DNA from: an uncultured Acidimicrobiia bacterium
Lineage (GTDB): Bacteria; Actinomycetota; Acidimicrobiia; Acidimicrobiales; AC-14
Assembly (NCBI GenBank): GCA_963836205.1
Contig: CAWIIV010000017.1
Coordinates: forward strand, 96,001-160,000
Direction of reading: 5' to 3'
Length of the DNA: 64,000 nucleotides
Program-made: the position numbers and the translations under genes
Notes under the pieces: generated by a model
What the model was told of the DNA's origin: nothing
Seen by the model: the letters and a program-made list of their open reading frames with translations, nothing else
Databases searched by the model: none
Shown here: positions 1 through 64,000 of the stretch, in pieces
Position numbering within the stretch: the first letter of the stretch is position 1
How the letters are laid out: each line of letters opens with the position of its first letter

Positions 1-1
1 C

Positions 2-730
2 TACGAGCAGCCGACCAACCTGTTCGTGGCCGGCTTCATCGGGTCCCCGGCCATGAACTTCCTGCGGGCGGAGGCGTCGGGCTCGCGGGTCAAGCTCCCC
101 ATGGTCGACGTCGACCTGCCCGCGGCCGGCGGGACCGGCGATCGGGCCGGGACCGGGGCCGGCGCCCGGACGGTGATCGCCGGCATCCGGCCCGAGAACT
201 TCGAGGACGCCGCCCTCGTGCCCGGCGACGACCTGGGCCACGGGGCCACGTTCACGGCCACCATCGAGGTGGTGGAGTGGATGGGGTCGGAGCTGTACGT
301 CTACTTCACCGTGGGCGGGGCGGCGGCGTCGGAGTTGGGTCGCCACGCCGACCTGTCGGCCGACGACGTCCGGTCGAGCGACGAGGGCACCCAGGTGGTG
401 GCCCGCCTGGAACGGGCCAGCCAGGCCCGGGCCGGTCAGGAGCTGGAGCTGTGGCTCGACGCCCGCGCACTCCACCTGTTCGACCCCGAGAGCGGCGAGC
501 GGCTCAGCGGTCCCCAGGAGGAGGCGACCCCTCCGCCGGCGCAGCGTCAGACCCAGACGCAGGGCCAGCCGCCGGAGGGCCCGGCACCGGCGGAGGCGGC
601 GGCGTCGGAAGCGACGGTGCCGTCGGAGCCGGAGGCGGATCGGACGGAGACGGTCGAGCGGCCGGTGGCTCCGGCGCAGGCGGCGACGGATCCGCCCCCT
701 TCCCGGCCCGCCGGCGCACCCACCGGTTGA
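2..730 (+). CDS. Sugar ABC transporter ATP-binding protein (MalK/MsiK type), C-terminal part; gene starts upstream of window
   Basis: Frame 2 reads YEQPTNLFVAGFIGSPAMN...GIRPE...VVEWMGSE...LHLFDPESG, the TOBE/OB region of MalK-family ATPases; Pro/Ala-rich tail. Confidence 0.9.
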   Translation, partial: YEQPTNLFVAGFIGSPAMNFLRAEASGSRVKLPMVDVDLPAAGGTGDRAGTGAGARTVIAGIRPENFEDAALVPGDDLGHGATFTATIEVVEWMGSELYVYFTVGGAAASELGRHADLSADDVRSSDEGTQVVARLERASQARAGQELELWLDARALHLFDPESGERLSGPQEEATPPPAQRQTQTQGQPPEGPAPAEAAASEATVPSEPEADRTETVERPVAPAQAATDPPPSRPAGAPTG

Positions 731-800
731 TCGTCCCGAACAGCCGGGAGATCGGGTCGGGGAAGATCCCCGGTTCGCCTTCGACGATGGAGTTCCGCAC

Positions 801-1655
801 TCACACCCTCCCCCGGAGGTGTTCGATCACCTCTGCGTCCCACGAGTGGGTCCGCAGCAGACGGTACCGGGCGTCGGCCAGGCGCAGGTAGACGTCGGTG
901 TCGGTCTCGCCCGGCCGGACCAGCCCGGCTTCCCGGAGGAGGACGACCGCCGGCTCGTACTCGTCCCGGAACCAGCACTGGCCTACGTCGGCCCGGGCGA
1001 CAGGGTCTCCGAGGGACTGCTGGAGCCTGAAGCCCCACGCCTCCACCCCCTCCGCCAGGCGGGCGTAGCTCTCGGGGCTGGCCACCTGGATGCGGGTTCG
1101 CTGCTCGGCGGACAGGGGCACCCGCTCCAGGAAGAAGCGCTCGTGGGTCTTGAGGGGCAGGTCGGTGACCCGCAGGTCGGTGGTGGCCCCCGCCTGGGTG
1201 AGGATCTCGGTGACATAGGCGTCGATCACCTCCAGCCCGGCCGCCTTGGCCACCGAGACCCGGTGGTGGCCGTCGCGGACGAAGTGGGCCTCCCCCACCC
1301 GGTAGGCGGAGATGGGCTCGAGCGGCTCGCCCCGGCGCATGGCCGCCGCCGAGCGCACCCAGCGCTCCCGGGACTTGGTCGACGTGGGGCGGAAGTCGCG
1401 GTCGAACTCGCCGTCGGTGCGGTCGACGGTGCCCACGATGGAGTCGAGGCGGACCGGCTGCAGCCCGAGGTCGCGCTCGCCGGTGCGGCCGAGGGCGGCG
1501 ACCACCTCGTCGAAGGGAAGGATGGCGTTGACGTCGGTGGGCTGGCGGCGGACCCATCGGGCCAGCCGGGCGAGCACCTCCCGCTGGCGGACCTGGTCGA
1601 AGTCGTCCTTGGCGTCGGCCTCGACGTTGCCGGTGCTGAGCCGCCTGCGGGGCAT
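801..1655 (-). CDS. ParB/sulfiredoxin-like domain protein
   Basis: LDSIVGTVDR..FDRDFRP and FVRDGHHRVSVA motifs; ATG at 1655 chosen over the longer ORF start. Confidence 0.8.
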   Translation of the reverse strand: MPRRRLSTGNVEADAKDDFDQVRQREVLARLARWVRRQPTDVNAILPFDEVVAALGRTGERDLGLQPVRLDSIVGTVDRTDGEFDRDFRPTSTKSRERWVRSAAAMRRGEPLEPISAYRVGEAHFVRDGHHRVSVAKAAGLEVIDAYVTEILTQAGATTDLRVTDLPLKTHERFFLERVPLSAEQRTRIQVASPESYARLAEGVEAWGFRLQQSLGDPVARADVGQCWFRDEYEPAVVLLREAGLVRPGETDTDVYLRLADARYRLLRTHSWDAEVIEHLRGRV

Positions 1656-1703
1656 CGCAGAGGGTTCTACCCCCCCGGCGCCGGGTCCAAGTAACGTTGC
1701 CGG

Positions 1704-2039
1704 ATGGAGGTCGCCCGCGCCGTCGGATTGTTCGGGCTGGCCGGCCTGGCCGAGATCGGCGGCGGCTGGCTGGTGTGGCGCTGGCTGCGCGACGGCGCCG
1801 GCTGGGCCGTGGGCATGATCGGAGCCCTCGTCCTGGTGGCCTACGGGGTGATCCCCACCCTCCAACGGGATGACTCCCTCGGCTGGGTCTACGCCGCCTA
1901 CGGAGGGGTCTTCGTGGTGATCGCGCTGCTGTGGGGCTGGTGGCTCGACGGCGACCGCCCCGACCGCTGGGACATCGTCGGCGCCCTGGCCGTGTCCGTC
2001 GGCGTCGGCCTGCTCTTCTTCGGCCCCCGCCCCCTCTGA
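1704..2039 (+). CDS. YnfA/UPF0060 family small membrane protein
   Basis: AGLAEIGGGWLVW, YAAYGGVFV and DGDRPDRWD motifs; four TM segments. Confidence 0.92.
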   Translation: MEVARAVGLFGLAGLAEIGGGWLVWRWLRDGAGWAVGMIGALVLVAYGVIPTLQRDDSLGWVYAAYGGVFVVIALLWGWWLDGDRPDRWDIVGALAVSVGVGLLFFGPRPL

Positions 2040-2078
2040 GGGTCAAGTCTTCGGCCCGACGCGCCGAAGGCAACAGAG

Positions 2079-3404
2079 GTGAAGGCGACTCCGGCGGGCG
2101 GCGACGATGACCCGCGCTACCTGATTCCGCCCCTGGCCCCGCCAGGTCGGCGGGTTCCGGCGGTGACGTGGTTCCGCGCCGCGGCGTTGGCAGTGGTCGT
2201 GGCCCTGGTCGCCGTCGTGGTGACATTCGACTCCCCCCCGGCCGCCGACCACGTGGCGGCAAGCGAGAGCGCCCGCCAACCCCGCGCCTCCGGCTCCCCC
2301 CTCGTTCCCCCGTCGCCGACGGCAGCCTCGAGCATCACGACCCCGACCACCCTCGGGGAACCCCCGACGACCCTGGCCGGGACGGAAGCGGCACCCCTGT
2401 CGACCTCGCCCGTCGTCTCGACGGTTGCGGGGACGGCTCCCGCCGGGCAGCCGTCGTTCCCGCCGCCGCCGTTCCCCTTCCCGTCGACGACGATCCTGAC
2501 GCCGACCGATCCCCGGATGAGCCTGTTCCCGGTCCCGACCGCGGGCGGCCACCCCTACGGGTTGGTGCTCGGGCCCGACGACAACATGTGGTTCACCGAG
2601 AGCAATCGGGACGTGGTCGCCCGTATCACGCGGGACGGGGTAGTTACCGAGTTCCACACGCCTACCCCCCACAGCCAGCCCACCTCCATCGTCGCCGGGC
2701 CCGACGGCAACCTCTGGTTCGTCGAGAAGTCGGGCAACAACGTCGGGCGAATCACCACCGCCGGCGTCATCACCGAGTTCCCGATCCCCACGCCCTACAG
2801 CAACCCCGAAACGGGGATGGTGGTCGGTCCCGACGGTGCGATCTGGTTCGCCGAGACCGGTGCCGGCCGGCTCGGGCGGGTCACGATGGCAGGCGAGGTC
2901 ACCGAGTTCTCCGCGGGCGACGATTCGACCCCGATGCAACTGGTGGTCGGAGCCGACGGAAATCTGTGGTTCCTGATGCAGAACCGGTTCAAGTTGGCCC
3001 GAATGACGACGGCCGGCGTGGTCACCGAGTTCGCCCTGGGGGCGGTGGGGTACTCCGCCAGCGCCCTCGCTGTCGACTCCGATGGCAACCTCTGGTACCA
3101 GGAGCTGAAGCGGGAGGACGTACCCGGCCCCCGGAGCCGGCTCGTACGCCGGAACCCGGCCGGCCACGTCACCCCCTTCGCCCTCCCCAACGACGCCACC
3201 ACCATCCTCGGCATCGTCGAGGGCCCCGACGGAACGATCTGGCTGGGCCAGACCACATCCGACCGGATCGGACGCCTCGGTGTCGACGGCACGATCACCG
3301 AGATCGAGGCGCCCACACCTGAGATCCTGGCCTTCGGCGCGGGAGGCGACCTCTGGTTCACGACCGGGCCGGCCAACGTCGTCGGCCGGCTCCGATTCGC
3401 CTGA
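2079..3404 (+). CDS. Membrane-anchored virginiamycin B lyase (Vgb)-like beta-propeller protein
   Basis: N-terminal TM, Pro/Thr linker, repeated GPDGNLWF.E...IGRIT..G.ITEF units. Confidence 0.85.
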   Translation: MKATPAGGDDDPRYLIPPLAPPGRRVPAVTWFRAAALAVVVALVAVVVTFDSPPAADHVAASESARQPRASGSPLVPPSPTAASSITTPTTLGEPPTTLAGTEAAPLSTSPVVSTVAGTAPAGQPSFPPPPFPFPSTTILTPTDPRMSLFPVPTAGGHPYGLVLGPDDNMWFTESNRDVVARITRDGVVTEFHTPTPHSQPTSIVAGPDGNLWFVEKSGNNVGRITTAGVITEFPIPTPYSNPETGMVVGPDGAIWFAETGAGRLGRVTMAGEVTEFSAGDDSTPMQLVVGADGNLWFLMQNRFKLARMTTAGVVTEFALGAVGYSASALAVDSDGNLWYQELKREDVPGPRSRLVRRNPAGHVTPFALPNDATTILGIVEGPDGTIWLGQTTSDRIGRLGVDGTITEIEAPTPEILAFGAGGDLWFTTGPANVVGRLRFA

Positions 3405-3553
3405 CTTCCCGCCCCCGCGCGGGTCCGGGCGCCGGGGGGATGTGTGAAGAACTGATTTCGGGCTACCTCCCCGGCGGCTGCCTTCGGTACCATCCCGGTG
3501 GGGCAACAAGGGGTTTGAAGCAAACAACGCTTCGAATTGGGGGTTTTCGACCG

Positions 3554-3958
3554 GTGGCTACGTTCATCGACCAGGTTCGCTGTGGAGAGTGTGAGGCGGG
3601 GCTCACGCTGGAGGCGCGCAGCGTCGTGCTCCAGCGGTACCGGCGCCAGCCGTGGCTGCGGCATTTCTGGGTGCACTGCGACGTCTGCGCCGCGCACAAG
3701 CTGTACTGGCCCACGCTCCGCCAGATGCGGCTGGCCGAGCGGCTCCGGTGCCGGACGGTCACCAACGAGTCGGCGCCCACCGATGTGAGCTCGTCGTACG
3801 CCAAGTCGAAGGGCATCCCCGCCTCGGGGTCGGGGGCTCCGCTCGTCATCCCCAACCGGGAGCTGGGCTTCCTCCTGCAGATGCTGGCCGCGACCAGCGG
3901 GCCGGCGCCCGGCAAGGCGCCGACCCACTCGTACCTCCCCGCCAGCTGGTCGAACTAG
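3554..3958 (+). CDS. Hypothetical protein with two CxxC pairs (zinc-ribbon-like)
   Basis: GTG start; CGEC and HCDVC; GC3-rich codons from 3554 onward. Confidence 0.6.
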   Translation: MATFIDQVRCGECEAGLTLEARSVVLQRYRRQPWLRHFWVHCDVCAAHKLYWPTLRQMRLAERLRCRTVTNESAPTDVSSSYAKSKGIPASGSGAPLVIPNRELGFLLQMLAATSGPAPGKAPTHSYLPASWSN

Positions 3959-3979
3959 CGGAGCTCGCCCGCCACCGCC

Positions 3980-4237
3980 CTAATGGCTGGCGATGGCGGC
4001 CAGGATGTCGAGCTTGGCCGCCCGGCGGGCGGGACCGACGGCGGCCAGCACCCCGGCCACCGACGCCAGGACCACGATCACCGTCAGCTGTCCCGGAGGC
4101 ACCACCAGGGGGATGGGCCGGTCGCCCTCGATAGCGGAGATGATCCCCCACGAGCCGGCGACGGCCAGGATGAAGCCGAGGAACGTCCCCATGAGGGCGA
4201 TCATCACCGACTCCCAGCGGATGGCGCTGCGCACCTG
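3980..4237 (-). pseudogene. C-terminal remnant of FtsX-type ABC permease
   Basis: QVRSAIRWESVMIALMG...PARRAAKLDILAAI, only the last ~85 aa. Confidence 0.8.
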
Positions 4238-4486
4238 GGGCCCCGACGTAGGCGATGGTGGCCACGGTGACCACCACCAGCACCGCGATCGGGAAACGCC
4301 GGCGAAGGGCGAGGGCGCCGAAGCCGGTGACCACCAGGACCACCGCCAGGGCGTCGGTGGGGGTGGGATTGGCGGGTGTGGGCTCGGCGGTGAGGCTGAT
4401 CAGGCCCGGCACCAGCACCAGGGCGGCGAGGATCGAGTCCACCACCAGGGGAGTGGCCCCCGGAGCCGGGCCCACAGTCGTCGCAC
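4238..4486 (-). pseudogene. N-terminal membrane remnant of a sensor histidine kinase
   Basis: VRRLWARL / PLVVDSILAALV...LALRRRFPIAVLVVV, typical actinobacterial kinase N-terminus; ends abruptly at the permease remnant. Confidence 0.6.
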
Positions 4487-4592
4487 ACCCTGACCCTACG
4501 GCGGCCCGCGCGTCACCGGCGTCGGCCCCCGGGGCTGAACGACCCGTACTCCGCGGGGACGAGGCGGGAGCACACGGTCCCGCCGGGAAGGA

Positions 4593-4608
4593 AGTTGAAC
4601 GTTCAACT
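4593..4608. promoter_or_regulatory. Perfect 16-bp palindromic operator upstream of pirin
   Basis: AGTTGAACGTTCAACT in an AT-rich patch 56 bp before the pirin ATG. Confidence 0.7.
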
Positions 4609-4664
4609 GTTAACTCCGGACGTAGTGTTCCTTGCAGACGGAACGCTTTCCAAGGAGGCCAGCC

Positions 4665-5630
4665 ATGCCTGCTGTCACCGTCGACAACGTCCTCACCCTG
4701 CCCCGGATCGACCGTCCCGTTGCGCAGGCAGCCACCGAGCGCCCGGTGGTTTCCGTCACCAGCGCCCCCAGCGGGTTCGAGGGCGAGGGGTTCCCGGTGC
4801 GCCGGGCCTTCGCCGGGGTCGACCTGGCCCTCCTCGACCCCTTCATCCATATGGACCAGATGGGCGAGGTCGAGTACGGCCCGGGCGAGGCCAAGGGCAC
4901 GTCGTGGCATCCCCACCGTGGCTTCGAGACCGCGACCTACATCATCGACGGCACCTTCGAGCACCAGGACAACGCCGGTGGTGGCGGGGTGATCACCAAC
5001 GGCGACACCCAGTGGATGACGGCCGGCGCCGGCATCCAGCACATCGAGCGCCCGCCGGACGCCCTGGTCCAGAGCGGGGGGACCTTCCACGGCCTCCAGC
5101 TGTGGGTCAACCTGCCCAAGGCCCAGAAGTGGGAGGCGCCCCGCTACCAGGACATCGGCGCCGGCCGGGCCACCCTGCTCACCACCCCCGACGGCGGCGC
5201 ATTGGTACGGGTGATCGCGGGCGACATCGCCGGCCACCTCGGGCCGGGGGTCACCCACACGCCGATGGCGTTCGTCCACGCCACCCTCAGCCCGGGCGCC
5301 GAGCTGGTCCTCCCGTGGGATCAAGACTTCAACGCCCTCGTCTACGCCCTCAACGGCGAGGGAACTGTTGGTTCCGGCCGGCGCCCGTTCCGGATGGGAC
5401 AGCTGGCCGTGTTCGGCAGGGGCGACTTCGTCACCGTCGCCGCCTCCGAGCGCCAGGAGAGCCGCAGCCCCAACCTCGACGTGATCGTCCTCGGCGGACG
5501 GCCGATCCGCGAGCCGATCGCCTGGTACGGGCCGTTCGTGATGAACACCCGGGAGGAAGTCATCCAGGCCATGGACGACTTCCACGCCGGCCGTCTGGGC
5601 ACCGTCCCCGCCTCCAGCCTCAAGGCGTAG
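4665..5630 (+). CDS. Pirin family protein
   Basis: DPFIHMDQMG, WHPHRGFET, QWMTAGAGIQHIE, YGPFVMNT; RBS AGGAGG. Confidence 0.96.
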   Translation: MPAVTVDNVLTLPRIDRPVAQAATERPVVSVTSAPSGFEGEGFPVRRAFAGVDLALLDPFIHMDQMGEVEYGPGEAKGTSWHPHRGFETATYIIDGTFEHQDNAGGGGVITNGDTQWMTAGAGIQHIERPPDALVQSGGTFHGLQLWVNLPKAQKWEAPRYQDIGAGRATLLTTPDGGALVRVIAGDIAGHLGPGVTHTPMAFVHATLSPGAELVLPWDQDFNALVYALNGEGTVGSGRRPFRMGQLAVFGRGDFVTVAASERQESRSPNLDVIVLGGRPIREPIAWYGPFVMNTREEVIQAMDDFHAGRLGTVPASSLKA

Positions 5631-5643
5631 TGGCGCCGGCAGC

Positions 5644-6117
5644 GTGAACACCGTCGACGACCTGGCCCCGTTCGTGGGGACGTGGCGGGGCCGGGGCGAA
5701 GGCGAGTACCCCACCATCGAGCCGTTCGGCTACTCCGAGGAGCTGGTGGTGGCGCCGGTGCCGGGACGACCGCTCCTCACGTGGACGTGCCGCACCCGAG
5801 ACGTCGAGGGCAACGCCCGCCACGCCGAGTCCGGCTTCGTACGGGCGGTCGCCGAGGGGGTGGAGCTGGTTCTGGCCCACAATTTCGGCCTGGTGGAGGT
5901 GGCGGTGGGTTCGGTCGGCGACGGCCGGCTCGAGGTGGACAGCCTCTCGACGACCGGCACCCCGACAGCCAAGGACGTGGCCGCCATTCGCCGCCGGTAC
6001 GTGGTCGACGGCGACGAGCTCCGCTACCAGATCGCCATGGCCGCGGTGGGGGTCCCCCTCACCCACCACCTGCGGGCGACGCTCACCCGGGTCGCCCCGA
6101 CCCCGACTGGCCGGTAG
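5644..6117 (+). CDS. Nitrobindin/FABP-like (THAP4-like) heme-binding protein
   Basis: [34 protein letters not shown]. Confidence 0.9.
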
Positions 6118-6149
6118 TCCCGCGCACTCCCGCCGGGTACGGTGACAGC

Positions 6150-7397
6150 GTGGCTGAGCCCAGGGTGCTGGCGATGGTGCTGGCCGGCGGCGAAGGCAAG
6201 CGCCTCTTCCCGCTCACGGCCGACCGGGCCAAGCCTGCGGTCCCCTTCGGCGGGCACTACCGGCTGATCGACTTCGCCCTGTCCAACCTGGCCAACGGCG
6301 GGTACCTGCGCATCGTCGTGCTCACCCAGTACAAGTCCCACAGCCTCGACCTCCACATCAGCCGCACGTGGCGCCTGTCGACGCTGCTCGACACCTACGT
6401 CACCCCGGTGCCGGCCCAGATGCGCCGTGGGCCGCGGTGGTTCGCAGGGTCGGCCGACGCCATCTTCCAGAACCTCAACCTCATCGGCGACGACCGCCCC
6501 GACTACATCTGCGTCTTCGGGGCCGACCACATCTACCGCATGGACCCCCGCCAGATGGTCGAGCAGCACGTGGCCACCGGGGCGGGCGTCACCGTGGCGG
6601 CTATCCGGGTGCCGAAGGACGAGTCCACCAGCTTCGGGGTCCTCGAGGCCGGGCCGGGCACGACCATCGCCGCCTTCAAGGAGAAGCCCCACGAGGTCGA
6701 GGGCCTGCCCGACGCCCCCGACCAGATCTTCGCGTCCATGGGCAACTACGTCTTCACCACCTCGACCCTCGTCGACGCCGTCACCCAGGACTCCGACGAC
6801 GAGGAGTCGCTCCACGACCTCGGGGGCGACATCATCCCCATGCTGGTCAAGGCGGGCCAGGCCCACTTCTACGACTTCACCAACAACGACGTGCCCGGCG
6901 TCACCGAGCGGGAACGGGGCTACTGGCGCGACGTGGGCACGCTCGACGCCTACTACGACGCCCACATGGACCTGGTGTCGGTCCACCCCGTGTTCAACCT
7001 CTACAACCGGTGGTGGCCGATCCACACGTCGGTGCGCCAGCTGCCGCCGGCCAAGTTCGTGCACGAGGCCGGCGAACGCACCGGGCGGGCGGTGAACTCG
7101 CTCGTCTGCGCCGGCGCCATCGTCTCCGGGGGCCTGGTGCGGGGCTCGGTGCTGTCGCCCGGCGTCATGTGCGACGACCACTCCCTGGTGGAGGACTCGG
7201 TGCTGCTCGACGACGTGGTGGTGGGGGCGGGCGCCATCGTCCGCCGGGCCATCATCGACAAGAACGTGATCATCCCCGCCGGGGCCCGCGTCGGCGTCGA
7301 CCACGAGGACGACGCCGACCAGTACAACATCTCGCAGCACGGGGTGGTGGTCGTCGGCAAGGGACGGAAGGTGGCGGGCCCCCTCCCCCGCCGGTGA
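6150..7397 (+). CDS. glgC: Glucose-1-phosphate adenylyltransferase
   Basis: [41 protein letters not shown]. Confidence 0.97.
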
Positions 7398-8587
7398 GGG
7401 TCGCCCTCCTGACCCGGGAGTACCCGCCCGAGGTCTACGGCGGGGCCGGGGTCCACGCCGCCTACCTCAGCCGCGAGCTGGCCCGCGTGGTCGACCTCGA
7501 CGTCCACTGCTTCGGGGCGCCCCGGGACGCGGCCAACGTCACCGCCTACGAGGCGTGGCCCGAGGTCGCCGCCGGCCCCAACGGCGACGTGCTCGGCGTG
7601 TTGTCGGTCGACCTGGCCATGGCCGCCGCCACCGCCGGCGCCGACCTCGTCCACACCCACACCTGGTACGCCAACCTGGGCGGGCACCTGGCCAAGGTTC
7701 TCCACGGCATCCCCCACGTGCTGACCACCCACAGCCTGGAGCCGCGCCGGCCGTGGAAGGCAGAGCAGCTGGGCGCGGGCTACGCCCTGTCGTCGTGGTG
7801 CGAGCGCACCGCCATCGAGGCGGCCGACGCCGTCGTCGCCGTGTCCGCCGGCATGCGGGCCGACATCCTCGAGACCTACCCCGCGGTCGACCCGGCGCGG
7901 GTGGTCGTCATCCCCAACGGGATCGACCCCGACGAGTACCAGCCCGACCCCGGCACCGACCTGCTCGTCCGCCTGGGCATCGACCCCGACCGGCCCTCGG
8001 TGGTCTTCGTCGGCCGCATGACCCGGCAGAAGGGCATCGACCACGCCTTGGAGGCGTCCGTCCACATCGACCCCTCGGCCCAGGTGGTGTTGTGCGCGGG
8101 GGCGCCCGACACGCCCGAGATCGGCGCCGAGCTCCGGCGGCGTGCCCTCGAGCGGCCGAACGTCGTGTGGGTGGAGGAGATGGTCCCCCGCACGACCCTC
8201 GTCCAGATCCTCAGCCACGCCTCGGTGTTCCTGTGCCCGTCGGTCTACGAGCCGTTCGGGATCACCAACCTGGAGGCCATGGCCTGCGAGGTGCCGGTGG
8301 TGGCCAGCGCGGTGGGCGGCATCCCCGAGGTGGTGGTCGACGGGGAGACGGGCTTCCTCGTGCCGATCGAGGTCGACGAGGACGGGTTGCCGGTCGATCC
8401 CGCCCGCTTCGCCCGCCGGCTGGCGGCCCGGGTGAACCAGCTGCTGGCCGACCCGGCCGCCGCCGGGGCCATGGGCCGGGCCGGCCGCCGCCGGGTGCTC
8501 GAGCACTTCAGCTGGCCCAGCATCGCCGCTCGCACGGTGGAGCTGTACGAGCGGGTGTTGGGCGTCGGCGTCACACCGGCGGGCTGA
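7394..8587 (+). CDS. glgA: Actinobacterial glycogen synthase / GlgM-type GT4 glucosyltransferase
   Basis: [46 protein letters not shown]; GTGA overlap with glgC. Confidence 0.95.
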
Positions 8588-9560
8588 CCTCCCGCTTCTC
8601 GGCCCGCAGTGAGGCGAGGACCGCCACCGTGAGGGACAGGGTGATGACGATCAGGCTGAGCCACGTCGGGAAGTGGTACAGCTCGGTGATCAGCATCTTG
8701 ATCCCCACGAAGCCGAGGACCACGCCCAGCCCGATGTTGAGGTAGCGGAACCGCCCGGCCATCCCGGCCAGGCAGAAGTACAAGGCCCGCAGGCCCAGGA
8801 TGGCGAAGGCGTTGGAGGCGAAGACGATGAACTCCTCCCGGCTCACGGCCAGGATGGCGGGGATCGAGTCGACCGCGAACACCACGTCGGTCGTCTCGAT
8901 CAGGATCAGGACGGCGAACAGCGGCGTGGCCAGGCGCACCCCGGTGCGGCGGGTGAACATCTTCTGCCCGTCGTACTCGCTGGTGGACGGGACCAGCTTC
9001 CGCACGATCTTGAGCGCGGGGTTCTTGTCGGGATGGACCTCGGCGTCGCCGTGGCGGGCGATCTTGACCGCGGTGTACAGGAGGAAGGCCCCGAAGATGT
9101 AGAGGATCCATTCGAAGGACTCGATCAGGGCCACGCCGGCGAAGATGAAGACGGCCCGCAGGACGAGGGCGCCGAAGATGCCCCAGAACAGGACTCGGAA
9201 CTGGTACTCCCGGGGCACCCCGAAGTAGCTGAAGATCACCGCCCAGACGAAGACGTTGTCGACCGAGAGGCTCTTCTCGATGAGGTAGCCGCTCAGGTAC
9301 TCGCCGGCGGCCGTGCCTCCCTGCCACCAGAGCATGACGAACGTGAACGACAGACCGATGGCGATCCAGACGGCCGACTCGATGGCCGCCTCCCGGAAGG
9401 TGATGACGTGAGCCGTGCGGTGGACGAGGAGGAGGTCGGCCACCAACATCGTGACCAACACCGCCAACAGCGCGCCCCACACCCAGAGGGGAACGTCGAA
9501 GGAGGCGAAGGTGGCGGCGTCGGCACCGTCGGCAGCGGCGGCCAACAGGGGGGTGAGCAA
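8571..9560 (-). CDS. TerC/Alx family metal homeostasis membrane protein
   Basis: GYLIEKSLSVDNVFV, DVVFAVDSIPAI, SNAFAILGLRALYF. Confidence 0.95.
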   Translation of the reverse strand: MLTPLLAAAADGADAATFASFDVPLWVWGALLAVLVTMLVADLLLVHRTAHVITFREAAIESAVWIAIGLSFTFVMLWWQGGTAAGEYLSGYLIEKSLSVDNVFVWAVIFSYFGVPREYQFRVLFWGIFGALVLRAVFIFAGVALIESFEWILYIFGAFLLYTAVKIARHGDAEVHPDKNPALKIVRKLVPSTSEYDGQKMFTRRTGVRLATPLFAVLILIETTDVVFAVDSIPAILAVSREEFIVFASNAFAILGLRALYFCLAGMAGRFRYLNIGLGVVLGFVGIKMLITELYHFPTWLSLIVITLSLTVAVLASLRAEKREVSPPV

Positions 9561-9656
9561 GGAATTCCCTTTCGGAGGTGGAGGGCCACGAGTGCTCGTG
9601 GGGAGGCCGGTCGGGCGGTGCGGTCGCCGGCAGCGGGGCGGCAGCCGGGCAGGGGT

Positions 9657-10043
9657 TCAGACCGCCGGCAGCGGCGGCCCCCGGTCGCCACCCGCCCGGC
9701 GGCCCGTCGACGAGCGGACCACCGGCCCGGGAGGGGGGACGAAGCGGCCGGCAAGCGCGAGCCCGGTGACGATGACGGCAGCCGCCAACACCGCCGCCGG
9801 AACCGTCGGAGACCGGCGGGCGGCGTCGACCGGACGGTACGCGTCGGCCAGCGCCAACCCGGGGTTTGGCCCGATTCTGACGAGCCCCTCGACCGTTGTC
9901 GCACCGACGGACCGGGCCGGCTGTCCGGCCGTCCGCCCTGCCGCGAGGACGACCGCGACCAGGGCGACCAGGGCGAAGGCGGCGATGCCGGCAGCGGTCG
10001 CCGGTCGCCGGTGGGGATGCGGGAGACGGGTGGGAGGTCGCAT
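9657..10043 (-). CDS. Membrane-associated upstream ORF ending in RGPP; putative ribosome-arrest leader of terC
   Basis: Two hydrophobic segments, C-terminal DRGPPLPAV, stop 96 bp before the terC start; second copy at 11090-11478. Confidence 0.65.
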   Translation of the reverse strand: MRPPTRLPHPHRRPATAAGIAAFALVALVAVVLAAGRTAGQPARSVGATTVEGLVRIGPNPGLALADAYRPVDAARRSPTVPAAVLAAAVIVTGLALAGRFVPPPGPVVRSSTGRRAGGDRGPPLPAV

Positions 10044-10195
10044 CAGGGTGGTGGCGCCCCGAAGGGGGACAGCCGGCTCAGGTTACCAACGCCCGGCTCC
10101 ACTCGGCGGTGCAGGGAGGGCCGCCTCCAACGAAGCGAAGGCGACAAGCTCAGCCCGTCGGCGAGCCGGCCAACCGCGACGGGCGACAAACAACG

Positions 10196-10612
10196 TCACG
10201 TGGGGCTGGTGATGGCGATGGTCGGAAAGTACGTCCGATACCGAGACGGGTCGCGTGTGAGCAATCCCAGTTCGGCAACGGCGGCGTGCGCTCCAATGAA
10301 GAAGTCGGGGAGCGGCGAGGATCTCGTTCCGCGGTTGCGCCGGTAGTCGAGGAACGTCTTGCCCGCCAGGAATGCCGCCTCCCACGGCAGGGCCAGCCGA
10401 CCATAGTCGCCGGGCGGGACGGCGGCATCGAGGTCCTCGATGCGACTGAAGCGGACCGAAACCTCGGCATAGATGACCGGGTTGATGAACAACGGGCCGG
10501 CGTCGGCGGCCCGGGCCAGCGCGTTCGCCGACCACCCGAGCCAGACCTCGTCCTCCGTCAGCACGTCGAGAAGCACGTTGCTGTCGACGAGAGTGCCGAT
10601 AGCCATCGTCAC
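10196..10612 (-). CDS. vapC: VapC family PIN-domain toxin
   Basis: LVDSNVLLD, YAEVS, LPDFFIGAHA, LLTRD. Confidence 0.95.
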   Translation of the reverse strand: MTMAIGTLVDSNVLLDVLTEDEVWLGWSANALARAADAGPLFINPVIYAEVSVRFSRIEDLDAAVPPGDYGRLALPWEAAFLAGKTFLDYRRNRGTRSSPLPDFFIGAHAAVAELGLLTRDPSRYRTYFPTIAITSPT

Positions 10613-10836
10613 AGCTGCCGGGTCAAAGCCATGATCTCCTCGGTCGTAAGCGCGACGTCGCCTCGCCCGCGTAGCCGCTGGACCAGCCGACTTCCACGCG
10701 TCGGCCCCTCCGCCAGCTTCCGGATCACGATCGCGTCGTCGTCTCGGTGGAACTCGACTTCGGTTCCGGCTCCGATCCCGAGCTCGTCGCGTAGGCGCTT
10801 GGGGATCGTCACCTGGCCCTTCTCCGTGACTCGCAT
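10609..10836 (-). CDS. vapB: AbrB/MazE/SpoVT family antitoxin
   Basis: MRVTEKGQVTIPKRLRDELGI...TTEEIMALTR; GTGA overlap with toxin. Confidence 0.93.
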   Translation of the reverse strand: MRVTEKGQVTIPKRLRDELGIGAGTEVEFHRDDDAIVIRKLAEGPTRGSRLVQRLRGRGDVALTTEEIMALTRQL

Positions 10837-10858
10837 GTAGGAAGACTACCGTTCCTAC
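10837..10858 (-). promoter_or_regulatory. vapBC operator palindrome overlapping a -10 box (leaderless promoter)
   Basis: GTAGGAA-N8-TTCCTAC abuts the ATG; TAGTCT lies 6 nt upstream of the ATG on the minus strand. Confidence 0.7.
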
Positions 10859-10861
10859 TCC

Positions 10862-11072
10862 TACCGACGGTGGGGACGGTTGACGAGCCCGCCGCCGGGC
10901 GCCAAGGCCGGGCGTTGGCGATCGTGCCCGACTCCACCCGGTCGGGGGCGAGCCGGCGGAAAGGCTCGAAGAGGTCGTCGACCTGGGCGGCGGGGACGAC
11001 GGGGCCCGAATTCGTGACTCGAACCCGTCCCGCGGGGCCGGTCTCGACCGTCAGCCATCCGCCGCCGGCCAT
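10862..11072 (-). pseudogene. Degenerate copy of the histidine kinase C-terminus
   Basis: GGWLTVETGPAGRVRVTNSGPVVPAAQVDDLFEPFRRLAPDRVES closely matches the kinase at 28125-28265. Confidence 0.85.
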
Positions 11073-11089
11073 TGGGGCAGCGGGCCGGA

Positions 11090-11478
11090 TCAGACGGCCG
11101 GAAGCGCCGGGCCCCGATCGCCACCCGCCCAGCGGAATGTCCACGAGCGGACCACGGGCCCGGCCGGGGGGACGAAGGGCCCGGCCAGAGCAAGTCCGGT
11201 GACGATGATCGCGGCCGCCAGCACTGCCACGGGGACGGCGGATGACCGGCGGGCGGCATCGACCGGCCGGTAGCCGTCCGTCGGCGCCGAGCCGGGGTCC
11301 GTCCCGACCTGCACGAGCCCGCGCCCACCCGTTTCACGTCGGCCCGGCGGTCCACCCCGCGGCCACAACGACGGCAAGGATGGCGAGCACGGGCATGGCG
11401 CCGGGGCCGACGGTGGACGACGGTCGGCGGCGGGGAGGCGGGAGGCGGGAGGCGGGAGGCGGGAGGCGGTCGCATCAA
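11090..11478 (-). pseudogene. Frameshifted second copy of the RGPP leader ORF
   Basis: YRPVDAARRS..P.AVLAAA.IVTGLALAG.FVPP.GPVVRS...AGGDRGPALPAV, spread over three frames; promoter region also duplicated. Confidence 0.85.
11433..11467. repeat. Heptamer tandem repeat (GGGAGGC)x5
   Basis: Five perfect copies counted directly. Confidence 0.95.
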
Positions 11479-11746
11479 GGGGTGGTGCCCGGGAGGGACA
11501 GCCAGCCCAGGATACCAACGACTCGTCCCGCGCGGCAGTGCGCCAGTGCGCCGCCATCCCCCGGCATGCCCGGCCCGACATCGGCGCCGATCGGGGTCCG
11601 CCAGAGCCCAGGTTCCTTCCCGTGGGCATCCGCGATCGGCGTTCAGTGGGCCGGTTAAGCTCGGTGTCGCGAGCTGGGGAGCGCGTTGAGGGAGGGGGGC
11701 GGGCGCCGTTCACTCGGATCGTGCGAATCCATGCCGCAGAAGCATC

Positions 11747-14026
11747 ATGGTCGGCGTACTGGGCGGCCTCGGGGTGTGGCGTGATGGCACCCCCGTGGCC
11801 GTGAGTTCCGGAGTCGCCTCGGTGTTGCTCTCCATGCTGGCCGTCGAGCGCCACCCGGTGACATCGAACGAGCTCCTCGACGTGCTCCAGCGTGTCGGGG
11901 TCAAGATCCGCTCCCAGGCGACGGTTCACACCGCCGTGTGGCGACTCCGGCGGGTCTTGGGCGACGATGCGCTCGCCGCCGCCGTCGGCTACAGCCTCAA
12001 CCGGGACATCTGCACTACCGACGCCGCCATCTTCGAGGACACGCTGGCTGATGCCCGTGCCAAACGGGCGGCAGGCGATCCCTGCGGTGCGGCCGCTCTG
12101 TTCGGCGAGGCGATCGCACTGTGGCGGGGCCCGGCCCTCGCCGAGCTCTCCGCCGGGTCTCACCGCTACCCGCACGCGCTCCGACTCGAAGAGCTGCGGA
12201 TCGGTGCGTCCGAGGAGTGGGCGGCCGCGCTGGCGGCCGACTCCCGTCCCGGCGAAGCCGTTCGGGTTCTGGAGCGGATCGTGCACGCCCACCCGCTCCG
12301 AGAGCACGCGTGGGCCCTGCTGATCGTGGCCCAGGATCAGGCGGGCCGGCGGGCGGACGCCCGCTTCTCTTTCGACCAGGCCCGTCTGCGCCTCGCCGAG
12401 CACGGCCTCGAACCCGGTTTGGAGCTCCTCGCCCGGTCCGCTCGGCTGGCCGTCCCCCCACTGGCCTCGGACGTCGACGGCGACGACCCTGGTACCCCGC
12501 TGCCGCCGATCGTGAAGGTGTTGCGCCGGCACCCCGTCGTGGGCCACCACGAGACGCTCGACATCCTGCGAACGGCGCTCGGATTGGACACCGCCGACCT
12601 GGGGACGTCGATCGTGCTGGTGTCGGGCCCAGCGGGGATCGGCAAGACGCGCCTGGTCGCCGAAGCGGTCGCCGAGGCGCATCGGGCCGGCGCGCGGATC
12701 TGGTTCGAGGTGACGGACTCGGGGTCGTGTGCTCCTCTGTCGCCGCTGGGGAGCTGGGCCCGAGCCGTGGCTTCGGGCCTGCCCCAGAGCCGGGAGCAGG
12801 AGGTCTGCCGCGGTCCCCTCCGCTCGCTTCTCCACCCCTCGGAGGCTTGGCCCGCTTCGACGGACCCCGATCACGAGCGGTGGGCGCTCTACGAGGCCGT
12901 GGCCGCGCTGGTTGCCGAGGTCTGCGGCCGACGGTCTGTGCTGGTGCTCGACGACCTTCACCGCGCCCCCAGCGACACCCTGGCCCTGCTGGGCTACCTG
13001 TTGAGCACCCGGCCGAGTCTGCCCCTGTGCGTCGTGTGCTCGTACCGGCCCGGCGCCGTCGATGACCAGTGGCTTGCCGCGCTCCAGGCGCTCAAGCGGC
13101 ATCCGGGTCTGACGGGCGACGTCGTGGTGCCCGCGCTCGATCGGCAGGCGTCCACCCAGCTGTTCGCGACCCTGAGCCCGAGCGCGGACGACGTTGAGGC
13201 CGACGACGACGAGCTGGCCGACCGCCTGGTGCGCGTAACCGGCGGGAACCCGGCGCTGATCCACCGCGTGGCCTTCGACGGGGATGCCCTCGCCCATGCC
13301 GTCAAAGGAGGCCCGCTTCCAGGGACGCTGGCGCAGGAGGTCGCCGGTCGGCTGACCGAGCAGCTCGACGCCGACAGCCGTTGGGCTGTCGAACTGGCCG
13401 CAGCCGCAGCCGTCGCCCAGCCGGTCGTCCCCGGGCGGGTGCTGGTTGCCGCGGCGGCGCTCATCGGGCGGCCTTCCGCGTGCCCGGTGCTCGACGGCGC
13501 CCGGAAGGCGACCAACGCGGGAATCCTGCACGAGGCGCCCGGGGTAGAGCATGCCTGGCACTTCGACAACGAGCTCTTCTGCCATTCCATCTACGAGTGC
13601 ATCCCCGCGCAGCACCGCGAGCGCATGCACGGCGCCATCGGCGACGTCCTCCGATCACTGCCCGACCCGGTCAGCGACGACCGGCGGGCGGAGCGGATCG
13701 CGTTTCACCTCTACCGGGCCTGGCCCGGGTGCCAGGCCGCGGAGGCGGCCCTGTGGTTGCGCGCCGCCGCCGAGCAGGCGATCGACCGGGCCGACCACAA
13801 GGGCGCGGCCGCCCTCGTCGCCCAGGCACTTGAGCTCTACGCGGGAGAGGCGACCTCCACTGCCGACCGGGAGCGGGGCGAGTTGTGGTTGTTCCTCGGC
13901 CGGGCACGGGTCGGTGCGGGCGACGGGCCCGGTGCGGCGATGGCCTTCAACGAAGCTGGCCGGCTGGGCCGGCAGTACGGGTGGCCGGACATCGAGGCCG
14001 CCGCCGTGGTGAGCGCCTCGAGGTGA
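11747..14026 (+). CDS. AfsR/SARP-type regulator (winged helix, BTAD, AAA ATPase)
   Basis: GVLGGL, ALWRGPALAE, HPLREHAWALLI, GPAGIGKT, LVLDDLH, TGGNP. Confidence 0.88.
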   Translation: MVGVLGGLGVWRDGTPVAVSSGVASVLLSMLAVERHPVTSNELLDVLQRVGVKIRSQATVHTAVWRLRRVLGDDALAAAVGYSLNRDICTTDAAIFEDTLADARAKRAAGDPCGAAALFGEAIALWRGPALAELSAGSHRYPHALRLEELRIGASEEWAAALAADSRPGEAVRVLERIVHAHPLREHAWALLIVAQDQAGRRADARFSFDQARLRLAEHGLEPGLELLARSARLAVPPLASDVDGDDPGTPLPPIVKVLRRHPVVGHHETLDILRTALGLDTADLGTSIVLVSGPAGIGKTRLVAEAVAEAHRAGARIWFEVTDSGSCAPLSPLGSWARAVASGLPQSREQEVCRGPLRSLLHPSEAWPASTDPDHERWALYEAVAALVAEVCGRRSVLVLDDLHRAPSDTLALLGYLLSTRPSLPLCVVCSYRPGAVDDQWLAALQALKRHPGLTGDVVVPALDRQASTQLFATLSPSADDVEADDDELADRLVRVTGGNPALIHRVAFDGDALAHAVKGGPLPGTLAQEVAGRLTEQLDADSRWAVELAAAAAVAQPVVPGRVLVAAAALIGRPSACPVLDGARKATNAGILHEAPGVEHAWHFDNELFCHSIYECIPAQHRERMHGAIGDVLRSLPDPVSDDRRAERIAFHLYRAWPGCQAAEAALWLRAAAEQAIDRADHKGAAALVAQALELYAGEATSTADRERGELWLFLGRARVGAGDGPGAAMAFNEAGRLGRQYGWPDIEAAAVVSASR

Positions 14027-14272
14027 GTGACCGGGCGGACACGGGCCGGGGCCAAACGTCACCGACGCCGAGAACGAGGAGCCGCCGTTCCCGGTCGGTG
14101 ACGTTGGTCAGACCGACGGCCGGCGCCTGCGGCATCAGCGTCGAGGACCTGCGCTCCGCCGCCCCGCCTCGACTGCGGGACCGCCTTCCTGAGCCCTTGA
14201 CCGTCGGGTGACGCTCCGGGGCGCGGTCGAGCGGCCCGCGTCACGGCCGCCGAGGCTGCTCGAGGGGGCCGG

Positions 14273-15478
14273 TCAGGTCGAGGCGGGCACCGAGGCCAGG
14301 TCGTGGTCGGCGCGGAAGGGCTCCGGACGATCGCCGCACCCCAGGAGCCACTCCAACGCTTCGGCCGAGCGTTGCCCAGCCCGCCCGTCACCGTAGAGAG
14401 CTTTCCCGACTGCGCGGTGAACCCCGCCGAGGTGGCCGCCAAGGATCTCCTCCGCCGCCCCCACGATCCGGTCCGTCTCGGTTCCGACGAGGGTCGCCAC
14501 CCCTGCCTCGATCCCTTCGTTGCGCTCGGTGCGGTCCCGCATCACGAGGACCGGCACGCCAAGCGCCGGTGCCTCCTCCTGCACTCCCCCGGAATCGGTG
14601 AGCACCAGAGAGGCGTTCGCCAGCAAACGGGCGAACTGCGCGTACATGAGCGGGGGAGCGATGCACACGTTGACGACATCGGCCAACTCGGTCTCGAACG
14701 TCGATCGAACGGACGGGTTCATGTGGGTCACGACGACGAAGGTGGTGTCCCGGTGCGACGAGGCCAGCGCTCGTACCGCCGCCGCGATGCGGCCCATCCC
14801 CTCCCCCCACGACTCACGCCGGTGAGCCGTCACGACGACCACCCGCCCGCTCCCTGCTAGCGCTCGTTCGAGCTGGGCCGGCAATCGGCCGGGCTTGCCG
14901 GCTGCATGATGGAGGGCGTCGACCACGGTGTTCCCGGTGACGATCACCTTGGCCGGACTGTGGCCCTCGGCCAGAAGATTTTGCTGAGCCGAGACCGTGG
15001 GCGCGAGGTGCAGCGCCGCGAACGCGGCAACCATTCGGCGGTTGCCCTCCTCGGGGAAGGGGGCGGCCAGGCTTCCACTCCGCAGGCCGGCCTCGACGTG
15101 GACGACCGGAATGCCCCGGAGGAAGGCGGCCTGCGCACCGCTGAGAACCGAGGCGGTGTCGCCCTGGACGATCACCGCGTCCGGCTGAAGGTCCGCCATC
15201 GCCCGGTCGAGGTGCAGCAGCAGATCGGCGTAGAGCCGCGCCAGCCCGTCCTTCGGCCGGCGGGGGATGCGAAGCGCCAACGTCGGAGTGATGTCGAAGA
15301 GGTCCAACACGTCCTCGACGACGTCGCCGTGCTGGCCGGTCGTGACGATCAACGGGAGGACCCGGCCCCGTTCCCGCATCGCCAGTGCCACCGGAGCGAG
15401 CTTGATGGCCTCCGGGCGGGTTCCGATCGTCAGGATGGCGGTTCGCGTCGATGGGGACGATCCCGAGCGCCCTGTCAT
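14273..15478 (-). CDS. wecB: UDP-N-acetylglucosamine 2-epimerase (non-hydrolysing)
   Basis: GTRPEAIKLAP, QGDT, HVEAGLRS, PFPEEGNR, TAHRRE, TDSGGVQEEAP, YGDG. Confidence 0.96.
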   Translation of the reverse strand: MTGRSGSSPSTRTAILTIGTRPEAIKLAPVALAMRERGRVLPLIVTTGQHGDVVEDVLDLFDITPTLALRIPRRPKDGLARLYADLLLHLDRAMADLQPDAVIVQGDTASVLSGAQAAFLRGIPVVHVEAGLRSGSLAAPFPEEGNRRMVAAFAALHLAPTVSAQQNLLAEGHSPAKVIVTGNTVVDALHHAAGKPGRLPAQLERALAGSGRVVVVTAHRRESWGEGMGRIAAAVRALASSHRDTTFVVVTHMNPSVRSTFETELADVVNVCIAPPLMYAQFARLLANASLVLTDSGGVQEEAPALGVPVLVMRDRTERNEGIEAGVATLVGTETDRIVGAAEEILGGHLGGVHRAVGKALYGDGRAGQRSAEALEWLLGCGDRPEPFRADHDLASVPAST

Positions 15479-18291
15479 CGCTCACTCCCCCCGGTCGGCG
15501 GCCGGTTCGGCCCGACGAGCGACGCCGGCTGGAGCTCGACCAGCAGCTCTCCGTAGAGTGCTTCAAGCCGCTCCTCGAGGAACCGCTCACCGCGGGCGGT
15601 GGTCTCGGTCAGACCCTCCTGCACGACCGCGAGCGCGTAGGCCTGCTTGCCCGACCTCCGGTAGCTGTCGGCCAGCAGCTCGACCAGCACCCCGCGAAAC
15701 ATCCGCACCCCGGCCCCGTCGAGGCGGCGGAGGGCGCGGGCCAGCCGTACTGCGCTGGCGTCGAAGTCGCCGTCCGCGTCGGCGAGGGCCCACGCCCGCA
15801 GGCATTGGGCGAGAGCGGACCAGGCGGGCATGTCGATGTCGAGGTCGTAGGTCGCGAGCCGTTTGGTCCAGGCCGCCACCTCGTCAGCGTCGCGTGAGAA
15901 TGCCCCGAGCATCACCAGTCCGAACAATGACACCGCCGAGCTCGACTCCGTGCCGACCCGAGCGGCGACACCCACGGCCTGGCGGCTCATCCTGCTCGCT
16001 CCGACGTCGTCGCCGGCCAGACCGAGGCCGAAGGCGGCGTACAGCGGGGCGGTCACCGCCGGCTGGTCGAGGAGCGGCACCGACAGGTCGAGGTCGCACG
16101 GGCCCACTCCCGCGTCGAGGACGGTTCCGAACAGGTCCCGGGCCGAGCCCGAGTCGCCGAGGTGGAAGGCGGCGACGCCGAGCGCCACCTGACTGGCGGC
16201 GAGCAGGTCGTCGTCGTCTCGGTGACTGGCCACGAAGGCGAGCTGGCCCCCCATGTTGCGGGCCTCGACGAAGTCGCCGCCGACGACCGCGTGGTCCCAG
16301 AGCCACGCCGCCGCGATCGCCGGCTTGTCGGCGGGCGAGAGCTCGATCAGCGACGCCCGAACCCTCTCCCGGACAGGCCCCAGCTTCTCGTTGCCGTAGC
16401 CGCCGCTCCTGGTCAGAATCTGCCCGATGGCGACGTGGACCCGGACGTCGAGAGCCGTGCGCTCGCTCCCTGGAGGCAGGCGCATGATCATCGCCCGACA
16501 GCGATCGAACAACGCTCTCGTCTCGGCACGGTCCAGCCGCGCGGCCGAGCGGATGGCCTCGAGCAGCTCGGCCAGCTCCTCCGCGTCACTGCCGGGAGCC
16601 GACACCACCGGGGGGCTGAGCGGGGCGGAAGGCGATGCCGCGGCCGTCGGGGGCAGGTGCTCACGCGCGGGGAGTGCGGAGACCAGCACGCGCGGCGGCG
16701 CTGCATCGGGCTCGGGGACGGTAACCGGGGGCCGGGGGCCGGGGGTGGGGGTCGTCGCCCCGGCGACCGGGGTCCCCGTGAGCCAACGATCCCAGAGGTC
16801 GACCAGGCGAGACAGGTGGCTGCCCGGCATCACCAGGCGACCGCGCAGCTGGACGACCCCGTAGGCCGCCAACGCGCCGAAGGGCAGCAACAGCGCCGTC
16901 AGCAGGTTGGCGACGGCCAGGTTGTGGGTCGCTCCGACGCTGCCTTTCATCGCCGCGACGGCCACGTACTCCACTGCGGCACACGAACCGAGGAGCACGA
17001 GGAGCTGCCCGACGGGCAGCCACTCCAGGGCATCGTGCTTGCGACTGTGGCGTTGGAGCGCCCGGCCGAGCCGGATGGCCATTCCCCACGCCACGGGCAA
17101 CAGGAGCCACGCGGCCCATCGCAGCGAGGGGAAGAGCACCGAGACCGCGCAGACGCGGCACGATCGCTCCTTCGCCGGCCCACCCTCCTCGGCTCGGTGG
17201 TTGCCGAGGTCGTTCGGACGCACGTCGGCCGCCTCCGCGGCAACCCGCCGGTGCAGGCCGATCAGCCTTCCCGGACGAGCCAGGAGGAGACGGGCGGCCC
17301 GGGCGACGGAGAAGTCGCGCCTGAAGACGGGGTAGTCGGGGTGCCCCGTGGCATTGCCGATGTCGTAGAACGAAGATCCTGCGAACACGCCCAGCGACGG
17401 CGGCAGGCCGAGGGCCACGAGGTCTTCGGCAGGCGGCTGATCACGATCGAGGACGGTCGAAAACACGAGGTTGTAGGCATCGGCCTCGACGATGGCGTCC
17501 GGGCGCAGAGACAGCTCGGCCACGCCGGCGACAAGGACCACGGATGCACACACGGCGGCCATCGCTCGGATCGCCGGCCGCTTCCACGGTGCCGGTCCCT
17601 TCACGCTGCGGACGATCAGGGCGACGGCCAACGGCAGGGCGAGCAGTCCGGTCGTGTCGTTCGCAGTGGCCAGGGCGACCGAGCACCCGCCCAGAACCAG
17701 CAGGGCCAGGGCGGCGGGACCGGTCCTGGCCGGGTTCCAGAGCCAGGCGGCGGACACGCCGATGATGGCCAGGAACGCGATCGGCTCGGTGTACATCGAG
17801 ACCAGATAGGCGGCGAATCCGGCGTCGGCGACCACGAGGGTGACGCCTACGCCGACGAGCAGACGAGCGCGTCGGCGTCCGGGGAGCAACGCCACCAGGC
17901 AACCGACGCCGAGACCCATGAGCCCGGCACTCAGGACCCCCAGCGTCCTCAGATCGAAACTAGGTCCAATCCCCGCCAGCTGGCTCACCGCCCGCGCCGC
18001 TCGCAGGAGCACCACCTCGCTGGACGGGTAACGCCCGGACCCCCAGCCGGCGCAGGCATCGACCGGCCACGAGTCAGGTGCGAAGTCCGTGACGAGATAG
18101 TCGAAGTAGCCGGTGGTGTCCGCCGCCGGCCGAGCCTTGATACCGACCTGACAGGCCAACCGGTCGCCCTCACCGTTGTCGGCCAGTCCGACACCCGGGG
18201 GCAGGAAGAGATGGAGGAGAACCACCAGCGCCGCCCCGGCCCCGGCCGCGACCGGCATGGGTAGCCGGCGCCATGCGGTCCGGATCCTCAC
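15475..18291 (-). CDS. Polytopic membrane glycan-synthesis protein (WsfD-like, GT-C type) fused to a C-terminal TPR-like domain
   Basis: GLADNGEGDRL motif, YLVSMYTEP, multiple TMs; Pro-rich linker, then a helical region like STAND-protein TPR tails; GTG overlaps the exosortase stop. Confidence 0.6.
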   Translation of the reverse strand: MRIRTAWRRLPMPVAAGAGAALVVLLHLFLPPGVGLADNGEGDRLACQVGIKARPAADTTGYFDYLVTDFAPDSWPVDACAGWGSGRYPSSEVVLLRAARAVSQLAGIGPSFDLRTLGVLSAGLMGLGVGCLVALLPGRRRARLLVGVGVTLVVADAGFAAYLVSMYTEPIAFLAIIGVSAAWLWNPARTGPAALALLVLGGCSVALATANDTTGLLALPLAVALIVRSVKGPAPWKRPAIRAMAAVCASVVLVAGVAELSLRPDAIVEADAYNLVFSTVLDRDQPPAEDLVALGLPPSLGVFAGSSFYDIGNATGHPDYPVFRRDFSVARAARLLLARPGRLIGLHRRVAAEAADVRPNDLGNHRAEEGGPAKERSCRVCAVSVLFPSLRWAAWLLLPVAWGMAIRLGRALQRHSRKHDALEWLPVGQLLVLLGSCAAVEYVAVAAMKGSVGATHNLAVANLLTALLLPFGALAAYGVVQLRGRLVMPGSHLSRLVDLWDRWLTGTPVAGATTPTPGPRPPVTVPEPDAAPPRVLVSALPAREHLPPTAAASPSAPLSPPVVSAPGSDAEELAELLEAIRSAARLDRAETRALFDRCRAMIMRLPPGSERTALDVRVHVAIGQILTRSGGYGNEKLGPVRERVRASLIELSPADKPAIAAAWLWDHAVVGGDFVEARNMGGQLAFVASHRDDDDLLAASQVALGVAAFHLGDSGSARDLFGTVLDAGVGPCDLDLSVPLLDQPAVTAPLYAAFGLGLAGDDVGASRMSRQAVGVAARVGTESSSAVSLFGLVMLGAFSRDADEVAAWTKRLATYDLDIDMPAWSALAQCLRAWALADADGDFDASAVRLARALRRLDGAGVRMFRGVLVELLADSYRRSGKQAYALAVVQEGLTETTARGERFLEERLEALYGELLVELQPASLVGPNRPPTGGSER

Positions 18292-18878
18292 GCCATCGAA
18301 CCTCCGGCGATGACCGGCCGCGGCGACCGGAACCCCAGTTGGATCAGGATCCACAGGCCGAGCACGCCGCCGGCCAGCGTCAAGATCGATCCGGCCACGA
18401 TGTGCGACCACCAGAAGCCGCTCTGCTGGCCCCACAGATGGGTCGCCCAGGCGATCATGCTCACCCGCCCGATGTTCACGGCCGTGACGGCCGCCGCGGC
18501 CAGCGCGGTGGCGAACAGCACCCGATCCGGAGGAAGGCGCTTGCCGACGCAGACGAGGGCGGCGATGCAGAGCAGGGGTCCGATGACGAAGGCGGCCGAG
18601 CAGTCCGGGGTGATGAACAAGCCGCGCGCCGCCGAGGTGCCGACGGACCACATGAAGACCTGGTGGCCTTGCCAGTAGACCGTGTCGGTGCTGGTGAGCC
18701 AGCGAGTGATGACGGAAGCACCCTCGGCTTCGAGATCGCGAAACCCGCTGTTCGCCACCATGACGGAAACCGCGATGGCCACCAGGCCCACGGCCACCGC
18801 GACCCGCCAGACCAACGGACCCGTTTCGCGCGTCCCCGCGTCAGCGCCTGCCGACGGGTCCGGCGTCCTTTCCGTCAT
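18288..18878 (-). CDS. Exosortase/archaeosortase family protein
   Basis: Cys-Arg-His triad in canonical context: ITPDCSA, VNIGRV, WWSHIVAG; several TMs. Confidence 0.88.
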   Translation of the reverse strand: MTERTPDPSAGADAGTRETGPLVWRVAVAVGLVAIAVSVMVANSGFRDLEAEGASVITRWLTSTDTVYWQGHQVFMWSVGTSAARGLFITPDCSAAFVIGPLLCIAALVCVGKRLPPDRVLFATALAAAAVTAVNIGRVSMIAWATHLWGQQSGFWWSHIVAGSILTLAGGVLGLWILIQLGFRSPRPVIAGGSMA

Positions 18879-21064
18879 CCGACCCTTTCAGCATCGACCG
18901 GCAACGTGGGGAAGTCGACATCGATGGGGAGCGGCCAGCGCCCCACGTCGGGGGGAGCGCTCTTCACGTCGGACGGGGGCCCAGGTCGGTCGTCGTCATT
19001 CGCGCCGGAACCGGCAGGGGCTGCCGCCTGCACGGCCACCCGGGCTCGCAGCTCCTTGAGCTCGGCGGCCAGGGCGGTCAGTCGGTCCTCGAGCCGTGCC
19101 ATCGCGCCGCCAACACCGGCGGCGGCCCCCGATCGTTCGTCGCGCCGAACCTCGGCCGGCGGGACGACCGCCGGGGGCGCCTGGCGCTCGAGCACCTCGG
19201 CCCACGCCGCCAGCGCACCGTCCCGATCAGGCCCGTCCAGGGCGATGAGGTCGGGAGCGGGGAACGTCACCGAGCTGTGGGCGTCGACACTGGCCACCAC
19301 CCGGCTGGCCAGCGCGTGGCGGGCGGTCAGGATGGCGGCCGCGCCCGGGCCGGCGGCCAACATGGCCGTGACGGCTTCGGCGGCGCTGGTAGAGGTGACC
19401 GTACGACCCGGCTCGAGGTCGCCGACGTTGAAGAAGGCCAGCCCGTAGGAGGTCGCGGGACGGCCCGGCCAGGGTGCGAACAGGGCCGCCAGGCGCCGGT
19501 CCGCACCGCACTCGGCCAGCAGGCGAACAGACGCGAGCAACGCAGGATTGGCGGCCACGTCACCGCCCGCCAGCTCGGCCAGCTTCTCCCACGCCACCGC
19601 CGCGGCCTGCTTGACCTCGCGGTGTCGCCGTGGGCGACTGCCAGCCGGTACCGTCCCGGCGGGCCTGTGACCTTTGTCGCCGCCGACCAGCACGAACTGC
19701 GGCACGTCGGGGAGGTCGACCGGCACGGTGCGCACGACGGCCGTCCTGGCCACCACTGGCGAGCCGGCCTCGGCCTCTCGTTGCGTCTTCGCCCAGGACT
19801 TTCGCCCGGTCAGGATCCGGAAGAACCCTCCCCACACGCACGCGAACGACAGGTAGTTCATGACCACCACCGCGTGGCTGAACAGCATGGCCCGGGACAC
19901 GCCGATCTCGTGGTCCCGCCGGTGGTAGATGGCGCCGCTGATGATGGCGGGGAAGAAGGAGAGGAGGTACCAGAAGCCGAGCGAGATGGGGACGCCCAGC
20001 AGGTCCGATGCCGGCAGGAAGGTGGCGGTCTGGTTCGTGACCATCCCCCAGACGCAGACGTGGAAGAGGATCGCCCACGGGAGGTCGAGGATCCATGGGC
20101 AGAGCAGGTAGGAGATGAGCTCCAGAGCTCTCAGGTGAGGGAGGTCCGGCGTCCTCCAGATCTCCCGGATGTGCGAACCAGCGGTCATGTGGCCCTGGTA
20201 CCAGCGGGTGCGCTGACGCACGAGCCGCCGTACCGACGCCACCGCCTGCTGGTCGACGGCGGCACCGGGCGCCGACGTGGCGACCCAGCCCTTGATCGCC
20301 AGGCGCAGCCCGAGGTCGAGATCCTCGGTCAGGGAGTCGCTCCAGGGCTCGTCACCCAACGACCCGAGGGCGGACAGGCGGGTGAACTGGCCGTTGCCGC
20401 CGAGGGACACCGAGCCGGTCGCGACCCTCCCGAACTGCGTGACGGCCGCCAGGGACCAGAAGAGGTAGTCCTGGTACTGGGTGAGGAAGTGGTCGCGGTT
20501 GCGGATGCGGACGGCGAGCTGGGCCGCGCCGACGCGGGGATCGTCGAACTTGGGCAGCACCGCGGCGAGGGCGCCGTTCGACAGGCGGCCGTCGGCGTCC
20601 ATCACGCAGACGATCACCCGCTCCGAGTCGAGGCCGCGATCGGCGGCATCGCCCACCAGCCATCGATAGGCGGCGTTGAGAGCTGCGCCCTTGCCCTGGC
20701 GGGCGTTCGGGAGGTCCCGGCGCAACACGGTCGTGCCGGCGCCGCCGGCATCGAGGGCCAGGGTGCCGGTGTCGTCGTCGCTGCCGTCGTCGACCACGAT
20801 CAGGTGCGAGCTGGCGCCGCCCGCGAGGCCGCTCACGGTCCGAGCGATCACCGCCGACTCGTTGAGGGCGGGGACGACGATGTACACGAACCAGCCCGGC
20901 GGGGGAGCCGGGACATGGGGGTCGCCGAACCCGAGGCGAGCCTGGTCACCGAGGCTCGCCCCCTCTCGGTGGAGCTGGCGCCATCCGGCTACCAGCTCCC
21001 ATCCCAGGTACAGAGCGGAGAGCACGATGATGACCGAAGCCAGCAACATGGCGAACCGCATCAT
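18875..21064 (-). CDS. Processive GT2 glycosyltransferase with long C-terminal extension
   Basis: PALNE, DDGSDD, GKGAALN, DAD, TEDLD, QRTRW, TMs, W.KT.R. Confidence 0.92.
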   Translation of the reverse strand: MMRFAMLLASVIIVLSALYLGWELVAGWRQLHREGASLGDQARLGFGDPHVPAPPPGWFVYIVVPALNESAVIARTVSGLAGGASSHLIVVDDGSDDDTGTLALDAGGAGTTVLRRDLPNARQGKGAALNAAYRWLVGDAADRGLDSERVIVCVMDADGRLSNGALAAVLPKFDDPRVGAAQLAVRIRNRDHFLTQYQDYLFWSLAAVTQFGRVATGSVSLGGNGQFTRLSALGSLGDEPWSDSLTEDLDLGLRLAIKGWVATSAPGAAVDQQAVASVRRLVRQRTRWYQGHMTAGSHIREIWRTPDLPHLRALELISYLLCPWILDLPWAILFHVCVWGMVTNQTATFLPASDLLGVPISLGFWYLLSFFPAIISGAIYHRRDHEIGVSRAMLFSHAVVVMNYLSFACVWGGFFRILTGRKSWAKTQREAEAGSPVVARTAVVRTVPVDLPDVPQFVLVGGDKGHRPAGTVPAGSRPRRHREVKQAAAVAWEKLAELAGGDVAANPALLASVRLLAECGADRRLAALFAPWPGRPATSYGLAFFNVGDLEPGRTVTSTSAAEAVTAMLAAGPGAAAILTARHALASRVVASVDAHSSVTFPAPDLIALDGPDRDGALAAWAEVLERQAPPAVVPPAEVRRDERSGAAAGVGGAMARLEDRLTALAAELKELRARVAVQAAAPAGSGANDDDRPGPPSDVKSAPPDVGRWPLPIDVDFPTLPVDAERVG

Positions 21065-21088
21065 GGGACTGTCGATTCCTTCTGATCG

Positions 21089-21268
21089 TCAGTCGTCGGG
21101 CAGGCCGGCCCGCCGCTGGGAGGCAGCCCGGAGGAGCACGAAGCCGCCGATGACCATCAGCGAGGCCAAGACGACGGCGAGAGCGGTCGAGAAGCCGGTC
21201 GTTGCGAGGGTTCCTCCAGCCACGCCCAGTCCGCCTAAGACGGCTGCGCGCGATCCCGGGTCATACAC
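21089..21268 (-). CDS. 59-aa peptide with LAxTG motif, TM helix and basic tail (absent from ORF track)
   Basis: GAGGAG RBS, GTG start; MYDPGSRAAVLGGLGVAGGTLATTGFSTALAVVLASLMVIGGFVLLRAASQRRAGLPDD. Confidence 0.85.
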   Translation of the reverse strand: MYDPGSRAAVLGGLGVAGGTLATTGFSTALAVVLASLMVIGGFVLLRAASQRRAGLPDD

Positions 21269-21371
21269 GTATCTCCTCGCTCGTTGCTCGTAGGTTGGTG
21301 TGGGCTTCGACCACGTCGACCGGAGGAGCGCCTAGGGCAGTCCTCCGGTCGACGTGCACGCTGAGGGTTTC

Positions 21372-23628
21372 TCAGGCGTCGGCCGGTGTTGCCTTGCGCC
21401 TGCGGCCCACCACCATCAGGGCGACCAGCCCGGCGATGCCCGCTGCACCGCCGAGGACGGCGACGTTGGCCAGTGGGACTCCGGCGGTGGGCGTGAAGCT
21501 GTAGAACACCGACCCGACCTGCCACCCGTCGGAGAGCACCGAGGGGTTCCAGGTCCGAGCCGAGCAGTCCTGGCCCGGCGTGCTGCTGGTGGCCTCGGGC
21601 CAGACCAGGAACTTGTAGTAGCCGGGCGAGTCACCGGCAGCGGCGAAGTCCACCGCCGGGAGCTCGATCTCGTTGAAGCCGGTGTTGTGGTGGTCGGTGA
21701 CGGCTACCGCCACTGGCGCCGGGGTGAGGGCCGACGGCGAGCCGTCCTCGTGCACGAACTGGTAGAAGGCCTGGGTGGTGATGCCGCAGTCGGTGTCGGG
21801 GTTCGGGTTGTCGGCGTCGATCAGGAACTTGTTGGCCGGGACCTGTCCGGTGTTGGTGATGACACCGAAGCCGTCCTGGCTGTTGCCGTCCGGGCTGCCC
21901 CAGGCGTTGTCCCATGGGAGCCGGGCGACCGGGCGACCGGTTCCGCTGCAGACCCCGAAGCTCCACGTCTCGACCGGGAGGGGGAACTGGAAGCTCCCCG
22001 CCGGGACGTTGACTTCCGCCCGGAGGTTGAAGTCCTTCTCCGGGCACTGGACGCTGTCCATCGCACCGTCCCCTCGCATGGTGATGGCAACCAGGTCGTC
22101 GGCGCCGTGGTGCTCGACTTCGACGACTTGGAACTGCTGGTCGACGCCGGGGCCTGCGACCGGGATGGCCGTGTGGTTGAAGTCGCCGTTGCCGTCGTAG
22201 TCGTACCTGATGGTGGTCGGGAGCTGGCCCGCAGGCACCCGGACGATGAAATCGGCCCGGAACTCGCTGTCGAAGCCATCGGTGCGGAAGGCGTAGCCGA
22301 GAACCCGCTCGAGCCTGGGCGACGCCAGGGGCACGGTGGCGATAGCCAGGTTGTGGTACATGCCGGCCGAGATCTCCGAGACGACGGTGCCGGCTGATCA
22401 CCGCGGCTGGGCCGATCAGCGTCTTGGGATAGACGCCTCCCACGGTGTTGTTGCCGTTCTGGCCATTGCCGTTGTAGCCACAGGTGAAGACCTGACCGCC
22501 GGTGGTCAGCAAGGTGGTGCTGACCTCGCCACCGTCGGCCTGATGGAACTCGGTGCCTGCCGGCGGGTTGACCAGCACGGGTGTGTGCACCTCGATCACG
22601 CTGTTGTTGCAGAGCTGGCCGTAGTCGTTGAAGCCGGTGGACAGCAGCTTGTTCTCACTGGTGACAGCCAGCGAGTGGTACTCGCCCGCCGCGATCGAAG
22701 CGACGGTGTCGCCCGCCAGCTTGTTGGACAGGTCCATGGTGACCGGTTGGTGTCGTTCGATGTTGGTCGTATCGCCCAGCTCCCCGCTGAGGTTCCGCCC
22801 CCAGCCCCAGACGACACCGGTGCTCGTCAGGGCAAGGCTGTGGAAGCCCTTGGCCGCGACGGAGTGGGCCGTCCCGGGCGGGATGTTGGGGACGAGTGTC
22901 GGCGTCGCCTTGTCGCCGGCCACAGTGCTGCCGACCTGACCGTTGGCGTTCCAGCCCCAGGCGTAGACGTTGTTGTCATTCCCGAGCGCAAGCGTGTGGT
23001 GGTCGCCACCGGCGATGGCAACCGCGAGAACCCCGCCCGGAAGCAGTGGGAGGAGCTCCGGGACCAGCTTCGGGCCGCCGACGGTGCCGTCTCCGATCTG
23101 GCCCACGTTGTTGTCGCCCCAGCCCAGGATCCGGCCCCCGGCGGTGAGGGCGTGGCTGCCACGCTCATGGGCGACCACGTCGATGACCGAGTCTCCGACC
23201 GGCAGGGCGCTGAGGTCGACGAAGTCAGGCACGATTCGCTGGAGGCCGTCGGCCTGGCCCAGATTGCCGGTGATCGGACATCCCCAGCTGATGATGCGGT
23301 TGTCGTCGGTGATGGCCAGGTAGTGCTCGAAGTCGCCGGCGTCGACCTTCGTCACGTGGACACCCTCGGGCAGCAGGATGTCGGTGGGGACATAGCGGTC
23401 GGTGTTCGTCCCGTCGCCGATGCGGAAGCAAACCTGGAAACCCCAGGCCAGCAGGGTGCCGGGCCCGCTGGTCGTGCCGGCCGATGCAGGCGGCGACGAC
23501 ACGATCGCACTGAGCAACGCGCCCACCAGGGCGGCAGCTGCCACGACGCGCGGAAGCCGTGTGCGGTCGCGGAGCTGCCAGCGGCGGCTCGGAGAAGAAG
23601 CGCTCACCTTCGATGTCCTCTCGTTCAC
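21372..23628 (-). CDS. Secreted RCC1-repeat surface protein with C-terminal VP-TM-RRR sorting tail; one frameshift near 22392
   Basis: Signal peptide (..PASA), repeated HxLAL...WGxNxxGQ.G units; last repeat continues in another frame (GTVVSEISAGMYHNLA); ends GVPLANVAVLGG...VGRRRK. Confidence 0.85.
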
Positions 23629-23916
23629 GCCCAGGGGCGTTAGGCCAGGTCGGCCCGTTGTGGTTGTCGCTCAGACTTGGAGGCAGCGGTGCCAGCAAGG
23701 TTGATTTCGGCCGATGGTCTCAACCGCATGGCGCGGGACCCTCACCAAGGCCTTCCCGGGCGGGAAGCCCCGGCGTCCCCGATGCGGCACGCTTACCGTG
23801 GCATCCTGTACCAGACTGTCATCATTCGCCGAACGACCGCTGTTAACGTGCTCGAACGAGCGCCGCCCCAGCAGTGGGTGTGGCGCATTCTCGGCTGATC
23901 GTCGAAGGCCAAACGC

Positions 23917-24705
23917 ATGCCGTCGAAACCATCAAAGCGGTCCGTGGAGCCAGCGGACCGAGCCTCGACCGTGACATTGGGCGTGCTGGGGCCGATCGTG
24001 ATGGCCAACGGAGGCGGGCCCATCGCCCTTCAGGGCCAGATTCGGGGCCTCCTCGCCTGGCTGAGCATGTACCGGCGCGACGGCATTCACGCCGACCAGC
24101 TGGCCGACCTCCTCTGGGGTGAGCAGATGCCTCAGCGACCCGCCCAGCAACTCCAGATCATGATCGGCCGCCTGTCCCGGACGCTCGGGGAACCGGTGGT
24201 GGGGATCTCGGGGGGTCGGGCGCGGCTCCTGATCGACCCGGCCGTCATTGATGCCCGCCGGTTTGACGCACTCCTGGCCACTCAGACCGGTGCGCGGGAG
24301 TCGGTGCTGGTGCAGGCCATCGGTCTGTGGCGGGGAAGGCCCTACCCCGACATCTCCGGCCATGTGCACGCGCTCGGTGAGGTCGCCCGCCTCGAGCAAC
24401 TGCATCTGGGTGCGCTCGAGGAGCTGTACGCGTTGCGGCTGGCCGGAGCGGCGCCCGTCGTCGATGTCGTGGCCGATCTCACGATGCTCACCGCGGTGCA
24501 TCCGGACCATGGCCGCCTCTGGCAGCTGCTGGCCCTCGGACTGGCGAAGGGAGGACGCCGAGTCGAGGCCCTGCGAGTCCTGAACGAGCTCCGGGCTCTG
24601 GGCCGGCGAGATCCATGGATGCTGGCAACAGAGTCGGCAATTCAGGCCGACGACGGCTCCGCCCTGGACCAGCAACTGCGGACGCTTCGCCAAACGCCCC
24701 ACTGA
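23917..24705 (+). CDS. Small SARP/BTAD transcriptional regulator
   Basis: LGVLGP, LADLLWG, IDARRF, LWRGRPY, GRRVEAL; start may be GTG 23971. Confidence 0.85.
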   Translation: MPSKPSKRSVEPADRASTVTLGVLGPIVMANGGGPIALQGQIRGLLAWLSMYRRDGIHADQLADLLWGEQMPQRPAQQLQIMIGRLSRTLGEPVVGISGGRARLLIDPAVIDARRFDALLATQTGARESVLVQAIGLWRGRPYPDISGHVHALGEVARLEQLHLGALEELYALRLAGAAPVVDVVADLTMLTAVHPDHGRLWQLLALGLAKGGRRVEALRVLNELRALGRRDPWMLATESAIQADDGSALDQQLRTLRQTPH

Positions 24706-24933
24706 CACGCCCGAGTGGGCGGCGTCGAGCCCGGGCGGCCGCGGGTTTGACGAGTGCGGCTCATGCCCGGGTCCGACGCTGTCACGGGCCTTGCGTGGCC
24801 TCGGAGGGAGCGCAGGCACTCCCGGAGTCATCGACGCCGCCGTGCTCCGGGCGGTGCCGACATTCCAGATTTTGGGTCGTTCGGCTCATTCCGGGGCAGC
24901 TCCTCTCCAGCGTGGACGCAATACGGCCGATAG

Positions 24934-25956
24934 TTGGGTGTGACCGCGACCCGTCGAGCACCGTTCAGGCCCGGCGCGAGCCGTCGAGCACTGATCGCCG
25001 TGCTCGTCGGGCTCACGCTTCTGACCGGCCAGGCGACATCGGCCGAAGCCCTCCTCCGGCCTCTGCCGATGTTCGTGCAGGTGGCGACCCTGGGTCCGAC
25101 CTACTCGCCAGCAGAGGTGCGGTCGTGGATGGGACGGATCTGTCGGGGTCGCGAGGTGGTCCTCCAGGACGTGGCCGGCCAGGACGGACGGCTGTTCGAG
25201 GCGTACCTCGACGTCATCGCGCCCTACCTGCCCGGCGGGTCCAAGGCGTGTTTCAGCCGGGTGTTCGTGGGCACCGTCGATCTGGCCTGGGCCGGCGCCG
25301 GATCGAAGTACGTCGAAGGGGTTCAGGACGCCGCCTTCCAGCAGCGGTACCTGTCGATGTCGGACACGGCAGCCCGAGCCTTCGTGGCCCGGTACCCCCG
25401 GCTGAAGTTCGACTGGTACCTGACCTACGAGGCCAACCTGAACCAGTTCTACTACCCGGCGGTACACCAGGCATACACGTCGATGGTCACCGCCGAGATG
25501 AAGAACCTCCGCTCGATTCGCCGGGGAGCCGTCATGTGGTCACCGGTCTTCGCGTTCCCCTATTCGGCTTACAGCGGGAACCTGGCAGGGATGACCCAGC
25601 TGCGGGCAAACCTCGTCGACTTCTTCGCGACCTTGGCCCGAGAAGCCGGCGGCCTGCAGATCCTCGACCTGCAGGACTACGTGGCGGGCTCCGCCTGCCA
25701 GCCGGACTGGGACCGCACGAGCCCGCAGGACGCCGTCGGTTGGGTCAACTTCCTGCTCGGCCTCCAGCAGATCAAGACGGTCGAGCTCAACGTCGAGCAG
25801 TACGCGTTCAACTGCGCGACCGGCACCATCGGTCCTGGTAGCGCCACCGAACTGGCCGCTCGAACCTCGTTCTACAACAGCCAGCGCATCCGACTCGGCC
25901 CCGCTTTCGAGGTTCGCTACTGGATGCAGGTGCACGGGCTGTCCCTTTTCGCCTGA
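24934..25956 (+). CDS. Secreted protein, possibly glycoside-hydrolase-like TIM barrel (DUF4434-like)
   Basis: Signal peptide ending AEA; WYLTYE, WSP, LQD, NVE spacing resembles DUF4434. Confidence 0.55.
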   Translation: MGVTATRRAPFRPGASRRALIAVLVGLTLLTGQATSAEALLRPLPMFVQVATLGPTYSPAEVRSWMGRICRGREVVLQDVAGQDGRLFEAYLDVIAPYLPGGSKACFSRVFVGTVDLAWAGAGSKYVEGVQDAAFQQRYLSMSDTAARAFVARYPRLKFDWYLTYEANLNQFYYPAVHQAYTSMVTAEMKNLRSIRRGAVMWSPVFAFPYSAYSGNLAGMTQLRANLVDFFATLAREAGGLQILDLQDYVAGSACQPDWDRTSPQDAVGWVNFLLGLQQIKTVELNVEQYAFNCATGTIGPGSATELAARTSFYNSQRIRLGPAFEVRYWMQVHGLSLFA

Positions 25957-25981
25957 CCGCGGCTCGGGGCCGCGGCGCCCC

Positions 25982-26126
25982 TCACGGGACGACTTCGGCG
26001 ACCTTGATGGACGCGGGGGTGGGCGGGCACGGGTTCGCCGGCGGGGCGGCGGGCAGGGAGACGGTGACGTCGAGGCCGCCGTCGGGGCGGGCGGTGGCCT
26101 TGACCTCGCCCCCGTGGGCCTTGGCC
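25982..26126 (-). CDS. Sensor histidine kinase, exon 2 (3' of group II intron)
   Basis: AKAHGGEVKATARPDGGLDVTVSLP...stop; completes the HATPase domain. Confidence 0.9.
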
Positions 26127-28083
26127 ATTGGTAGTCAGGGGCGCGTTGCCGGCAAGGCCAGCACGTTTCCCCATCCCCCTTTCAATCCGTACGTGCGGTT
26201 TTCCCGCATACGGCTTTCCGACGATCTTCTGGACATGGTTACGACGCCTTCGGGTAGCGAATGGTGCCCATGAGCTGATGCAGGCCCTGGCCGTGGAACC
26301 AGGTGCGGGTCCAGCAGTCTGCCTGGCCTGCCCGTAGGTTGCGGCCCCGCTTCTTGATGAGCAAGCGCTTGAGCCGCCACACGACGTGTCGGTCGAGGGA
26401 GACGAACTTATTCGCCGCGTTGCCGGTGCGGAAGTAGTTGCCCCACCCCCGCAGGAACAGGTTGAGGTCGTAGATCACGTCCTCCAACTCCATGCCGACC
26501 CGGTTCCGGCCGGTGAGGGCCTTGACCCGCTGTCGTGCCCGCTTCATCGACCGCTGCGACGGCCAGCGGTGGAGGTAGTAGCGGATGACCCGCTGCTGTT
26601 CCCACAACCGGCCCGACATGCGGGCGTGAAGATGACAACCCAGGAAGTCGAAGCCCTCCTTGCCCTCCCGGAGGTCGACCACACGGGTCTTGTCCGGGTG
26701 CAGGCTCAGGCCGAGATCACCCAGCAGGGCCGCCGCCCTGGCCTGGGCCGTCTCGGCCTGGCTGCGGGTCGTGCACAGCACCACGAAGTCGTCCGCGTAA
26801 CGGACGAGCTCGCCGGTGCCGGACTCGGCCCAGGACCGGTCGAAGGCGTGCAGGTAGATGTTGGCCAGCAGCGGGGAGATGACCCCGCCCTGGGGCGTGC
26901 CCGTGACCGTCTCGGAGCGCACCCCCTCGACCAGCACCCCGGCACGCAGCCACTGGCGGATGAGCTTGAGCACCCGCCGGTCCGACACGCGCTCGCCGAC
27001 CAGTGACAGCAGCCTGTCGTGGTCGATCTGGCCGAAGAAGTCGCGGATGTCGGCCTCGAAGACGAACTGCCGTCCTCGGGGGAAGGACACCCGGATGGCT
27101 TCCAGGGCGTCGGTGGCCGACCGCTTCGGGCGGAACCCGAAGCTCTGGGGCAGGAAATCGGCCTCGAAGATGGGTTCGAGGACGATCTTGGCTGCCGCCT
27201 GGCACACCCGGTCGCGCACGGTGGGGATGCCCAGGGGCCGCATCCGGCCGTCGGGCTTGGGGATCTCCACCCGCCGAACAGGCGACGGGCGGTAGGTGCC
27301 TGCACGGAGGTCACGGGAAAGCTCGTCGAGCACGCGCCCGACCCCGTAGTCCTCCACCGCCTCCAGGGTCAGTCGATCGACCCCGGCGGCGCCACGATTG
27401 GCTCGCACCCGCTCCCACGCCGTCCACAGCACGTCACTGCGGTGGATTCGGTCGAACAGGGCGTGGAAGCGGCGACCCGGAGACTGCTTGGCCGCAGCCC
27501 ATAGCCGGTTCTGGAGTTTTCGCACGTTGTCGGTGGGCGGCTGCCCGCCGGGGGAGTTGGGCCGGGCGTTCCCGGCCATGCCCTGGCGCTTACTTCCGTC
27601 TCCGGCGTGACCGAAGTCGGGGCCCTTCCCTCCCGCCGGGTTCATCCCGGCGATCAGCGGTACTACGACCCCGTCGGACTCCCGCTGCGCTCCGCTCGAT
27701 TTCACCACTGGCTTATACGAGCGGTCTTTGCTGACGAGGCTGCGCAGACGGGTCTCTCCTGTTCCGAACCTGACCGTGCGTACGTGCCGCTCCCCGTACC
27801 CCGAGGGGACCCGACCAGGGGCGTGTCCGGAACGCCAGTCGGTCGGACGTGGCCTTCGCCGTGACATGAGCGGCTCGGCTCCCCCGTTGTGCGTTTGACG
27901 AGGCTGCAGGACTCGCGCCTGGTGGCACTACGGCCCGCACGCTTGCTCCCTCCAAAGAGGCTCTTGACGCCCCGCTCAGCCCGCCGCCTCTCGGCGACGA
28001 ACCGGGGCCTGCTACCGGGCTCTCCGGCGATTACCCGGGCGGGACTCGCACCCGCTGGTCTGGTCCAGTTCTCAGGACGCAAC
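26127..28083 (-). mobile_element. Group II intron, full length (~1957 nt)
   Basis: 5' end (G)TTGCG; domain V AGCCGTATGCGGGAAAACCGCACGTACGG; domain VI hairpin and 3' ACCAAT; encodes RT; removal restores the host frame. Confidence 0.93.
26239..27579 (-). CDS. ltrA: Group II intron reverse transcriptase/maturase without endonuclease domain
   Basis: GAAGVD, RPLGIPTVRDR, GFRP, GTPQGGVISPLLANIYL, YADD, FDFLG, GWGNYF; start uncertain. Confidence 0.95.
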   Translation of the reverse strand: MAGNARPNSPGGQPPTDNVRKLQNRLWAAAKQSPGRRFHALFDRIHRSDVLWTAWERVRANRGAAGVDRLTLEAVEDYGVGRVLDELSRDLRAGTYRPSPVRRVEIPKPDGRMRPLGIPTVRDRVCQAAAKIVLEPIFEADFLPQSFGFRPKRSATDALEAIRVSFPRGRQFVFEADIRDFFGQIDHDRLLSLVGERVSDRRVLKLIRQWLRAGVLVEGVRSETVTGTPQGGVISPLLANIYLHAFDRSWAESGTGELVRYADDFVVLCTTRSQAETAQARAAALLGDLGLSLHPDKTRVVDLREGKEGFDFLGCHLHARMSGRLWEQQRVIRYYLHRWPSQRSMKRARQRVKALTGRNRVGMELEDVIYDLNLFLRGWGNYFRTGNAANKFVSLDRHVVWRLKRLLIKKRGRNLRAGQADCWTRTWFHGQGLHQLMGTIRYPKAS

Positions 28084-29204
28084 ACGGCGCGGACGATAGA
28101 CAGGCCGAGGCCGGCGCCACGGATCGAATCGACTCGGTCGGGAGACAGCCGGCGGAAGGGCTCGAACAGGCCGGCGACCTGGTCGACAGGGACTACAGGG
28201 CCGGAATTCGTCACCCACACCCGTCCGCCGGGGCCGGTCTCGACCGACAGCCACCCGCCGGCGATGTTGTGGCGCACGGCGTTCTGCACCAGGTTCCCGA
28301 CCAGCCGTTCGACGAGGACCCGGCTGCCGGTGACGGTGGCCGGCGCCAGCCGGCGCTCCACCCGCAGGCCCGCGGCGGCCGCCTCCGCCGCCGATTGGTC
28401 GAGGGCGAGGGTGGCGGCGCCGGCGAGGTCGACCGGCTCCCGGGGGATGTCGCCCTGCTCGCTGCGGGCCAGGACGAGCAGGCCGTCGATGAGGCGCTCG
28501 CTGCGGTCGACCGCGTCCCGGAGGGCGGCGGCCATCACCCGCAGGTCGTCGGGGGACGTGTCGGGGTCGGCCAGGGCGACGTCGACCAGGGTCCGTTGGA
28601 TGGCCAGGGGGGTGCGCAGCTCGTGGGACGCGTTGGCCACGAACCGGCGTTGGCTCTCGAAGGCCGACTCCAGTCGAGCGAGCATGGCGTCGAAGGTGTC
28701 GGCCAGCTCCTTGAGCTCGTCGTTGGGACCGCCCAGGGCCAGCCGCTCGTGGAGGTTGTCCTGCGACAGCTTGCGGGCGGTGGCGGTGACCCGGGAGAGG
28801 GGCGCCAGCGCCCGGCCGGCCACCGCCCAGCCGAGGCCGACCGACGCCAGCGCCATCAGCCCCAGGGCCACGATCGACTGCACCACCAGCTCGTGGAGGG
28901 CGGTGTCGGCCAGCCGGGCCTGGTAGGCGACGAGGACGTCCTCGATGGGCCGGCCGTCGCTGGTGACGAGCTGGGGCGCGGGGCGGACGAACTGGACGTT
29001 GTTGTCGGGCAGGAACGTGGCCGTTCCCGACATCGGAGCGTCGACCGTCACCCCGATGGGTCCCGACTGGCGCTCGAGGCCTCGCCGGACCAGGGCGTAG
29101 TTGAGGGTGAGCAGCACCGCCCCCGCGGCCAGGAACAGGCCGCCGTAGAGCAGGGTGAGGCGCAGGCGGATGGTGGGCTGGAAGCTCACGGCGGCCCCGG
29201 TCAC
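28084..29204 (-). CDS. Sensor histidine kinase (HAMP-HisKA-HATPase, CutS-like), exon 1
   Basis: IRLRLTLLY, DELKELADTFD, FVANASHELRTPL, NLVQNAVRHN, GAGLGLSIVRAV. Confidence 0.93.
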
Positions 29205-29863
29205 GGGATGCGGTAGCCGGCGCCGGCCACCGTCTCCACCAGGGGCGGGTTGCCGAGCTTGCGCCGGAGCTTGACCATGGTGACCCGCACGGCGTTGGTG
29301 AAGGGGTCGGCGTGCTCGTCCCACGCCCGCTCCAGCAGCTCCTCTGCGCTCACCACCGCCCCGTCGGCCGCCAGCAGCACCTCCAGCACCGCCAGCTCCT
29401 TGTTGGTGAGGCGGAGGAAGTGGCCGTCCCGGCTGGCCACCCGGCGGGCGGGGTCGACGGTGACGCCGCCCCGCACGATCACCGGGGGCAGGGCCGGCCG
29501 CGACCGGCGGGCGAGGGCTCGGACCCGGGCCACCAGCTCGGCGAAGGCGAACGGCTTGGGCAGGTAGTCGTCGGCGCCCAGGGTGAGCCCGTCGACCCGG
29601 TCGTCGACCCCACCGGACGCGGTCAGCATGAGAATCCTCGGCGCCGCGGCGTCGAGGCTGCCGGTGACCTTGCGGCACACGTCGTCGCCGTGGACGCCGG
29701 GGAGGTCGCGGTCGAGAACGACCACGTCGTAGCGGTAGACGGCGATGCGTTCGAGGGCCGATGCACCGTCGTGGACGACGTCGACCGCCATCGCCTCCCG
29801 GCGCAGCCCGCGGGCGATGGCGTCGGCCAGGACCGTCTCGTCTTCGACTACCAACACTCGCAT
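29201..29863 (-). CDS. OmpR-family response regulator (CutR-like)
   Basis: MRVLVVEDE, LDRDLPGVHGD, GADDYLPKPF, DPFTNAVRVT. Confidence 0.95.
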   Translation of the reverse strand: MRVLVVEDETVLADAIARGLRREAMAVDVVHDGASALERIAVYRYDVVVLDRDLPGVHGDDVCRKVTGSLDAAAPRILMLTASGGVDDRVDGLTLGADDYLPKPFAFAELVARVRALARRSRPALPPVIVRGGVTVDPARRVASRDGHFLRLTNKELAVLEVLLAADGAVVSAEELLERAWDEHADPFTNAVRVTMVKLRRKLGNPPLVETVAGAGYRIP

Positions 29864-29995
29864 CTCGATCCCCAGGCTGCGCTTCCGGCCATAACGCTGA
29901 CATAACCAACTGGGTTTACGGCGTCGATAGGGCCGATTTCGTCCACTGGCGGTGGCCGTGGGCGGCGATCGTCCGCCCGGCCAGGAGGATTCGCC

Positions 29996-30682
29996 GTGAG
30001 ACGACACCGGAGAGGCCGGCGCCTGCTGGTGGCGCCGGCGATCTTGATGGCCGTGGCCCTGGCCGTCGCCACCGCCGGCTGCGGGGGTTCGCCGTCGGCC
30101 GATGCTCAGGTTGCGTCCGCCAACGGGACGGAAGGGGTGAAGGCCAAGGCCAAGGATGCGGCCACCAAGAAGGCCGACGCCGAGAAGGCCGGGCTCGAGT
30201 TCGCCAGGTGCATGCGAGAGCACGGCGTCGACATGCCCGATCCCAAGAGCGGGCCCGACGGCAACGGCTTCATCATGGTCGGCCCGTCGGCCGCGACCGC
30301 CACCGCCACCGCCACCGCCACCGCCGGTGAGCCGATCGCCGGCGAAGGCCTGCCAGAGGAGTTCAAGGAGGCCGACGAGGCCTGCCGGCACCTCCTCGAC
30401 GACCTCATCCAGGACGGCGGTCCGCCGATGGACGCCGAGGCCCAGGACAAGGCCCTCAAGTTCGCCAAGTGCATGCGGGAGCACGGCGTCGACATGCCCG
30501 ACCCAGACTTCTCGGGCGGCGGCGGTGGGTTCAGCATTCGCATCGGCGGCGAGGGCGGAGGCATCGACCCTGGCTCGCAGACGTTCCAGGACGCCCAGAA
30601 GGCGTGTGGCGGGATGTTCGGGCCGGGCGGGGACGGGCCCGGCGAGGTCCACTCGATCACCTCGGGCGCGGTGCGGTCGTGA
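29996..30682 (+). CDS. Lipoprotein with duplicated [15 protein letters not shown] motif
   Basis: Lipobox TAGC; two CMREHG repeats; first gene of ABC cluster. Confidence 0.85.
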
Positions 30683-31860
30683 GCCGGCGGGGAGCGATGG
30701 TCGACGACGGGCCGCCGGTCGTCTTCGACGGCCAGGCGCCGTGGGACCCCCGACAGCGGTGGTCGCCGCCGGTCGGCCGGGGGCGGCGGCGGCGGACGAG
30801 GGTGGCGGCGCTGGCCGTCACCGCCGGCCTCCTGGCCACGGCCGGCGTGATCGTCGTGTCCCGGTCGGTCGGGGGCGGCGGCGCGGGCGCGGGCGGGGCG
30901 GCGGCGGGCCCGGCCACGTCGACCGCCAAGGTCACCCGCCAGGACCTGGTCGCCCGCACCGAGGTCGACGGCACCCTCGGCTACTCGGGGGAGATGGGCG
31001 TGGTCAACCAGGCCCAGGGCACGGTGACGTCGGTCCCCAAGGTGGGCACGGTCGTGGAGCGGGGCCAGACGTTGTACTCGGTCGCCAACCGCCCCGTCCC
31101 CCTGCTCTTCGGCGAGCTCCCCGCCTGGCGGCGCATGGCCCAGGACGTCGACGGCGCCGACGCCCTCCAGCTCGAGCAGAACCTGGTGGCCCTCGGCCAC
31201 GCCTCCGAGTCGGAGATGCTGGTCGACGGCAAGTTCACCGCCGCCACCACCGCCGCCGTCAAGCGCTGGCAGAAGGCCATGGGGGTGGATCAGACGGGCG
31301 TGGTCGAGCTGGGGGAAGCGGTGTTCCTGCCCGGCGCCCTGCGGGTGGCGGACGTGAACGCGGCCGTCGGCGGCGGCGCCCCGCCCGGGTCGCCGATCCT
31401 CACCGGCACCTCGACCGACCGGGTGGTGCAGGTCGACCTCGACGCCACCAAGCAGTCGCTGGTGAAGGCGGGCGACCCGGTGGAGATCAAGCTCCCCAAC
31501 GGGTCGACGACGCCGGGAACGGTGGCCGAGGTCGGAACCGTGGCCCGGGCCGCCGGCCAGGGAGACAGTCGCCGGCTGATCTCGATGACGATCACCCCCG
31601 ACGATCCGTCCGCCACCGGCGCCCTCGACCAGGCCCCGGTGAAGGTGGGGATCACCAGCTCCCGGCGGGAGGGCGTGCTGGCGGTGCCGGTGAACGCCCT
31701 CCTGGCCCTGGCCGAGGGCGGCTACGGGGTCCGGGTGGTGGACGGCGCCCCCGAGGGCCGGATCGTGGTGGTAGAGACCGGTCTGTTCTCCCGAGGCCTG
31801 GTGGAGGTCAGCGGCGAGGGTCTGTCCGAGGGCACCGACGTGGAGGTGCCGGCATCGTGA
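30679..31860 (+). CDS. Peptidoglycan-binding / membrane-fusion adaptor protein
   Basis: [40 protein letters not shown]. Confidence 0.88.
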
Positions 31861-32546
31861 CCTCGGGCACCAACGTGGTGGAGCTGCGGGGGGTGGCCAA
31901 GCGCTACCCGGGGGCGCCGCCGGTGGAGGTCCTGCGAGGGATCGACCTGGAGATCGGGGCGGGCGAGCTGCTCGCCATCGTGGGGCCGTCGGGGTCGGGC
32001 AAGTCGACCCTCCTCCATCTGGTGGGCACCCTCGACCGCCCGTCGGACGGGATCGTGCGGGTCGCCGGCCACGACGTCGACCGGCTGTCGGACCGGGCCC
32101 TGTCGGCGCTCCGGGCCCGCACCATCGGCTTCGTGTTCCAGCAGTTCTTCCTGCTCGACGGGATGAGCGCGCTCGACAACGTCGCCCAGGGCCTCCTCTA
32201 CCACGGTGTCCCTTCCCGGGAACGGCGGCGACGGGCGGCGGCGGCCTTGGAACGGGTGGGGTTGGGGCACCGGGTGGAGCACCGTCCCGCGCAGCTGTCG
32301 GGCGGCGAGCGACAACGGGTGGCCATCGCCCGGGCGGTGGTGGCCCGGCCGGCCCTCGTCTTGGCCGACGAGCCCACCGGCAACCTCGACAGCCGGTCGA
32401 GCGACGAGGTGTTCGCGGTGCTGGCCGAGCTCAACGCCGACGGGACCACGGTGGTGGTCGTCACCCACGACCGGGAGCGGGCGGCGGCCCTGCCCCGGAC
32501 GGTGGAGATCCTCGACGGCCGGGTCCGGCGGGAGGTGCGGGTGTGA
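31857..32546 (+). CDS. ABC transporter ATP-binding protein (MacB/LolD type)
   Basis: [32 protein letters not shown]. Confidence 0.95.
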
Positions 32547-33742
32547 CCGCCATCCTGGTCCCGGCCCGGATGGCGGCGGCCGACGTGTTCCGGGTGGGCA
32601 GCGTGGGGCTGCGCACCCGCCGGCTGCGCACCGGCCTGTCCGGGCTGGGAATCGCCCTCGGCATCGCGGCCATGGTGTCGGTGCTGGGGATCTCGGCCTC
32701 GAGCCGGGCCGACCTCCTGGCCACGCTCGACCGCCTGGGCACCAACCTGCTCACCGTCACCCCCGGCCAGACCCTGTTCGGCGAGGACGCGTCCCTGCCC
32801 GAGGAGTCGGTGGGGATGATCGGCCGCGTCGGGCCGGTGGAGTCGGTGAGCGCGACCGGGAACGTGTCCGCCTCCGTCCGCCGCACCGACCTCATCCCCG
32901 AGTCGGAGACGGGCGGGATCTCGGTGAAGGCGGCCCGCACCGACCTGCCGGGCGTGCTCGGTGCCACCGTCCGGTCCGGGCGCTTCCTCGACGCCGCCAC
33001 CGAGCGCTACCCCGCCGTCGTCCTCGGGTCGGTGGCGGCCGAGCGCCTGGGGATCGTGAAGGCGGACCCGTCGGTCTTGGTGTTCCTGGGCGGGAACTGG
33101 TTCACGGTGGTCGGCATCCTCGACCCGGTGCCGCTGGCGCCGGAGATCGACCGGTCGGCCCTGGTCGGCTTCGGCGTGGCCGAGTCGCTGCTGGGGTTCA
33201 GCGGCCACCCGTCCACCATCTACACCCGTTCGGCGGAGGCCGCGGTGGACGCGGTGCGGGCCGTCCTGCCGGCCACCGCCAACCCGGCCAACCCCGAGGA
33301 GGTTCGGGTCAGCCGGCCGTCGGACGCGCTGGCGGCCAAGGTCGCCACCGACGACGCCTTCACCGCCCTGTTCCTCGGGCTGGGGGCCGTCGCCCTGCTG
33401 GTCGGAGGCGTCGGTATCGCCAACGTGATGGTGATCTCGGTGCTGGAGCGGCGTTCGGAGGTCGGGCTGCGGCGGGCGCTGGGGGCCACTCGGGGGCAGG
33501 TGCGGTTGCAGTTCCTGTCCGAGTCGCTCCTGCTGTCGGCCCTCGGAGGTGTGGCGGGGGCGGGGCTGGGGGCGGCGGTGACCGCCGGGTACGCCATGTC
33601 CCGAGGGTGGACGGTGGTCGTGCCGATGGTGGCCCTGGGTGCGGCGGTCGGTGCCGCGCTCGTCATCGGGGCCGTCGCCGGCCTCTACCCGGCCATGCGG
33701 GCGGCCCGCCTGTCGCCGACGGAGGCGTTGCGGTCGGTGTGA
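32543..33742 (+). CDS. ABC transporter permease (MacB/FtsX type)
   Basis: [48 protein letters not shown]. Confidence 0.95.
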
Positions 33743-33763
33743 GCGTCGCTCGCGGTCAGGCGG

Positions 33764-34495
33764 TCAGCGGCCGCCGCCGAGCAGCCCGCCGAGGACGCCG
33801 GCCGCACCGGCACCCCCCGACTGGCCGGGCATGATCGATCGGATCCATGCCTGCAGGGCGCTCGGGTTCCGGGTCTGGGTCATCACCCAGCCGGGGCCGA
33901 CGAAGTCGAACACGAAGCCCTCGCCCGACTTCAGGGTGGCCATCATGCCGGTGGCCACCTTGCGCATCTGGCTCTGGACCTGCGGACTGAACGCGACCAC
34001 GTGGCCGGTGTCGATGGTGATCGACTCGCCTTCGGCCAAATGGATGGTGTCGAGCGCGCCGTAGCAGGCGATGAGCGCCTTCCCGTGGCCGGAGGCGTGG
34101 ACGAGGAACCCGCCCTCGCCGCCGAACAGGTTCTTGAACCCGCCCCACTTGGTGTCGAGCTCGACGCTGGCGGCGGAGGCCAGCCAGCAGCCCCGGGTGA
34201 TGAGGACGGGCTGGTCAGGGGCAACGTCGGCCACGATGATGTCGCCCGGCAGGTGGTGGGCCACGTCGACCCAACCGCCGCCGGCGGGAGCGGTGTAGAT
34301 GGTGACGAACAGGCTCTCGCCGCCCAGAGCCGAGCGCTTCAGGCCCTTCATCAGGCCACCTTGGGTGTTCGACTCGACCGAGACCCCCGACGAGGTGGCC
34401 ATCATCGCCCCCGACTCGGTGCGGAGCTTCTCCCCCGGTTCGAGGGTGACTCGGGCGGCGGCGAAGGAGGGACTGTGACGGAGGTCGACGTTCAT
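33764..34495 (-). CDS. TIGR00266/AIM24 family protein
   Basis: PSFAAARVTL, ESGAM, GGESLF, GGEG, IDTGHVVAF, SGEGFV, QTRN. Confidence 0.92.
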   Translation of the reverse strand: MNVDLRHSPSFAAARVTLEPGEKLRTESGAMMATSSGVSVESNTQGGLMKGLKRSALGGESLFVTIYTAPAGGGWVDVAHHLPGDIIVADVAPDQPVLITRGCWLASAASVELDTKWGGFKNLFGGEGGFLVHASGHGKALIACYGALDTIHLAEGESITIDTGHVVAFSPQVQSQMRKVATGMMATLKSGEGFVFDFVGPGWVMTQTRNPSALQAWIRSIMPGQSGGAGAAGVLGGLLGGGR

Positions 34496-34536
34496 ACGGG
34501 CAGGGTAACCCCGGGGGATGTGAAATCGTCTGGCGA

Positions 34537-34678
34537 TGAGCTCCTCCGCCTCCCGGCCGAGGCCTGGCTGCGCCTGACGTTCGGCCGTCTCACCACCGAC
34601 CACACGCCCCCCGCCGTCACCCTCACCGGCGACGCCGTCACCCTCGACGACCTTCGCCGGGTGTTCCCCGGCATCTGA
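34537..34678 (+). pseudogene. C-terminal remnant of a maleylpyruvate isomerase (MDMPI)-family gene
   Basis: LRLPAEAWLRLTFGRL...LDDLRRVFPG; no intact N-terminus. Confidence 0.6.
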
Positions 34679-35101
34679 GCAAGCCGCCCGGCCGGCTCGA
34701 CGGCCCCGGCTGAAGGCGGGGCCGACCCTCCCGGCCGACTACGCAGAGCCCGCTCCGCCGACCCGCTGGACCTGCGTCCGAGCCGTGCCCCGTTCGACCC
34801 GTCGCCCCCGTCCACGCCGCTGACCCGTTCGAATGACTGCGACGCCGACCGACGCGTCGGACCCCGTCCACCTCGAACTCTGCTGATCCCGGCCGACAAG
34901 TCCGACGCCGTCCGCCATGAGACCCCGGCCCCGTCGATGCCGGCTTGAACCGCACTCCGCCCGCGGAGTCGCGGCCGAACCCGCCACCCCGGCCCGCCCG
35001 TAGGGCGGTATGCCGCGTACTGAGTGCCGTCGTACCGTCAGACGTTCTTCCGGTCGGTCTCGCTCGAGCACTGTCCTGACGCTTGTCGCCGCAACTGGTA
35101 C

Positions 35102-35131
35102 TTGCACTACGAACACATGTTCGTGTAGAGT
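35102..35131 (+). promoter_or_regulatory. Promoter with LexA (SOS) box
   Basis: TTGCAC, then CGAACACATGTTCG (35110-35123), then TAGAGT; fits the actinobacterial CGAAC-N4-GTTCG consensus. Confidence 0.85.
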
Positions 35132-35177
35132 GGGGGTACTTCCCCCTTGGTCAGGTGCTCGACCGGGGAGTCCGGCG

Positions 35178-36335
35178 ATGGACGTGGTGACTGGGCTGGT
35201 GGCGGCGGTCGACGCGCTGTGCGCGGCCGATCCCTCGACGCTGGCCGACGGCGAGAGCATCGTGGCCCTCGACCGCCAGCGGCAACGGCTGACGGCGGTG
35301 CTCACCCGGGCCTCGGCCGCCTTCGACTCGGCAGGTTCGTGGGCCGACGACGGCGCCCGCTCGGCAGCCAGGTGGATGGCGGCCCGCTGTGGCCTGCCGG
35401 TGGGCAGTGCCCGGGAGCGGGTGCATCTCGGTCGTGGGCTACGACACATGGCGCTGGTTGAGCAGGCATGGCTGGCGGGCGACGTCGGCCAGGCCCAGGT
35501 CTCGGCGTTGGCGGCGGCTCGCACCGAGGCCACGGCCGACTGTTTTGCCCGGGACGAGGAGATGTTGGTCTCCCAGGCCAAGGAGCTCAGTCACCGCCAC
35601 TTCAGCCGGGCCCTGGCCTACTGGGCCCAGCACGCCGATCCCGACGGAGCCGAGGACAAGGCCGCCGCCCAACGTGATGCCCGGCGCCTGCACCTGTCGG
35701 CCGGCTTCGAGGGGACCTGGGTCCTCGACGGGCTGCTCGACCCCATCTCGGGATCGATCGTGGCCGATGCCCTCAAGGCGGTGGAGGAGGAACTCTTCGC
35801 CGCCGACTGGGCCGAGGCCAAGGAGAGAGTGGGAGAGTCGGTGTGCGCAGCCGACCTGGGCCGCCGCCCGGCCCAGCGCCGGGCCGACGCCCTCGTCGAG
35901 CTGGCTCGGCGGGCCATGGCCATGCCGGCGGGAGCACGGATGCCCGAGCCGCTGTTCAGCGTCCTCGTCGGCTACGAGACCTTCGCCGGACGCATCTGCG
36001 AGCTGGCCGACGGCACCGTGGTCACGCCGGGGTCGCTCGTTTCCTGGCTCGACCAGGCGTGGGTGGAGCGGGTCGTCTTCGAGGGAGCGGATCGGGTCAC
36101 CAACGTGGGCGTTCGTCGGCGCATCTTCGCCGGGGCCACCCGCCGGGCGGTGCAGGTCCGGGACCGGGAGTGCTTCCACGAGACCTGCGAGGCCCCCACC
36201 GACGAATGCCAGGTCGACCACGTCCAGCCCTGGGCCATGGGCGGGCTCACCGTCGACGACAACGGCCGCCTGGCCTGCGCCTTCCACAACCGCCTGCGCC
36301 ACCAATCACGACCGCCGCCATTGCCGCCGCCTTGA
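35178..36335 (+). CDS. DUF222 (13E12 repeat family) HNH endonuclease
   Basis: AQRRADALVEL, RDRECFHETC, CQVDHVQPW..GG.T..NGRLAC.FHN. Confidence 0.92.
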   Translation: MDVVTGLVAAVDALCAADPSTLADGESIVALDRQRQRLTAVLTRASAAFDSAGSWADDGARSAARWMAARCGLPVGSARERVHLGRGLRHMALVEQAWLAGDVGQAQVSALAAARTEATADCFARDEEMLVSQAKELSHRHFSRALAYWAQHADPDGAEDKAAAQRDARRLHLSAGFEGTWVLDGLLDPISGSIVADALKAVEEELFAADWAEAKERVGESVCAADLGRRPAQRRADALVELARRAMAMPAGARMPEPLFSVLVGYETFAGRICELADGTVVTPGSLVSWLDQAWVERVVFEGADRVTNVGVRRRIFAGATRRAVQVRDRECFHETCEAPTDECQVDHVQPWAMGGLTVDDNGRLACAFHNRLRHQSRPPPLPPP

Positions 36336-36421
36336 GCGGGACCGAAGACGGCGGGAACTCCGATCGATTGAACGGCCGGATGAAAGGGGCCGGGGCGGGC
36401 ACGAGCACCGACGGAAGGATC

Positions 36422-36578
36422 GGGCATCGTTGCACCGGGGCGCGGGCCGAGCCGGGACCTCGGGCGCGGCGCGGCATCGTTGCACCGGGGCGCGGCCGAG
36501 CCGGGACCTCGGGCGCGGCGCGGCATCGTTGCACCGGGGCGCGGCCGAGCCGGGACCTCGGGGCGCGGCGCGGCATCG
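36422..36578. repeat. Tandem repeat, ~49-50 bp unit, three copies plus a partial
   Basis: CGGCATCGTTGCACCGGGGCGCGGCCGAGCCGGGACCTCGGGCGCGGCG at 36422, 36472, 36521. Confidence 0.92.
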
Positions 36579-36751
36579 GGGCATCGGGGGCGTCATCGGC
36601 GCACTGGGCCGCGGCGCCGGCATCGGGTCCGGGGTCCGATGGGCGGTGTCGTCGCGGCCGCTGGGAACTGCCGTCTGGCAGCGCGCGTGCCTGACAGGAT
36701 CCGGCTGACGGGCGTTTCGGCGGGGCAGGACACCACGTGAGGAGGTCACCG

Positions 36752-37699
36752 ATGCGCATCTGCCTGATGGTCGAGGGCCAGGAGGACGTGACGTGGGCGG
36801 AGTGGGTCGCCCTGGCCACCGCGTGCGAGGACGCCGGGCTCGACGGGCTGTTCCGCTCCGACCACTACCTCACGGTCCAGGGCCGGCCCGAGCGGGGCGC
36901 GCTCGATGCGTGGGCCGCCATCGCGGCATTGGCGGCCGTCACCGAGCGCATCCGGTTGGGCACACTCGTCTCGCCGGTCACCTTCCGGCATCCGTCGGTG
37001 CTGGCCAAGATGGTGGTGACCGCCGACCACGTGTCGGGGGGCCGGGTCGAGCTCGGCATCGGGGCCGGCTGGCACGAGCCCGAGCACCGGACCTTCGGCT
37101 TCCCCTTCCCACCCACCGAGACCCGGGTGGAGATGCTCGAGGAGCAGATCGAGATCGTGCGCCGGTCGTGGGAGCCGGGGCCGTTCGACTTCCACGGCCG
37201 CCATTACCAGCTCGAGGGTTGCGACGCCCGGCCCAAGCCCGCCACCCGGCCCCACCCCAACCTGATCGTGGGCGGCAGCGGCGGGCCCCGCAGCGTCGCC
37301 CTCGCCGCCCGGTGGGCGGACGAGTACAACACCGTGTTCCCCACACCCGACGTCTGCCGGGAGCGCCGGCGGAAGGTGGATGACGCGTGGCGGGCGGCGG
37401 GCCGCGACCCGTCCACCGCGGTGTTCTCGGTGATGACCGGCTGCATCATCGGCACCGACGAGGACGACCTCCTCCGGCGGGCGAGGCGGGTGATGGACCG
37501 CCATCAGGGGACAGGCCCCGAGCCGGACTGGCTGGCCGGGCGGCCCGAAGAGTGGGTCGTGGGCACCGTCGACGACGCCGTCGACCAGTTGCGCACCCTC
37601 GAGGAGGCCGGCGTGCAGCGGGTGATGCTCCAGCACCAGACCAACGACGACGTCGCGATGGTCCACCTTCTGGGCGAGGTCGCCCGCCGCCTGGAGTAG
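36752..37699 (+). CDS. LLM class (probably F420-dependent) oxidoreductase
   Basis: MVEGQE, FRSDHY, LGTLVSPVTFRHP, SGGRVELGIGAGW, ADEYN. Confidence 0.93.
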   Translation: MRICLMVEGQEDVTWAEWVALATACEDAGLDGLFRSDHYLTVQGRPERGALDAWAAIAALAAVTERIRLGTLVSPVTFRHPSVLAKMVVTADHVSGGRVELGIGAGWHEPEHRTFGFPFPPTETRVEMLEEQIEIVRRSWEPGPFDFHGRHYQLEGCDARPKPATRPHPNLIVGGSGGPRSVALAARWADEYNTVFPTPDVCRERRRKVDDAWRAAGRDPSTAVFSVMTGCIIGTDEDDLLRRARRVMDRHQGTGPEPDWLAGRPEEWVVGTVDDAVDQLRTLEEAGVQRVMLQHQTNDDVAMVHLLGEVARRLE

Positions 37700-37924
37700 C
37701 CCAGCCGCCAGCGATCGGGCCGGCGGGAGCGGCGCGCGGTCGGGGCCGGCCCGAAGCACCTCGGCCAGGGCCGGCGATACCGGGGCCGGCGGGTGGTCGA
37801 CGGCGGCCCGCAGCTGCGCCACCAGATCGGCGGCGGCGGTCAGGCCGGGGTCGTGCCCGGTGAGGCCATCGGCCCGGCCGGAGACCACTAGGTCGGCTAT
37901 CCCCTCGTTGACGAAATCGGGCAT
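37700..37924 (-). pseudogene. Probable truncated anti-sigma/partner gene downstream of ECF sigma
   Basis: ATG 25 bp after the sigma stop; ~60 plausible codons, then runs antisense into the LLM gene without its own stop. Confidence 0.4.
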
Positions 37925-37948
37925 CCAGTAGGTGATCGGCGGCGGCGG

Positions 37949-38512
37949 TCAGCCCGTGACGGCCACTGGCGCCAGCTCTCGGCGGACGGCCAGGATCGCC
38001 CGGTACTGGAGGGCCCGGACGGCGCTCGGCTGCTTGCCCACCGCCTCCGCGACCTGGGCGACCGACAGGTCGGCGACCACCCGCAGGAGGAGCACGGTGC
38101 GTTGGTCGGGCGACAGCCGGTCGAGGACGGCCCGCACCCGGTCCAACTCCACCCGCGAGAGGGCCACGTCCTCCGCCGAGGCGACCCCGGCCCGACCGGC
38201 GACCCCCTCGGCGGCGGCGTCGAGGTCCTCCATCCTCGGGGTACGGGACGTCACCCGCCGGGCGTCGACGATGCGGTGGTGGGCGATGGTGAACACCCAG
38301 CTCCGGAACTGGGCCTCGGTGCCCCGGAACGCTCCCAGGCCGATGAAGGCGGCCAGGAAGACCTCGTTGACGACGTCCTCCGGGTCATTGATCCCCTGCA
38401 TGCGGACATAGGCGCTCACCGCGGGGGACAGCCATCCGTGCAGGCGGCTGAACGCCCACCCCTCGTTCGCCTGGGCTGCGTTGAGAACTTCGTCGAAGAC
38501 GTCGAGTGCCAA
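37949..38512 (-). CDS. ECF RNA polymerase sigma factor
   Basis: PEDVVNEVF, FRSWVFTIAHHRIVDARR, LSPDQR, VRALQYRA. Confidence 0.93.
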   Translation of the reverse strand: MALDVFDEVLNAAQANEGWAFSRLHGWLSPAVSAYVRMQGINDPEDVVNEVFLAAFIGLGAFRGTEAQFRSWVFTIAHHRIVDARRVTSRTPRMEDLDAAAEGVAGRAGVASAEDVALSRVELDRVRAVLDRLSPDQRTVLLLRVVADLSVAQVAEAVGKQPSAVRALQYRAILAVRRELAPVAVTG

Positions 38513-38744
38513 AATCGTCCGTCCCAGGGCCGCTGGTCCTCCGGTATCGGCCGCACCCGGCCGGGACTTGAGTCGACCGCGTGGGCCGAATGATGCATTT
38601 TGGCCGTCACGGACTCGGGGTCCGCGGCGATGGCCTGGGTGACGCTCTGGCGCACCCGTCCCGTGCCTGCCGGCCCCGATCTCGCAACGAGATTGGGGCT
38701 GGAGCGCGCCGGGGCCGACGACCGCTCAGCCCCGGCCTCCCAGA

Positions 38745-39737
38745 GTGGCAACCATCGCCGTAGAATCGGGGCCCATGGCCGTTCGGAGCGAGATCCGGCT
38801 GGAAGACGACCTGGAGCAGTACCGGCGGGAGCTCACCGGGTACTGCTACCGGATGCTCGGCTCGAACTTCGAAGCCGACGACGCCGTCCAGGAGACGATG
38901 GTGCGGGCGTGGAAAGGGATCGACAGCTTCGAGGGTCGCTCGGCGATGCGCTCGTGGCTGTACCGGATCGCCACCAACGTCTGCCTCGACATGCTCCGGA
39001 GCCGCCAGCGCCGAGCTTTGGCGATGGACCTCGGCCCTTCCTCGCCGGCCGACGCCTTCACCGGTGCCACCCGCCCCGAGCACGCCTGGCTGCAACCCGT
39101 CCCCGACGCCCGGGTGATCCCCACCGACGGCGACCCGGCCGCGGTGGCCGAGTCGCGAGAGTCGATCAAGCTCGCCTTCGTCACCGCACTTCAGGCCCTT
39201 CCTCCCCGCCAGCGGGCCGTGCTCATCCTGCGGGAGGTCCTGCGCTGGCAGGCCACCGAGGTGGCCGAGCTGCTCGAAACCACGGTGGCGTCGGTGAACA
39301 GTGCCCTCCAACGGGCCCGGGCCACGCTCGCCGCCCGCAACGACGGCTCGCCCGAGCCGGAGGTGGTCAGCGCCGCCCACCAGGAGCTCCTGGCTCGCTA
39401 CGTCGACGCCTTCGAGCGCTACGACATCACCGCCCTGGTCAAGCTCCTCCACAACGACGCCGTCATGTCGATGCCGCCCTACGACTTCTGGCTGCGGGGA
39501 CCGGTGGAGATGGGCAAGTGGTTCCTGGGCAACGGCATCGGCTGCAAGGGGTCGCGGCTGATCCCGGTGGCGGCCAACGGCCACGCCGCCTACGGGTCGT
39601 ACAAGCCCGGCGCCGACGGGGGACTGCACCCGTGGTCGATCCAGGTCATCGAGATCTCAGGCGACCGGATCGTCGGGCACCACAACTTCCTCGACACCAC
39701 GCTGTTCCCCGCGTTCGGGCTCCCCGACCACCTGTAG
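38745..39737 (+). CDS. ECF sigma factor with C-terminal SnoaL-like domain (SigG-like)
   Basis: YCYRMLGS.FEADDAVQET, WLYRIATNVCLD, LPPRQRAVLILREVL, SMPP, ANG. Confidence 0.94.
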   Translation: MATIAVESGPMAVRSEIRLEDDLEQYRRELTGYCYRMLGSNFEADDAVQETMVRAWKGIDSFEGRSAMRSWLYRIATNVCLDMLRSRQRRALAMDLGPSSPADAFTGATRPEHAWLQPVPDARVIPTDGDPAAVAESRESIKLAFVTALQALPPRQRAVLILREVLRWQATEVAELLETTVASVNSALQRARATLAARNDGSPEPEVVSAAHQELLARYVDAFERYDITALVKLLHNDAVMSMPPYDFWLRGPVEMGKWFLGNGIGCKGSRLIPVAANGHAAYGSYKPGADGGLHPWSIQVIEISGDRIVGHHNFLDTTLFPAFGLPDHL

Positions 39738-40013
39738 GACGGCACCGGTCGCGCCGGCCACCGCCCGGGCCAGGCCCAGGAAGGCGAGCAGGGCGGTCAG
39801 CTCGCCGCACGCGTCGCGGAGCTTGACCGAGCAGCCCAGACGGCGGGCGGCCAGCTGCAGGCGGGCGAGGTCGTCGACCACCGCCAGGTCGACCGGGCCG
39901 CAGAGCCCCAGCGGCCAGCTGGCGATCTCGACGCCGTCCCGCGTCAGAACCACCACCGCGACCACACCGTCCGGATGCACGATCGTACGACGACCGCCGG
40001 CGTCCAAAATCAT
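39657..40013 (-). CDS. STAS-like small protein overlapping the sigma 3' end
   Basis: DLAVVDDLARLQLAARRLG...L..LL...GL; ends GEPERGEQRGVEEVV.PDDPVA; start uncertain. Confidence 0.75.
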   Translation of the reverse strand: MILDAGGRRTIVHPDGVVAVVVLTRDGVEIASWPLGLCGPVDLAVVDDLARLQLAARRLGCSVKLRDACGELTALLAFLGLARAVAGATGAVLQVVGEPERGEQRGVEEVVVPDDPVA

Positions 40014-40163
40014 CGACCGCGACCCCTGGGCGCCAGTGACCGACCGGTCCGGCTCTCGGCTGACCTACGGCGCCGGGGACTCCACCGTCGACGCGGCTCT
40101 CGAGGGACGGCCTCGACCGCTTCTCCGCCGTGCTCGTCGAGGCGCTGCGCGCCGGGACGGCCG

Positions 40164-40541
40164 TCAGGTGGGGTCGACGCGTCGGCCCAGGAGGCAGAAC
40201 TCGTTGTCCTCGGGGTCGGCCAGCACCACCCACGGCACCTCGCCCTGGCCGACGTCGACCGGGCGGGCGCCGAGGGCGAGCAGCCGCTCCAACTCCTCCG
40301 CCTGGTCGCAGCCCGACGGATTGACGTCGATGTGGACCCGGTTCTTCACCGTCTTGGGCTCGGCCACGGGCACGAAGACCAGCAGCGGAGGCGGGGCCCA
40401 CGGCTCGCCCGTCGACGACAGCCAGCACGTGCCGTCGTCGTCGTCCTCGTTGAGGGGCCAGCCGAGCACGTCGGCCCAGAAGCGGCCCACCACCCCCGGC
40501 TCCCGGCAGTCGATCACGATCTCCCTGAATACGCTGGCCAT
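40164..40541 (-). CDS. VOC (glyoxalase-like) family protein
   Basis: IVIDC, FWADVLGW, EPKTVKNRVHIDV, WVVLADPEDNEFC. Confidence 0.93.
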   Translation of the reverse strand: MASVFREIVIDCREPGVVGRFWADVLGWPLNEDDDDGTCWLSSTGEPWAPPPLLVFVPVAEPKTVKNRVHIDVNPSGCDQAEELERLLALGARPVDVGQGEVPWVVLADPEDNEFCLLGRRVDPT

Positions 40542-40576
40542 AGGGGAAATCTCACCAAACGGGGAGGCAGCCAACC

Positions 40577-41422
40577 ATGCTCGAACGTCGCGAGTACCCG
40601 CCCGGAGTCCCGTGCTGGGTGGACTCGGCCCAACCCGACGCCGAGGTCGCGGCCCGGTTCTACGGCGGGCTGTTCGGATGGGACATGGAGGACCAGATGC
40701 CGGCCGACTCGCCGGGCCACTACTTCATGGCCCGGCTGCGGGGTCGGGACGTGGCCGCCATCGGGTCGCTCCCCGACCAGGCGCCACCGACGCCGGCCTG
40801 GACCACCTACATCGCGGTCGCCAGCGCCGACGAGACCGCGGCTGCGGTCACCGCGGCCGGGGGGACGGTGCTGGCGGGGCCGTTCGACGTGTTCGACTCG
40901 GGTCGCACGGCGATGTGCGCCGACCCGGCAGGCGCCGTCTTCGGCCTCTGGCAGGCCGGCGCCCACCACGGGGCACAACTGGTGAACGAACCCAACACGT
41001 GGAACTGGAGCAACCTCGAAACCCCCGACGTAAAGGGCGCCAAGGCGTTCTACGGGACGGTGTTCGGCTGGGAGGCCGCCACCGTGAGCTTCGGCGAGAT
41101 GGAGGGCGTCATGTGGCGGCTGCCGGGATACGGCGACTTCCTCGATCGGCTGGAGCCGGGTATCCGCCAACGCCAGGCCGACGCCTCGGTGCCTGCCGGC
41201 TTCACCGACTGCGTCGCCTGGATGGCGCCGACCGCCGGCGAGGGCGCCCCGCAGTGGACCATCACCTTCGCCGTCGACGACACCGACGCCATCGCCGCCC
41301 GCGCCGTCGAGCTCGGGGGTGACGTCGTGGTCGCGCCCTTCGACGCCGGCCCCGTCCGGGTGGCGACGCTGCGCGATCCCCGGGGCACGGTGTTCTCGGT
41401 GAACCGGTACAACCCGGGCTGA
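40577..41422 (+). CDS. Two-domain VOC family protein (CFP32-like)
   Basis: YPPGVPCWVD, FYGGLFGW, WTTYIAV, DPAGAVFGLWQ, LRDPRG. Confidence 0.93.
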   Translation: MLERREYPPGVPCWVDSAQPDAEVAARFYGGLFGWDMEDQMPADSPGHYFMARLRGRDVAAIGSLPDQAPPTPAWTTYIAVASADETAAAVTAAGGTVLAGPFDVFDSGRTAMCADPAGAVFGLWQAGAHHGAQLVNEPNTWNWSNLETPDVKGAKAFYGTVFGWEAATVSFGEMEGVMWRLPGYGDFLDRLEPGIRQRQADASVPAGFTDCVAWMAPTAGEGAPQWTITFAVDDTDAIAARAVELGGDVVVAPFDAGPVRVATLRDPRGTVFSVNRYNPG

Positions 41423-41462
41423 CCGTGCTGACGGGCGACAGCCCCGGCGGTCGAGGCTCCGC

Positions 41463-41649
41463 TCAGGCCACCGCCGCGACTGCGAGCGGGGCCGCCGATG
41501 ACGGGCGCGCATCCCAGTCGAACGAGCTCGCCGCAGGTGCAGCGGAGCACGACCACCCGGCCGTGAGCGGCGTCGCCGGCGAAGCCCACGATGCGGTCGG
41601 TGCCAAGCAGGACCCGGGTGCGGCAGGTCGGGCAGTGGGGAGCGAACAT
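41463..41649 (-). CDS. Small Cys-rich protein divergent from MocR; probable 1-base frameshift near 41521
   Basis: RBS GAGG, MFAPHCPTCRTRVLLG...LRCTCGELV; removing one T gives DWDARPSSAAPLAVAAVA-stop. Confidence 0.6.
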
Positions 41650-41708
41650 GGCCCCATCCTCACGACTGGCCCTTGCCTTGTCACCGGCCAACGGGGCACA
41701 ATTGGCTG

Positions 41709-43148
41709 GTGAACCGGCAAGCCACTTGGCAGACCACTCCCGTCGGCCCCGAACGGTTGGCGACGGTGCTGGCCGGCTGGGCCGACGCCAGCCACGGGAC
41801 GCTGGCCCAGCAATTGGCTCACGCCCTGCGGCGGGCGGTGCAGTCGGGCGTACTCGGCGACGGGTCGCGCCTCCCCGCGGAGCGGACCCTGGCCGCGGCC
41901 CTCAACGTGAGCCGCTCGACGGTCACCGCCGCCCTCGACGAGCTGCGAGCCGACGGCACCGTCGAGTCCCGCCAGGGCAGCGGCACGGTGGTGCGCGACG
42001 TCCACGCCCGATCCGTCGCCGGCACCCGCATCGCCGAGCACTTCTCCGACGTCGGCGGCATCGACCTGGCCGCCGGCAACCCGCCCGACGCGTCCCACCT
42101 GCCGCCGATCCACCTCGACGTGGCCGCCCTGCTGGCCCGCGGCGGCGGCCCCGGCGTGCAACCCCTGGGCCTGCCCGCCCTGCGGTCCGCCCTGGCCGAG
42201 CGCCACGCCGAGTACGGCCGCCTCACCGAGCCCAGCCAGATCCACGTCACCGCCGGTGCCCACCAGGCGGTGTCGCTCTCGGTGCGGGCGCTCGTCCGCC
42301 CGGGCACGCCGATCGCGGTGGAGGACGTCAGCTACCCGGGGATCTTCGACATCATCGACTCGATCGGGGCCCGTCCCGTCCCCATCCGCACCGATCGCGC
42401 CGGCCTCATCCCCACCGACCTCGACCGGGCCCTCACCGCGCACGCCCCGCCGGTCCTGTATCTCCAGACCGGGCCCCACAACCCCACCGGGCGGGTCCCC
42501 AGCCGGGGCCGGCTGGAGGCGCTGGCCGAGGTCCTCGACCGCCACGACGTGACCGTCATCGAGGACGGCGCCCTGGCCGAGCTGACCTTCGCCGGCCGGG
42601 TCCGGCCCGAACTGGCCGACCTCTGCCGGCGGGCGGTGGTGGTCAGCGTGGGCTCGTTCAGCAAGGTGGCCTGGGGCGGGCTGCGCATCGGGTGGCTGCG
42701 GGCGCCGGCCCCGTTCGTGGAGCGCACCATGTACCTGCGCCTGGCCAACGACCTCGGGCCGTCGGTGCCGGCGCAGCTCATCGCCCTCCAGCTGGTCCCT
42801 CACCTCGACGACCTCGCCGCCCGCCGCCGGGCCACCCTGGCCGCCACCGTGGCTGCCGCCGTCGAGCGGCTGCGGGCCGACCTCCCCTCCTGGAAGGTCA
42901 TCGAGCCCGGCGGCGGGTCGGTGCTCTGGGCCGAGGTGCCCCTCCCCGACACCGGCGCCTACGTCCTGCTGGCTGGCCGCCACGGGGTCCACGTGGCGCC
43001 CGGCAGCATCGCCACCCCCACCCGCGCCCCCAACCCCCACGTGCGCATCTGCGTTGACCGGCCCTGGCCCACGGTGGAGGAGGGGATCCACCGTCTCTGC
43101 CTCGCCTGGCGCGAGCTCGACACCGCCCCCGCCGCCGTCCTCGGCTGA
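41709..43148 (+). CDS. MocR/GabR family regulator (GntR HTH plus PLP aminotransferase domain)
   Basis: LPAERTLAAALNVSRSTV, GSGT, HNPTG, GSFSKVAWGGLRIGW. Confidence 0.95.
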   Translation: MNRQATWQTTPVGPERLATVLAGWADASHGTLAQQLAHALRRAVQSGVLGDGSRLPAERTLAAALNVSRSTVTAALDELRADGTVESRQGSGTVVRDVHARSVAGTRIAEHFSDVGGIDLAAGNPPDASHLPPIHLDVAALLARGGGPGVQPLGLPALRSALAERHAEYGRLTEPSQIHVTAGAHQAVSLSVRALVRPGTPIAVEDVSYPGIFDIIDSIGARPVPIRTDRAGLIPTDLDRALTAHAPPVLYLQTGPHNPTGRVPSRGRLEALAEVLDRHDVTVIEDGALAELTFAGRVRPELADLCRRAVVVSVGSFSKVAWGGLRIGWLRAPAPFVERTMYLRLANDLGPSVPAQLIALQLVPHLDDLAARRRATLAATVAAAVERLRADLPSWKVIEPGGGSVLWAEVPLPDTGAYVLLAGRHGVHVAPGSIATPTRAPNPHVRICVDRPWPTVEEGIHRLCLAWRELDTAPAAVLG

Positions 43149-43400
43149 ATCGCCCGCCCCGGCGGCCGATGAGTTGCGAGGGCCGGTCTCGTCCTACCTG
43201 CGATGCGGACGACGACCACCTCCCCGACGCCGGAAATCTCTTCGGAAACCGGTCACTGGATGACCGGTTCCGAGGCGCATCATGACCGGGTGGCGGCCGA
43301 AAATCGTTGGTCCCAGCCGGGAAGGCCGGACATGCTGGACCCGTCCGACGTACCTGGTGGGGGACGGGCGATTCCCGGAAAATCCCCGAGCGGCTCGTCC

Positions 43401-43431
43401 TTGACTTCAAGTGAACTTCAACAAATAGGGT
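43401..43431 (+). promoter_or_regulatory. MerR-type promoter with SoxR-box-like dyad
   Basis: TTGACT, 19-bp spacer TCAAGTGAACTTCAACAAA, TAGGGT. Confidence 0.75.
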
Positions 43432-43476
43432 GGCCGCGGGGCCCCCACTCCACCCGATCAGCGAAGGGACTGCACC

Positions 43477-44517
43477 GTGTCTGAGAACCGAACCGGACTG
43501 ATCGAGCGCCGCGCCCAGCGGCCACAACCACCGTCCGACGTCACCTTCGCGGTCGACGCCCACGGGCTGGTCAAGCGCTACGGCGACACCGTCGCCCTCG
43601 ACGGCATCGACCTCCAGGTCCCGGTGGGGACGGTCACCGCCGTCCTCGGCCCCAACGGGGCGGGCAAGACCACGGCCGTGCGCATCCTCACCACCCTCAC
43701 CCAGGCGGACGAGGGCTCGGCCACGGTGGCCGGCTTCGACGTCCGCCGCCAGGCCACCGAGGTCCGCCGCCGGATCGGCCTGGCCGCCCAGGACGCCACC
43801 GTCGACCCGCTCCTGACCGGCCGGGAGAACCTGGTCATGCTGGGCGAGCTGCACCAGCTCAGCCGCAAGGAGTCGGCCGCCCGGGCGACTGTCCTGCTCG
43901 ACGACTTCTCCCTCACCGAGGCCGCCGACCGGGTCGTCTCGGGCTACTCGGGCGGCATGCGTCGCCGGCTCGACCTGGCCGCCACCCTGATGTCGCGGCC
44001 CAGCGTGCTCTTCCTCGACGAGCCCACCACCGGCCTCGACCCCCGGGCCCGCGCCGAGCTGTGGACCGTGATCGACACCCTCGTCCACCGGGGCACCACG
44101 GTCGTGCTCACCACCCAGTACCTGGACGAGGCCGAGCGCCTGGCCGACGACATCGTCGTCATCGACCACGGCAAGGTCATCGCCCGGGGCGACGCCCGCA
44201 CCCTCAAGCGCACCGTGGGCGGCGACCAGGTGCGGGTCGTGGTGACCGACCCCGAGCGCCTCCACGACGCGGCCCGCATCGTGGAGGACGTCACCGGCTT
44301 CGACGTGATCGTCGACACCGCCACCCGCACGCTCACCGGACCCACCGGCCGCAGCGTGGAGACGGTGGTCCTGGTCGCCCAGGGCCTGCTCCGGTCCAAG
44401 ATCGGGGTCGACGACCTCAGCCTGGGCCAGCCCACGCTCGACGAGGTGTTCCTCACCCTCACCGGAAGCCCCGCCCACGACGACACCGACGACGAGACCG
44501 CCGAGGAGGCGTCATGA
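43477..44517 (+). CDS. DrrA-type ABC exporter ATP-binding protein
   Basis: GPNGAGKT, YSGGMRRRLDLA, FLDEPTTGLDP, TTQYLDEA, PTLDEVFL. Confidence 0.95.
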   Translation: MSENRTGLIERRAQRPQPPSDVTFAVDAHGLVKRYGDTVALDGIDLQVPVGTVTAVLGPNGAGKTTAVRILTTLTQADEGSATVAGFDVRRQATEVRRRIGLAAQDATVDPLLTGRENLVMLGELHQLSRKESAARATVLLDDFSLTEAADRVVSGYSGGMRRRLDLAATLMSRPSVLFLDEPTTGLDPRARAELWTVIDTLVHRGTTVVLTTQYLDEAERLADDIVVIDHGKVIARGDARTLKRTVGGDQVRVVVTDPERLHDAARIVEDVTGFDVIVDTATRTLTGPTGRSVETVVLVAQGLLRSKIGVDDLSLGQPTLDEVFLTLTGSPAHDDTDDETAEEAS

Positions 44518-45383
44518 CTCTCATCCTGGCCACATCCACCGGCGCGCCGGTCGACGCCACGCCGGCCCACGACGACCTGCCCGCCCCCCGGGGGGTCCTC
44601 CACGACGCCCTGGTCATCGCCCGGCGGGGCCTCATCCACATGAAGCGCCAGCCCCAGGCCCTGGCCGACGCCACCATCCAGCCGATCATGTTCGTGCTGC
44701 TGTTCGCCTACGTGTTCGGCGGCGCCATCGACGTCCCCGGCGGCGGCAACTACCGGGAGTTCCTCATGGGCGGGATCTTCGCCCAGACCATCGTGTTCAT
44801 CGCCATGGGCGTGGGCATGTCGATCGCCTTCGACCGCACCAACAAGGCGGTCGACCGGTTCCGGGCCCTGCCCATCTCCCAGGGGGCGGTGCTCGGCGGC
44901 CACGCCCTCGCCAACCTGGTCAAGTCGCTGCTGCCGATCACCCTCATGTCGCTGTGCGGCCTCCTCATCGGGTGGCGCATCCAGTCGGGCCTGGCCGATG
45001 CGGTCGTGGGCTACGCCCTCCTGATCGCCTTCGCCCTGGCCATGATCTGGGTGGGTGTGCTGCTGGGAAGCGTCGTGTCCACCCCCGAGGCGGTGCAGGG
45101 CGTCGGCTTCGTCGTGATGTTCCCGATCACGTTCATCGCCAGCACGTTCGTGCCCACCGAGTCGATGCCCGGCGTGCTGCGGACGATCGCGGAGTGGAAT
45201 CCCGTGACCACCCTCTCCAACGCCGTCCGCATCCAGTTCGGCAACCCCACCGCCCCACCGCTGCCGGGCGACCCGTGGCCGATCGCCCACCCGCTGGCCT
45301 ACTCGCTGATCTGGTGCGTCGTCATCGTGGCCGTCTGCGCCCCCCTGGCCATGCGGGCCTACCGACGCTCGATCGCCGACTAG
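44514..45383 (+). CDS. DrrB-type ABC-2 permease
   Basis: QPIMFVLLFAYVFGG, DRFRALP, FVPTESMP, EWNPV. Confidence 0.95.
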   Translation: MTLILATSTGAPVDATPAHDDLPAPRGVLHDALVIARRGLIHMKRQPQALADATIQPIMFVLLFAYVFGGAIDVPGGGNYREFLMGGIFAQTIVFIAMGVGMSIAFDRTNKAVDRFRALPISQGAVLGGHALANLVKSLLPITLMSLCGLLIGWRIQSGLADAVVGYALLIAFALAMIWVGVLLGSVVSTPEAVQGVGFVVMFPITFIASTFVPTESMPGVLRTIAEWNPVTTLSNAVRIQFGNPTAPPLPGDPWPIAHPLAYSLIWCVVIVAVCAPLAMRAYRRSIAD

Positions 45384-45429
45384 TCACCGTCGGCGGACAG
45401 GAGCGGGCGATCCGACGTAGAAAGGCCCC

Positions 45430-45842
45430 GTGAGGCTGCTCGGAGACGACCTCGTCCCCGAGGTGGGCGTCGCCCCTGAAGTGGGACTCGTCTATTGGGT
45501 CGACACCACCATCCTCCCGGCCGGCGACCCCGAGGACCAACGGCCGGTGGTCGTGGTCGAGGTCCCCGCATCGGAGTCGGTGGACGGGCCTGAGTCGGTG
45601 GACGGGACGGTCGGTGGACGGGCCGATCGGTGGACGGGCCTGAGTCGGTGGACGGAACAGTGGTGGTCGTGTCCCGGTCGGCGGTCGACGGCTTCGGCGT
45701 GGAGGACACGGGTGGCGGCGCTCGCTTCTCCCGCCGCCACCCCGTCCCCCGCCGGCTGTGGACGGCGGCGACGGTGACCCCCATCGGCCGCCTCGACGAC
45801 GACGTGCTGGCCGCGGTGCGGGCCCGGTTCAGCGGCCGGTGA
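45430..45842 (+). CDS. PemK/MazF-like small protein, frameshifted within an internal tandem repeat
   Basis: G.VYWVD...RPVVVV / TVVVVSRS...IGRLDDDVLAAV; halves lie in ORFs 45430-45777 and 45630-45842. Confidence 0.5.
45574..45655. repeat. Imperfect 16-18 bp tandem repeat, core TCGGTGGACGG x5
   Basis: Cores at 45577, 45595, 45611, 45627, 45645 (spacing 18,16,16,18). Confidence 0.9.
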
Positions 45843-46851
45843 GCGCCGGCGCGCCGCCGCCGCCGCCGGGCTGGCCGAGCTGCGGGCGGGCCGGGCCGGC
45901 ACCGCCTTCACGGCCGAGCTCCAGCGGACGATCCGGGCGGTGGCCGTGGCCCGGAACTTCCCCCCGCCCGAGGGGCATCCGTCGTGGGACGCCGACGCGG
46001 TGTGGTCGGCCGCGTCCGAGTTCATGAGCGACGCCCAGACCCCCCGCCGGCTCACCGACCTCGCCGTCCACTGCGCCACCGGCGACGCCCTCCGGGCCCG
46101 GCTCCAGGGGACGGTCCGCAACTTCCTCGCCGACCTCGGCCGGCGGACTCCCATCGGCAAGCTCGTGGTGCGGGTCAACGACGTCCTGCGGGGCGAGCCC
46201 GGGTTCCGGTCGGTCGGGGGCCGGTGGGCCCGGGCCGCGGATTCGTCCGACGTCGCCGGCGTCGACGACCCCGAAGCCCTGGGCCGGGCCATCGCCGGCA
46301 TCGACGTGGTCGTGCCCGCCTGGGGCCACGACGCCCACCGGGCGGCACCGGTGGCCGACCGCACCACCATCGTGTCCCTCTGCGACGCCCTGCTCGACGC
46401 CGCCGGCGGCTCGCTCACGGCCCGGGCCCTGGCCCGGGCCATCGGCCGCCGGCTCGGCATCGGCCAGGCGCCCCTGTCGTTGGACGCCAACGCGTTCGAC
46501 GGTGGGGCCGGGACCGCGGGCGCCGCGGGCTCGTCGTCTCCGAAGGCCGACAGCACGGCCGACGAAGCCCTCCGGCTCCACCGGGCGGCCGAAGTGCTGT
46601 CCCAGCTGAACGACCGGGAGCGCCTCGCCGTCGCCTACCCCGAGCTCACCGTCCGCCACCTGGCGCCCGTCCTCGGGGTGAGCCCGTCGCAGTGCCACGT
46701 GATCCGGGGGCGGGCGGCAGAGGTCATCCGGGTCGAGCTGGTCGACGACGACGACGCCGAGGGGGTGGCCCTGCTGGTGATGGCGCTGGGCCGCAATTGG
46801 GCCGACGCGGTGGACAACGTCGCCGGGTCCGCCGTAGTGGTCGCGCGATGA
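45839..46851 (+). CDS. Divergent sigma-70-like protein (region 2 and region 4 with a large insert)
   Basis: VRNFLADLGRR (region 2-like); LSQLNDRERLAV..LTVRHLAPVLGVSPSQ (region 4 HTH); the coupled GTG at 45839 needs a 1-base correction, otherwise start at 45940. Confidence 0.6.
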
Positions 46852-48101
46852 GCGTGTTCGGACCGGCGCACCCCCTCGACGTCGACTTGGCCGCGACCGA
46901 CCGCGACCCAGGCGCCGATCTCGAAGTCGCCGATCTCCAAGCCCACCTCCTCGACTGCCGGGTGTGCCGGGTCCGGCGCGACCGGCTCCGCCGGGCCACC
47001 CCCGCCGACCTCCACCTCGACCGGGCCCTGCCATCGCCCGAGATCACGCCTCCCGTGGGTGAGCCCGGCTCACCGGCCGTCGACGACCTGTGGCTGGCCG
47101 GCGACGACGAGCGGCTGCTGGTGCACGTCCTGCGGTTGGAGGAGGGCCGGGCCCTGGTCGCGCCCGTCACCCTCGACGTCGAGGCCGCCGACGACGAGAC
47201 CCTGATCGTCGACGGGGGGCCCCCTGGGCTCGGGCCGCTGGCGATCCACCCCCGGCTGGCCACCGAGGTCCCGGCCTCGGTGCTCGTCGAGCGCATGGGC
47301 CACCTCGACGTGGCCGGCGCCCGCCGGGGCTCCCCCATCGTCGACGCCACCGACCCCCGGCTCGAGGTCCGCCAGCTCCTCGCCGACCGCCTGGCTTCCC
47401 TCGACGAGCCCCCGCCCGACCCCGCCACCAGGGCCGACGCGCGCCCGCCCCGCCCCGAGCACGTCCGATCGGCCCTGATCGGCGACCTGCGCGCCTTCCG
47501 GGGCCGCATGTGCGTGGTCCGCCCCCTGCCGAACTGGGGCGACGTCCTCCTCGCCCACCGGGCCGGATGGGAGCCGATCGCCACCGTCGACGAGATCGGT
47601 ATCGTGCTCGTCGTCCTCGACACGCCCCACGGCCTGGCCGACGACGCCGACTTCGACATCGCCCGTTCGGTACTCACCCGGTTCAACGCCACCGCCCTGG
47701 TCGTGCTGGCGTCCGCGGTCAGCGACACCGCCGAGGCGTTCGACTCGTCGTCGCTCAACTACGGGATCGACGCCCCGTCCGGCCGCCACACCGCCCCCCG
47801 CCCCCTCATCTCCGGCCTGGCCCCGTTCGACGCCATCGCCAAGTTCCTCGACCAGGTCTCGGGCGCCCGGTTGGCGGCTCCCGCGTCCCGAGGCCCGGTC
47901 ACCCGGGTCGACGTCGACCAGATCCTGCGGGAGGCGGCCGGCGCCGCCGTGGCCGAGTCGGTGCGCCAGGGCTCCAAGTTCCGGATCGTCCCCAAGCGGC
48001 GGGGCTACGAGTCGATCGCCGACGCCCAGGACGGCTTCGAGACCGCGCTGGCACGCGCCTTCGGGCCCGGCTTCGCCGTCCAGGACCTGCTCGACCTGTG
48101 A
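46848..48101 (+). CDS. Multidomain protein with N-terminal zinc anti-sigma (HxxxCxxC) motif
   Basis: HLLDCRVC; ATGA overlap with the sigma-like gene; no TM; two further globular regions. Confidence 0.65.
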   Translation: MSVFGPAHPLDVDLAATDRDPGADLEVADLQAHLLDCRVCRVRRDRLRRATPADLHLDRALPSPEITPPVGEPGSPAVDDLWLAGDDERLLVHVLRLEEGRALVAPVTLDVEAADDETLIVDGGPPGLGPLAIHPRLATEVPASVLVERMGHLDVAGARRGSPIVDATDPRLEVRQLLADRLASLDEPPPDPATRADARPPRPEHVRSALIGDLRAFRGRMCVVRPLPNWGDVLLAHRAGWEPIATVDEIGIVLVVLDTPHGLADDADFDIARSVLTRFNATALVVLASAVSDTAEAFDSSSLNYGIDAPSGRHTAPRPLISGLAPFDAIAKFLDQVSGARLAAPASRGPVTRVDVDQILREAAGAAVAESVRQGSKFRIVPKRRGYESIADAQDGFETALARAFGPGFAVQDLLDL

Positions 48102-49861
48102 TCACGCACATCTCGCTCGAGAACTGGCGGGCCTACCGCAGCCTCGACATCGACGTCCTGCCCGGTACCACGTTCCTCGTCGCCCCCAACGGCGTGGGCA
48201 AGAGCTCGCTGTTGGAGGCGGTGCGGTGGGTGTTGGCCGCCGGCAATGTCGAGCACCGGGCGTCGATGATCCGACAGGGCCACAAGGAGGCGACGGCCGC
48301 TGTCACGGTCGACGTCTCCGGCGGCTCCCTGGTCGTCGCCCGAGCCCTGCGGGCCAAGGGCGCCCGGCTGACGACGGAGACGACGGCCACCCTCGCCGGC
48401 CACCCGGTCGACGAGGCGGAGGCGGTGCGGCTGCTGGAGGAGTCGTGGTCGGCCGACCCCCGGTTCGTGTCCCGCACCGCCTTCCTCACCGAGGACCTCC
48501 GCCGGGACGCAGAGGAGCCCAACCTGCGCACCCATCTGTGCCGGGCCTACTCCCTCGACGACCTCCAGCGGGCGGTGGCCGAGATCGAGCCCGTCCTGAC
48601 CCAGCTGTCCAAGGGACTGAAGGCCTCCCGGGCCGAGCTTTCGGCGACCGAGGAGCAGCTGCGCACGGCCCAGGACGACCTGACCGGCCTGTCGGAGCGG
48701 GCCGCAACCGCCGGCGCCGCGGTCGACGCGGCCCGGGCGGCCCACACCGAGCTCCGGGCCGCCCTCGAGGTGGCCCGGGCGGCGGAGACGCAACGGGCGG
48801 CGGCGACCGCGTGGCGGGAGCGGGACGAACGCCTCCGGGACGAGGCAACCACGATCGGCCTCGTCCCGGAGGCGGGCGCACCGCTGGCCACCGCCCTGGC
48901 CGCGGTGGAGGACGACCTCGCGGCCCGCGTCGAGTCCATCCGCCAGCAGCAGGCCGCCCTGCGGGCCCGGGTGGAGGCGGCCGAGGCCGCCCTGGCGGCG
49001 CTGCTGGAGGCGGGGGCGACGTGTCCGGTGTGCCTGCGGGAGCTCGACGACGACAGCCGGGAGCGGGCCGAGCACCTCCACCGCACCGGGGTCGAGGTGG
49101 CCAGCGACGTGCTCGCCGACCTCGACCAGTCGACCGCGGCCGTCACCCTCGACGCGGTGCGCCAGCTGGCCCGGCGGGCGGCGGCGCTCGGCACCCCTCC
49201 CGAGGAGCCGCCGGCCGCCGGGCTCGACGAGCTGGTGGCGGCCGAGACCGAGGCCCAGGCCGCGCTCGAAGCGGCCGTCGGCGGCCTGCGGGAGGCGCAG
49301 CTGGCGGAGCAGGCCGCGGTGGCCCGGGTGGGCGCCATCCGCACCGACCTCGCCACCGCCGGCGCCCTCACCGAGCAGTACCGGGCCGAGGCCCTGCTGG
49401 AAGCGGCCAAGTCCGCCCTCAACCAGACCATCACCACCGTGCTCGGCCGCCAGCTGGAGCCGGTGGCGGCCGAGGTCAACCGCCGGTGGGAGGCCGTCTT
49501 CCCCGACCGGCCCAACCTCCACGTGCTGCCCGACGGGCAGATGTCGCGGGTGATCGACGGCGATCAGCTCGAGTTCGGGGCCTTCAGCGCCGGCGAGCAG
49601 ACCGTGGCCAAGCTGATGATGCGCCTCACCACCCTGCTGGCCACCACCACGGTGCCGTTCTGCTGGGTCGACGAGCCCCTGGAGCACCTCGACCCGGTCT
49701 CCCGCCAACTGGTCGGCAGCACCCTGGCCCATCTGAGCGCGGCCGGCGGGCTGGAGCAGATCTTCGTCACCACCTACGAGGAGCCCCTGGCCCGGCGTCT
49801 GGCCGAGCTCCAACCCGACCGGGTCCGGGTGCAGTACCTCCGCACCGAACCGTCCCGCTGA
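48098..49861 (+). CDS. Rad50/SbcC-like SMC-family ATPase with zinc hook
   Basis: ISLENWRAY, APNGVGKSS, coiled coil, CPVC, FSAGE, CWVDEPLEHLD. Confidence 0.9.
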   Translation: MITHISLENWRAYRSLDIDVLPGTTFLVAPNGVGKSSLLEAVRWVLAAGNVEHRASMIRQGHKEATAAVTVDVSGGSLVVARALRAKGARLTTETTATLAGHPVDEAEAVRLLEESWSADPRFVSRTAFLTEDLRRDAEEPNLRTHLCRAYSLDDLQRAVAEIEPVLTQLSKGLKASRAELSATEEQLRTAQDDLTGLSERAATAGAAVDAARAAHTELRAALEVARAAETQRAAATAWRERDERLRDEATTIGLVPEAGAPLATALAAVEDDLAARVESIRQQQAALRARVEAAEAALAALLEAGATCPVCLRELDDDSRERAEHLHRTGVEVASDVLADLDQSTAAVTLDAVRQLARRAAALGTPPEEPPAAGLDELVAAETEAQAALEAAVGGLREAQLAEQAAVARVGAIRTDLATAGALTEQYRAEALLEAAKSALNQTITTVLGRQLEPVAAEVNRRWEAVFPDRPNLHVLPDGQMSRVIDGDQLEFGAFSAGEQTVAKLMMRLTTLLATTTVPFCWVDEPLEHLDPVSRQLVGSTLAHLSAAGGLEQIFVTTYEEPLARRLAELQPDRVRVQYLRTEPSR

Positions 49862-49939
49862 CGGCCCGACCACCCGCAACTGGTGACAGTTGCAGCCCTC
49901 ACACGGCGGTACGTGTCACCAGTTCGCAGAGGGGAGCGG

Positions 49940-50503
49940 TCAACGCCGGCTGACGTCCCGCAGCCGCGACTCCACGGCCTCCCGCCGGGCGTCGGACGCG
50001 TCGTCTTCGTCGTCGCCCAGGAACAGGTCGTGCAGCTGCACCGCGAGGACCGCCTGTTGGGTAGCGGTGGCGGCGAGGTCGTCCCGCTCGGCCACGTAGG
50101 CCGCGGCCGCCTTCACCGCCTCGTGCTCGACCCGGTCGACCTCGTCCGGGTGGTCGAAGCGCCACCGCCGGGCCCGTTGGACGATGGCCGGCTTGTCGTC
50201 GTCGGCGTCGATGCCGGCGGCGGGGAAGACCCGGCAGTCGTAGGTGCGACATGCCCGCGGCCGGTGCTCGTAGATCGAGCAGGCATCGTCCACCAACATG
50301 GGGCAGTGGCCGTGCTCGTCGTAGCCCATGAGGACGTGGCCGACGGGCAGGCGGGGGGCCTCGAACAGCAGGCGGGCGGGTATCCGGGCCCGGGTGGCGG
50401 CCTCCTCGGGCCCGATGTGGACGAACTGCGACGAGGTGCAGCAAGCGGTGCAGCCGTGGCACGGCACCTCCGACTCGCCTCCGCCCCGAAGGGCGCGCTG
50501 CAT
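49940..50503 (-). CDS. YkgJ-family CxxCxxCC cysteine-cluster protein
   Basis: CHGCTACC, CPML, CSIYEHRPRACRTYDC; frame is open further upstream. Confidence 0.9.
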   Translation of the reverse strand: MQRALRGGGESEVPCHGCTACCTSSQFVHIGPEEAATRARIPARLLFEAPRLPVGHVLMGYDEHGHCPMLVDDACSIYEHRPRACRTYDCRVFPAAGIDADDDKPAIVQRARRWRFDHPDEVDRVEHEAVKAAAAYVAERDDLAATATQQAVLAVQLHDLFLGDDEDDASDARREAVESRLRDVSRR

Positions 50504-50586
50504 CCCGGCCAGCCAGGCGGAGAAGCTCCCGGCCGGCAGCGGCTGGTCGTCGGTCGCGTCCGTCTTGGCCCCGGACTGACTGTCGC

Positions 50587-51006
50587 TCAGCGGGCCCGGA
50601 CCCGGTTGTTGCGGGGGTTGTGCTCCAGCTCGACCAGGCCGAGGTGCTCGAGGAGGGGTGGGACGTACATGGCGAAGCGGCCCCGGTAGCCCTTGCGCAG
50701 CCCGTACCAGCCGCCGACCGGGTTGTCCTCGGCGCGGGCCCAGGCCTCCAAGGTCCCGTCCTTGGCCGGCTTGTTCTCGTCGGCGCTGCCGAGGTCCATC
50801 CAGTCGCCGTGCTCACGGAGCATGGCCGGGGCGTCGTCCAGGCAGCGGGCGAGATACTTCAGCTTGGTCGTCCCGACGACGCAGACCAGCTCGGCCGGGT
50901 CGACGCTGTCGTCCCGGTACATCTGGTACTCGGAGGTCCCGGGCGGCGTCCTCAGGACCCACGGGTCGTCCGGGGTCCCAGTGCCGGTCGCGGCGGTGTC
51001 GGTCAT
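50587..51006 (-). CDS. Conserved hypothetical protein (DUF6855-like)
   Basis: GTPDDPWVLRTPPGTSEY, GGWYGLRKGYRGRFAMY, LEHNPRNNR. Confidence 0.8.
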   Translation of the reverse strand: MTDTAATGTGTPDDPWVLRTPPGTSEYQMYRDDSVDPAELVCVVGTTKLKYLARCLDDAPAMLREHGDWMDLGSADENKPAKDGTLEAWARAEDNPVGGWYGLRKGYRGRFAMYVPPLLEHLGLVELEHNPRNNRVRAR

Positions 51007-51009
51007 GGG

Positions 51010-51989
51010 GACCATTCTGCCCCGCTCGTCGCGACGGGCGCGGGCCCGGCGCTTGCCTTCGTGCATGGCCTGCACCCGGCCGGTGGGGATGGCGTGGCCC
51101 TCGGCGACGAGGTCGGCCGGCAGCGGCTGGGGGCCGGGCATCCGCTCGGCCCACGAGTCGCGGTCGCCGAGCTGCCGCAGGGCGGTGTGGATGGTGAAGT
51201 CGGCCGGCCGGGCGGCGTCGATCTCGCCCAGGCCGGCGGGAACGACACCGGCACGCCCGGCCGCACCCGCGGGCTGTAGGCGGCCACCACCGTCGCCCCG
51301 CCCACCCGGGTGGCGTCGACGAACACCTTCCCGTCGCGGTCCTCCTTCATGAAGGCGACGGTCGCCAGGCCGGGGTCGAGGGCCGCGGCCCGGCCGGCGA
51401 TGGCCCGGGTGGCGGCGGCCGCGTCCTCGATCGACGCCTGGTCGTCGATGGGCACGAACACGTGGACGCCCTTGGCCCCGCTGGTCTTGGCCGCCCACTC
51501 CAGGCCGACGTCGGCGAGGGCCTGGCGGACGAGCTTGGCCGCGCCGACGGCCATGGAGAAGGCGTCGATGGCGCCCTCCGGCGGGTCGAGGTCGAGGACG
51601 AGGTGGGTCATGCGGTCGGGACGGTCGACCTTGACGAGGGTCGGGTGGTATTCGATGGCCCGCTGGTTGGCGAACCACACCAGCGCGCGGCGGTCGTTGC
51701 ACAGGGCGAACGCCACCTCCCGCTTGGAGGCCTCCGCCCACATCTTCACCGTCCGGACCCACTCCGGGGTGTACTTGGGGACGTTCTTCTGCATGAACGC
51801 CTCCTGGCCTCGGTGGACCCGGATGACCGACAGCGGCCGGTCCTCCAGCACCGGGAGGATCCGGTCGGCGACCCCGTCGAGGTACTCGATGAGGTCCCGC
51901 TTGGTCGCCTCGGCACCGTCGAACAAGGGCTGGTCGAGGTTGGTCAACGTCACCCCGTGACGTGACTCCGCTGCTTTGGCCTCAGGCAT
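51010..51989 (-). CDS. ligD: Stand-alone LigD polymerase/primase domain; frameshift near 51228, 3' end uncertain
   Basis: LTNLDQPLF, TKRDL, FMQKN, LDLDPP, KTSGAKGVH, VAAYSPR, PVSFP; continues as ADFTI in another frame. Confidence 0.88.
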
Positions 51990-52040
51990 CGGATCTCGAC
52001 CGTACCGAGGAGTGCCGGTCCGGTACCCGCGGCGCTGGTC

Positions 52041-52550
52041 TTAGTCGAGGGTCAGGCGGAGGAGCTGGAGGCAGAGGGCGCGCAGGTCGGCCTCGGTGGC
52101 GCCGGTGCCGGGGGCGACGACGTCGGCCGCGTAGAGGTCGTCACCGACGAAGGCGAAGGCACTGGCCTGCCCGTCGTCGCTCGAGGCGAAGGCCTCGTCG
52201 CCATAGCCGGCGAGGGGCGCGTAGCCGGCGGGGACGGTGAAGGCCGCCCGCCCGCCGAGCACGATGGCGACGTCGATCCCCCGGGGACCGCCGTCGTCCC
52301 ACGTGAAGTTGCACCGACCGGGGTCGGGCGTCGAGTTCTCGGAGACGCCGCTCGCCGGCGGGAGCAGGTTCTGGACCTCGGCCAGGGTCACCCCGCACGG
52401 CGGGTCGGCATCGGTGGAGGTCCGGGCCGTCGTCACTGGGGAGGAATCGGTCGGGGCCGCCGAGGTCGTCGTCGTGTCGTCGTCGTCGCCGCCGCAGGCT
52501 CCAAGGGCGAGCACGGCAACCAACGCCACCAGGGACATGACCTTCTTCAT
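52041..52550 (-). CDS. Lipoprotein of unknown function
   Basis: Lipobox LGAC, Thr-rich linker, paired Cys, GYGDEAF. Confidence 0.8.
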   Translation of the reverse strand: MKKVMSLVALVAVLALGACGGDDDDTTTTSAAPTDSSPVTTARTSTDADPPCGVTLAEVQNLLPPASGVSENSTPDPGRCNFTWDDGGPRGIDVAIVLGGRAAFTVPAGYAPLAGYGDEAFASSDDGQASAFAFVGDDLYAADVVAPGTGATEADLRALCLQLLRLTLD

Positions 52551-52590
52551 CAGCGCCTCCTCGCGCTCGGAATCGAGAAATCATGCCCTC

Positions 52591-53238
52591 TTAGAGGGGT
52601 TCGAAGGTTCCCAGGGGCGGTGTCGGCTGAGTACTCGCGGGCGGGGCGAAGGCCATACGGTCGAGGAACAGGTGGACGTTGGGGCCGACGGTGACGGCAA
52701 AGGCCAGCGTGCCGATCCCGACCGAGCCGCCGAGGGCGACTCCGATGGCGAGGACGGTCAGCTCGATGGCCGTGCGCACCGCTCGCACCGATCGACCACG
52801 CCGGGCGAGGGCGGTCATCAGGCCGTCCCGCGGCCCGGGCCCGAGGCCGGCGCCGATGTAGAGGCCGGAGCCGGGCCCGAAGAGCGCGATGCCGAAGACG
52901 AGGAGGCCGATGCGGGCGGCCATCGACGCCGGCGTCTCGACGACGGCCATGGTCGCGTCGATGACGACGCCGATGATGAGGGCGTTGGCGACCGTGCCGA
53001 TGCCGACCCGCTCCCGCAGGGGGACCCAGAGGAGAAGGACGACCACCCCGACGATGATCGACGCGGTGCCGATGGCAAGGCCCGTCCGCTCGGCGACGCC
53101 CTGGTGGAGGACGTCCCACGGCGGCAGGCCCAGGTCGGCCCGCACCATGCAGGCGATGGCGACGCCGAAGAGCACCAGCCCCCCGAACAGCCGCGGCAGC
53201 CGTCGCCCCAACTCGGCCCGCGGCGGCAACGGAAGCAT
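52591..53238 (-). CDS. YczE/YyaS/YitT family membrane protein
   Basis: LGLPPWDVLHQG, GLGPGPRDGLM, LGGSVGIGT. Confidence 0.92.
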   Translation of the reverse strand: MLPLPPRAELGRRLPRLFGGLVLFGVAIACMVRADLGLPPWDVLHQGVAERTGLAIGTASIIVGVVVLLLWVPLRERVGIGTVANALIIGVVIDATMAVVETPASMAARIGLLVFGIALFGPGSGLYIGAGLGPGPRDGLMTALARRGRSVRAVRTAIELTVLAIGVALGGSVGIGTLAFAVTVGPNVHLFLDRMAFAPPASTQPTPPLGTFEPL

Positions 53239-53324
53239 CCGGCCAAGTTACGCGGGCCGACCCTCCTCGGCCCCGGATTTCCGCATGCCGCGACCGAGGC
53301 TCCACTACGAGCATTGAGGCTTCG

Positions 53325-53730
53325 AACCCGAGTGAGGACTGGACTCCATGCCGCCGAACCTCGCGCTACGGCTCGGGACGCAGCCCACCTCCGCAGCGGG
53401 GGAGCGACGCCGCGATGGACAACGACTGGTCCTGTCGCCACGAACTCCTGCACCTTCTCGGTCGGGTCGTCACGGAGGTCGACGTAGATGACCGCATCGC
53501 CAACCCACTCGCCGGGGACCTGCCAGTAGACCGCGTCGTCAGAGGCGAGGAACGTCCGCGCCAGGAGGTCGAGGCGCTCGTCGTCGAGCATGCGGGACTC
53601 CGCGATCCGACGAACGAGCCTCCCAGCGGCCACCCCGCCAACGGAGATCGGTGACCAGGAGCATCGCCGTGACGGGCGAGATGGACGCTGGGTCTCGTGG
53701 TGTTTTCGCCAGGAGATCGTCGGCGATCAA
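53325..53730 (-). pseudogene. Degraded hypothetical gene
   Basis: Coding-like segments in two frames (AMLLVTDLRW / LDDERLDLLARTFL..VYWQVP); limits approximate. Confidence 0.35.
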
Positions 53731-53857
53731 CGACGACGGAACGGCCGCTGACGTGGCCGGTCTGGAATCAGGAGCACCGGCCCCTCATGCGGTTCTGGTG
53801 CGCCTCCGGAGACCTTGATCTTGCCGTGGTCGAGGCTCTCCAATCGCGGCGGCTCGA

Positions 53858-54063
53858 TTGAGGCCGGCGTGGTCGGCGACCACGACCAGCCAGAGCGCGG
53901 GCAGCGCGGCCCAGAGCCAGCGCCGGCCCTTGCGGCAGCCGAGGCGAACAGGCCGATGGCCGCGGCCACCAGCGCCGTCTCGATGTGGTGGCCGGCGTCG
54001 CTGGCCGTATGGCCGGCATTCGAACCGGCCGCCGAACAGCCTCCAGCCGTAGCGCCAGTCGTC
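53858..54063 (-). pseudogene. Internal fragment of the PrsW gene, copy of 60175-60383
   Basis: Near-identical nucleotide match by inspection, with small indels. Confidence 0.9.
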
Positions 54064-54065
54064 CT

Positions 54066-54455
54066 GGCGAGACGGCCCGTCGAATCGGCGTGAAGACTCG
54101 AACCAGCCGCGGGTGCATCGACCTCGACGCAGGACGATCAGCTAGCTCCGGCGGTGCGCCAGCGGATCCAGGAGGAGGGGCTGCCAGCGGGCGGTGGCGA
54201 CTGGATGTTCTGCAGCACGGCGGGACGCTTTCTCAACCCCGAATCACTCAGCCAGCTGTTCGATCGGGTGGTCGGGCGCTCCGCGGTCCCGCGCAACAGA
54301 TTCCATGATGTTCGCCATACGCATGCCTCGCTGCTCATCGCCGCCAGCGTCCCGGTAAAGGTCGTCAGCGAACACCTCGGCCACGCCCATTCCGGCTTCA
54401 CCATGAACACCTACCAGCACCTCATTCGCCGCCCTGGTCACCGCCAGCCGGTAGA
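54066..54455 (+). pseudogene. C-terminal fragment of tyrosine integrase, copy of 62086-62509
   Basis: FHDVRHTHASLLIAA.VPVKVVSE.LGHA..GFTMNTYQHL; internal deletion near the end. Confidence 0.92.
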
Positions 54456-54592
54456 CGTCCGCCGGCCTGGGCCGGCGGACAACAGCAGGTCACGGACTCG
54501 CTGAGCTGAGTGCCGATAGACCGCGCCGGTGACGCGTCTCGGGGCAGCAGAAGGGCCGATCCTTTCGGACCGGCCCTGACCTGCTCGTTTCT

Positions 54593-54638
54593 TGGTGGCG
54601 GGGGTAGGATTTGAACCTACGACCCTTCGGGTTATGAG
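54593..54638 (-). repeat. att site: 3' half of tRNA-Met(CAT)
   Basis: Minus strand CTCATAACCCGAAGGGTCGTAGGTTCAAATCCTACCCCCGCCACCA; no D-arm or 5' acceptor strand upstream. Confidence 0.9.
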
Positions 54639-55093
54639 TTACCCGAAGAATCCGGCGGTCCGTGCTGATTGGTGCGGGTTCGTGCCTGTGAGCTGGCCTT
54701 TCGTGGCTGCGTCCTCCTGGTTCGGGTGGCTCGGTCCGGGTCCGACCCGATCGGTCCGGTAGAAGATCCGGTAGAAGAACCACCCAGGTGCAGGGGCACT
54801 CGCCGGTCCTCGTCGTCGAACACGGCCATCAGCTCCAGCCGGGCGCCGAGGGCCTCGAGGTACTGGCGGAGCGTTGAGACGCGTACGTCGTCGGCGTGCT
54901 CGAACTTGGAGACCGCCCCCTGGGTCACCTCTAGCCGGCCTGCCAGCTCGGCCTGACTCACCGCCTCGGCGTGGCGCAACTCGTACAGGCGGATCTCCTC
55001 CAATGTCTCGACTCGCTTCTCAGCGAGACGCTCCTTGGCGCCGGGACGCGCCTCGAGCTCTTGGCGGAGCTCGGAGAACTTGCGTCGAGCCAT
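54632..55093 (-). CDS. HigA-like XRE antitoxin with apparent read-through tail
   Basis: LYELR, SQAELAGRLEVTQGAVSKFE, STLRQYLEALGARLE. Confidence 0.88.
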   Translation of the reverse strand: MARRKFSELRQELEARPGAKERLAEKRVETLEEIRLYELRHAEAVSQAELAGRLEVTQGAVSKFEHADDVRVSTLRQYLEALGARLELMAVFDDEDRRVPLHLGGSSTGSSTGPIGSDPDRATRTRRTQPRKASSQARTRTNQHGPPDSSGNS

Positions 55094-55449
55094 CAGATCA
55101 ACCCCTCGTCGCGCAACTCGTCGAGATATCGGTCGTAGAGGTCATCAGCGGCGGGTACCGCCCACTCGTACCATGTGTCCCAGTCGCCGCTCTTGTCGCC
55201 GCCCAGCAGTAGGATCACCTGCCGGCGCGGGTCGAAGGCGAACAGCACGCGGAGCGCCCCGCCTTTGGAGGCCCTGAGTTCCTTCATATTGTGGTGCCGC
55301 GATGTGCTGATGCGGTCCACCACCGGCCGGCCCAGGTCGGGCCCTTGTCCGGCGAGGAAGTCGACACGGTCCGTGACCGACTCCTGCTGGTCGACCGACA
55401 ACGCCTCCCACCACTCGATGAACTCGTCGGTGACCTCGACTTCCCACAT
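55093..55449 (-). CDS. RelE/HigB-like (Gp49 family) toxin
   Basis: GPDLGRP.VD, NMKELR, RVLFAFDPRR, LLGGDK, WY; toxin-first order. Confidence 0.93.
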   Translation of the reverse strand: MWEVEVTDEFIEWWEALSVDQQESVTDRVDFLAGQGPDLGRPVVDRISTSRHHNMKELRASKGGALRVLFAFDPRRQVILLLGGDKSGDWDTWYEWAVPAADDLYDRYLDELRDEGLI

Positions 55450-55592
55450 CAGAATCGTACATTACTCATAGCTCATACAGTGCCTAGGTGATCGCACGTG
55501 GTCCTGTCATGGCGCTTCGTATGGGCTGACCTCCTCAGATCGCGCCTCGCCCCCGGGCAGCGACGTCGACGGAAAGTCAAGGGCCGACAGAA

Positions 55593-55800
55593 TCAGTATC
55601 GCTCGGCCCGAAAACCGGAGGCGTCGCCGAGGTGGAAGTAGATCCGCCCGCTGAGGGACCCGTCATCTTGGAGGGTGGCCCACCCTCGGCCGCTGACCGG
55701 ATCTCCCTCGTCGGTTCCGTCCCAGCTGAACTCGACGCGACGACGGTCGGTTCCGTCGCGACGCCAGTCCATTGTTGCCACTCACGACGATGAATCCGAA
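55593..55800 (-). pseudogene. 5'-truncated conserved hypothetical gene
   Basis: VEFSWDGTDEGDPVSGRGWA...GRIYFHLGD.SGFRA. Confidence 0.55.
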
Positions 55801-55817
55801 GCTGCCCGTACGGTCGG

Positions 55818-57530
55818 TCAGGTCCAGCGCTTCTTGTCGATGAGGGCCATGAGGTTCCGCTTACGGCCGTGCTCGGCGATGACCGTCGCCAGGAGGCGGC
55901 TGAACAGCTGCGGCTGATCGCCTTTGGTGGCCAGGGTCCGGATTCGTGCGAGGAGGTCGACGGCTGCTCGGTAGCCACCGTTCTTCTTGGTGTCTATCTG
56001 CGCGGCGACCGCTCGTTCGTAGATCGGGATGACGTCGAGCGGATGGGTCGTCTCCCGAGCCCGCGCCAGCGTCATCCACGTCCGCTCGTCACAGCCGTGC
56101 GCCGCGGCCGCCGACCATGCATCGTCGGCGCGGCCCTCGTAGAGGAGGATCTCGACCAGCGTGGTGGCCGGCGCCCGGTCGAGCAGCGGGTTGCGCGTTC
56201 TCGGCTGGGTGTCGCCAGCCTCCAGGCGCCGTCGGAGGAGATCGACGGCTTGTCGCCGGCGGGCGTCGCCGTCGGCGCTCTCGGCCAGGAGCTTGCGGTA
56301 GCCGTCGAGGGACGGGTGACTCTCGAACGCCTCACACCACAGGGCCTCCGCGGCCGGATTATCGCCGGCGACGCGGAGCTGAGAGGCGAGGAACTGCCGC
56401 AGCGGGGGCGTCTGCCAGTGCCGGTCGGCGAAGGTGTCAAGCCCGCGCCGACACCATTCGAGCGACTCTGCTTGGCGGCCGGCGGCGACGAGTGCTTGTA
56501 CGACCTCCAGGTAGTCGTCGGGCGTGCGAAGATCGCCGCTGCGGATGGCGATGAGGTCGTCAGGGTCGCCACCGGCCTGGGCGACGCCGATCATCGCCTG
56601 GGTCGCCGCGAACGCTCCGTGCCCATGGGGATCCTTCTGCTTCTTGGCGGCACGCCACCTCGGCTCGACGACTCGTCGGTAGGCGGCGATCCCATCGGGC
56701 CCGAGCACATCGGCATAGGTCGCTGCTGCTCGATGAAAGGTGTCGAGCTCGCTCGTCAGCTCGAGCTCAGCGAGGCGCTCCGCCAGCTCGACCGGATCCG
56801 GGTGCGCCTCCCGGCATGCGCCAAGGTGCAGCTCGCCGATCCGTCCCGAGATGTCAGTAAGCCAGCCGTCGCTGTCGTCGATGTACTGCACCGCCATATC
56901 GGAACGGCGATGCGCATGCTCAGCGAGCGCCACCACCGCGGCCGCATGCCCAGCGCCCACCAGGTCGCCGAGGGCGGCGAGGACGCCGTAGATGTCCTGG
57001 GCCCAGCCGGCCACCTCGGCGTAGGGGATGAAATGCCGGCTGTCCCCGAACACCGAGTCGATGCGCCGCTTCCACGTCCGAAGATCCAAAGACCCGCCAC
57101 CTTGAGCGATCGCCTGCGCCGTCAATCGCTCCCGCAGCCGCCAGTCCGAGTCGACCTGCTCCATAACGAGATCGACCAACGCGTCATTGTCGAGCCCGGC
57201 CAGGAACTTGCGTACATCTGGTTCCTCATCCTCGCTCCGGGCGGAGCGCTTCGACTTGCGGTCGGGTCCCGCTTCCTCGATCGCGACGGCAACGCAGTGC
57301 TTACAGAAAATGCCCTCCTCCCCCACCGGGCAGTTGCACGACCACGCCACCTTCGGGCTGCGACGAAGCTCGACGTGGTACGGCATCGAGCCCCGTACCA
57401 CCGCCGTCACGGCATCGCCATGTCGATCGCCGACCTCGACGCGCCCGCCGCGCTGGTAGCCGACGCCGCGCAGGAACGAACCAGGGTCCGCCAGGGACTC
57501 GATCTCGCTACGCGTCCACACGCCGGGCAT
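55818..57530 (-). CDS. SWIM zinc-finger protein with helical C-terminal region
   Basis: SFLRG..Y, CNCP....CKHCVAV; ATG at 57530. Confidence 0.9.
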   Translation of the reverse strand: MPGVWTRSEIESLADPGSFLRGVGYQRGGRVEVGDRHGDAVTAVVRGSMPYHVELRRSPKVAWSCNCPVGEEGIFCKHCVAVAIEEAGPDRKSKRSARSEDEEPDVRKFLAGLDNDALVDLVMEQVDSDWRLRERLTAQAIAQGGGSLDLRTWKRRIDSVFGDSRHFIPYAEVAGWAQDIYGVLAALGDLVGAGHAAAVVALAEHAHRRSDMAVQYIDDSDGWLTDISGRIGELHLGACREAHPDPVELAERLAELELTSELDTFHRAAATYADVLGPDGIAAYRRVVEPRWRAAKKQKDPHGHGAFAATQAMIGVAQAGGDPDDLIAIRSGDLRTPDDYLEVVQALVAAGRQAESLEWCRRGLDTFADRHWQTPPLRQFLASQLRVAGDNPAAEALWCEAFESHPSLDGYRKLLAESADGDARRRQAVDLLRRRLEAGDTQPRTRNPLLDRAPATTLVEILLYEGRADDAWSAAAAHGCDERTWMTLARARETTHPLDVIPIYERAVAAQIDTKKNGGYRAAVDLLARIRTLATKGDQPQLFSRLLATVIAEHGRKRNLMALIDKKRWT

Positions 57531-57607
57531 TCGACGATTCTGTCCTGTCCGCTCAGCCAGCTCGCCGTCTCCCCGCGAGCAGGTCGAAAACCGCAGCCAA
57601 GTCTCGG

Positions 57608-57908
57608 TCACTCCTTGGGCGCCGGCTGATCCCAACCTGAGATGCGCTCGATGGTCTTGCGAATGTCTCGGGCGGCGAGCTCGGCCCTTTCGGCCTTCTC
57701 GTGGAGATAGGCGATCTGCGAGAAAGCTCCGATCTGGTCCAGCTCGCCGTCCCAACAGGCCGCCAGCCTCATGGTGAGGTTTTCGAGTTCGCAACAAGTG
57801 TCGGTTGATCGTCGCCGCTTCGGCGTGCGTCTCCATCACCGCGATCGACCCCGGCAGCTCACGTCGGCGGTCAAGCAATTCGCGAAGACGATCATCGATG
57901 TCACCCAT
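57608..57908 (-). pseudogene. Frameshifted small hypothetical gene
   Basis: MGDIDDRLRELL... continues in another frame as LENLTMRLAACWDG...KTIERISGW..KE-stop. Confidence 0.4.
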
Positions 57909-57958
57909 GCCCCGAAGCGTACGTGCGGGTCGGGCTGTCCGGCCGCGACGATGGTGCG

Positions 57959-58150
57959 GTGAAGCGTTCGACGACGATCAGGCATCTCGTCGAGATGGCC
58001 GAGGTGGCGACGGAGCGGATGCGCCTCCGCGAGACCGACATCGGAGGGCCGGTCGAGGAGAGGTGGGTGACGGGTGAGCTGCTGGGCTTCGCGGAAACGC
58101 TCGAAGCGGGAGCGGTCGTGCTCGTTCCGTCACCGCCGTGGCTGCCCGCC
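57959..58150 (+). pseudogene. N-terminal remnant of a conserved actinobacterial hypothetical gene
   Basis: MKRSTTIRHLVEMAE...PVEERWVTGELL; degenerates afterwards. Confidence 0.4.
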
Positions 58151-58357
58151 ACAGATAATCCTCGGGCGATTACCACCAAGGTGTCCGTCAAAGCATCGAG
58201 TGGCTCGGTTCCTCTACCGATCGTGCTACCGGGCGGTGATCGGTCCATCTCGTTGCCCGACACCCGGACTCTTCACCGAGGTGGACGGAGCGCGCCCGCC
58301 AGAGGACCCCGTCGTCGCGATCGTTCGCGGCAATCGCGGCCGCTGACCGTAGAGACG

Positions 58358-58999
58358 CTACGGATCGTTCCGGATGGGCGCCTTGGGTGGTAGCCAAAAC
58401 GACACCTCCGCGCCTGCGGCGCGTAGGTACGCGAGGACCTCGTCCTGGTTCGCGTTGTGGAGTCCGTCGGGCGTCTCGATGGAGGCCGGGCCAGGCAGGA
58501 TCGTCCCGGACGCTCCGGCGGCGTCGAGCTCCCCGAACGTCGCGTCGTGGAAGGAGGTGCGGTCGAAGCGTGCGCCCTGGAAGGAGCAGCCGCGGAGGTC
58601 GGCTAGGTGGAACGAAGTCTTCGTCAAGGTCGTCCGATCGAATCGGGCGCCACGAAGATCGGCCTCAAAAAAGCCTGTTCGCATGAGGTTGGCGTCGGTG
58701 AAGTTTGCCTTGCGAGCGATGACGGCGGCGAAATCGGCTTTCACGATCTGAGCGCCGTTGAAGTCAGCGCCGACGCACGATGAGCCGCCGGCGAAGACGG
58801 CGTAAAGGTCTGCGTTGGCCAGATTCGCGCCGTCGAGCCGGACCTCGGATAGGACGACGCCGGCGAGGTCGGCCTCGGAAAGGTCCATGCCACGGAGGTC
58901 TTCACCCTTGAGCACGAGTTCTTGCCCACCGCCTTCAAGGTGGAACCGCCGGTTGTGGGCGGCGAGGAGGGCCTCGAGATCGGCGCGGTTCTTACCCAT
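58358..58999 (-). CDS. Pentapeptide-repeat protein, candidate immunity protein
   Basis: A(D/N)L/Fxx repeats; starts 3 bp after the toxin-domain stop. Confidence 0.9.
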   Translation of the reverse strand: MGKNRADLEALLAAHNRRFHLEGGGQELVLKGEDLRGMDLSEADLAGVVLSEVRLDGANLANADLYAVFAGGSSCVGADFNGAQIVKADFAAVIARKANFTDANLMRTGFFEADLRGARFDRTTLTKTSFHLADLRGCSFQGARFDRTSFHDATFGELDAAGASGTILPGPASIETPDGLHNANQDEVLAYLRAAGAEVSFWLPPKAPIRNDP

Positions 59000-59002
59000 T
59001 GC

Positions 59003-60947
59003 TCACGGCCACCATATGACCTTCCCGGCGAGCGCGGGATCCCCGGTGATCGCCGACCGCAGTTCGGCGACGTGACCGGGAGTCATCTTCGTGGTGTCGA
59101 GGATCACGTTCTCGTCCGACGAAACCGACTTCTGGATGTTGGTCATTGCGTCCACTCGGCTGTAGCCGTTCGGGTAGCCCGAATGAAAGCCCTTGACGTC
59201 CCACGCCTGGCCGGACTGATCGATGAACTCGGCCCCGCCGGTCGGGTCCCGGCGCAGCCGTGACAGCCGGCCCGAGTCCTCCAGGGAGCGGCCGACCCGG
59301 GCCTCTTGGAGCGTCTTCAGGTCGATATTCCCGCCATGGGCCGGATCCCGTGCCAGCTCGGCGAGGTGGGGATCTTCGGCGAGGTCCTTCCTGTCCGCGT
59401 CGGACAGGTCGTCGCGGCCTGGTCGGCCGCCGGATGGTGGATGCTGCGCTCCGGTTGCCGCCATGACCAAGATGCCCGTGCCGGCGAGGAGGGATGTGAC
59501 CGCGGCCGCGCCGGTCCCCCGCGGTCGTCCCGCCGACGACGATGACCCCGCCTTCGGTCACAACGAGGCCGCCTGCGACGGCTGCCACCTCGGGGAGCAG
59601 GAGCAGCGCGCCCAGGACGAGAAGTGCGAGGCCGGCGCCGACTACAAGCCCATGACCGCCGGGGCCCATGCCGTCCCACCAGTCCCCGAGGGCGTCGAGC
59701 AGGCCTGCGAACCAGGCTCGCCGCGATGAACGCAGTGTCGGGCCGATGTCGACGGCCAGCGACCGGGCCACCAGCGCGCTGAGCCCCACGCCCAGGGTGG
59801 CGGCCACACCCGCGAAGGCGCGCGTCGAGAGCCAGGGCCGGGCCGGCGAGAACGGCGCGGCCGAGAACTCGCGGCCGCGTCGCTGGGCGGCCCAGACGGC
59901 AAGCCCGTTGGCGACCCGGACCCGCGCCGGGCCGGGACCGGCCTGGTACGCGCCGTTGGCGGCGGCCCACGAGCTGCCGAGCTGGTGGAGCGGCGCGGCA
60001 AGACCTGATCGGCCCGTCTGGGCTCGGGCGTCGGAAATCACCGCAACGGCGAGCAGTCCGACAAGCAGCCACCCGCGGTTGAACCCATGACCCGTCCACG
60101 ACCAGAGGGTGTGCAGGTACACCGGCACGGTGGACCGTCCCGACGTGAATGCGGCTTCGTCGGCGACGGTCGCGTTGAGGCCGGCGTGGTCGGCGACCAC
60201 GACCAGCCAGAGCGCGGGCGGCGCGGCCCAGAGCCAGCGCCGGCCCGTGTGGCCGCCGAGGCGAACGGCCAGGCCGATGGCCGCGGCCACCAGCGCCGTC
60301 TCGATGTGGTGGCCGGCGTAGCTGGCCGTATGGCCGGAATCGAACCGGCCGCCGAACAGCGTCCAGCCGTAGCGCCAGTCGTCTCGCTCGAGGAAGAGCG
60401 AGAAGATGCCGGGACGCAGGGCAACGCTGCGAACCATGTCCTCGGCAGCCTGGAACCCCATCCCCGAGGCGAGCCCCAGCAACGCCCAGTCTGTGGCGGC
60501 GAGCCGCCTCGCCCGACCGGGCGCCAAGAACGCGATGACGGCGAGAGGAACGAGCTTGAGGCTCTCCTCCATTACCGCTGCTATCGCGACCGACGGACCG
60601 GCCGAGCCGACCGGCAGCCCGAGGTCCCCCGCCATTCGCTGGCACAGGAACGCGATCGCGAACGCCCACAGCGCCGTCAGCGAGAACAGTCGGAAGATCG
60701 AGGACCACCGCAGCGTCTTCGTCGGTGCGAGCAGCAGCCAGCCGAGGAGCATGAGCGAGCACGCCAGCCACACGTCGACCCCTCGGTCGAGCCTGTCGAC
60801 GACCGCTCGGGCGACCAACACGACCACGATGGCGGCAACGTTTACGATCAGCAGCCGTTTGGCGCGAGCCGGGCTGGCGCCCAACCAGGCGAGCCAGCGC
60901 GCCTGCACCCGCTCCCACCATTCACCTGCTACGCCCACCACCGCCAC
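59003..60947 (-). CDS. PrsW intramembrane metalloprotease fused to a C-terminal nuclease-like toxin domain; +1 frameshift in G5 run at 59516-59520
   Basis: EESLK, GFQAAED, H, HAGLN PrsW motifs; C-terminal ARDPAHGG, EARVG, AEFID..G..WDVK, ENVILD. Confidence 0.8.
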
Positions 60948-61019
60948 GCAGACACGGTATTTGGCCTCCGGCCCAGGCGCTGGCTACGCCGGGACGCGCT
61001 AGGGCCCCGAGCCCGGCGT

Positions 61020-61210
61020 ATGGGTCGAGCATCACGTTGGGGGACTACCTCTTCGGCCGGTGGCTGCCGGCACGGCGGGCGTCGCTCTCACCGACGATGT
61101 ACGCCCGCTACGTCACCTCCGGCGGAGCACTACCTGCTCCCCCATCTCGGGGCACGTCGAACTCAGCCGGCTTCACGCCGACCAGTTCGCCTCCCTGGAC
61201 CGGGGAGCAT
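61020..61210 (+). pseudogene. Fragment of a second integrase N-terminal domain
   Basis: GDYLFGRWLPARRASLSPTMYARY / HYLLPHLG / HVELSRL across frames. Confidence 0.7.
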
Positions 61211-61377
61211 TGTCAGGGATATCGACGATCGATACGAACATCAACTGTGACGCTACGGCCTGAGATGGAGTCCAACACGTGTTGAGCGGCACCGTTCGCT
61301 CGGCGGTGACGGCTCGCGACTGCCGGCGTGGCCCAGCTCTTCGGGTTGGCGCCATAGTGGTCGGCCAGGCTCTGACG

Positions 61378-62509
61378 ATGACCTACATCGTGCAGCGCCA
61401 GGACCGCTTCTACGTCGTCGCCTACGACGGCCTCGATCCCCTGACCGGCAGGGAGCGGAGGCGGTGGCACCCCGTCGGCCACGACCGCGGCGAAGCCGAC
61501 GCCCTGGCCGCCCGTCTCGATCGCGAGCGTACGAGCGCACCGCCCAAGGTCGGCGGCCCATCACTGTCAGCCAGTTCCTTCGAGAGACATGGCTTCCGCA
61601 GAAGCGCCGCCAAGTTCGGCCACCACCGCCTACCGCTACGCCTGGTTCGTCGACCGCTACATCATCCTGGCGATCGGCGACATCCCCCTGAGGCGGGTGC
61701 GGGTCGACCACCTGGACGCTCTCTACGCGGAGCTGGAGGCCAGCGGGGGTCGAAACGGTACCGGGCTCGCGCCCAAGACCGTCCTCGAGGTTCACATGAT
61801 CATCCGCGCCGCCCTCGACGCCGCCGGCCAGCGCCAGCTGGTCGAGCGCAATGTCGCCACTGCCGCACACGTCCGGCTGTCGCGTGCCAGCGGGAGGTCC
61901 GCCCAGGCCTGGACCGCACCGGAGTTGGCAACGTTCCTGACGGCTGCTCGTGCGCAGCGTCTGTACTCCGCACTTCACGTCGCCGCCCACACCGGGATGC
62001 GCCGCGGAGAAATCGTGGGTCTCAAGTGGTCCGATCTCGACGTCACCAACAAGCGGCTGTCCGTCCAGCGGACCCTTCAGTGCGTGGCGGGACGGCCGGT
62101 CGAATTCGGGGTCAAGACCCGAACCAGCCGGAGGTGCATCGACCTCGACACCGGGACGATCGGCGAACTCCGGCGGTGGCGCCAGCGGAACCAGGAGGAG
62201 GGGCTGCCAGCGGGCGATGCCGACTGGATGTTTCGCAGCACGGCTGGACGCTCTCTCAACCCCGAATCACTCAGCCAGCTGTTCGGTCGGGTCGTCGGGC
62301 GCACTGCGGTCCCGCGCATCAGATTCCATGATGTTCGCCATACGCATGCCTCGCTGCTCATCGCCGCCGGCGTCCCGGTCAAGGTCGTCAGCGAGCGCCT
62401 CGGCCACGCCCATCCCGGCTTCACCATGAACACTTACCAGCACCTCATGCCCGGGATGAGCGCCGCGGCCGCCGATCAGTTCGCCGCACTGGTCACCGCC
62501 AGCCGGTAG
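61378..62509 (+). CDS. Tyrosine recombinase/integrase; two frameshifts near 61560 and 61620
   Basis: YDGLDPLTGRERRRW; TGMRRGE, KT, FHDVRH, LGH, TYQH catalytic motifs. Confidence 0.93.
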
Positions 62510-62522
62510 ACGTCTACCGGCT
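62501..62522. repeat. Perfect 22-bp palindrome at the integrase stop, candidate arm-type site
   Basis: AGCCGGTAGACGTCTACCGGCT; half-site repeated at 62565-62578. Confidence 0.75.
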
Positions 62523-62607
62523 GGGCCGGCGCGAAACCGCAGGTCACAGACCCAGCGGGCTGAGAGCCGGTAGACGTCGCCGGTGACGCGCGTCGGGGGA
62601 AGCACAA

Positions 62608-62631
62608 GGGCCGATCCTCTCGGACCGGCCC
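62608..62631 (-). terminator. Hairpin downstream of the tRNA 3' end, also at 54553-54576
   Basis: GGGCCGATCCTCTCGGACCGGCCC followed by a short T-containing tract on the minus strand. Confidence 0.55.
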
Positions 62632-62658
62632 TGACCTGCGCTTTCGCATCTCTGCGGT

Positions 62659-62703
<45 letters not shown>

Positions 62704-63054
62704 GCGCCTCAGGCCCGTGTCGGCTCGTGTCACCATATGCCCCATAGTGGCATTGACCTGCGGTTTCGCGTGCTGTCTCGTGATGCTTGGTCCGTCGACT
62801 GACGCCCTCTGCCAGCCCATACGTTAGAAGAAGCGTTAGAGGCGTTCTGGGGTGCCGCAAGGTCGATTGGCTGGAGCGAACCATCCGCCGCTGCGCACAG
62901 AACCACTAGATGGCACGGTCCACCAGATCGTCAGCCACCTTTGAGCCGGTTGCCTCGAGTTAGCCTGAGACCAGGCTCCTTGTTCTCGGAGTGGATCTCG
63001 ACCAGCGACGAATCGAGGACGACTCCGCGGGGGCCCCGCCGGACGCCCCAGGCG

Positions 63055-63534
63055 CGGCCCGGGGCGCTGCGCTCGGGCATCACGGAGCGCGACAAGCGTC
63101 TCGTCGATCGAGTTCAGCACCCGCCAGATAGCCGCGTCCGACGCCACCGTGCCGAACAGCACGGGCTGGTCCCGCAGCGCGGCCATGTCCGAGACGCACA
63201 CCCCGCCTCAGGCCAGCATCACCGCCACCTGGGCCAGCGGCCGACCTCGGTCGTGCACCGACGCCTGCCACCGGGGACGGGCACGGCGTGCGACCAGGCC
63301 GAAGTAAGACCGAGGCGGTCGGCCAGTTCTCCGAGAAGATGCTTCCCTGCCAGCGACACCGCCGGTCATCCCTCCATCACCCTCAACCGCCTCACCACGC
63401 GGGTCGCGTTCACTTTGAACGTGCCCTCCCTGGGTGGGTTGCGGCTGCCTTCGAGAAGCGCAGTTTCCCCTGCTGGGAGGGCATTTTAGCGGACCGCGAC
63501 CGGTCAACCACCAGGTCGCCGTGAAGATCGGGGC
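63055..63534 (-). mobile_element. IS1380-family remnant (left end and 5' part of transposase)
   Basis: VSLAG..LL.ELADRLGLT, HDRGR.L...AVMLA, CVSD...LR.QP.LFG.VASD; in-frame stops; end-like CCCCGATCTTCAC. Confidence 0.85.
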
Positions 63535-64000
63535 TAGCGACGAGCGCCAAGTTGACGCCACAAGGCTCCGAAGCGTTTCATTCGGACCGAACCGACGGGA
63601 TCTCGCCCTGTGACCTCCTAGAGGACCGCTTGCCTCAGGCTCCTCGACAGCCGATGTAGCCAAGGGCGCTTGGAGATGCCTCACCGTCGGGTTCAGGCGT
63701 GTTCCGGGGAATCTCTGTTGACGCCGTGGACTGGCTGGCCCATGATGAACAACGAGGGCGTTGGGTTTCTACACACAAAGATCGGTAATCGGTGTGCGAT
63801 TGCGGCCTGCGGGTTCATTGATGAGCTGGCGGCCTAGGGTGAATAAATTGGACGAGCTAAAGTTGGGGCTGGACCTTCGAATCGCCCTGTCGACGGGCAT
63901 CTCGTCGCGCTTTAATGTGATTGTGCACCATGCGCCTGATGGAAGCGTCGACATACTTGGCTCCCTGCGCAAGATCTGTGACGTTAGGGTGAGTGTTTAT

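What the first reader, a model, noticed from the sequence alone, without database searches (positions are those of the whole stretch)
9561..10090. RGPP-ending membrane leader peptide upstream of TerC: candidate arrest-peptide sensor
Seen: 128-aa ORF with N-terminal hydrophobic segment, linker, second hydrophobic segment and DRGPP four residues before the stop. A 96-bp spacer follows with a hairpin (CCACGAG-CA-CTCGTGG) and a C-rich stretch able to pair with the terC RBS. I see no yybP-ykoY riboswitch, the usual alx control. Known: RAPP/RAGP-type motifs stall ribosomes in SecM, ApdA and ApdP, which monitor protein export, and some TerC proteins are linked to secretion and Mn handling. Inference: terC here is controlled by a force-sensing arrest peptide, a pairing I do not recognise as described.
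Basis: partly seen in the sequence, partly recalled or inferred. Interest (0 to 1): 0.75.

Follow-up and report, generated by a model that had tools for sequence, protein, structure and literature searches.

The report
Ribosome-stalling leader peptide before terC
A small membrane-protein gene just upstream of a TerC metal-homeostasis gene ends in a conserved sequence (RGPP/RAPP) known to jam bacterial ribosomes, so it is probably a stalling "leader" that tunes TerC production where a manganese riboswitch usually would.

Summary
A 128-aa ORF (9657-10043) has two hydrophobic segments and ends DRGPPLPAV. A 96-nt spacer follows, then a TerC/Alx gene (8571-9560). No yybP-ykoY or other Rfam match was found at E<=10.

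The ORF is a real gene of a tiny family seen only in uncultured Actinomycetota/Acidimicrobiales. All 12 homologues that reach the C-terminus keep RAPP (9) or RGPP (3), always exactly four residues before the stop and 24 residues after TM2. The N-terminal two-thirds drift almost neutrally (dN/dS 0.86); the TM2-tail part is constrained (0.32).

The same leader-terC arrangement occurs in the one related genome I could fetch. Two more cases are inferred from equal contig lengths.

Small membrane or secreted proteins with a C-terminal RAPP/RGPP, upstream of varied genes including metal-homeostasis genes, were shown to be arrest peptides in Streptomyces lividans (Fujiwara 2025). This is therefore a new member of a known kind. 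The TerC pairing was not found in print.

Stalling, force-sensing and the link to terC remain inferred. The C-rich spacer fits Rho-type attenuation better, weakly.

The parts
10080..10088 (-). Extended -10-like element TGgTAACCT, about 37 nt upstream of the leader ATG; candidate promoter of a leader-terC transcript (inferred)
   Evidence: The block GTTGGTA(A/T)C(C/G)T is conserved in the window copy, the window paralogue and L001 (alignments). The E. coli-type -35/-10 scan found no site in 8400-11600, so this rests on conservation and a TGnTANNNT match judged by eye. The spacer contains no TA dinucleotide (sequence), hence no TANNNT -10 of its own.
9657..10043 (-). Leader ORF, 128 aa plus TGA stop: small two-TM protein ending DRGPPLPAV
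   Evidence: Homologues. GC3 0.85. dN/dS against the L001 orthologue is 0.60 overall. No Pfam or NCBIfam family.
9939..9995 (-). Hydrophobic segment 1 (about residues 17-35), a signal-anchor or signal peptide preceded by 4 Arg
   Evidence: Hydropathy maximum 2.81. Present in 7 of the 8 R[AG]PP-bearing members scored (the exception, P0006, is N-terminally short). Its sequence is poorly conserved.
9747..9803 (-). Hydrophobic segment 2 (about residues 81-99; VPAAVLAAAVIVTGLALAG)
   Evidence: Hydropathy maximum 2.40. V81, P82, A83, A84, L86 and G94 are invariant in alignment A5.
9672..9746 (-). Conserved cytoplasmic tail (residues 100-124, RFVPPPGPVVRSSTGRRAGGDRGPP), the presumed tunnel-occupying arrest module; RGPP codons at 9672-9683. 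Predicted stall has Pro123 (9675-9677) in the P site and Pro124 (9672-9674) in the A site
   Evidence: R100, F101, R121, P123 and P124 are invariant. The alignment is gapless from TM2 to the motif. The distance from the TM2 end to the P-site Pro is 24 residues in 6 of the 8 motif-bearing members scored (26 in P0005; 19 by the hydropathy window in P0001, which the gapless alignment places in register). dN/dS for residues 77-128 is 0.32. The stall position is taken by analogy with the CruR toeprint (PMC12992588 section 14).
9561..9656 (-). Untranslated 96-nt spacer: C-rich and G-poor (49 C, 24 G), rut-like in composition
   Evidence: C/G is 1.9-2.2 in 78-nt windows, against a window-wide 99th percentile of 2.10. 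The L001 spacer is 83 nt with 39 C and 24 G. Only 51% identical to L001. No Rfam match.
9586..9601 (-). Palindrome CCACGAGCACTCGTGG (predicted 6-bp hairpin)
   Evidence: Present in the MFE and the centroid. L001 has a different 5-bp hairpin, GGCGC-GCCU-GCGCC, at the equivalent place. No T-run follows, and the terminator scan did not call it.
9566..9573 (-). terC Shine-Dalgarno-like GAAAGGGA, 5 nt before the TTG start at 9560
   Evidence: Identical in L001. Predicted P(unpaired) 0.39-0.45, unchanged by the stall constraint.
8571..9560 (-). terC/alx, 329 aa, TerC/Alx-family metal-homeostasis membrane protein
   Evidence: TIGR03718 9.1e-120, Pfam PF03741 5.9e-55. 95% identical to the L001 orthologue, dN/dS 0.12.
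11090..11478 (-). Degenerate second copy of the promoter-plus-leader module (pseudogene): two frame shifts and motif changed to RGPA
   Evidence: 74% identity over the last 80 residues. The N- and C-terminal parts lie in different frames. Relative to copy 1 there is a 13-nt insertion and a 14-nt deletion, and homology runs from about 60 nt upstream of the ATG to the stop codon only.

Best explanation
The 128-aa ORF is a regulatory leader of the RAPP/RGPP arrest-peptide class, co-transcribed with terC from a promoter just upstream of it.

Proposed sequence of events. The N-terminal hydrophobic segment targets the nascent chain to the membrane. When the ribosome reaches Arg121-Gly122-Pro123 with Pro124-tRNA in the A site, peptide-bond formation fails and the ribosome stalls. 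At that point the conserved 24-residue tail fills the exit tunnel and TM2 is just emerging. Insertion of TM2 (and translocation of the loop) by the Sec/YidC machinery would pull on the chain and release the stall. The dwell time of the ribosome at the end of the leader would therefore report how well membrane insertion or secretion is working.

That dwell time sets terC expression. I favour control of Rho-type transcription attenuation in the C-rich, untranslated leader-spacer RNA, as in CruR, TnaC and SpeFL, over unmasking of the terC ribosome-binding site. The sign of the regulation is not determined. In this lineage the arrest leader takes the place that the yybP-ykoY Mn riboswitch holds in front of many Alx/TerC genes.

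Shown: gene anatomy, motif and spacing conservation, selection pattern, synteny with terC, absence of a riboswitch. Inferred: stalling, force release, co-transcription, and the route from stall to terC.
For: (1) R[AG]PP is kept in 12 of 12 family members that have a C-terminus: RAPP in 9, RGPP in 3. Exactly 4 residues follow it each time. R121, P123 and P124 are among only 15 invariant columns of alignment A5.
(2) Spacing from TM2 to the motif is constant, with a gapless alignment.
(3) Selection is concentrated on the TM2-tail part. dN/dS is 0.32, against 0.86 for residues 1-76. The neighbouring TerC is 95% identical while the leader is only 48% identical. This is the pattern expected of an arrest module attached to a generic membrane anchor.
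(4) The degenerate paralogue has lost the motif (RGPA) along with its reading frame.
(5) The leader-terC order is conserved in L001, with an 83-nt spacer, the same SD, and convergent glgA/glgC beyond. Leader P0006 and TerC P0016 both report a 2148-bp contig. Leader P0007 and TerC P0017 both report a 3943-bp contig, both labelled as an Acidimicrobiales MAG. That suggests two more linked pairs, by inference only.
(6) There is no riboswitch and no -10-like TANNNT in the spacer.
(7) Literature. RAPP and RGPP are among the most strongly excluded tetrapeptides in bacterial proteomes. They are enriched near the C-terminus of small secretory and membrane proteins upstream of same-strand genes, including metal-homeostasis genes. 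S. lividans has nine such proteins, and all seven with a C-terminal motif and a downstream gene arrested translation in an Arg-dependent way (PMC12992588, sections 13-15).
(8) Precedent for Rho coupling: the RAPP uORF CruR (abstract of PMC9426467; passages of the review PMC12360218). The window spacer has C/G about 2, the 99th percentile of the window. The L001 spacer stays C-rich although its sequence is only 51% identical.
(9) TerC proteins of B. subtilis work with SecYEG in metalating exported enzymes (abstracts in the search listing only: PMC10550928, PMC12096827). This gives a rationale for tying terC to secretion.
Against: - No experiment exists. Stalling, its release and any effect on terC are untested.
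- Synteny is read directly in only 2 loci. I could not see the genomic context of the other nine family proteins recovered from the database searches.
- Thousands of TerC orthologues at about 80% identity exist but only 13 leader-family sequences were found (11 database proteins including truncated P0009, the window's own and the L001 ORF). So the pairing may be confined to a narrow clade, or other leaders are unrecognisably diverged or unannotated.
- The leader has no recognisable SD of its own.
- A ribosome stalled at codon 123 reaches only about as far as the stop codon, so it would not physically cover the C-rich spacer. The 5' part of the leader is equally C-rich (C/G 2.0-2.3). The rut argument therefore rests on composition alone.
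- The MFE pairs the leader's 3' end with the first half of the spacer. A stall could thus expose rather than hide C-rich RNA, which leaves the sign of regulation open.
- The 24 residues between TM2 and the P site is short relative to the roughly 28-40 residues at which TM segments exert peak force on SecM-type arrests (recalled, not checked here).
- The loop carries 6 Arg, so the topology is not certain.
- The TerC-secretion link comes from Bacillus, not Actinomycetota.
Confidence: 0.55

Rival explanations
1. Same arrest peptide, but coupled to terC as the first reader proposed (SecM/MifM/VemP/CutF style). An RNA structure in the spacer hides the terC ribosome-binding site, and the stalled ribosome opens it.
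For: This is the classical mechanism for Sec/YidC monitoring substrates and for CutF (abstract of PMC9973294). The C-rich CCCTCCACCTCC sits next to the SD. The window MFE pairs the leader's last 14 codons with the first half of the spacer, so a stall would rearrange the spacer. Both loci have a small hairpin about 25 nt upstream of the SD.
Against: Predicted SD accessibility is moderate and does not change when the stalled-ribosome footprint is forced single-stranded: 0.45 to 0.45 and 0.39 to 0.39 in the window, 0.37 to 0.37 and 0.29 to 0.32 in L001. The region folds no better than shuffled sequence (z -0.42 and +1.18). The long leader-spacer helix of the window is not reproduced in L001. The spacer is 51% identical. 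Two sequences are too few for a covariation test.
Confidence: 0.15
2. The ORF encodes an ordinary small membrane protein with a job of its own, for example an accessory subunit of TerC. The R[AG]PP motif at most causes a pause that helps targeting or folding, and terC is not regulated by it.
For: It is a conserved two-TM protein with TM2 under purifying selection. Operon partners are often physical partners. Not every motif-bearing protein need be regulatory: 2 of the 9 S. lividans RAPP/RGPP proteins were not of the leader type.
Against: The N-terminal 76 residues evolve almost neutrally (dN/dS 0.86), which is unusual for a structural partner. The most conserved part is the cytoplasmic tail ending in a motif that bacterial proteomes strongly avoid. 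The motif sits a fixed 4 codons before the stop in 12 of 12. The promoter-plus-leader module was duplicated on its own, without terC.
Confidence: 0.2
3. An undescribed RNA element (a riboswitch or sRNA target) in the 96-nt spacer controls terC, and the leader ORF is incidental.
For: Alx/TerC genes are typically riboswitch-controlled; the NCBIfam model name is R_switched_Alx. Rfam holds only described families.
Against: No Rfam match at E<=10 in either locus. The spacer is short, 51% identical with 13 gap columns, and not more stable than shuffles. The conserved information lies in the peptide tail instead.
Confidence: 0.07
4. The ORF is a chance open frame in GC-rich DNA and is not expressed.
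For: Long spurious ORFs abound here: 377 ORFs of >=60 aa in six frames. There is no SD. GC3 of 0.85 is lower than terC's roughly 0.97.
Against: Twelve further homologous sequences exist (11 database proteins from four source collections, plus the L001 ORF), all in the same frame. The start position is conserved. dN/dS for the C-terminal part is 0.32. The codon-position GC order fits the minus frame.
Confidence: 0.03

Closest known systems
RAPP/RGPP-containing arrest peptides of Streptomyces lividans (SLIV_16130, SLIV_18480, SLIV_27375, SLIV_33595/33605 and others; Fujiwara et al., EMBO J 2025, PMC12992588)
   Same: Actinomycetota. Small proteins with TM segment(s) or a signal sequence. RAPP or RGPP a few residues from the C-terminus. 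A same-strand downstream gene outside the Sec/YidC set, including metal-homeostasis genes. A conserved roughly 20-residue stretch after the last TM (sections 13-15).
   Different: No sequence similarity was detected: the searches returned only this narrow family. The downstream gene is TerC/Alx, which does not appear in that paper's main text or in the supplements I could read (several files were too large or cut). Here there are two TM segments and no conserved Cys/His cluster. Stalling has not been tested for this family.
CruR (DUF2946) of Bordetella pertussis (Roy et al. 2022, PMC9426467)
   Same: A uORF-encoded exported or membrane protein with a C-terminal RAPP that heads a metal-homeostasis operon. 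[quoted passage not shown] The leader RNA is C-rich here too.
   Different: CruR senses copper through a CXXC motif and belongs to DUF2946. The window protein has no Cys and no Pfam match. It is a Proteobacterium and the downstream gene is a TonB-dependent transporter. Involvement of Rho here is only an inference.
CutF of Rhodobacter capsulatus (Ozturk et al. 2023, PMC9973294)
   Same: A co-translationally exported sensor peptide with a C-terminal stalling motif upstream of a metal-homeostasis gene (abstract).
   Different: CutF acts by unfolding a stem-loop that shields the downstream RBS and binds Cu through a periplasmic motif. No such stem-loop is predicted here, and no metal-binding motif is conserved.
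SecM, MifM, VemP, ApdA, ApdP, ApcA: monitoring substrates of Sec/YidC
   Same: An N-terminal localisation signal plus a C-terminal arrest sequence. The R-A/G-P-P core is shared with ApdA and ApdP, and SecM has RAGP. Force-dependent release is the proposed mode. That SecM's RAGP is also followed by four residues before the stop is recalled, not checked.
   Different: The downstream gene is not a Sec/YidC component. SD unmasking is not supported by folding. There is no sequence homology.
yybP-ykoY (Mn2+) riboswitch / PRE leader of alx and other TerC genes
   Same: It occupies the same place, a 5' leader in front of an Alx-subfamily TerC gene, and presumably serves the same purpose of conditional expression.
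   Different: No match to RF00080 or any other Rfam family. The conserved information here is a peptide, not an RNA fold.

Membership tests
RAPP/RGPP-type regulatory arrest peptides (criteria as used in PMC12992588) | Core tetrapeptide RAPP or RGPP | tested here: met
   RGPP at residues 121-124. The family has RAPP in 9 and RGPP in 3 of the 12 sequences with a C-terminus.
RAPP/RGPP-type regulatory arrest peptides (criteria as used in PMC12992588) | Motif near the C-terminus of a small protein (<300 aa) | tested here: met
   128 aa, with the motif followed by 4 residues. This holds in all 12 members, which are 97-139 aa long.
RAPP/RGPP-type regulatory arrest peptides (criteria as used in PMC12992588) | N-terminal localisation signal (signal peptide or TM segment) | tested here: met
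   Two hydrophobic segments by hydropathy (maxima 2.81 and 2.40), with 4 Arg before the first. No dedicated topology predictor was available.
RAPP/RGPP-type regulatory arrest peptides (criteria as used in PMC12992588) | Downstream gene on the same strand, close by | tested here: met
   terC lies 96 nt downstream in the window and 83 nt downstream in L001.
RAPP/RGPP-type regulatory arrest peptides (criteria as used in PMC12992588) | Arg-dependent ribosome stalling (peptidyl-tRNA accumulation, toeprint at Pro-Pro) | not testable with these tools
   Needs in vitro translation or a reporter assay.
RAPP/RGPP-type regulatory arrest peptides (criteria as used in PMC12992588) | The stall changes expression of the downstream gene | not testable with these tools
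   Needs reporter fusions. According to the paper's own discussion, this is still open even for most published members.
Sec/YidC monitoring substrates (SecM, MifM, VemP, ApdA/P, ApcA) | Downstream gene encodes a Sec or YidC pathway component | tested here: not met
   The downstream gene is TerC/Alx (TIGR03718).
Sec/YidC monitoring substrates (SecM, MifM, VemP, ApdA/P, ApcA) | RNA stem-loop that sequesters the downstream SD and is opened by the stalled ribosome | tested here: not met
   SD P(unpaired) is unchanged by the stall constraint in both loci. This is a thermodynamic prediction on two sequences only, so the negative is weak.
CruR / DUF2946 copper-responsive uORF | DUF2946 domain with a conserved CXXC | tested here: not met
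   No Pfam match at E<=1 other than one sub-threshold unrelated hit. The 128-aa protein contains no Cys.
yybP-ykoY riboswitch-controlled TerC/Alx | Match to the Rfam yybP-ykoY covariance model in the 5' leader | tested here: not met
   cmscan at E<=10 over 8000-12500 and over L001 4500-5800, and at gathering score over the whole window and L001. None found.
TerC/Alx family (downstream gene) | Score above the curated cutoff of TIGR03718 / PF03741 | tested here: met
   399.7 bits against 246.4; Pfam 186.2 bits against 27.8.

The most novel reading that the evidence does not exclude
TerC is itself the monitored activity. The leader would be a true monitoring substrate whose co-translational insertion or folding depends on the TerC-SecYEG metalation machinery, or on the Mn2+ that TerC delivers to the outer face of the membrane. 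The arrest would then feed TerC activity back onto terC expression. That would make TerC the first non-Sec/YidC membrane factor with a dedicated force-sensing feedback leader. It would be independent genetic evidence, from an uncultured Acidimicrobiia lineage, that TerC belongs functionally to the protein-export apparatus. It would also be a case of a peptide sensor replacing an RNA (Mn riboswitch) sensor in evolution.
Probability: 0.1. Interest if true: 0.75.

Novelty: new member of a known kind. Interest (0 to 1): 0.5.

Why it matters
If confirmed, this adds TerC/Alx to the genes governed by RAPP/RGPP arrest leaders. TerC is a widespread but still poorly understood metal-homeostasis family, recently tied to Sec-dependent metalation of exported enzymes. 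The case would also show a peptide-based sensor standing where relatives normally carry the yybP-ykoY Mn2+ riboswitch.

The family is a compact natural test set for what an arrest module needs: about a dozen sequences, near-neutral N-terminal parts, an invariant 25-residue tail, and fixed spacings of 24 residues after TM2 and 4 codons before the stop. The link to terC gives a concrete way to ask whether TerC expression responds to secretion or membrane-insertion stress.

It does not open a new category. The class and its spread to metal-related genes in Actinomycetota were published in 2025.

Tried and rejected
- Rfam at permissive thresholds. Only noise at E 1.9-8.2 (Twister-sister, skipping-rope, a miRNA and snoRNAs, all far below gathering scores). 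One miRNA-family noise hit in L001.
- Pfam and NCBIfam for the leader. Nothing credible: INV_N at E 0.11 and DUF7327 at E 0.29, both below cutoffs.
- First call to the search for related loci with the 9-row alignment failed for lack of a conserved stretch. It was repeated with 5 closer rows and returned 1 locus.
The DNA context of P0002, P0004, P0005, P0008, P0010, P0012 and P0013 stayed unchecked.
- The representative search also returned P0003 (3108 aa, 15 matched stretches, 33% identity to residues 19-81). I dropped it as a low-complexity, repeat-type match.
- P0009 (107 aa) belongs to the family but ends just after TM2. I excluded it from the motif count because it has no C-terminal tail.
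- Complex prediction of TerC (41-row alignment) with the leader (8-row alignment) gave no verdict (score 0.00, partner pLDDT under 50). This is evidence neither way.
- Promoter/terminator consensus scan: 0 promoter-like sites, and 1 terminator-like site inside vapC at 10493-10513. The expectation from shuffles was 0.9. Uninformative for this GC-rich organism.
- Tat signal considered and rejected. The RR pair is not conserved (P0005, P0008) and no RRxFLK-like context is present.
- Metal-binding loop considered. The loop contains no Cys or His residues in the window protein, and acidic positions vary across the family, so a CruR/CutF-type ligand sensor is not supported.
- Motif depletion in this window's own coding frames could not be shown. 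My strict GC3 filter kept 10,660 residues with 0 genuine R[AG]PP but also 0 A[AG]PP.
- Supplements of PMC12992588. 'TerC', 'tellurium' and 'Alx' were not found as downstream products in the readable files. File 8 is cut at about 4 million characters and did not show the RGPP list. Four files were too large to read. The family or the TerC pairing could therefore still sit in those tables.
Full report
**What is there.** The feature lies on the minus strand. An ORF at 9657-10043 (ATG start, TGA stop) encodes 128 residues ending GGDRGPPLPAV. A 96-nt spacer (9561-9656) follows. Then comes a 329-aa gene starting with TTG at 9560, an Alx-subfamily TerC protein (TIGR03718 at 399.7 bits against a cutoff of 246.4; Pfam TerC at 5.9e-55).

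Hydropathy shows two TM-like segments, at about residues 17-35 and 81-99 (maxima 2.81 and 2.40). Four Arg precede the first and an Arg-rich tail follows the second. The description is accurate.

No yybP-ykoY or other credible Rfam match was found:
- at E<=10 in 8000-12500;
- at gathering scores in the whole window;
- at E<=10 in the orthologous locus.

**Is the ORF a gene?** Codon-position GC follows GC3>GC1>GC2 for the minus frame, with GC3 0.85. Searches recovered a small family. There was one hit in the word-indexed search, six more in the exhaustive representative search, and four more with a profile. A further member is encoded in a fetched genome locus.

Where named, the members come from uncultured Actinomycetota or Acidimicrobiales MAGs, and all are 'hypothetical protein'. 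I dropped P0003, a 3108-aa repeat protein hit through low-complexity stretches. P0009 is a family member that ends just after TM2.

**The motif.** Every family sequence that has a C-terminus keeps R[AG]PP followed by exactly four residues. That is 12 of 12, comprising P0001, P0002, P0004-P0008, P0010-P0013 and the L001 ORF. Nine have RAPP and three have RGPP.
- In the 8-row alignment only 15 columns are invariant, and R121, P123 and P124 are among them.
- The stretch from TM2 to the motif aligns without gaps.
- The P-site proline lies 24 residues after the TM2 end in 6 of the 8 motif-bearing members scored (26 in P0005). The hydropathy window gives 19 for P0001, which the gapless alignment puts in register with the others.

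Against the L001 orthologue, residues 1-76 have dN/dS 0.86 and residues 77-128 have 0.32. The adjacent TerC proteins are 95% identical (dN/dS 0.12), while the leaders are only 48% identical. Selection therefore acts on TM2 plus the tail, not on the rest. This fits an arrest module attached to a generic membrane anchor.

On chance, 3 of 377 six-frame ORFs of >=60 aa in the window carry R[AG]PP within 10 residues of the end. The other two lie opposite Pfam-supported genes, so I read them as shadow frames.

**A second copy.** At 11090-11478 (minus strand) lies a degenerate copy, 74% identical over the last 80 residues.
- It carries a 13-nt insertion and a 14-nt deletion that split it over two frames.
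- Its motif has changed to RGPA.
- Homology with copy 1 starts about 60 nt upstream of the ATG, where a conserved GTTGGTA(A/T)C(C/G)T block looks like an extended -10. It ends at the stop codon.

So a promoter-plus-leader module was duplicated without terC. It now abuts the 3' remnant of a histidine-kinase gene (weak HATPase_c match) and a VapBC pair. The loss of both frame and motif in the decaying copy is what relaxed constraint predicts.

**Linkage to terC.** The single genome locus recovered is L001, a MAG of Actinomycetota. It shows the same order: conserved -10-like block, leader (4980-5360, ending RNRAPPIPAV), an 83-nt spacer, the same SD and a TTG start, then terC. Convergent genes that by eye are glgA and glgC lie beyond, as in the window.

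Two further pairs are suggested only by matching contig lengths and sources in the protein tables. These are leader P0006 with TerC P0016 (2148 bp), and leader P0007 with TerC P0017 (3943 bp; both labelled Acidimicrobiales MAG). I could not inspect the contexts of the other members.

**What is known.** Fujiwara et al. (EMBO J 2025, PMC12992588; abstract and sections 13-15 read) report the following:
- RAPP and RGPP give robust, EF-P-resistant arrest.
- Both are strongly excluded from bacterial proteomes.
- Both are enriched near the C-terminus of small secretory and membrane proteins.
- S. lividans has nine such proteins. All seven with a C-terminal motif and a same-strand downstream gene arrested translation in an Arg-dependent manner.

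CruR (RAPP) controls Rho-dependent termination in response to copper (abstract of PMC9426467; passages of review PMC12360218). CutF controls an RBS-shielding stem-loop (abstract of PMC9973294).

The window's leader meets every sequence-level criterion of this class, so I file it as a new member of a known kind. 'TerC' does not occur in the main text of these papers. The full-text searches all failed to find the pairing:
- 'TerC' with 'arrest peptide': 0 papers;
- 'TerC' with 'translation arrest': 6 papers, none on this pairing judging by titles and abstract openings;
- 'TerC family' with 'leader peptide': 0 papers.

The readable supplements held no TerC entry, but several were cut or too large to read. 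The pairing could still be in those tables.

**How the stall might reach terC.**
- Both leader-spacer regions fold no better than shuffles (z -0.42 and +1.18).
- Forcing a 28-nt stalled-ribosome footprint single-stranded leaves the predicted SD accessibility unchanged: window 0.45/0.45 and 0.39/0.39, L001 0.37/0.37 and 0.29/0.32.
- The spacer is only 51% identical between the loci, with 13 gap columns. That is no better than the near-neutral part of the leader at 57%.

What is retained is composition: 49 C against 24 G in the window and 39 against 24 in L001. In the window, 78-nt windows reach C/G 2.15-2.2, against a window-wide 99th percentile of 2.10. That is rut-like, and CruR, TnaC and SpeFL give precedents for stalls that gate Rho.

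The argument is weak, for three reasons:
- The 5' part of the leader is equally C-rich.
- A ribosome stalled at codon 123 reaches only to about the stop codon.
- The window MFE pairs the leader's 3' end with the first half of the spacer, so a stall might expose C-rich RNA rather than shield it.

I therefore leave the sign of regulation open. I give the Rho route only a modest edge over RBS unmasking or re-initiation.

**Force sensing.** The architecture matches monitoring substrates: a localisation signal, a second TM just emerging at the stall point, and a conserved tunnel-filling tail. Fujiwara et al. state that the source of any pulling force for non-Sec leaders is an open question. No Cys/His or other ligand motif is conserved in the loop, so a CruR/CutF-type metal sensor is not indicated.

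TerC proteins of B. subtilis cooperate with SecYEG to metalate exported enzymes (abstracts in the search listing only). This makes a link between secretion state and terC expression plausible but unproven. A TerC-leader complex prediction gave no verdict.

**Verdict.** The regulatory link to terC is supported by conserved synteny and by the absence of an alternative leader element. The proposed RNA mechanism is not supported. Stalling, force release and regulation all await experiment.

Noticed in passing
window 9573-9590 (minus strand): The leader and terC are in the same reading frame, separated by the TGA at 9657-9659. Read in that frame, the spacer encodes ...STRGPPPPKGNS immediately before the terC TTG. 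This is a second RGPP, made from the hairpin's 3' arm plus the C-rich run. There is no start codon between the stop and the TTG, and the L001 spacer (83 nt) is out of frame, so it is probably coincidental. It would matter if the TGA were read through.
   Followed up: partly
window 10861-11478 (minus strand): A frameshifted duplicate of the promoter-plus-leader module (motif now RGPA) sits directly in front of a 3' fragment of a histidine-kinase gene (HATPase_c positions 22-64 only, E 0.0012). This looks like a rearrangement scar. It hints that the leader module is portable, or that it once headed another gene.
   Followed up: partly
window 10196-10836 (minus strand): A VapBC-type toxin-antitoxin pair lies between the two leader copies: a MazE/AbrB-fold antitoxin (75 aa, 7.1e-15) overlapping a PIN-domain protein (138 aa, 4.1e-06). 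It is absent from the orthologous locus L001.
   Followed up: partly
window 27923-28057 (minus strand): A group II intron D1-D4 domain (RF02003, 91 bits, E 1.1e-18) is the only Rfam match at gathering score in the window. A 542-aa ORF at 26239-27867 on the same strand lies just downstream and may be its maturase. I did not examine it.
   Followed up: no
window 11747-14026 (plus strand): A 759-aa SARP-like regulator (BTAD 6.1e-28 plus an AAA_16 ATPase domain) is transcribed divergently from the leader pseudogene.
   Followed up: no
window 5682-8587 (plus strand) and L001 6468-8928: Two genes that by eye encode ADP-glucose pyrophosphorylase (glgC-like) and a glycogen-synthase-type glycosyltransferase (glgA-like) converge on terC in both loci. 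The terC end of the neighbourhood is therefore syntenic, while the side upstream of the leader differs. I did not run these through a family search.
   Followed up: no
window 50693-51352 (+) and 23677-23898 (+): These are the only two other ORFs of >=60 aa with R[AG]PP within 10 residues of their end. Neither has a Pfam match. The first lies opposite Pfam-supported minus-strand genes (DUF6855 and the LigD primase-polymerase domain) and is probably a shadow frame. The second has a low GC3 of 0.73.
   Followed up: yes

Follow-up and report, generated by a model that had tools for sequence, protein, structure and literature searches.

The presence of an exosortase gene in a soil actinobacterium raises the question of which protein the enzyme sorts and which neighbouring genes work with it. 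The window, a stretch of 64,000 nucleotides, carries this gene in a minus-strand run that an earlier note had described as a self-contained exosortase and glycosylation module for surface display, bracketed by two SARP regulators. That observation proved real and was partly confirmed, and its interpretation was partly supported. In our analysis, the locus is probably a dedicated protein-sorting cassette with one enzyme and one cargo, which belongs to an unnamed mini-exosortase clade and lies on an acquired segment. The one-to-one pairing is proposed because the genome has one exosortase and, among its 14,588 ORF ends, one tail matching below 1e-3 in a tail-profile scan, although the top rank of this tail arises by construction, since the profile was built from sequences that included the tail itself. 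The features of the region are as follows.

10929..11067, no strand: left copy of a 139-nt imperfect direct repeat (repeat search, family D2)
11747..14026, plus strand: large SARP-type regulator with wHTH/BTAD, AAA_16 and TPR-like C-terminus (BTAD 98.5 bits, AAA_16 70.1 bits)
14273..15478, minus strand: WecB, a predicted non-hydrolysing UDP-GlcNAc 2-epimerase (TIGR00236, PF02350)
15475..18291, minus strand: polytopic hexose transferase, WsfD-like and GT-C-type, whose C-terminal half is TPR-like (NF051875)
18288..18878, minus strand: mini-exosortase, 196 aa (TIGR04178 and PF09721 above cut-off)
18875..21064, minus strand: membrane GT2 of the processive-synthase type with a C-terminal extension of ~290 aa (PF13641, PF13632)
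21089..21268, minus strand: 59-aa LAxTG mini-protein (translation; NF058583, 22.1 bits vs. cut-off 65)
21312..21356, no strand: stem-loop with 21-nt arms, between the cargo stop and the mini-protein start
21372..22397, minus strand: second frame of the cargo gene, with the last RCC1 blade, two beta-sandwich domains and the sorting tail (GC3 phase switch, translation)
22395..23628, minus strand: first frame of the cargo gene, with signal peptide and RCC1 beta-propeller (PF25390, RCC1, RCC1_2)
23917..24705, plus strand: small SARP regulator, 262 aa (BTAD 51.6 bits)
24934..25956, plus strand: secreted DUF4434-like (beta/alpha)8-barrel protein (Atlas, structure model, Foldseek)
26239..28057, minus strand: group II intron at the segment's right end, comprising RT/maturase and part of the ribozyme
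28110..29909, minus strand: histidine-kinase gene with HAMP, HisKA and HATPase_c domains, the last cut by the end of the translated range
28125..28263, no strand: right copy of the 139-nt direct repeat, within the 3′ part of the histidine-kinase gene

GC3 frame analysis and family scans recovered the GT2, exosortase, GT-C-like and wecB genes and the 59-aa peptide on the minus strand where they had been placed, and the two BTAD regulators indeed flank the run. The stop-to-start overlaps of the last four genes were also found, as ATGA at the GT2/exosortase and WsfD/WecB junctions and as GTGA at the exosortase/WsfD junction, provided that translation there does not begin at an ATG 30 nt further on. 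Apart from the cargo gene, the cassette genes are open and have coding-type GC3.

The exosortase exceeded the cut-offs of TIGR04178 (41.9 vs. 23) and PF09721 (29.6 vs. 25.7), while all subfamily scores stayed below theirs: 94.1 vs. 145 for XrtS (NF033767), 79.9 vs. 200 for XrtP (NF012139) and 71.8 vs. 150 for XrtR (NF012138). Eighteen related exosortases likewise fell under the curated cut-offs (best 100.7 vs. 145), and TIGR02602 (8TM_EpsH) matched just 3 of the 39 relatives scanned. Alignment of the catalytic triad, whose failure would have refuted the earlier note, showed Cys93, Arg138 and His159 to be invariant in all 39 relatives, with N135 conserved in at least 90%. Judged by sequence, the enzyme is a member of an unnamed mini-exosortase clade related to XrtP, XrtR and XrtS, a kind already catalogued in NCBIfam; it is called unnamed because no curated subfamily cut-off was reached. 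The suggestion that an HMM for the family might already exist was right in essence. NCBIfam does hold XrtP/R/S, glycosyltransferase, LAXTG and PVV-CTERM models, and the corresponding window genes are their best or only matches, but the locus lies under all their cut-offs; the names of the enzyme, GT2, mini-protein and tail are therefore given by resemblance only.

Conservation was assessed over 20 distinct loci, the window included, by tblastn against the loci, a mini-protein profile and a regular expression for the tails. Because only eight first-look candidates were scored per genome, the carrier counts are lower bounds. The proposed co-occurrence of enzyme, GT2 and peptide was borne out: the GT2 gene adjoined the exosortase gene at 19 loci, the mini-protein was present at 16 with E < 1e-8 (18 with two weak matches added), and 17 loci had a secreted neighbour ending in a P-motif/TM/RRR tail, the commonest order being mini-protein, exosortase, GT2, tail protein. 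The description as a self-contained module did not hold, as a WecB homologue lay near the exosortase at 9 of the 20 loci, SARP matches occurred at three (two of them weak or partial), and the WsfD/TPR and RCC1 genes were confined to the window. The predicted conserved core is four genes, encoding the tailed secreted cargo, a mini-protein of ~55 aa, the processive-type GT2 and the mini-exosortase; WecB, the WsfD-like GT-C/TPR protein, the DUF4434-like glycosidase and the two SARPs are predicted local extras of this copy.

The tailed neighbours, chosen by regular expression and by eye, matched choice-of-anchor P, G or C families of NCBIfam in six of the nine cases scanned, and 14 of 18 had signal-peptide-like N-termini in a crude test. 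As far as their sequences tell, they are real sorted proteins. On a tree of 20 enzymes, tail flavour clustered by enzyme clade, with 8 changes vs. 12.1 after shuffling and none of 200 shuffles as low, a comparison in which kin share labels. Genome G779 carries two cassettes that belong to different clades and have different tail flavours.

The cargo had been described as an RCC1 surface protein with a VP-TM-RRR tail. Both parts are present, but not in a single open frame, as the GC3 phase switch and the translation place a frame break at ~22395-22398. The first frame matched PF25390 (213.9 bits), RCC1 (144.2 bits) and RCC1_2 (140.8 bits); the second holds the last blade, ~290 further residues and the tail (~21372-21500), in which a VPLAN motif stands directly against the TM segment and is followed by RRRK. 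The best model match of this tail was PVV_CTERM (NF051874; 16.6 bits vs. 27). The structure model of the second frame was all-beta (pLDDT 75.5) and its structural matches were all of a generic Ig/FN3-like kind (best Z 7.8). Its beta-sandwich domain shared 48-51% identity with parts of DUF7933 proteins from Streptomyces and Kitasatospora and of an RCC1 protein from Longispora. A 338-nt soil-metagenome contig (28 differences, ~92% identical, depth 5.2) has one base fewer at 22397 and joins both frames. One extra base interrupts the gene here, either as a real mutation or as an assembly error, and the cassette may be non-functional in this genome because its cargo gene is out of frame.

The mini-protein consists of Met-Tyr, a Gly-rich stretch of ~18 aa, LATTG, a TM segment and a basic R..RR end, and its translation contains neither a signal peptide nor a cargo domain. 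Invariant positions in the alignment of 16 loci (A3) were M1, Y2, L21, A22, T24, G25, G42, R47 and R52. The profile found 72 proteins of 28-109 aa, almost all of them without a name. The mini-protein is predicted to be a constant cassette partner with a signal like that of the organism's presumed sortase substrates. The stem-loop upstream of its gene (arms 21312-21332 and 21336-21356, 90% complementary, 3-nt loop; repeat search, I1) lacks a T run, for which reason the consensus scan did not report it as a terminator.

The GT2 matched PF13641 (92.4 bits), PF13632 (84.9 bits) and, below its cut-off, the XrtP-associated glycosyltransferase model NF053846 (270.5 vs. 520). It contains DDD96, DAD156, TED246 and QRTRW284, corresponding to the D, DxD, TED and QxxRW motifs, and TM segments at 1-28, 316-343, 356-376 and 392-410. 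The WsfD-like protein matched NF051875 (glycan_WsfD) over aa 16-471 with 237.9 vs. a cut-off of 80, has ~10 hydrophobic segments within aa 10-482, and resembles the TPR region of TIGR03903 in its C-terminal part (47.8 bits). The available text of one source describes WsfD as transferring glucose onto ManNAc from a lipid carrier (PMC2943079). WecB scored 342.9 bits vs. a cut-off of 210 with TIGR00236 and 319 bits with PF02350. Both regulators are transcribed divergently, the large one from the end of the operon and the small one from the cargo gene. With the AfsR model NF053617 the large SARP reached 79.5 bits, far under the cut-off of 1430, and the small one 65.8 bits, also under it; the large one had a weak match at one locus only (L011) and is not conserved, and the small one had partial matches at two only (L006 and L043). 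The hydrolase-like character claimed for the outer secreted gene received moderate support: an Atlas score of 0.93 to DUF4434 clusters, a model with alternating strands and helices (pLDDT 70.9), and Foldseek matches to 4h41 (best, TM 0.52-0.56) and then to GH10 xylanase barrels, although a Pfam scan of this protein gave no match. Homologues lie beside the cassette at loci L042 (51% identity) and L048 (66%), and by its modelled fold the product is probably a glycoside hydrolase.

The cassette lies within a 17.2-kb segment with direct repeats at both ends, itself inside a 19.5-kb insertion. The repeat copies are 82% identical at a spacing of 17196. In same-genus genomes, the left copy matches one place only, the same as the right copy, and homology resumes at the right copy. 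Of the five same-genus genomes searched, four had matches to both flanks on a single contig, separated by 0.2-5.8 kb where the window has 19.5 kb, and no exosortase was found in any of seven same-genus genomes. The stretch is predicted to be an insertion absent from the five same-genus genomes searched. The group II intron (RT/maturase ORF 26239-27867, minus strand, TIGR04416 415.1 bits vs. 300, with RVT_1 and GIIM also matched; ribozyme part at 27923-28057, Rfam RF02003, 91 bits vs. 49) is the next gene outward beyond the barrel gene and does not belong to the sorting system.

The role of the mini-protein admits several readings. Class E sortases read LAXTG, and the peptide could be an ordinary substrate of a housekeeping (class E-type) sortase, its Gly-rich piece being fixed to the wall as a cassette accessory, for example an attachment stub, rather than being read by the exosortase. 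The next-best matches of its profile in the genome are indeed the C-terminal signals of large LA[RL]TG proteins (motif, short spacer, TM segment, basic end; best C6:233084-236287, E 2.7e-5), the LPXTG_anchor model accepts one member of the family (17.6 bits vs. 15.9), and one relative bears the NCBI name LPXTG anchor protein. Sortase genes occurred in all 14 carrier genomes tested, adjoining the cassette in one (G530), and with this sortase-type signal the exosortase may not act on the mini-protein; sortases are near-universal in these genomes, however, so their presence does not discriminate. All known sortase substrates have a signal peptide and a cargo domain, which the peptide lacks, residues outside the sortase signal (M1, Y2, G42, R47, R52) are invariant, and its gene is directly beside the exosortase gene at 13 of the 18 loci that have one. 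We consider this account a serious contender, though less likely than not. It is improbable that the mini-protein is instead the main substrate of the exosortase or a pseudo-substrate regulator, with the P-motif/TM/RRR tails serving as plain membrane anchors: the peptide accompanies the enzyme as regularly as the tail proteins do and is usually encoded right next to it, but the tails are tripartite like exosortase signals and sit on choice-of-anchor families, and their flavour tracks enzyme clade whereas LAxTG is invariant across clades.

Sorting might also be absent altogether. IcaD and PgaD are small synthase partners of IcaA and PgaC, and the exosortase-like protein and GT2 could by analogy form a polysaccharide-synthesis pair with the mini-protein as a small subunit. 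The GT2 is the most constant neighbour and resembles PgaC/IcaA (66.8 bits), and NCBIfam includes a GT model whose name links it to XrtP; yet the universal triad argues for a protease or transpeptidase, and the tailed secreted neighbours at most loci also make this reading highly improbable. Finally, it is somewhat unlikely that the cassette is decaying in this genome, the segment having been acquired recently and the cargo gene being a genuine pseudogene. The frame break is outside any long homopolymer, a relative lacks the extra base, and an intron and duplicated sequence flank the segment. The other cassette genes, however, are all intact, no run covered site 22397 at near-identity, and a single-base assembly error is plausible because the genome is a 25-contig draft of 88.6% completeness.

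Under the preferred reading of a dedicated sorting cassette, WecB would, by its family membership, supply UDP-ManNAc, the GT2 would polymerise and export a beta-linked HexNAc-containing glycan, the WsfD-like enzyme would use a lipid-linked hexose to decorate this glycan, and the barrel enzyme may trim it. The RCC1/Ig-like cargo would be exported by way of its signal peptide, with the tail keeping it in the membrane, and the exosortase, whose Cys93, Arg138 and His159 would lie close to the outer leaflet according to the positive-inside rule, would cut at the Pro-Leu-Ala-Asn motif abutting the TM segment. By analogy with ArtA/PGF-CTERM and PEP-CTERM, the cut cargo would be handed to an acceptor that is most probably attached to the product of the GT2; the anchoring of the cargo to a glycan or lipid that the earlier note suggested rests on this analogy. 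The proposed glycan chemistry may not generalise, because WsfD, RCC1 and SARP are not regular companions of the cassette.

The closest known counterparts are the XrtP/R/S group, which shares an enzyme of ~155-200 aa with the triad, an adjacent GT2 (NF053846), a small LAxTG protein (NF058583, "LAXTG motif-containing small protein") and a tripartite tail (NF051874, "PVV-CTERM") on choice-of-anchor-type cargo. The window differs from this group in the P-L-A-N motif of its tail and in its RCC1 and Ig-like cargo. The Firmicutes XrtG cassette likewise pairs a Gram-positive relative of the exosortase with a GT2 (TIGR03110), but the match is marginal (16 bits vs. 102.75 for the window, with 5 of 39 relatives scanned matching) and the sorting signal differs; we know of no LAxTG mini-protein there. 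Sortase LPXTG/LAXTG anchoring shares the motif, TM segment and basic tail with the mini-protein, as in the large LA[RL]TG proteins of this genome, whereas the mini-protein is passengerless and invariably encoded with the exosortase. The Gram-negative PEP-CTERM/XrtA (EpsH) system, as described in the available parts of its sources (Haft, 2006, PMC1569441; 10.1101/2023.06.07.544157), has a Cys/Arg/His membrane enzyme, a motif-TM-Arg tail and exopolysaccharide-gene linkage; XrtA, however, is a much larger 8-TM protein with many targets per genome in diderm bacteria, whereas the window has a 196-aa enzyme, one target, a monoderm actinobacterial host and the extra mini-protein. The motif of exosortase-type signals abuts the TM segment without a spacer (Haft preprint, 10.1101/2023.06.07.544157, available text), as it does in window-type tails. 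ArtA of Haloferax volcanii shares the enzyme superfamily but is archaeal, with a lipid acceptor and neither a GT2 partner nor a mini-protein; the accessible text of the same preprint presents it as the only superfamily member with reported tail removal and lipid-anchor attachment, and states that its action as a one-step transpeptidase is unknown.

Literature searches found no paper on this exosortase clade, none pairing an exosortase with LAXTG, and nothing on XrtP, XrtR, "exosortase P" or PVV-CTERM; matches to "XrtS" were all unrelated (X-ray Thomson scattering, etc.). Related gene sets are catalogued in NCBIfam, and these searches yielded no experimental study of any of them. What this locus adds, to a kind of system already present in that database, is an unnamed mini-exosortase clade with its GT2, LAxTG mini-protein and tailed cargo.

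The genes of the cassette were mapped by third-position GC content and family scans in a region of about 70% G+C, where open reading frames alone consequently carry little meaning. The following features were obtained, and the list of parts in an earlier note, which had read the cassette from the sequence alone as an exosortase and glycosylation display module, proved to be correct.

Genes of the cassette and its surroundings (window positions)
23628-21372, minus strand: cargo gene (third-position GC, family scans)
21268-21089, minus strand: gene of the 59-aa mini-protein
21064-18875, minus strand: GT2 glycosyltransferase
18878-18288, minus strand: 196-aa exosortase
18291-15475, minus strand: polytopic WsfD-like transferase fused to a TPR-like half
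15478-14273, minus strand: WecB
11747-14026, plus strand: SARP-type gene
23917-24705, plus strand: small SARP-type gene
24934-25956, plus strand: secreted protein
26239-28057, minus strand: group II intron (RT/maturase TIGR04416, 415 bits; D1-D4 RNA RF02003 at 27923-28057, 91 bits)

The sequence ATGA is common to the genes at both the GT2/exosortase and the WsfD/WecB junctions, and the exosortase and WsfD-like genes overlap by GTGA, unless the real start of the latter is an ATG 30 nt further on. The GT2 start lies 24 nt beyond the 59-aa gene, after a gap that contains a purine-rich stretch. Between the cargo stop and the mini-protein start lies a near-perfect stem-loop with 21-nt arms (21312-21356) and no T run, a candidate terminator, attenuator, or processing site. 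A scan for consensus promoters and terminators returned nothing useful. The BTAD domain was found above its gathering score in both SARP genes (98.5 and 51.6 bits vs. 22.1 bits). The divergent promoter region of the cargo gene and the small SARP gene contains an 11-nt direct repeat with 23-nt spacing (23830-23863), and these repeats upstream of the cargo gene were too weak to be called SARP boxes.

The window exosortase scored above the cut-offs of the superfamily models TIGR04178 (41.9 bits vs. 23) and PF09721 (29.6 bits vs. 25.7), but below those of the curated NCBIfam subfamilies of small exosortases, XrtS (NF033767, 94.1 bits vs. 145), XrtP (NF012139, 79.9 bits vs. 200), and XrtR (NF012138, 71.8 bits vs. 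150). The 18 exosortases scanned from other loci likewise all fell under the subfamily cut-offs, and database-named relatives were labelled only "exosortase/archaeosortase family protein". The catalytic triad of exosortases is named as Cys, Arg, and His in the accessible text of the Haft preprint (10.1101/2023.06.07.544157). Its alignment, on which the earlier note had made its reading depend, held throughout: C93, R138, and H159 were invariant in all 39 aligned sequences (the window protein and 38 relatives), and N135 was kept in at least 90% of them. In our reading by the positive-inside rule, Cys93, Arg138, and His159 would each sit close to the outer end of a hydrophobic segment, and a proteolytic or transpeptidase action of the window enzyme on a C-terminal signal is predicted.

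Searched exhaustively with HMMER, 1.84 billion representatives yielded 393 clusters at E ≤1e-3 and 110 clusters at E ≤1e-10. With the protein as query, the exosortase was detected in at least 2 of 40 other relatives and in none of the seven same-genus genomes among the eight first-look candidates scored per genome. With a profile as query, at least 1 of 400 other genomes in a phylum-wide sample (E ≤1e-8) and at least 19 of 400 in an order-wide sample (E ≤1e-6) were carriers, all carrier counts being lower bounds because eight first-look candidates were scored per genome. Based on these counts, the exosortase family is rare and patchy. A search of genome contigs with the single exosortase protein found no relative, and a seven-row alignment as query recovered three loci in genome contigs and two in metagenomes. 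The comparison set comprised 20 exosortase loci, namely the window, L004, L005, and L013 from genome searches, L006, L007, and L008 from genome contigs, L011 from a metagenome, and L041-L043 and L045-L053 from the order search. The duplicate of L007 (L044), a 2.3-kb fragment (L012), and the unpublished genome G622 were left out of the counts, as were six order-level matches weaker than E 1e-28 (genomes G515, G607, G663, G772, G671, and G643). Two genomes each carried two cassettes of different clades, G779 (L045 and L046) and G505 (L041 and L051).

The conservation of the neighbouring genes was counted by tblastn with the window proteins against the 20 loci. The GT2 gene adjoined the exosortase gene in 19 loci, the exception being L051. 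A WecB homologue was found in 9 of the 20 loci, and a homologue of the secreted protein 24934-25956 in three (the window, L042 with 51% identity, and L048 with 66% identity). SARP-like matches were also obtained in three loci, two of them weak or partial, and both the WsfD/TPR protein and RCC1 were confined to the window.

Processive membrane synthases of the PgaC/IcaA, cellulose synthase, and chitin synthase type have D, DxD, TED, and QxxRW motifs and transmembrane helices after the catalytic domain. With its motifs (DDD96, DAD156, TED246, and QRTRW284), one N-terminal transmembrane segment, and three more after the catalytic domain (316-410), the GT2 protein follows this pattern. Its best family was the XrtP-associated glycosyltransferase NF053846, with 270.5 bits over residues 61-432, below the cut-off of 520. 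PgaC_IcaA ranked second with only 66.8 bits against a cut-off of 422, and an identity as PgaC itself was rejected. The WecB assignment is at the equivalog level (TIGR00236, 342.9 bits vs. 210.15). The WsfD-like protein matched NF051875 over profile positions 2-449 of 452 with 237.9 bits (cut-off 80), the TPR fusion being extra to the family. According to the accessible text on WsfD of Paenibacillus alvei, this enzyme moves a branching glucose from a lipid carrier onto the ManNAc of the S-layer glycan (PMC2943079). By analogy, a ManNAc acceptor would fit the presence of WecB, a detail that is not to be generalised since WsfD occurs only in the window copy.

The secreted protein that the earlier note had called hydrolase-like had no match in Pfam, and its L048 homologue reached only 15.2 bits against the PF14488 (DUF4434) cut-off of 30. 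Its protein-atlas likeness to DUF4434 clusters was 0.93, and its structural model (pLDDT 70.9) showed alternating strands and helices, with 4h41 as the best PDB match (TM 0.52-0.56) and GH10 xylanases also among the matches. The atlas and the fold thus lend moderate support to a putative glycosidase-like barrel.

Of the five same-genus genomes searched, four had both conserved flanks (left to about 8590, right from about 28100) on one contig, 0.2-5.8 kb apart, vs. 19.5 kb in the window (8590-28124). A 139-nt direct repeat with 82% identity (10929-11067 and 28125-28263, 17,196 nt apart) encloses 17.2 kb that carry the cassette with both SARP genes, the barrel gene, and the group II intron. Since the cassette is absent between the same-genus flanks and is bracketed by the repeat, it is accessory and was probably acquired. 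At the left edge there is a second repeat of 234 nt with 79% identity (9654-9887 and 11087-11320). The window contains no tRNA gene, and no integrase was seen. The gene just beyond 25956 is the group II intron, which corrects the earlier note. The right repeat copy falls within a histidine-kinase gene (28110-29909, minus strand), towards its 3′ end, and the HATPase_c domain of this kinase may be interrupted; the intron borders on the repeat copy and on this 3′ part of the gene. Outside the cassette, the window also encodes a virginiamycin B lyase-family propeller protein (2040-3404, plus strand), a GlmU-like nucleotidyltransferase in the conserved left flank (5631-7397, plus strand), and a gene with a LigD primase-polymerase domain (51003-52040, minus strand).

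The cargo had been described as an RCC1 surface protein with a sorting tail. Both parts were present, but they did not form a single open frame, the gene being split over two frames at about 22398. The signal peptide and the RCC1-like propeller (Pfam, 213.9 bits) are encoded in the first frame, up to about 22398, and the last propeller blade, some 290 further residues, and the sorting tail in the second (ORF 22397-21372); one base must be skipped to join them. Four soil-metagenome runs were aligned to the cargo gene. In the run X3, one contig of 338 nt (covering 22369-22707, 28 other differences, depth 5.2) omitted exactly one letter at 22397, so that a close relative has one continuous cargo gene; two further X3 contigs covered the second half of the gene including the tail. 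The extra base at 22397 may be a genuine mutation or may stem from an assembly error. In every public run the share of the sampled words was at most 0.11, and none of the runs was near-identical across the 22397 site.

In the structural model, the second half of the cargo protein consists of two beta-sandwich domains (pLDDT 75.5), for which fold searches gave generic beta-sandwich matches only (TM ≤0.3; Z ≤7.8). The module of about 290 residues (22395-21500), with conserved Cys, has no Pfam family and recurs at 48-51% identity in Streptomyces and Kitasatospora DUF7933/DUF11 proteins and in a Longispora RCC1 protein (entries P0154-P0158), where it stands at the opposite end. As its position differs between proteins, the second half of the cargo can be read as a mobile surface domain.

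The window tail consists of the motif VPLAN, a hydrophobic stretch, and RRRK seven residues from the end, which is the tripartite form described in the Haft preprint. The best sorting-signal model for it was PVV-CTERM (NF051874), with 16.6 bits (E 0.0049), below the cut-off of 27. A larger neighbour ending in a Pro motif, an immediately adjoining hydrophobic stretch, and RRR(R) stood close to the enzyme in 17 of the 20 loci; 14 of the 18 tailed neighbours subjected to a crude test had a signal-peptide-like N-terminus, and six of the nine scanned against NCBIfam matched the choice-of-anchor P, G, or C families. The motif was (P/D)-L-A-N-P in the three tailed proteins of L006 and (G)-L-P-I-A-G-G in many other loci. 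When a profile of 19 tails was searched against the 14,588 ORF ends of the genome, the window tail, which was in the training set, was the only one below 1e-3, and the next match (E 0.0033) was not C-terminal in the same way. On a maximum-likelihood tree of the 20 enzymes, the tail flavour required 8 changes compared with a mean of 12.1 after shuffling, with none of 200 shuffles as low, and the two cassettes of different clades in G779 had tails of the LPIAGG and PLxxP types, respectively. Tail flavour thus appears to track enzyme clade, with support that is descriptive only, as kin share labels. The dedicated systems in the accessible text of the Haft preprint (10.1101/2023.06.07.544157) have one enzyme and one target in adjacent genes and a motif that abuts the transmembrane segment, and the results together fit this pattern.

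The 59-aa mini-protein contains LATTG followed by a transmembrane segment and basic residues, thus sharing small size and motif with the family NF058583, but it scored 22.1 bits (E 8.5e-5) against a cut-off of 65, and its relatives 14-32 bits. A regular expression located it in 13 loci, and a profile built from these added three at E <1e-8 (L050, L046, and L004) and two weak ones (L008 and L013); none was found in L041 or in L042, the contig of which stops at the exosortase. The 16 clear members range from 51 to 62 aa and have a Met-Tyr start (twice Met-Asn-Tyr), a Gly-rich stretch, LAxTG, a transmembrane segment, and an Arg-rich tail, with M1, Y2, L21, A22, T24, G25, G42, R47, and R52 invariant. 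Among 5.8 billion proteins, the profile found 72 of 28-109 aa, nearly all unnamed or "hypothetical"; one was 83% identical to the window mini-protein, and an exosortase relative was 81% identical.

What the mini-protein does can be read in more than one way, and a sortase, the exosortase, or both may act on it. It looks like a sortase signal, and one family member passed the LPXTG_anchor model, but it lacks the signal peptide and passenger domain of a sortase substrate, with only 20 residues preceding LAxTG, and it has extra invariant residues and an exosortase as a constant neighbour. The next-best profile matches in the window genome were the C-termini of large proteins with LA[RL]TG, a short spacer, a transmembrane segment, and basic residues. 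Exosortase signals abut the transmembrane segment and LPXTG signals are spaced from it; by this criterion the mini-protein could not be separated from these large proteins. Sortase genes (PF04203) were present in all 14 carrier genomes tested, with three in the genome of the window; the presence of a sortase consequently does not discriminate between the readings. In G530 a sortase gene directly adjoins the cassette (L042; G530:C91 5440-5802), and in another genome one lies about 10.6 kb away (G500:C9:968819-969235), a proximity that may point to a functional link of the two sorting systems. We regard it as unlikely that the mini-protein is an adaptor coupling the two enzymes, with the exosortase joining the cargo C-terminus to the Met-Tyr/Gly-rich arm, or to a GT2-built glycan on that arm, and the housekeeping sortase then transferring LAxT to peptidoglycan. 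If true, such a relay would account for protein anchoring by an exosortase system in a bacterium that has no outer membrane.

Taken together, the window cassette is a four-gene mini-exosortase cassette of an unnamed clade, of a kind that is catalogued but unstudied; the window copy is extended with glycan genes and regulators, lies on a probably acquired segment, and has its cargo out of frame in this sequence. The earlier note had thus made a real observation, and the outline of its interpretation, an actinobacterial system anchoring a propeller protein to a glycan or a lipid, stands, with the acceptor, the glycan link, and the role of the mini-protein at the level of inference only. Since NCBIfam already has models for analogous parts, its curators have met such a cassette. 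In the literature within reach, which excluded subscription journals and the NCBIfam texts, there was no paper on XrtP, XrtR, "exosortase P", or PVV-CTERM, the matches to "XrtS" concerned unrelated subjects such as X-ray Thomson scattering, and none paired an exosortase with LAXTG. For related enzymes, the accessible text of the Haft preprint (10.1101/2023.06.07.544157) describes tail removal and lipid attachment by ArtA and confirmed processing by rhombosortase, and states that one-step transpeptidation has not been demonstrated.

For annotation, the 19 scanned exosortases escape all current subfamily cut-offs. For the mode of action of bacterial exosortases, this clade cuts the problem down to four small genes and a single cargo in monoderm bacteria, and it places a passenger-less sortase-type signal beside an exosortase. 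With a cultured carrier in the data (Kitasatospora, L008), the cleavage site, the acceptor, the dependence on GT2, and cross-talk with sortase are directly testable.
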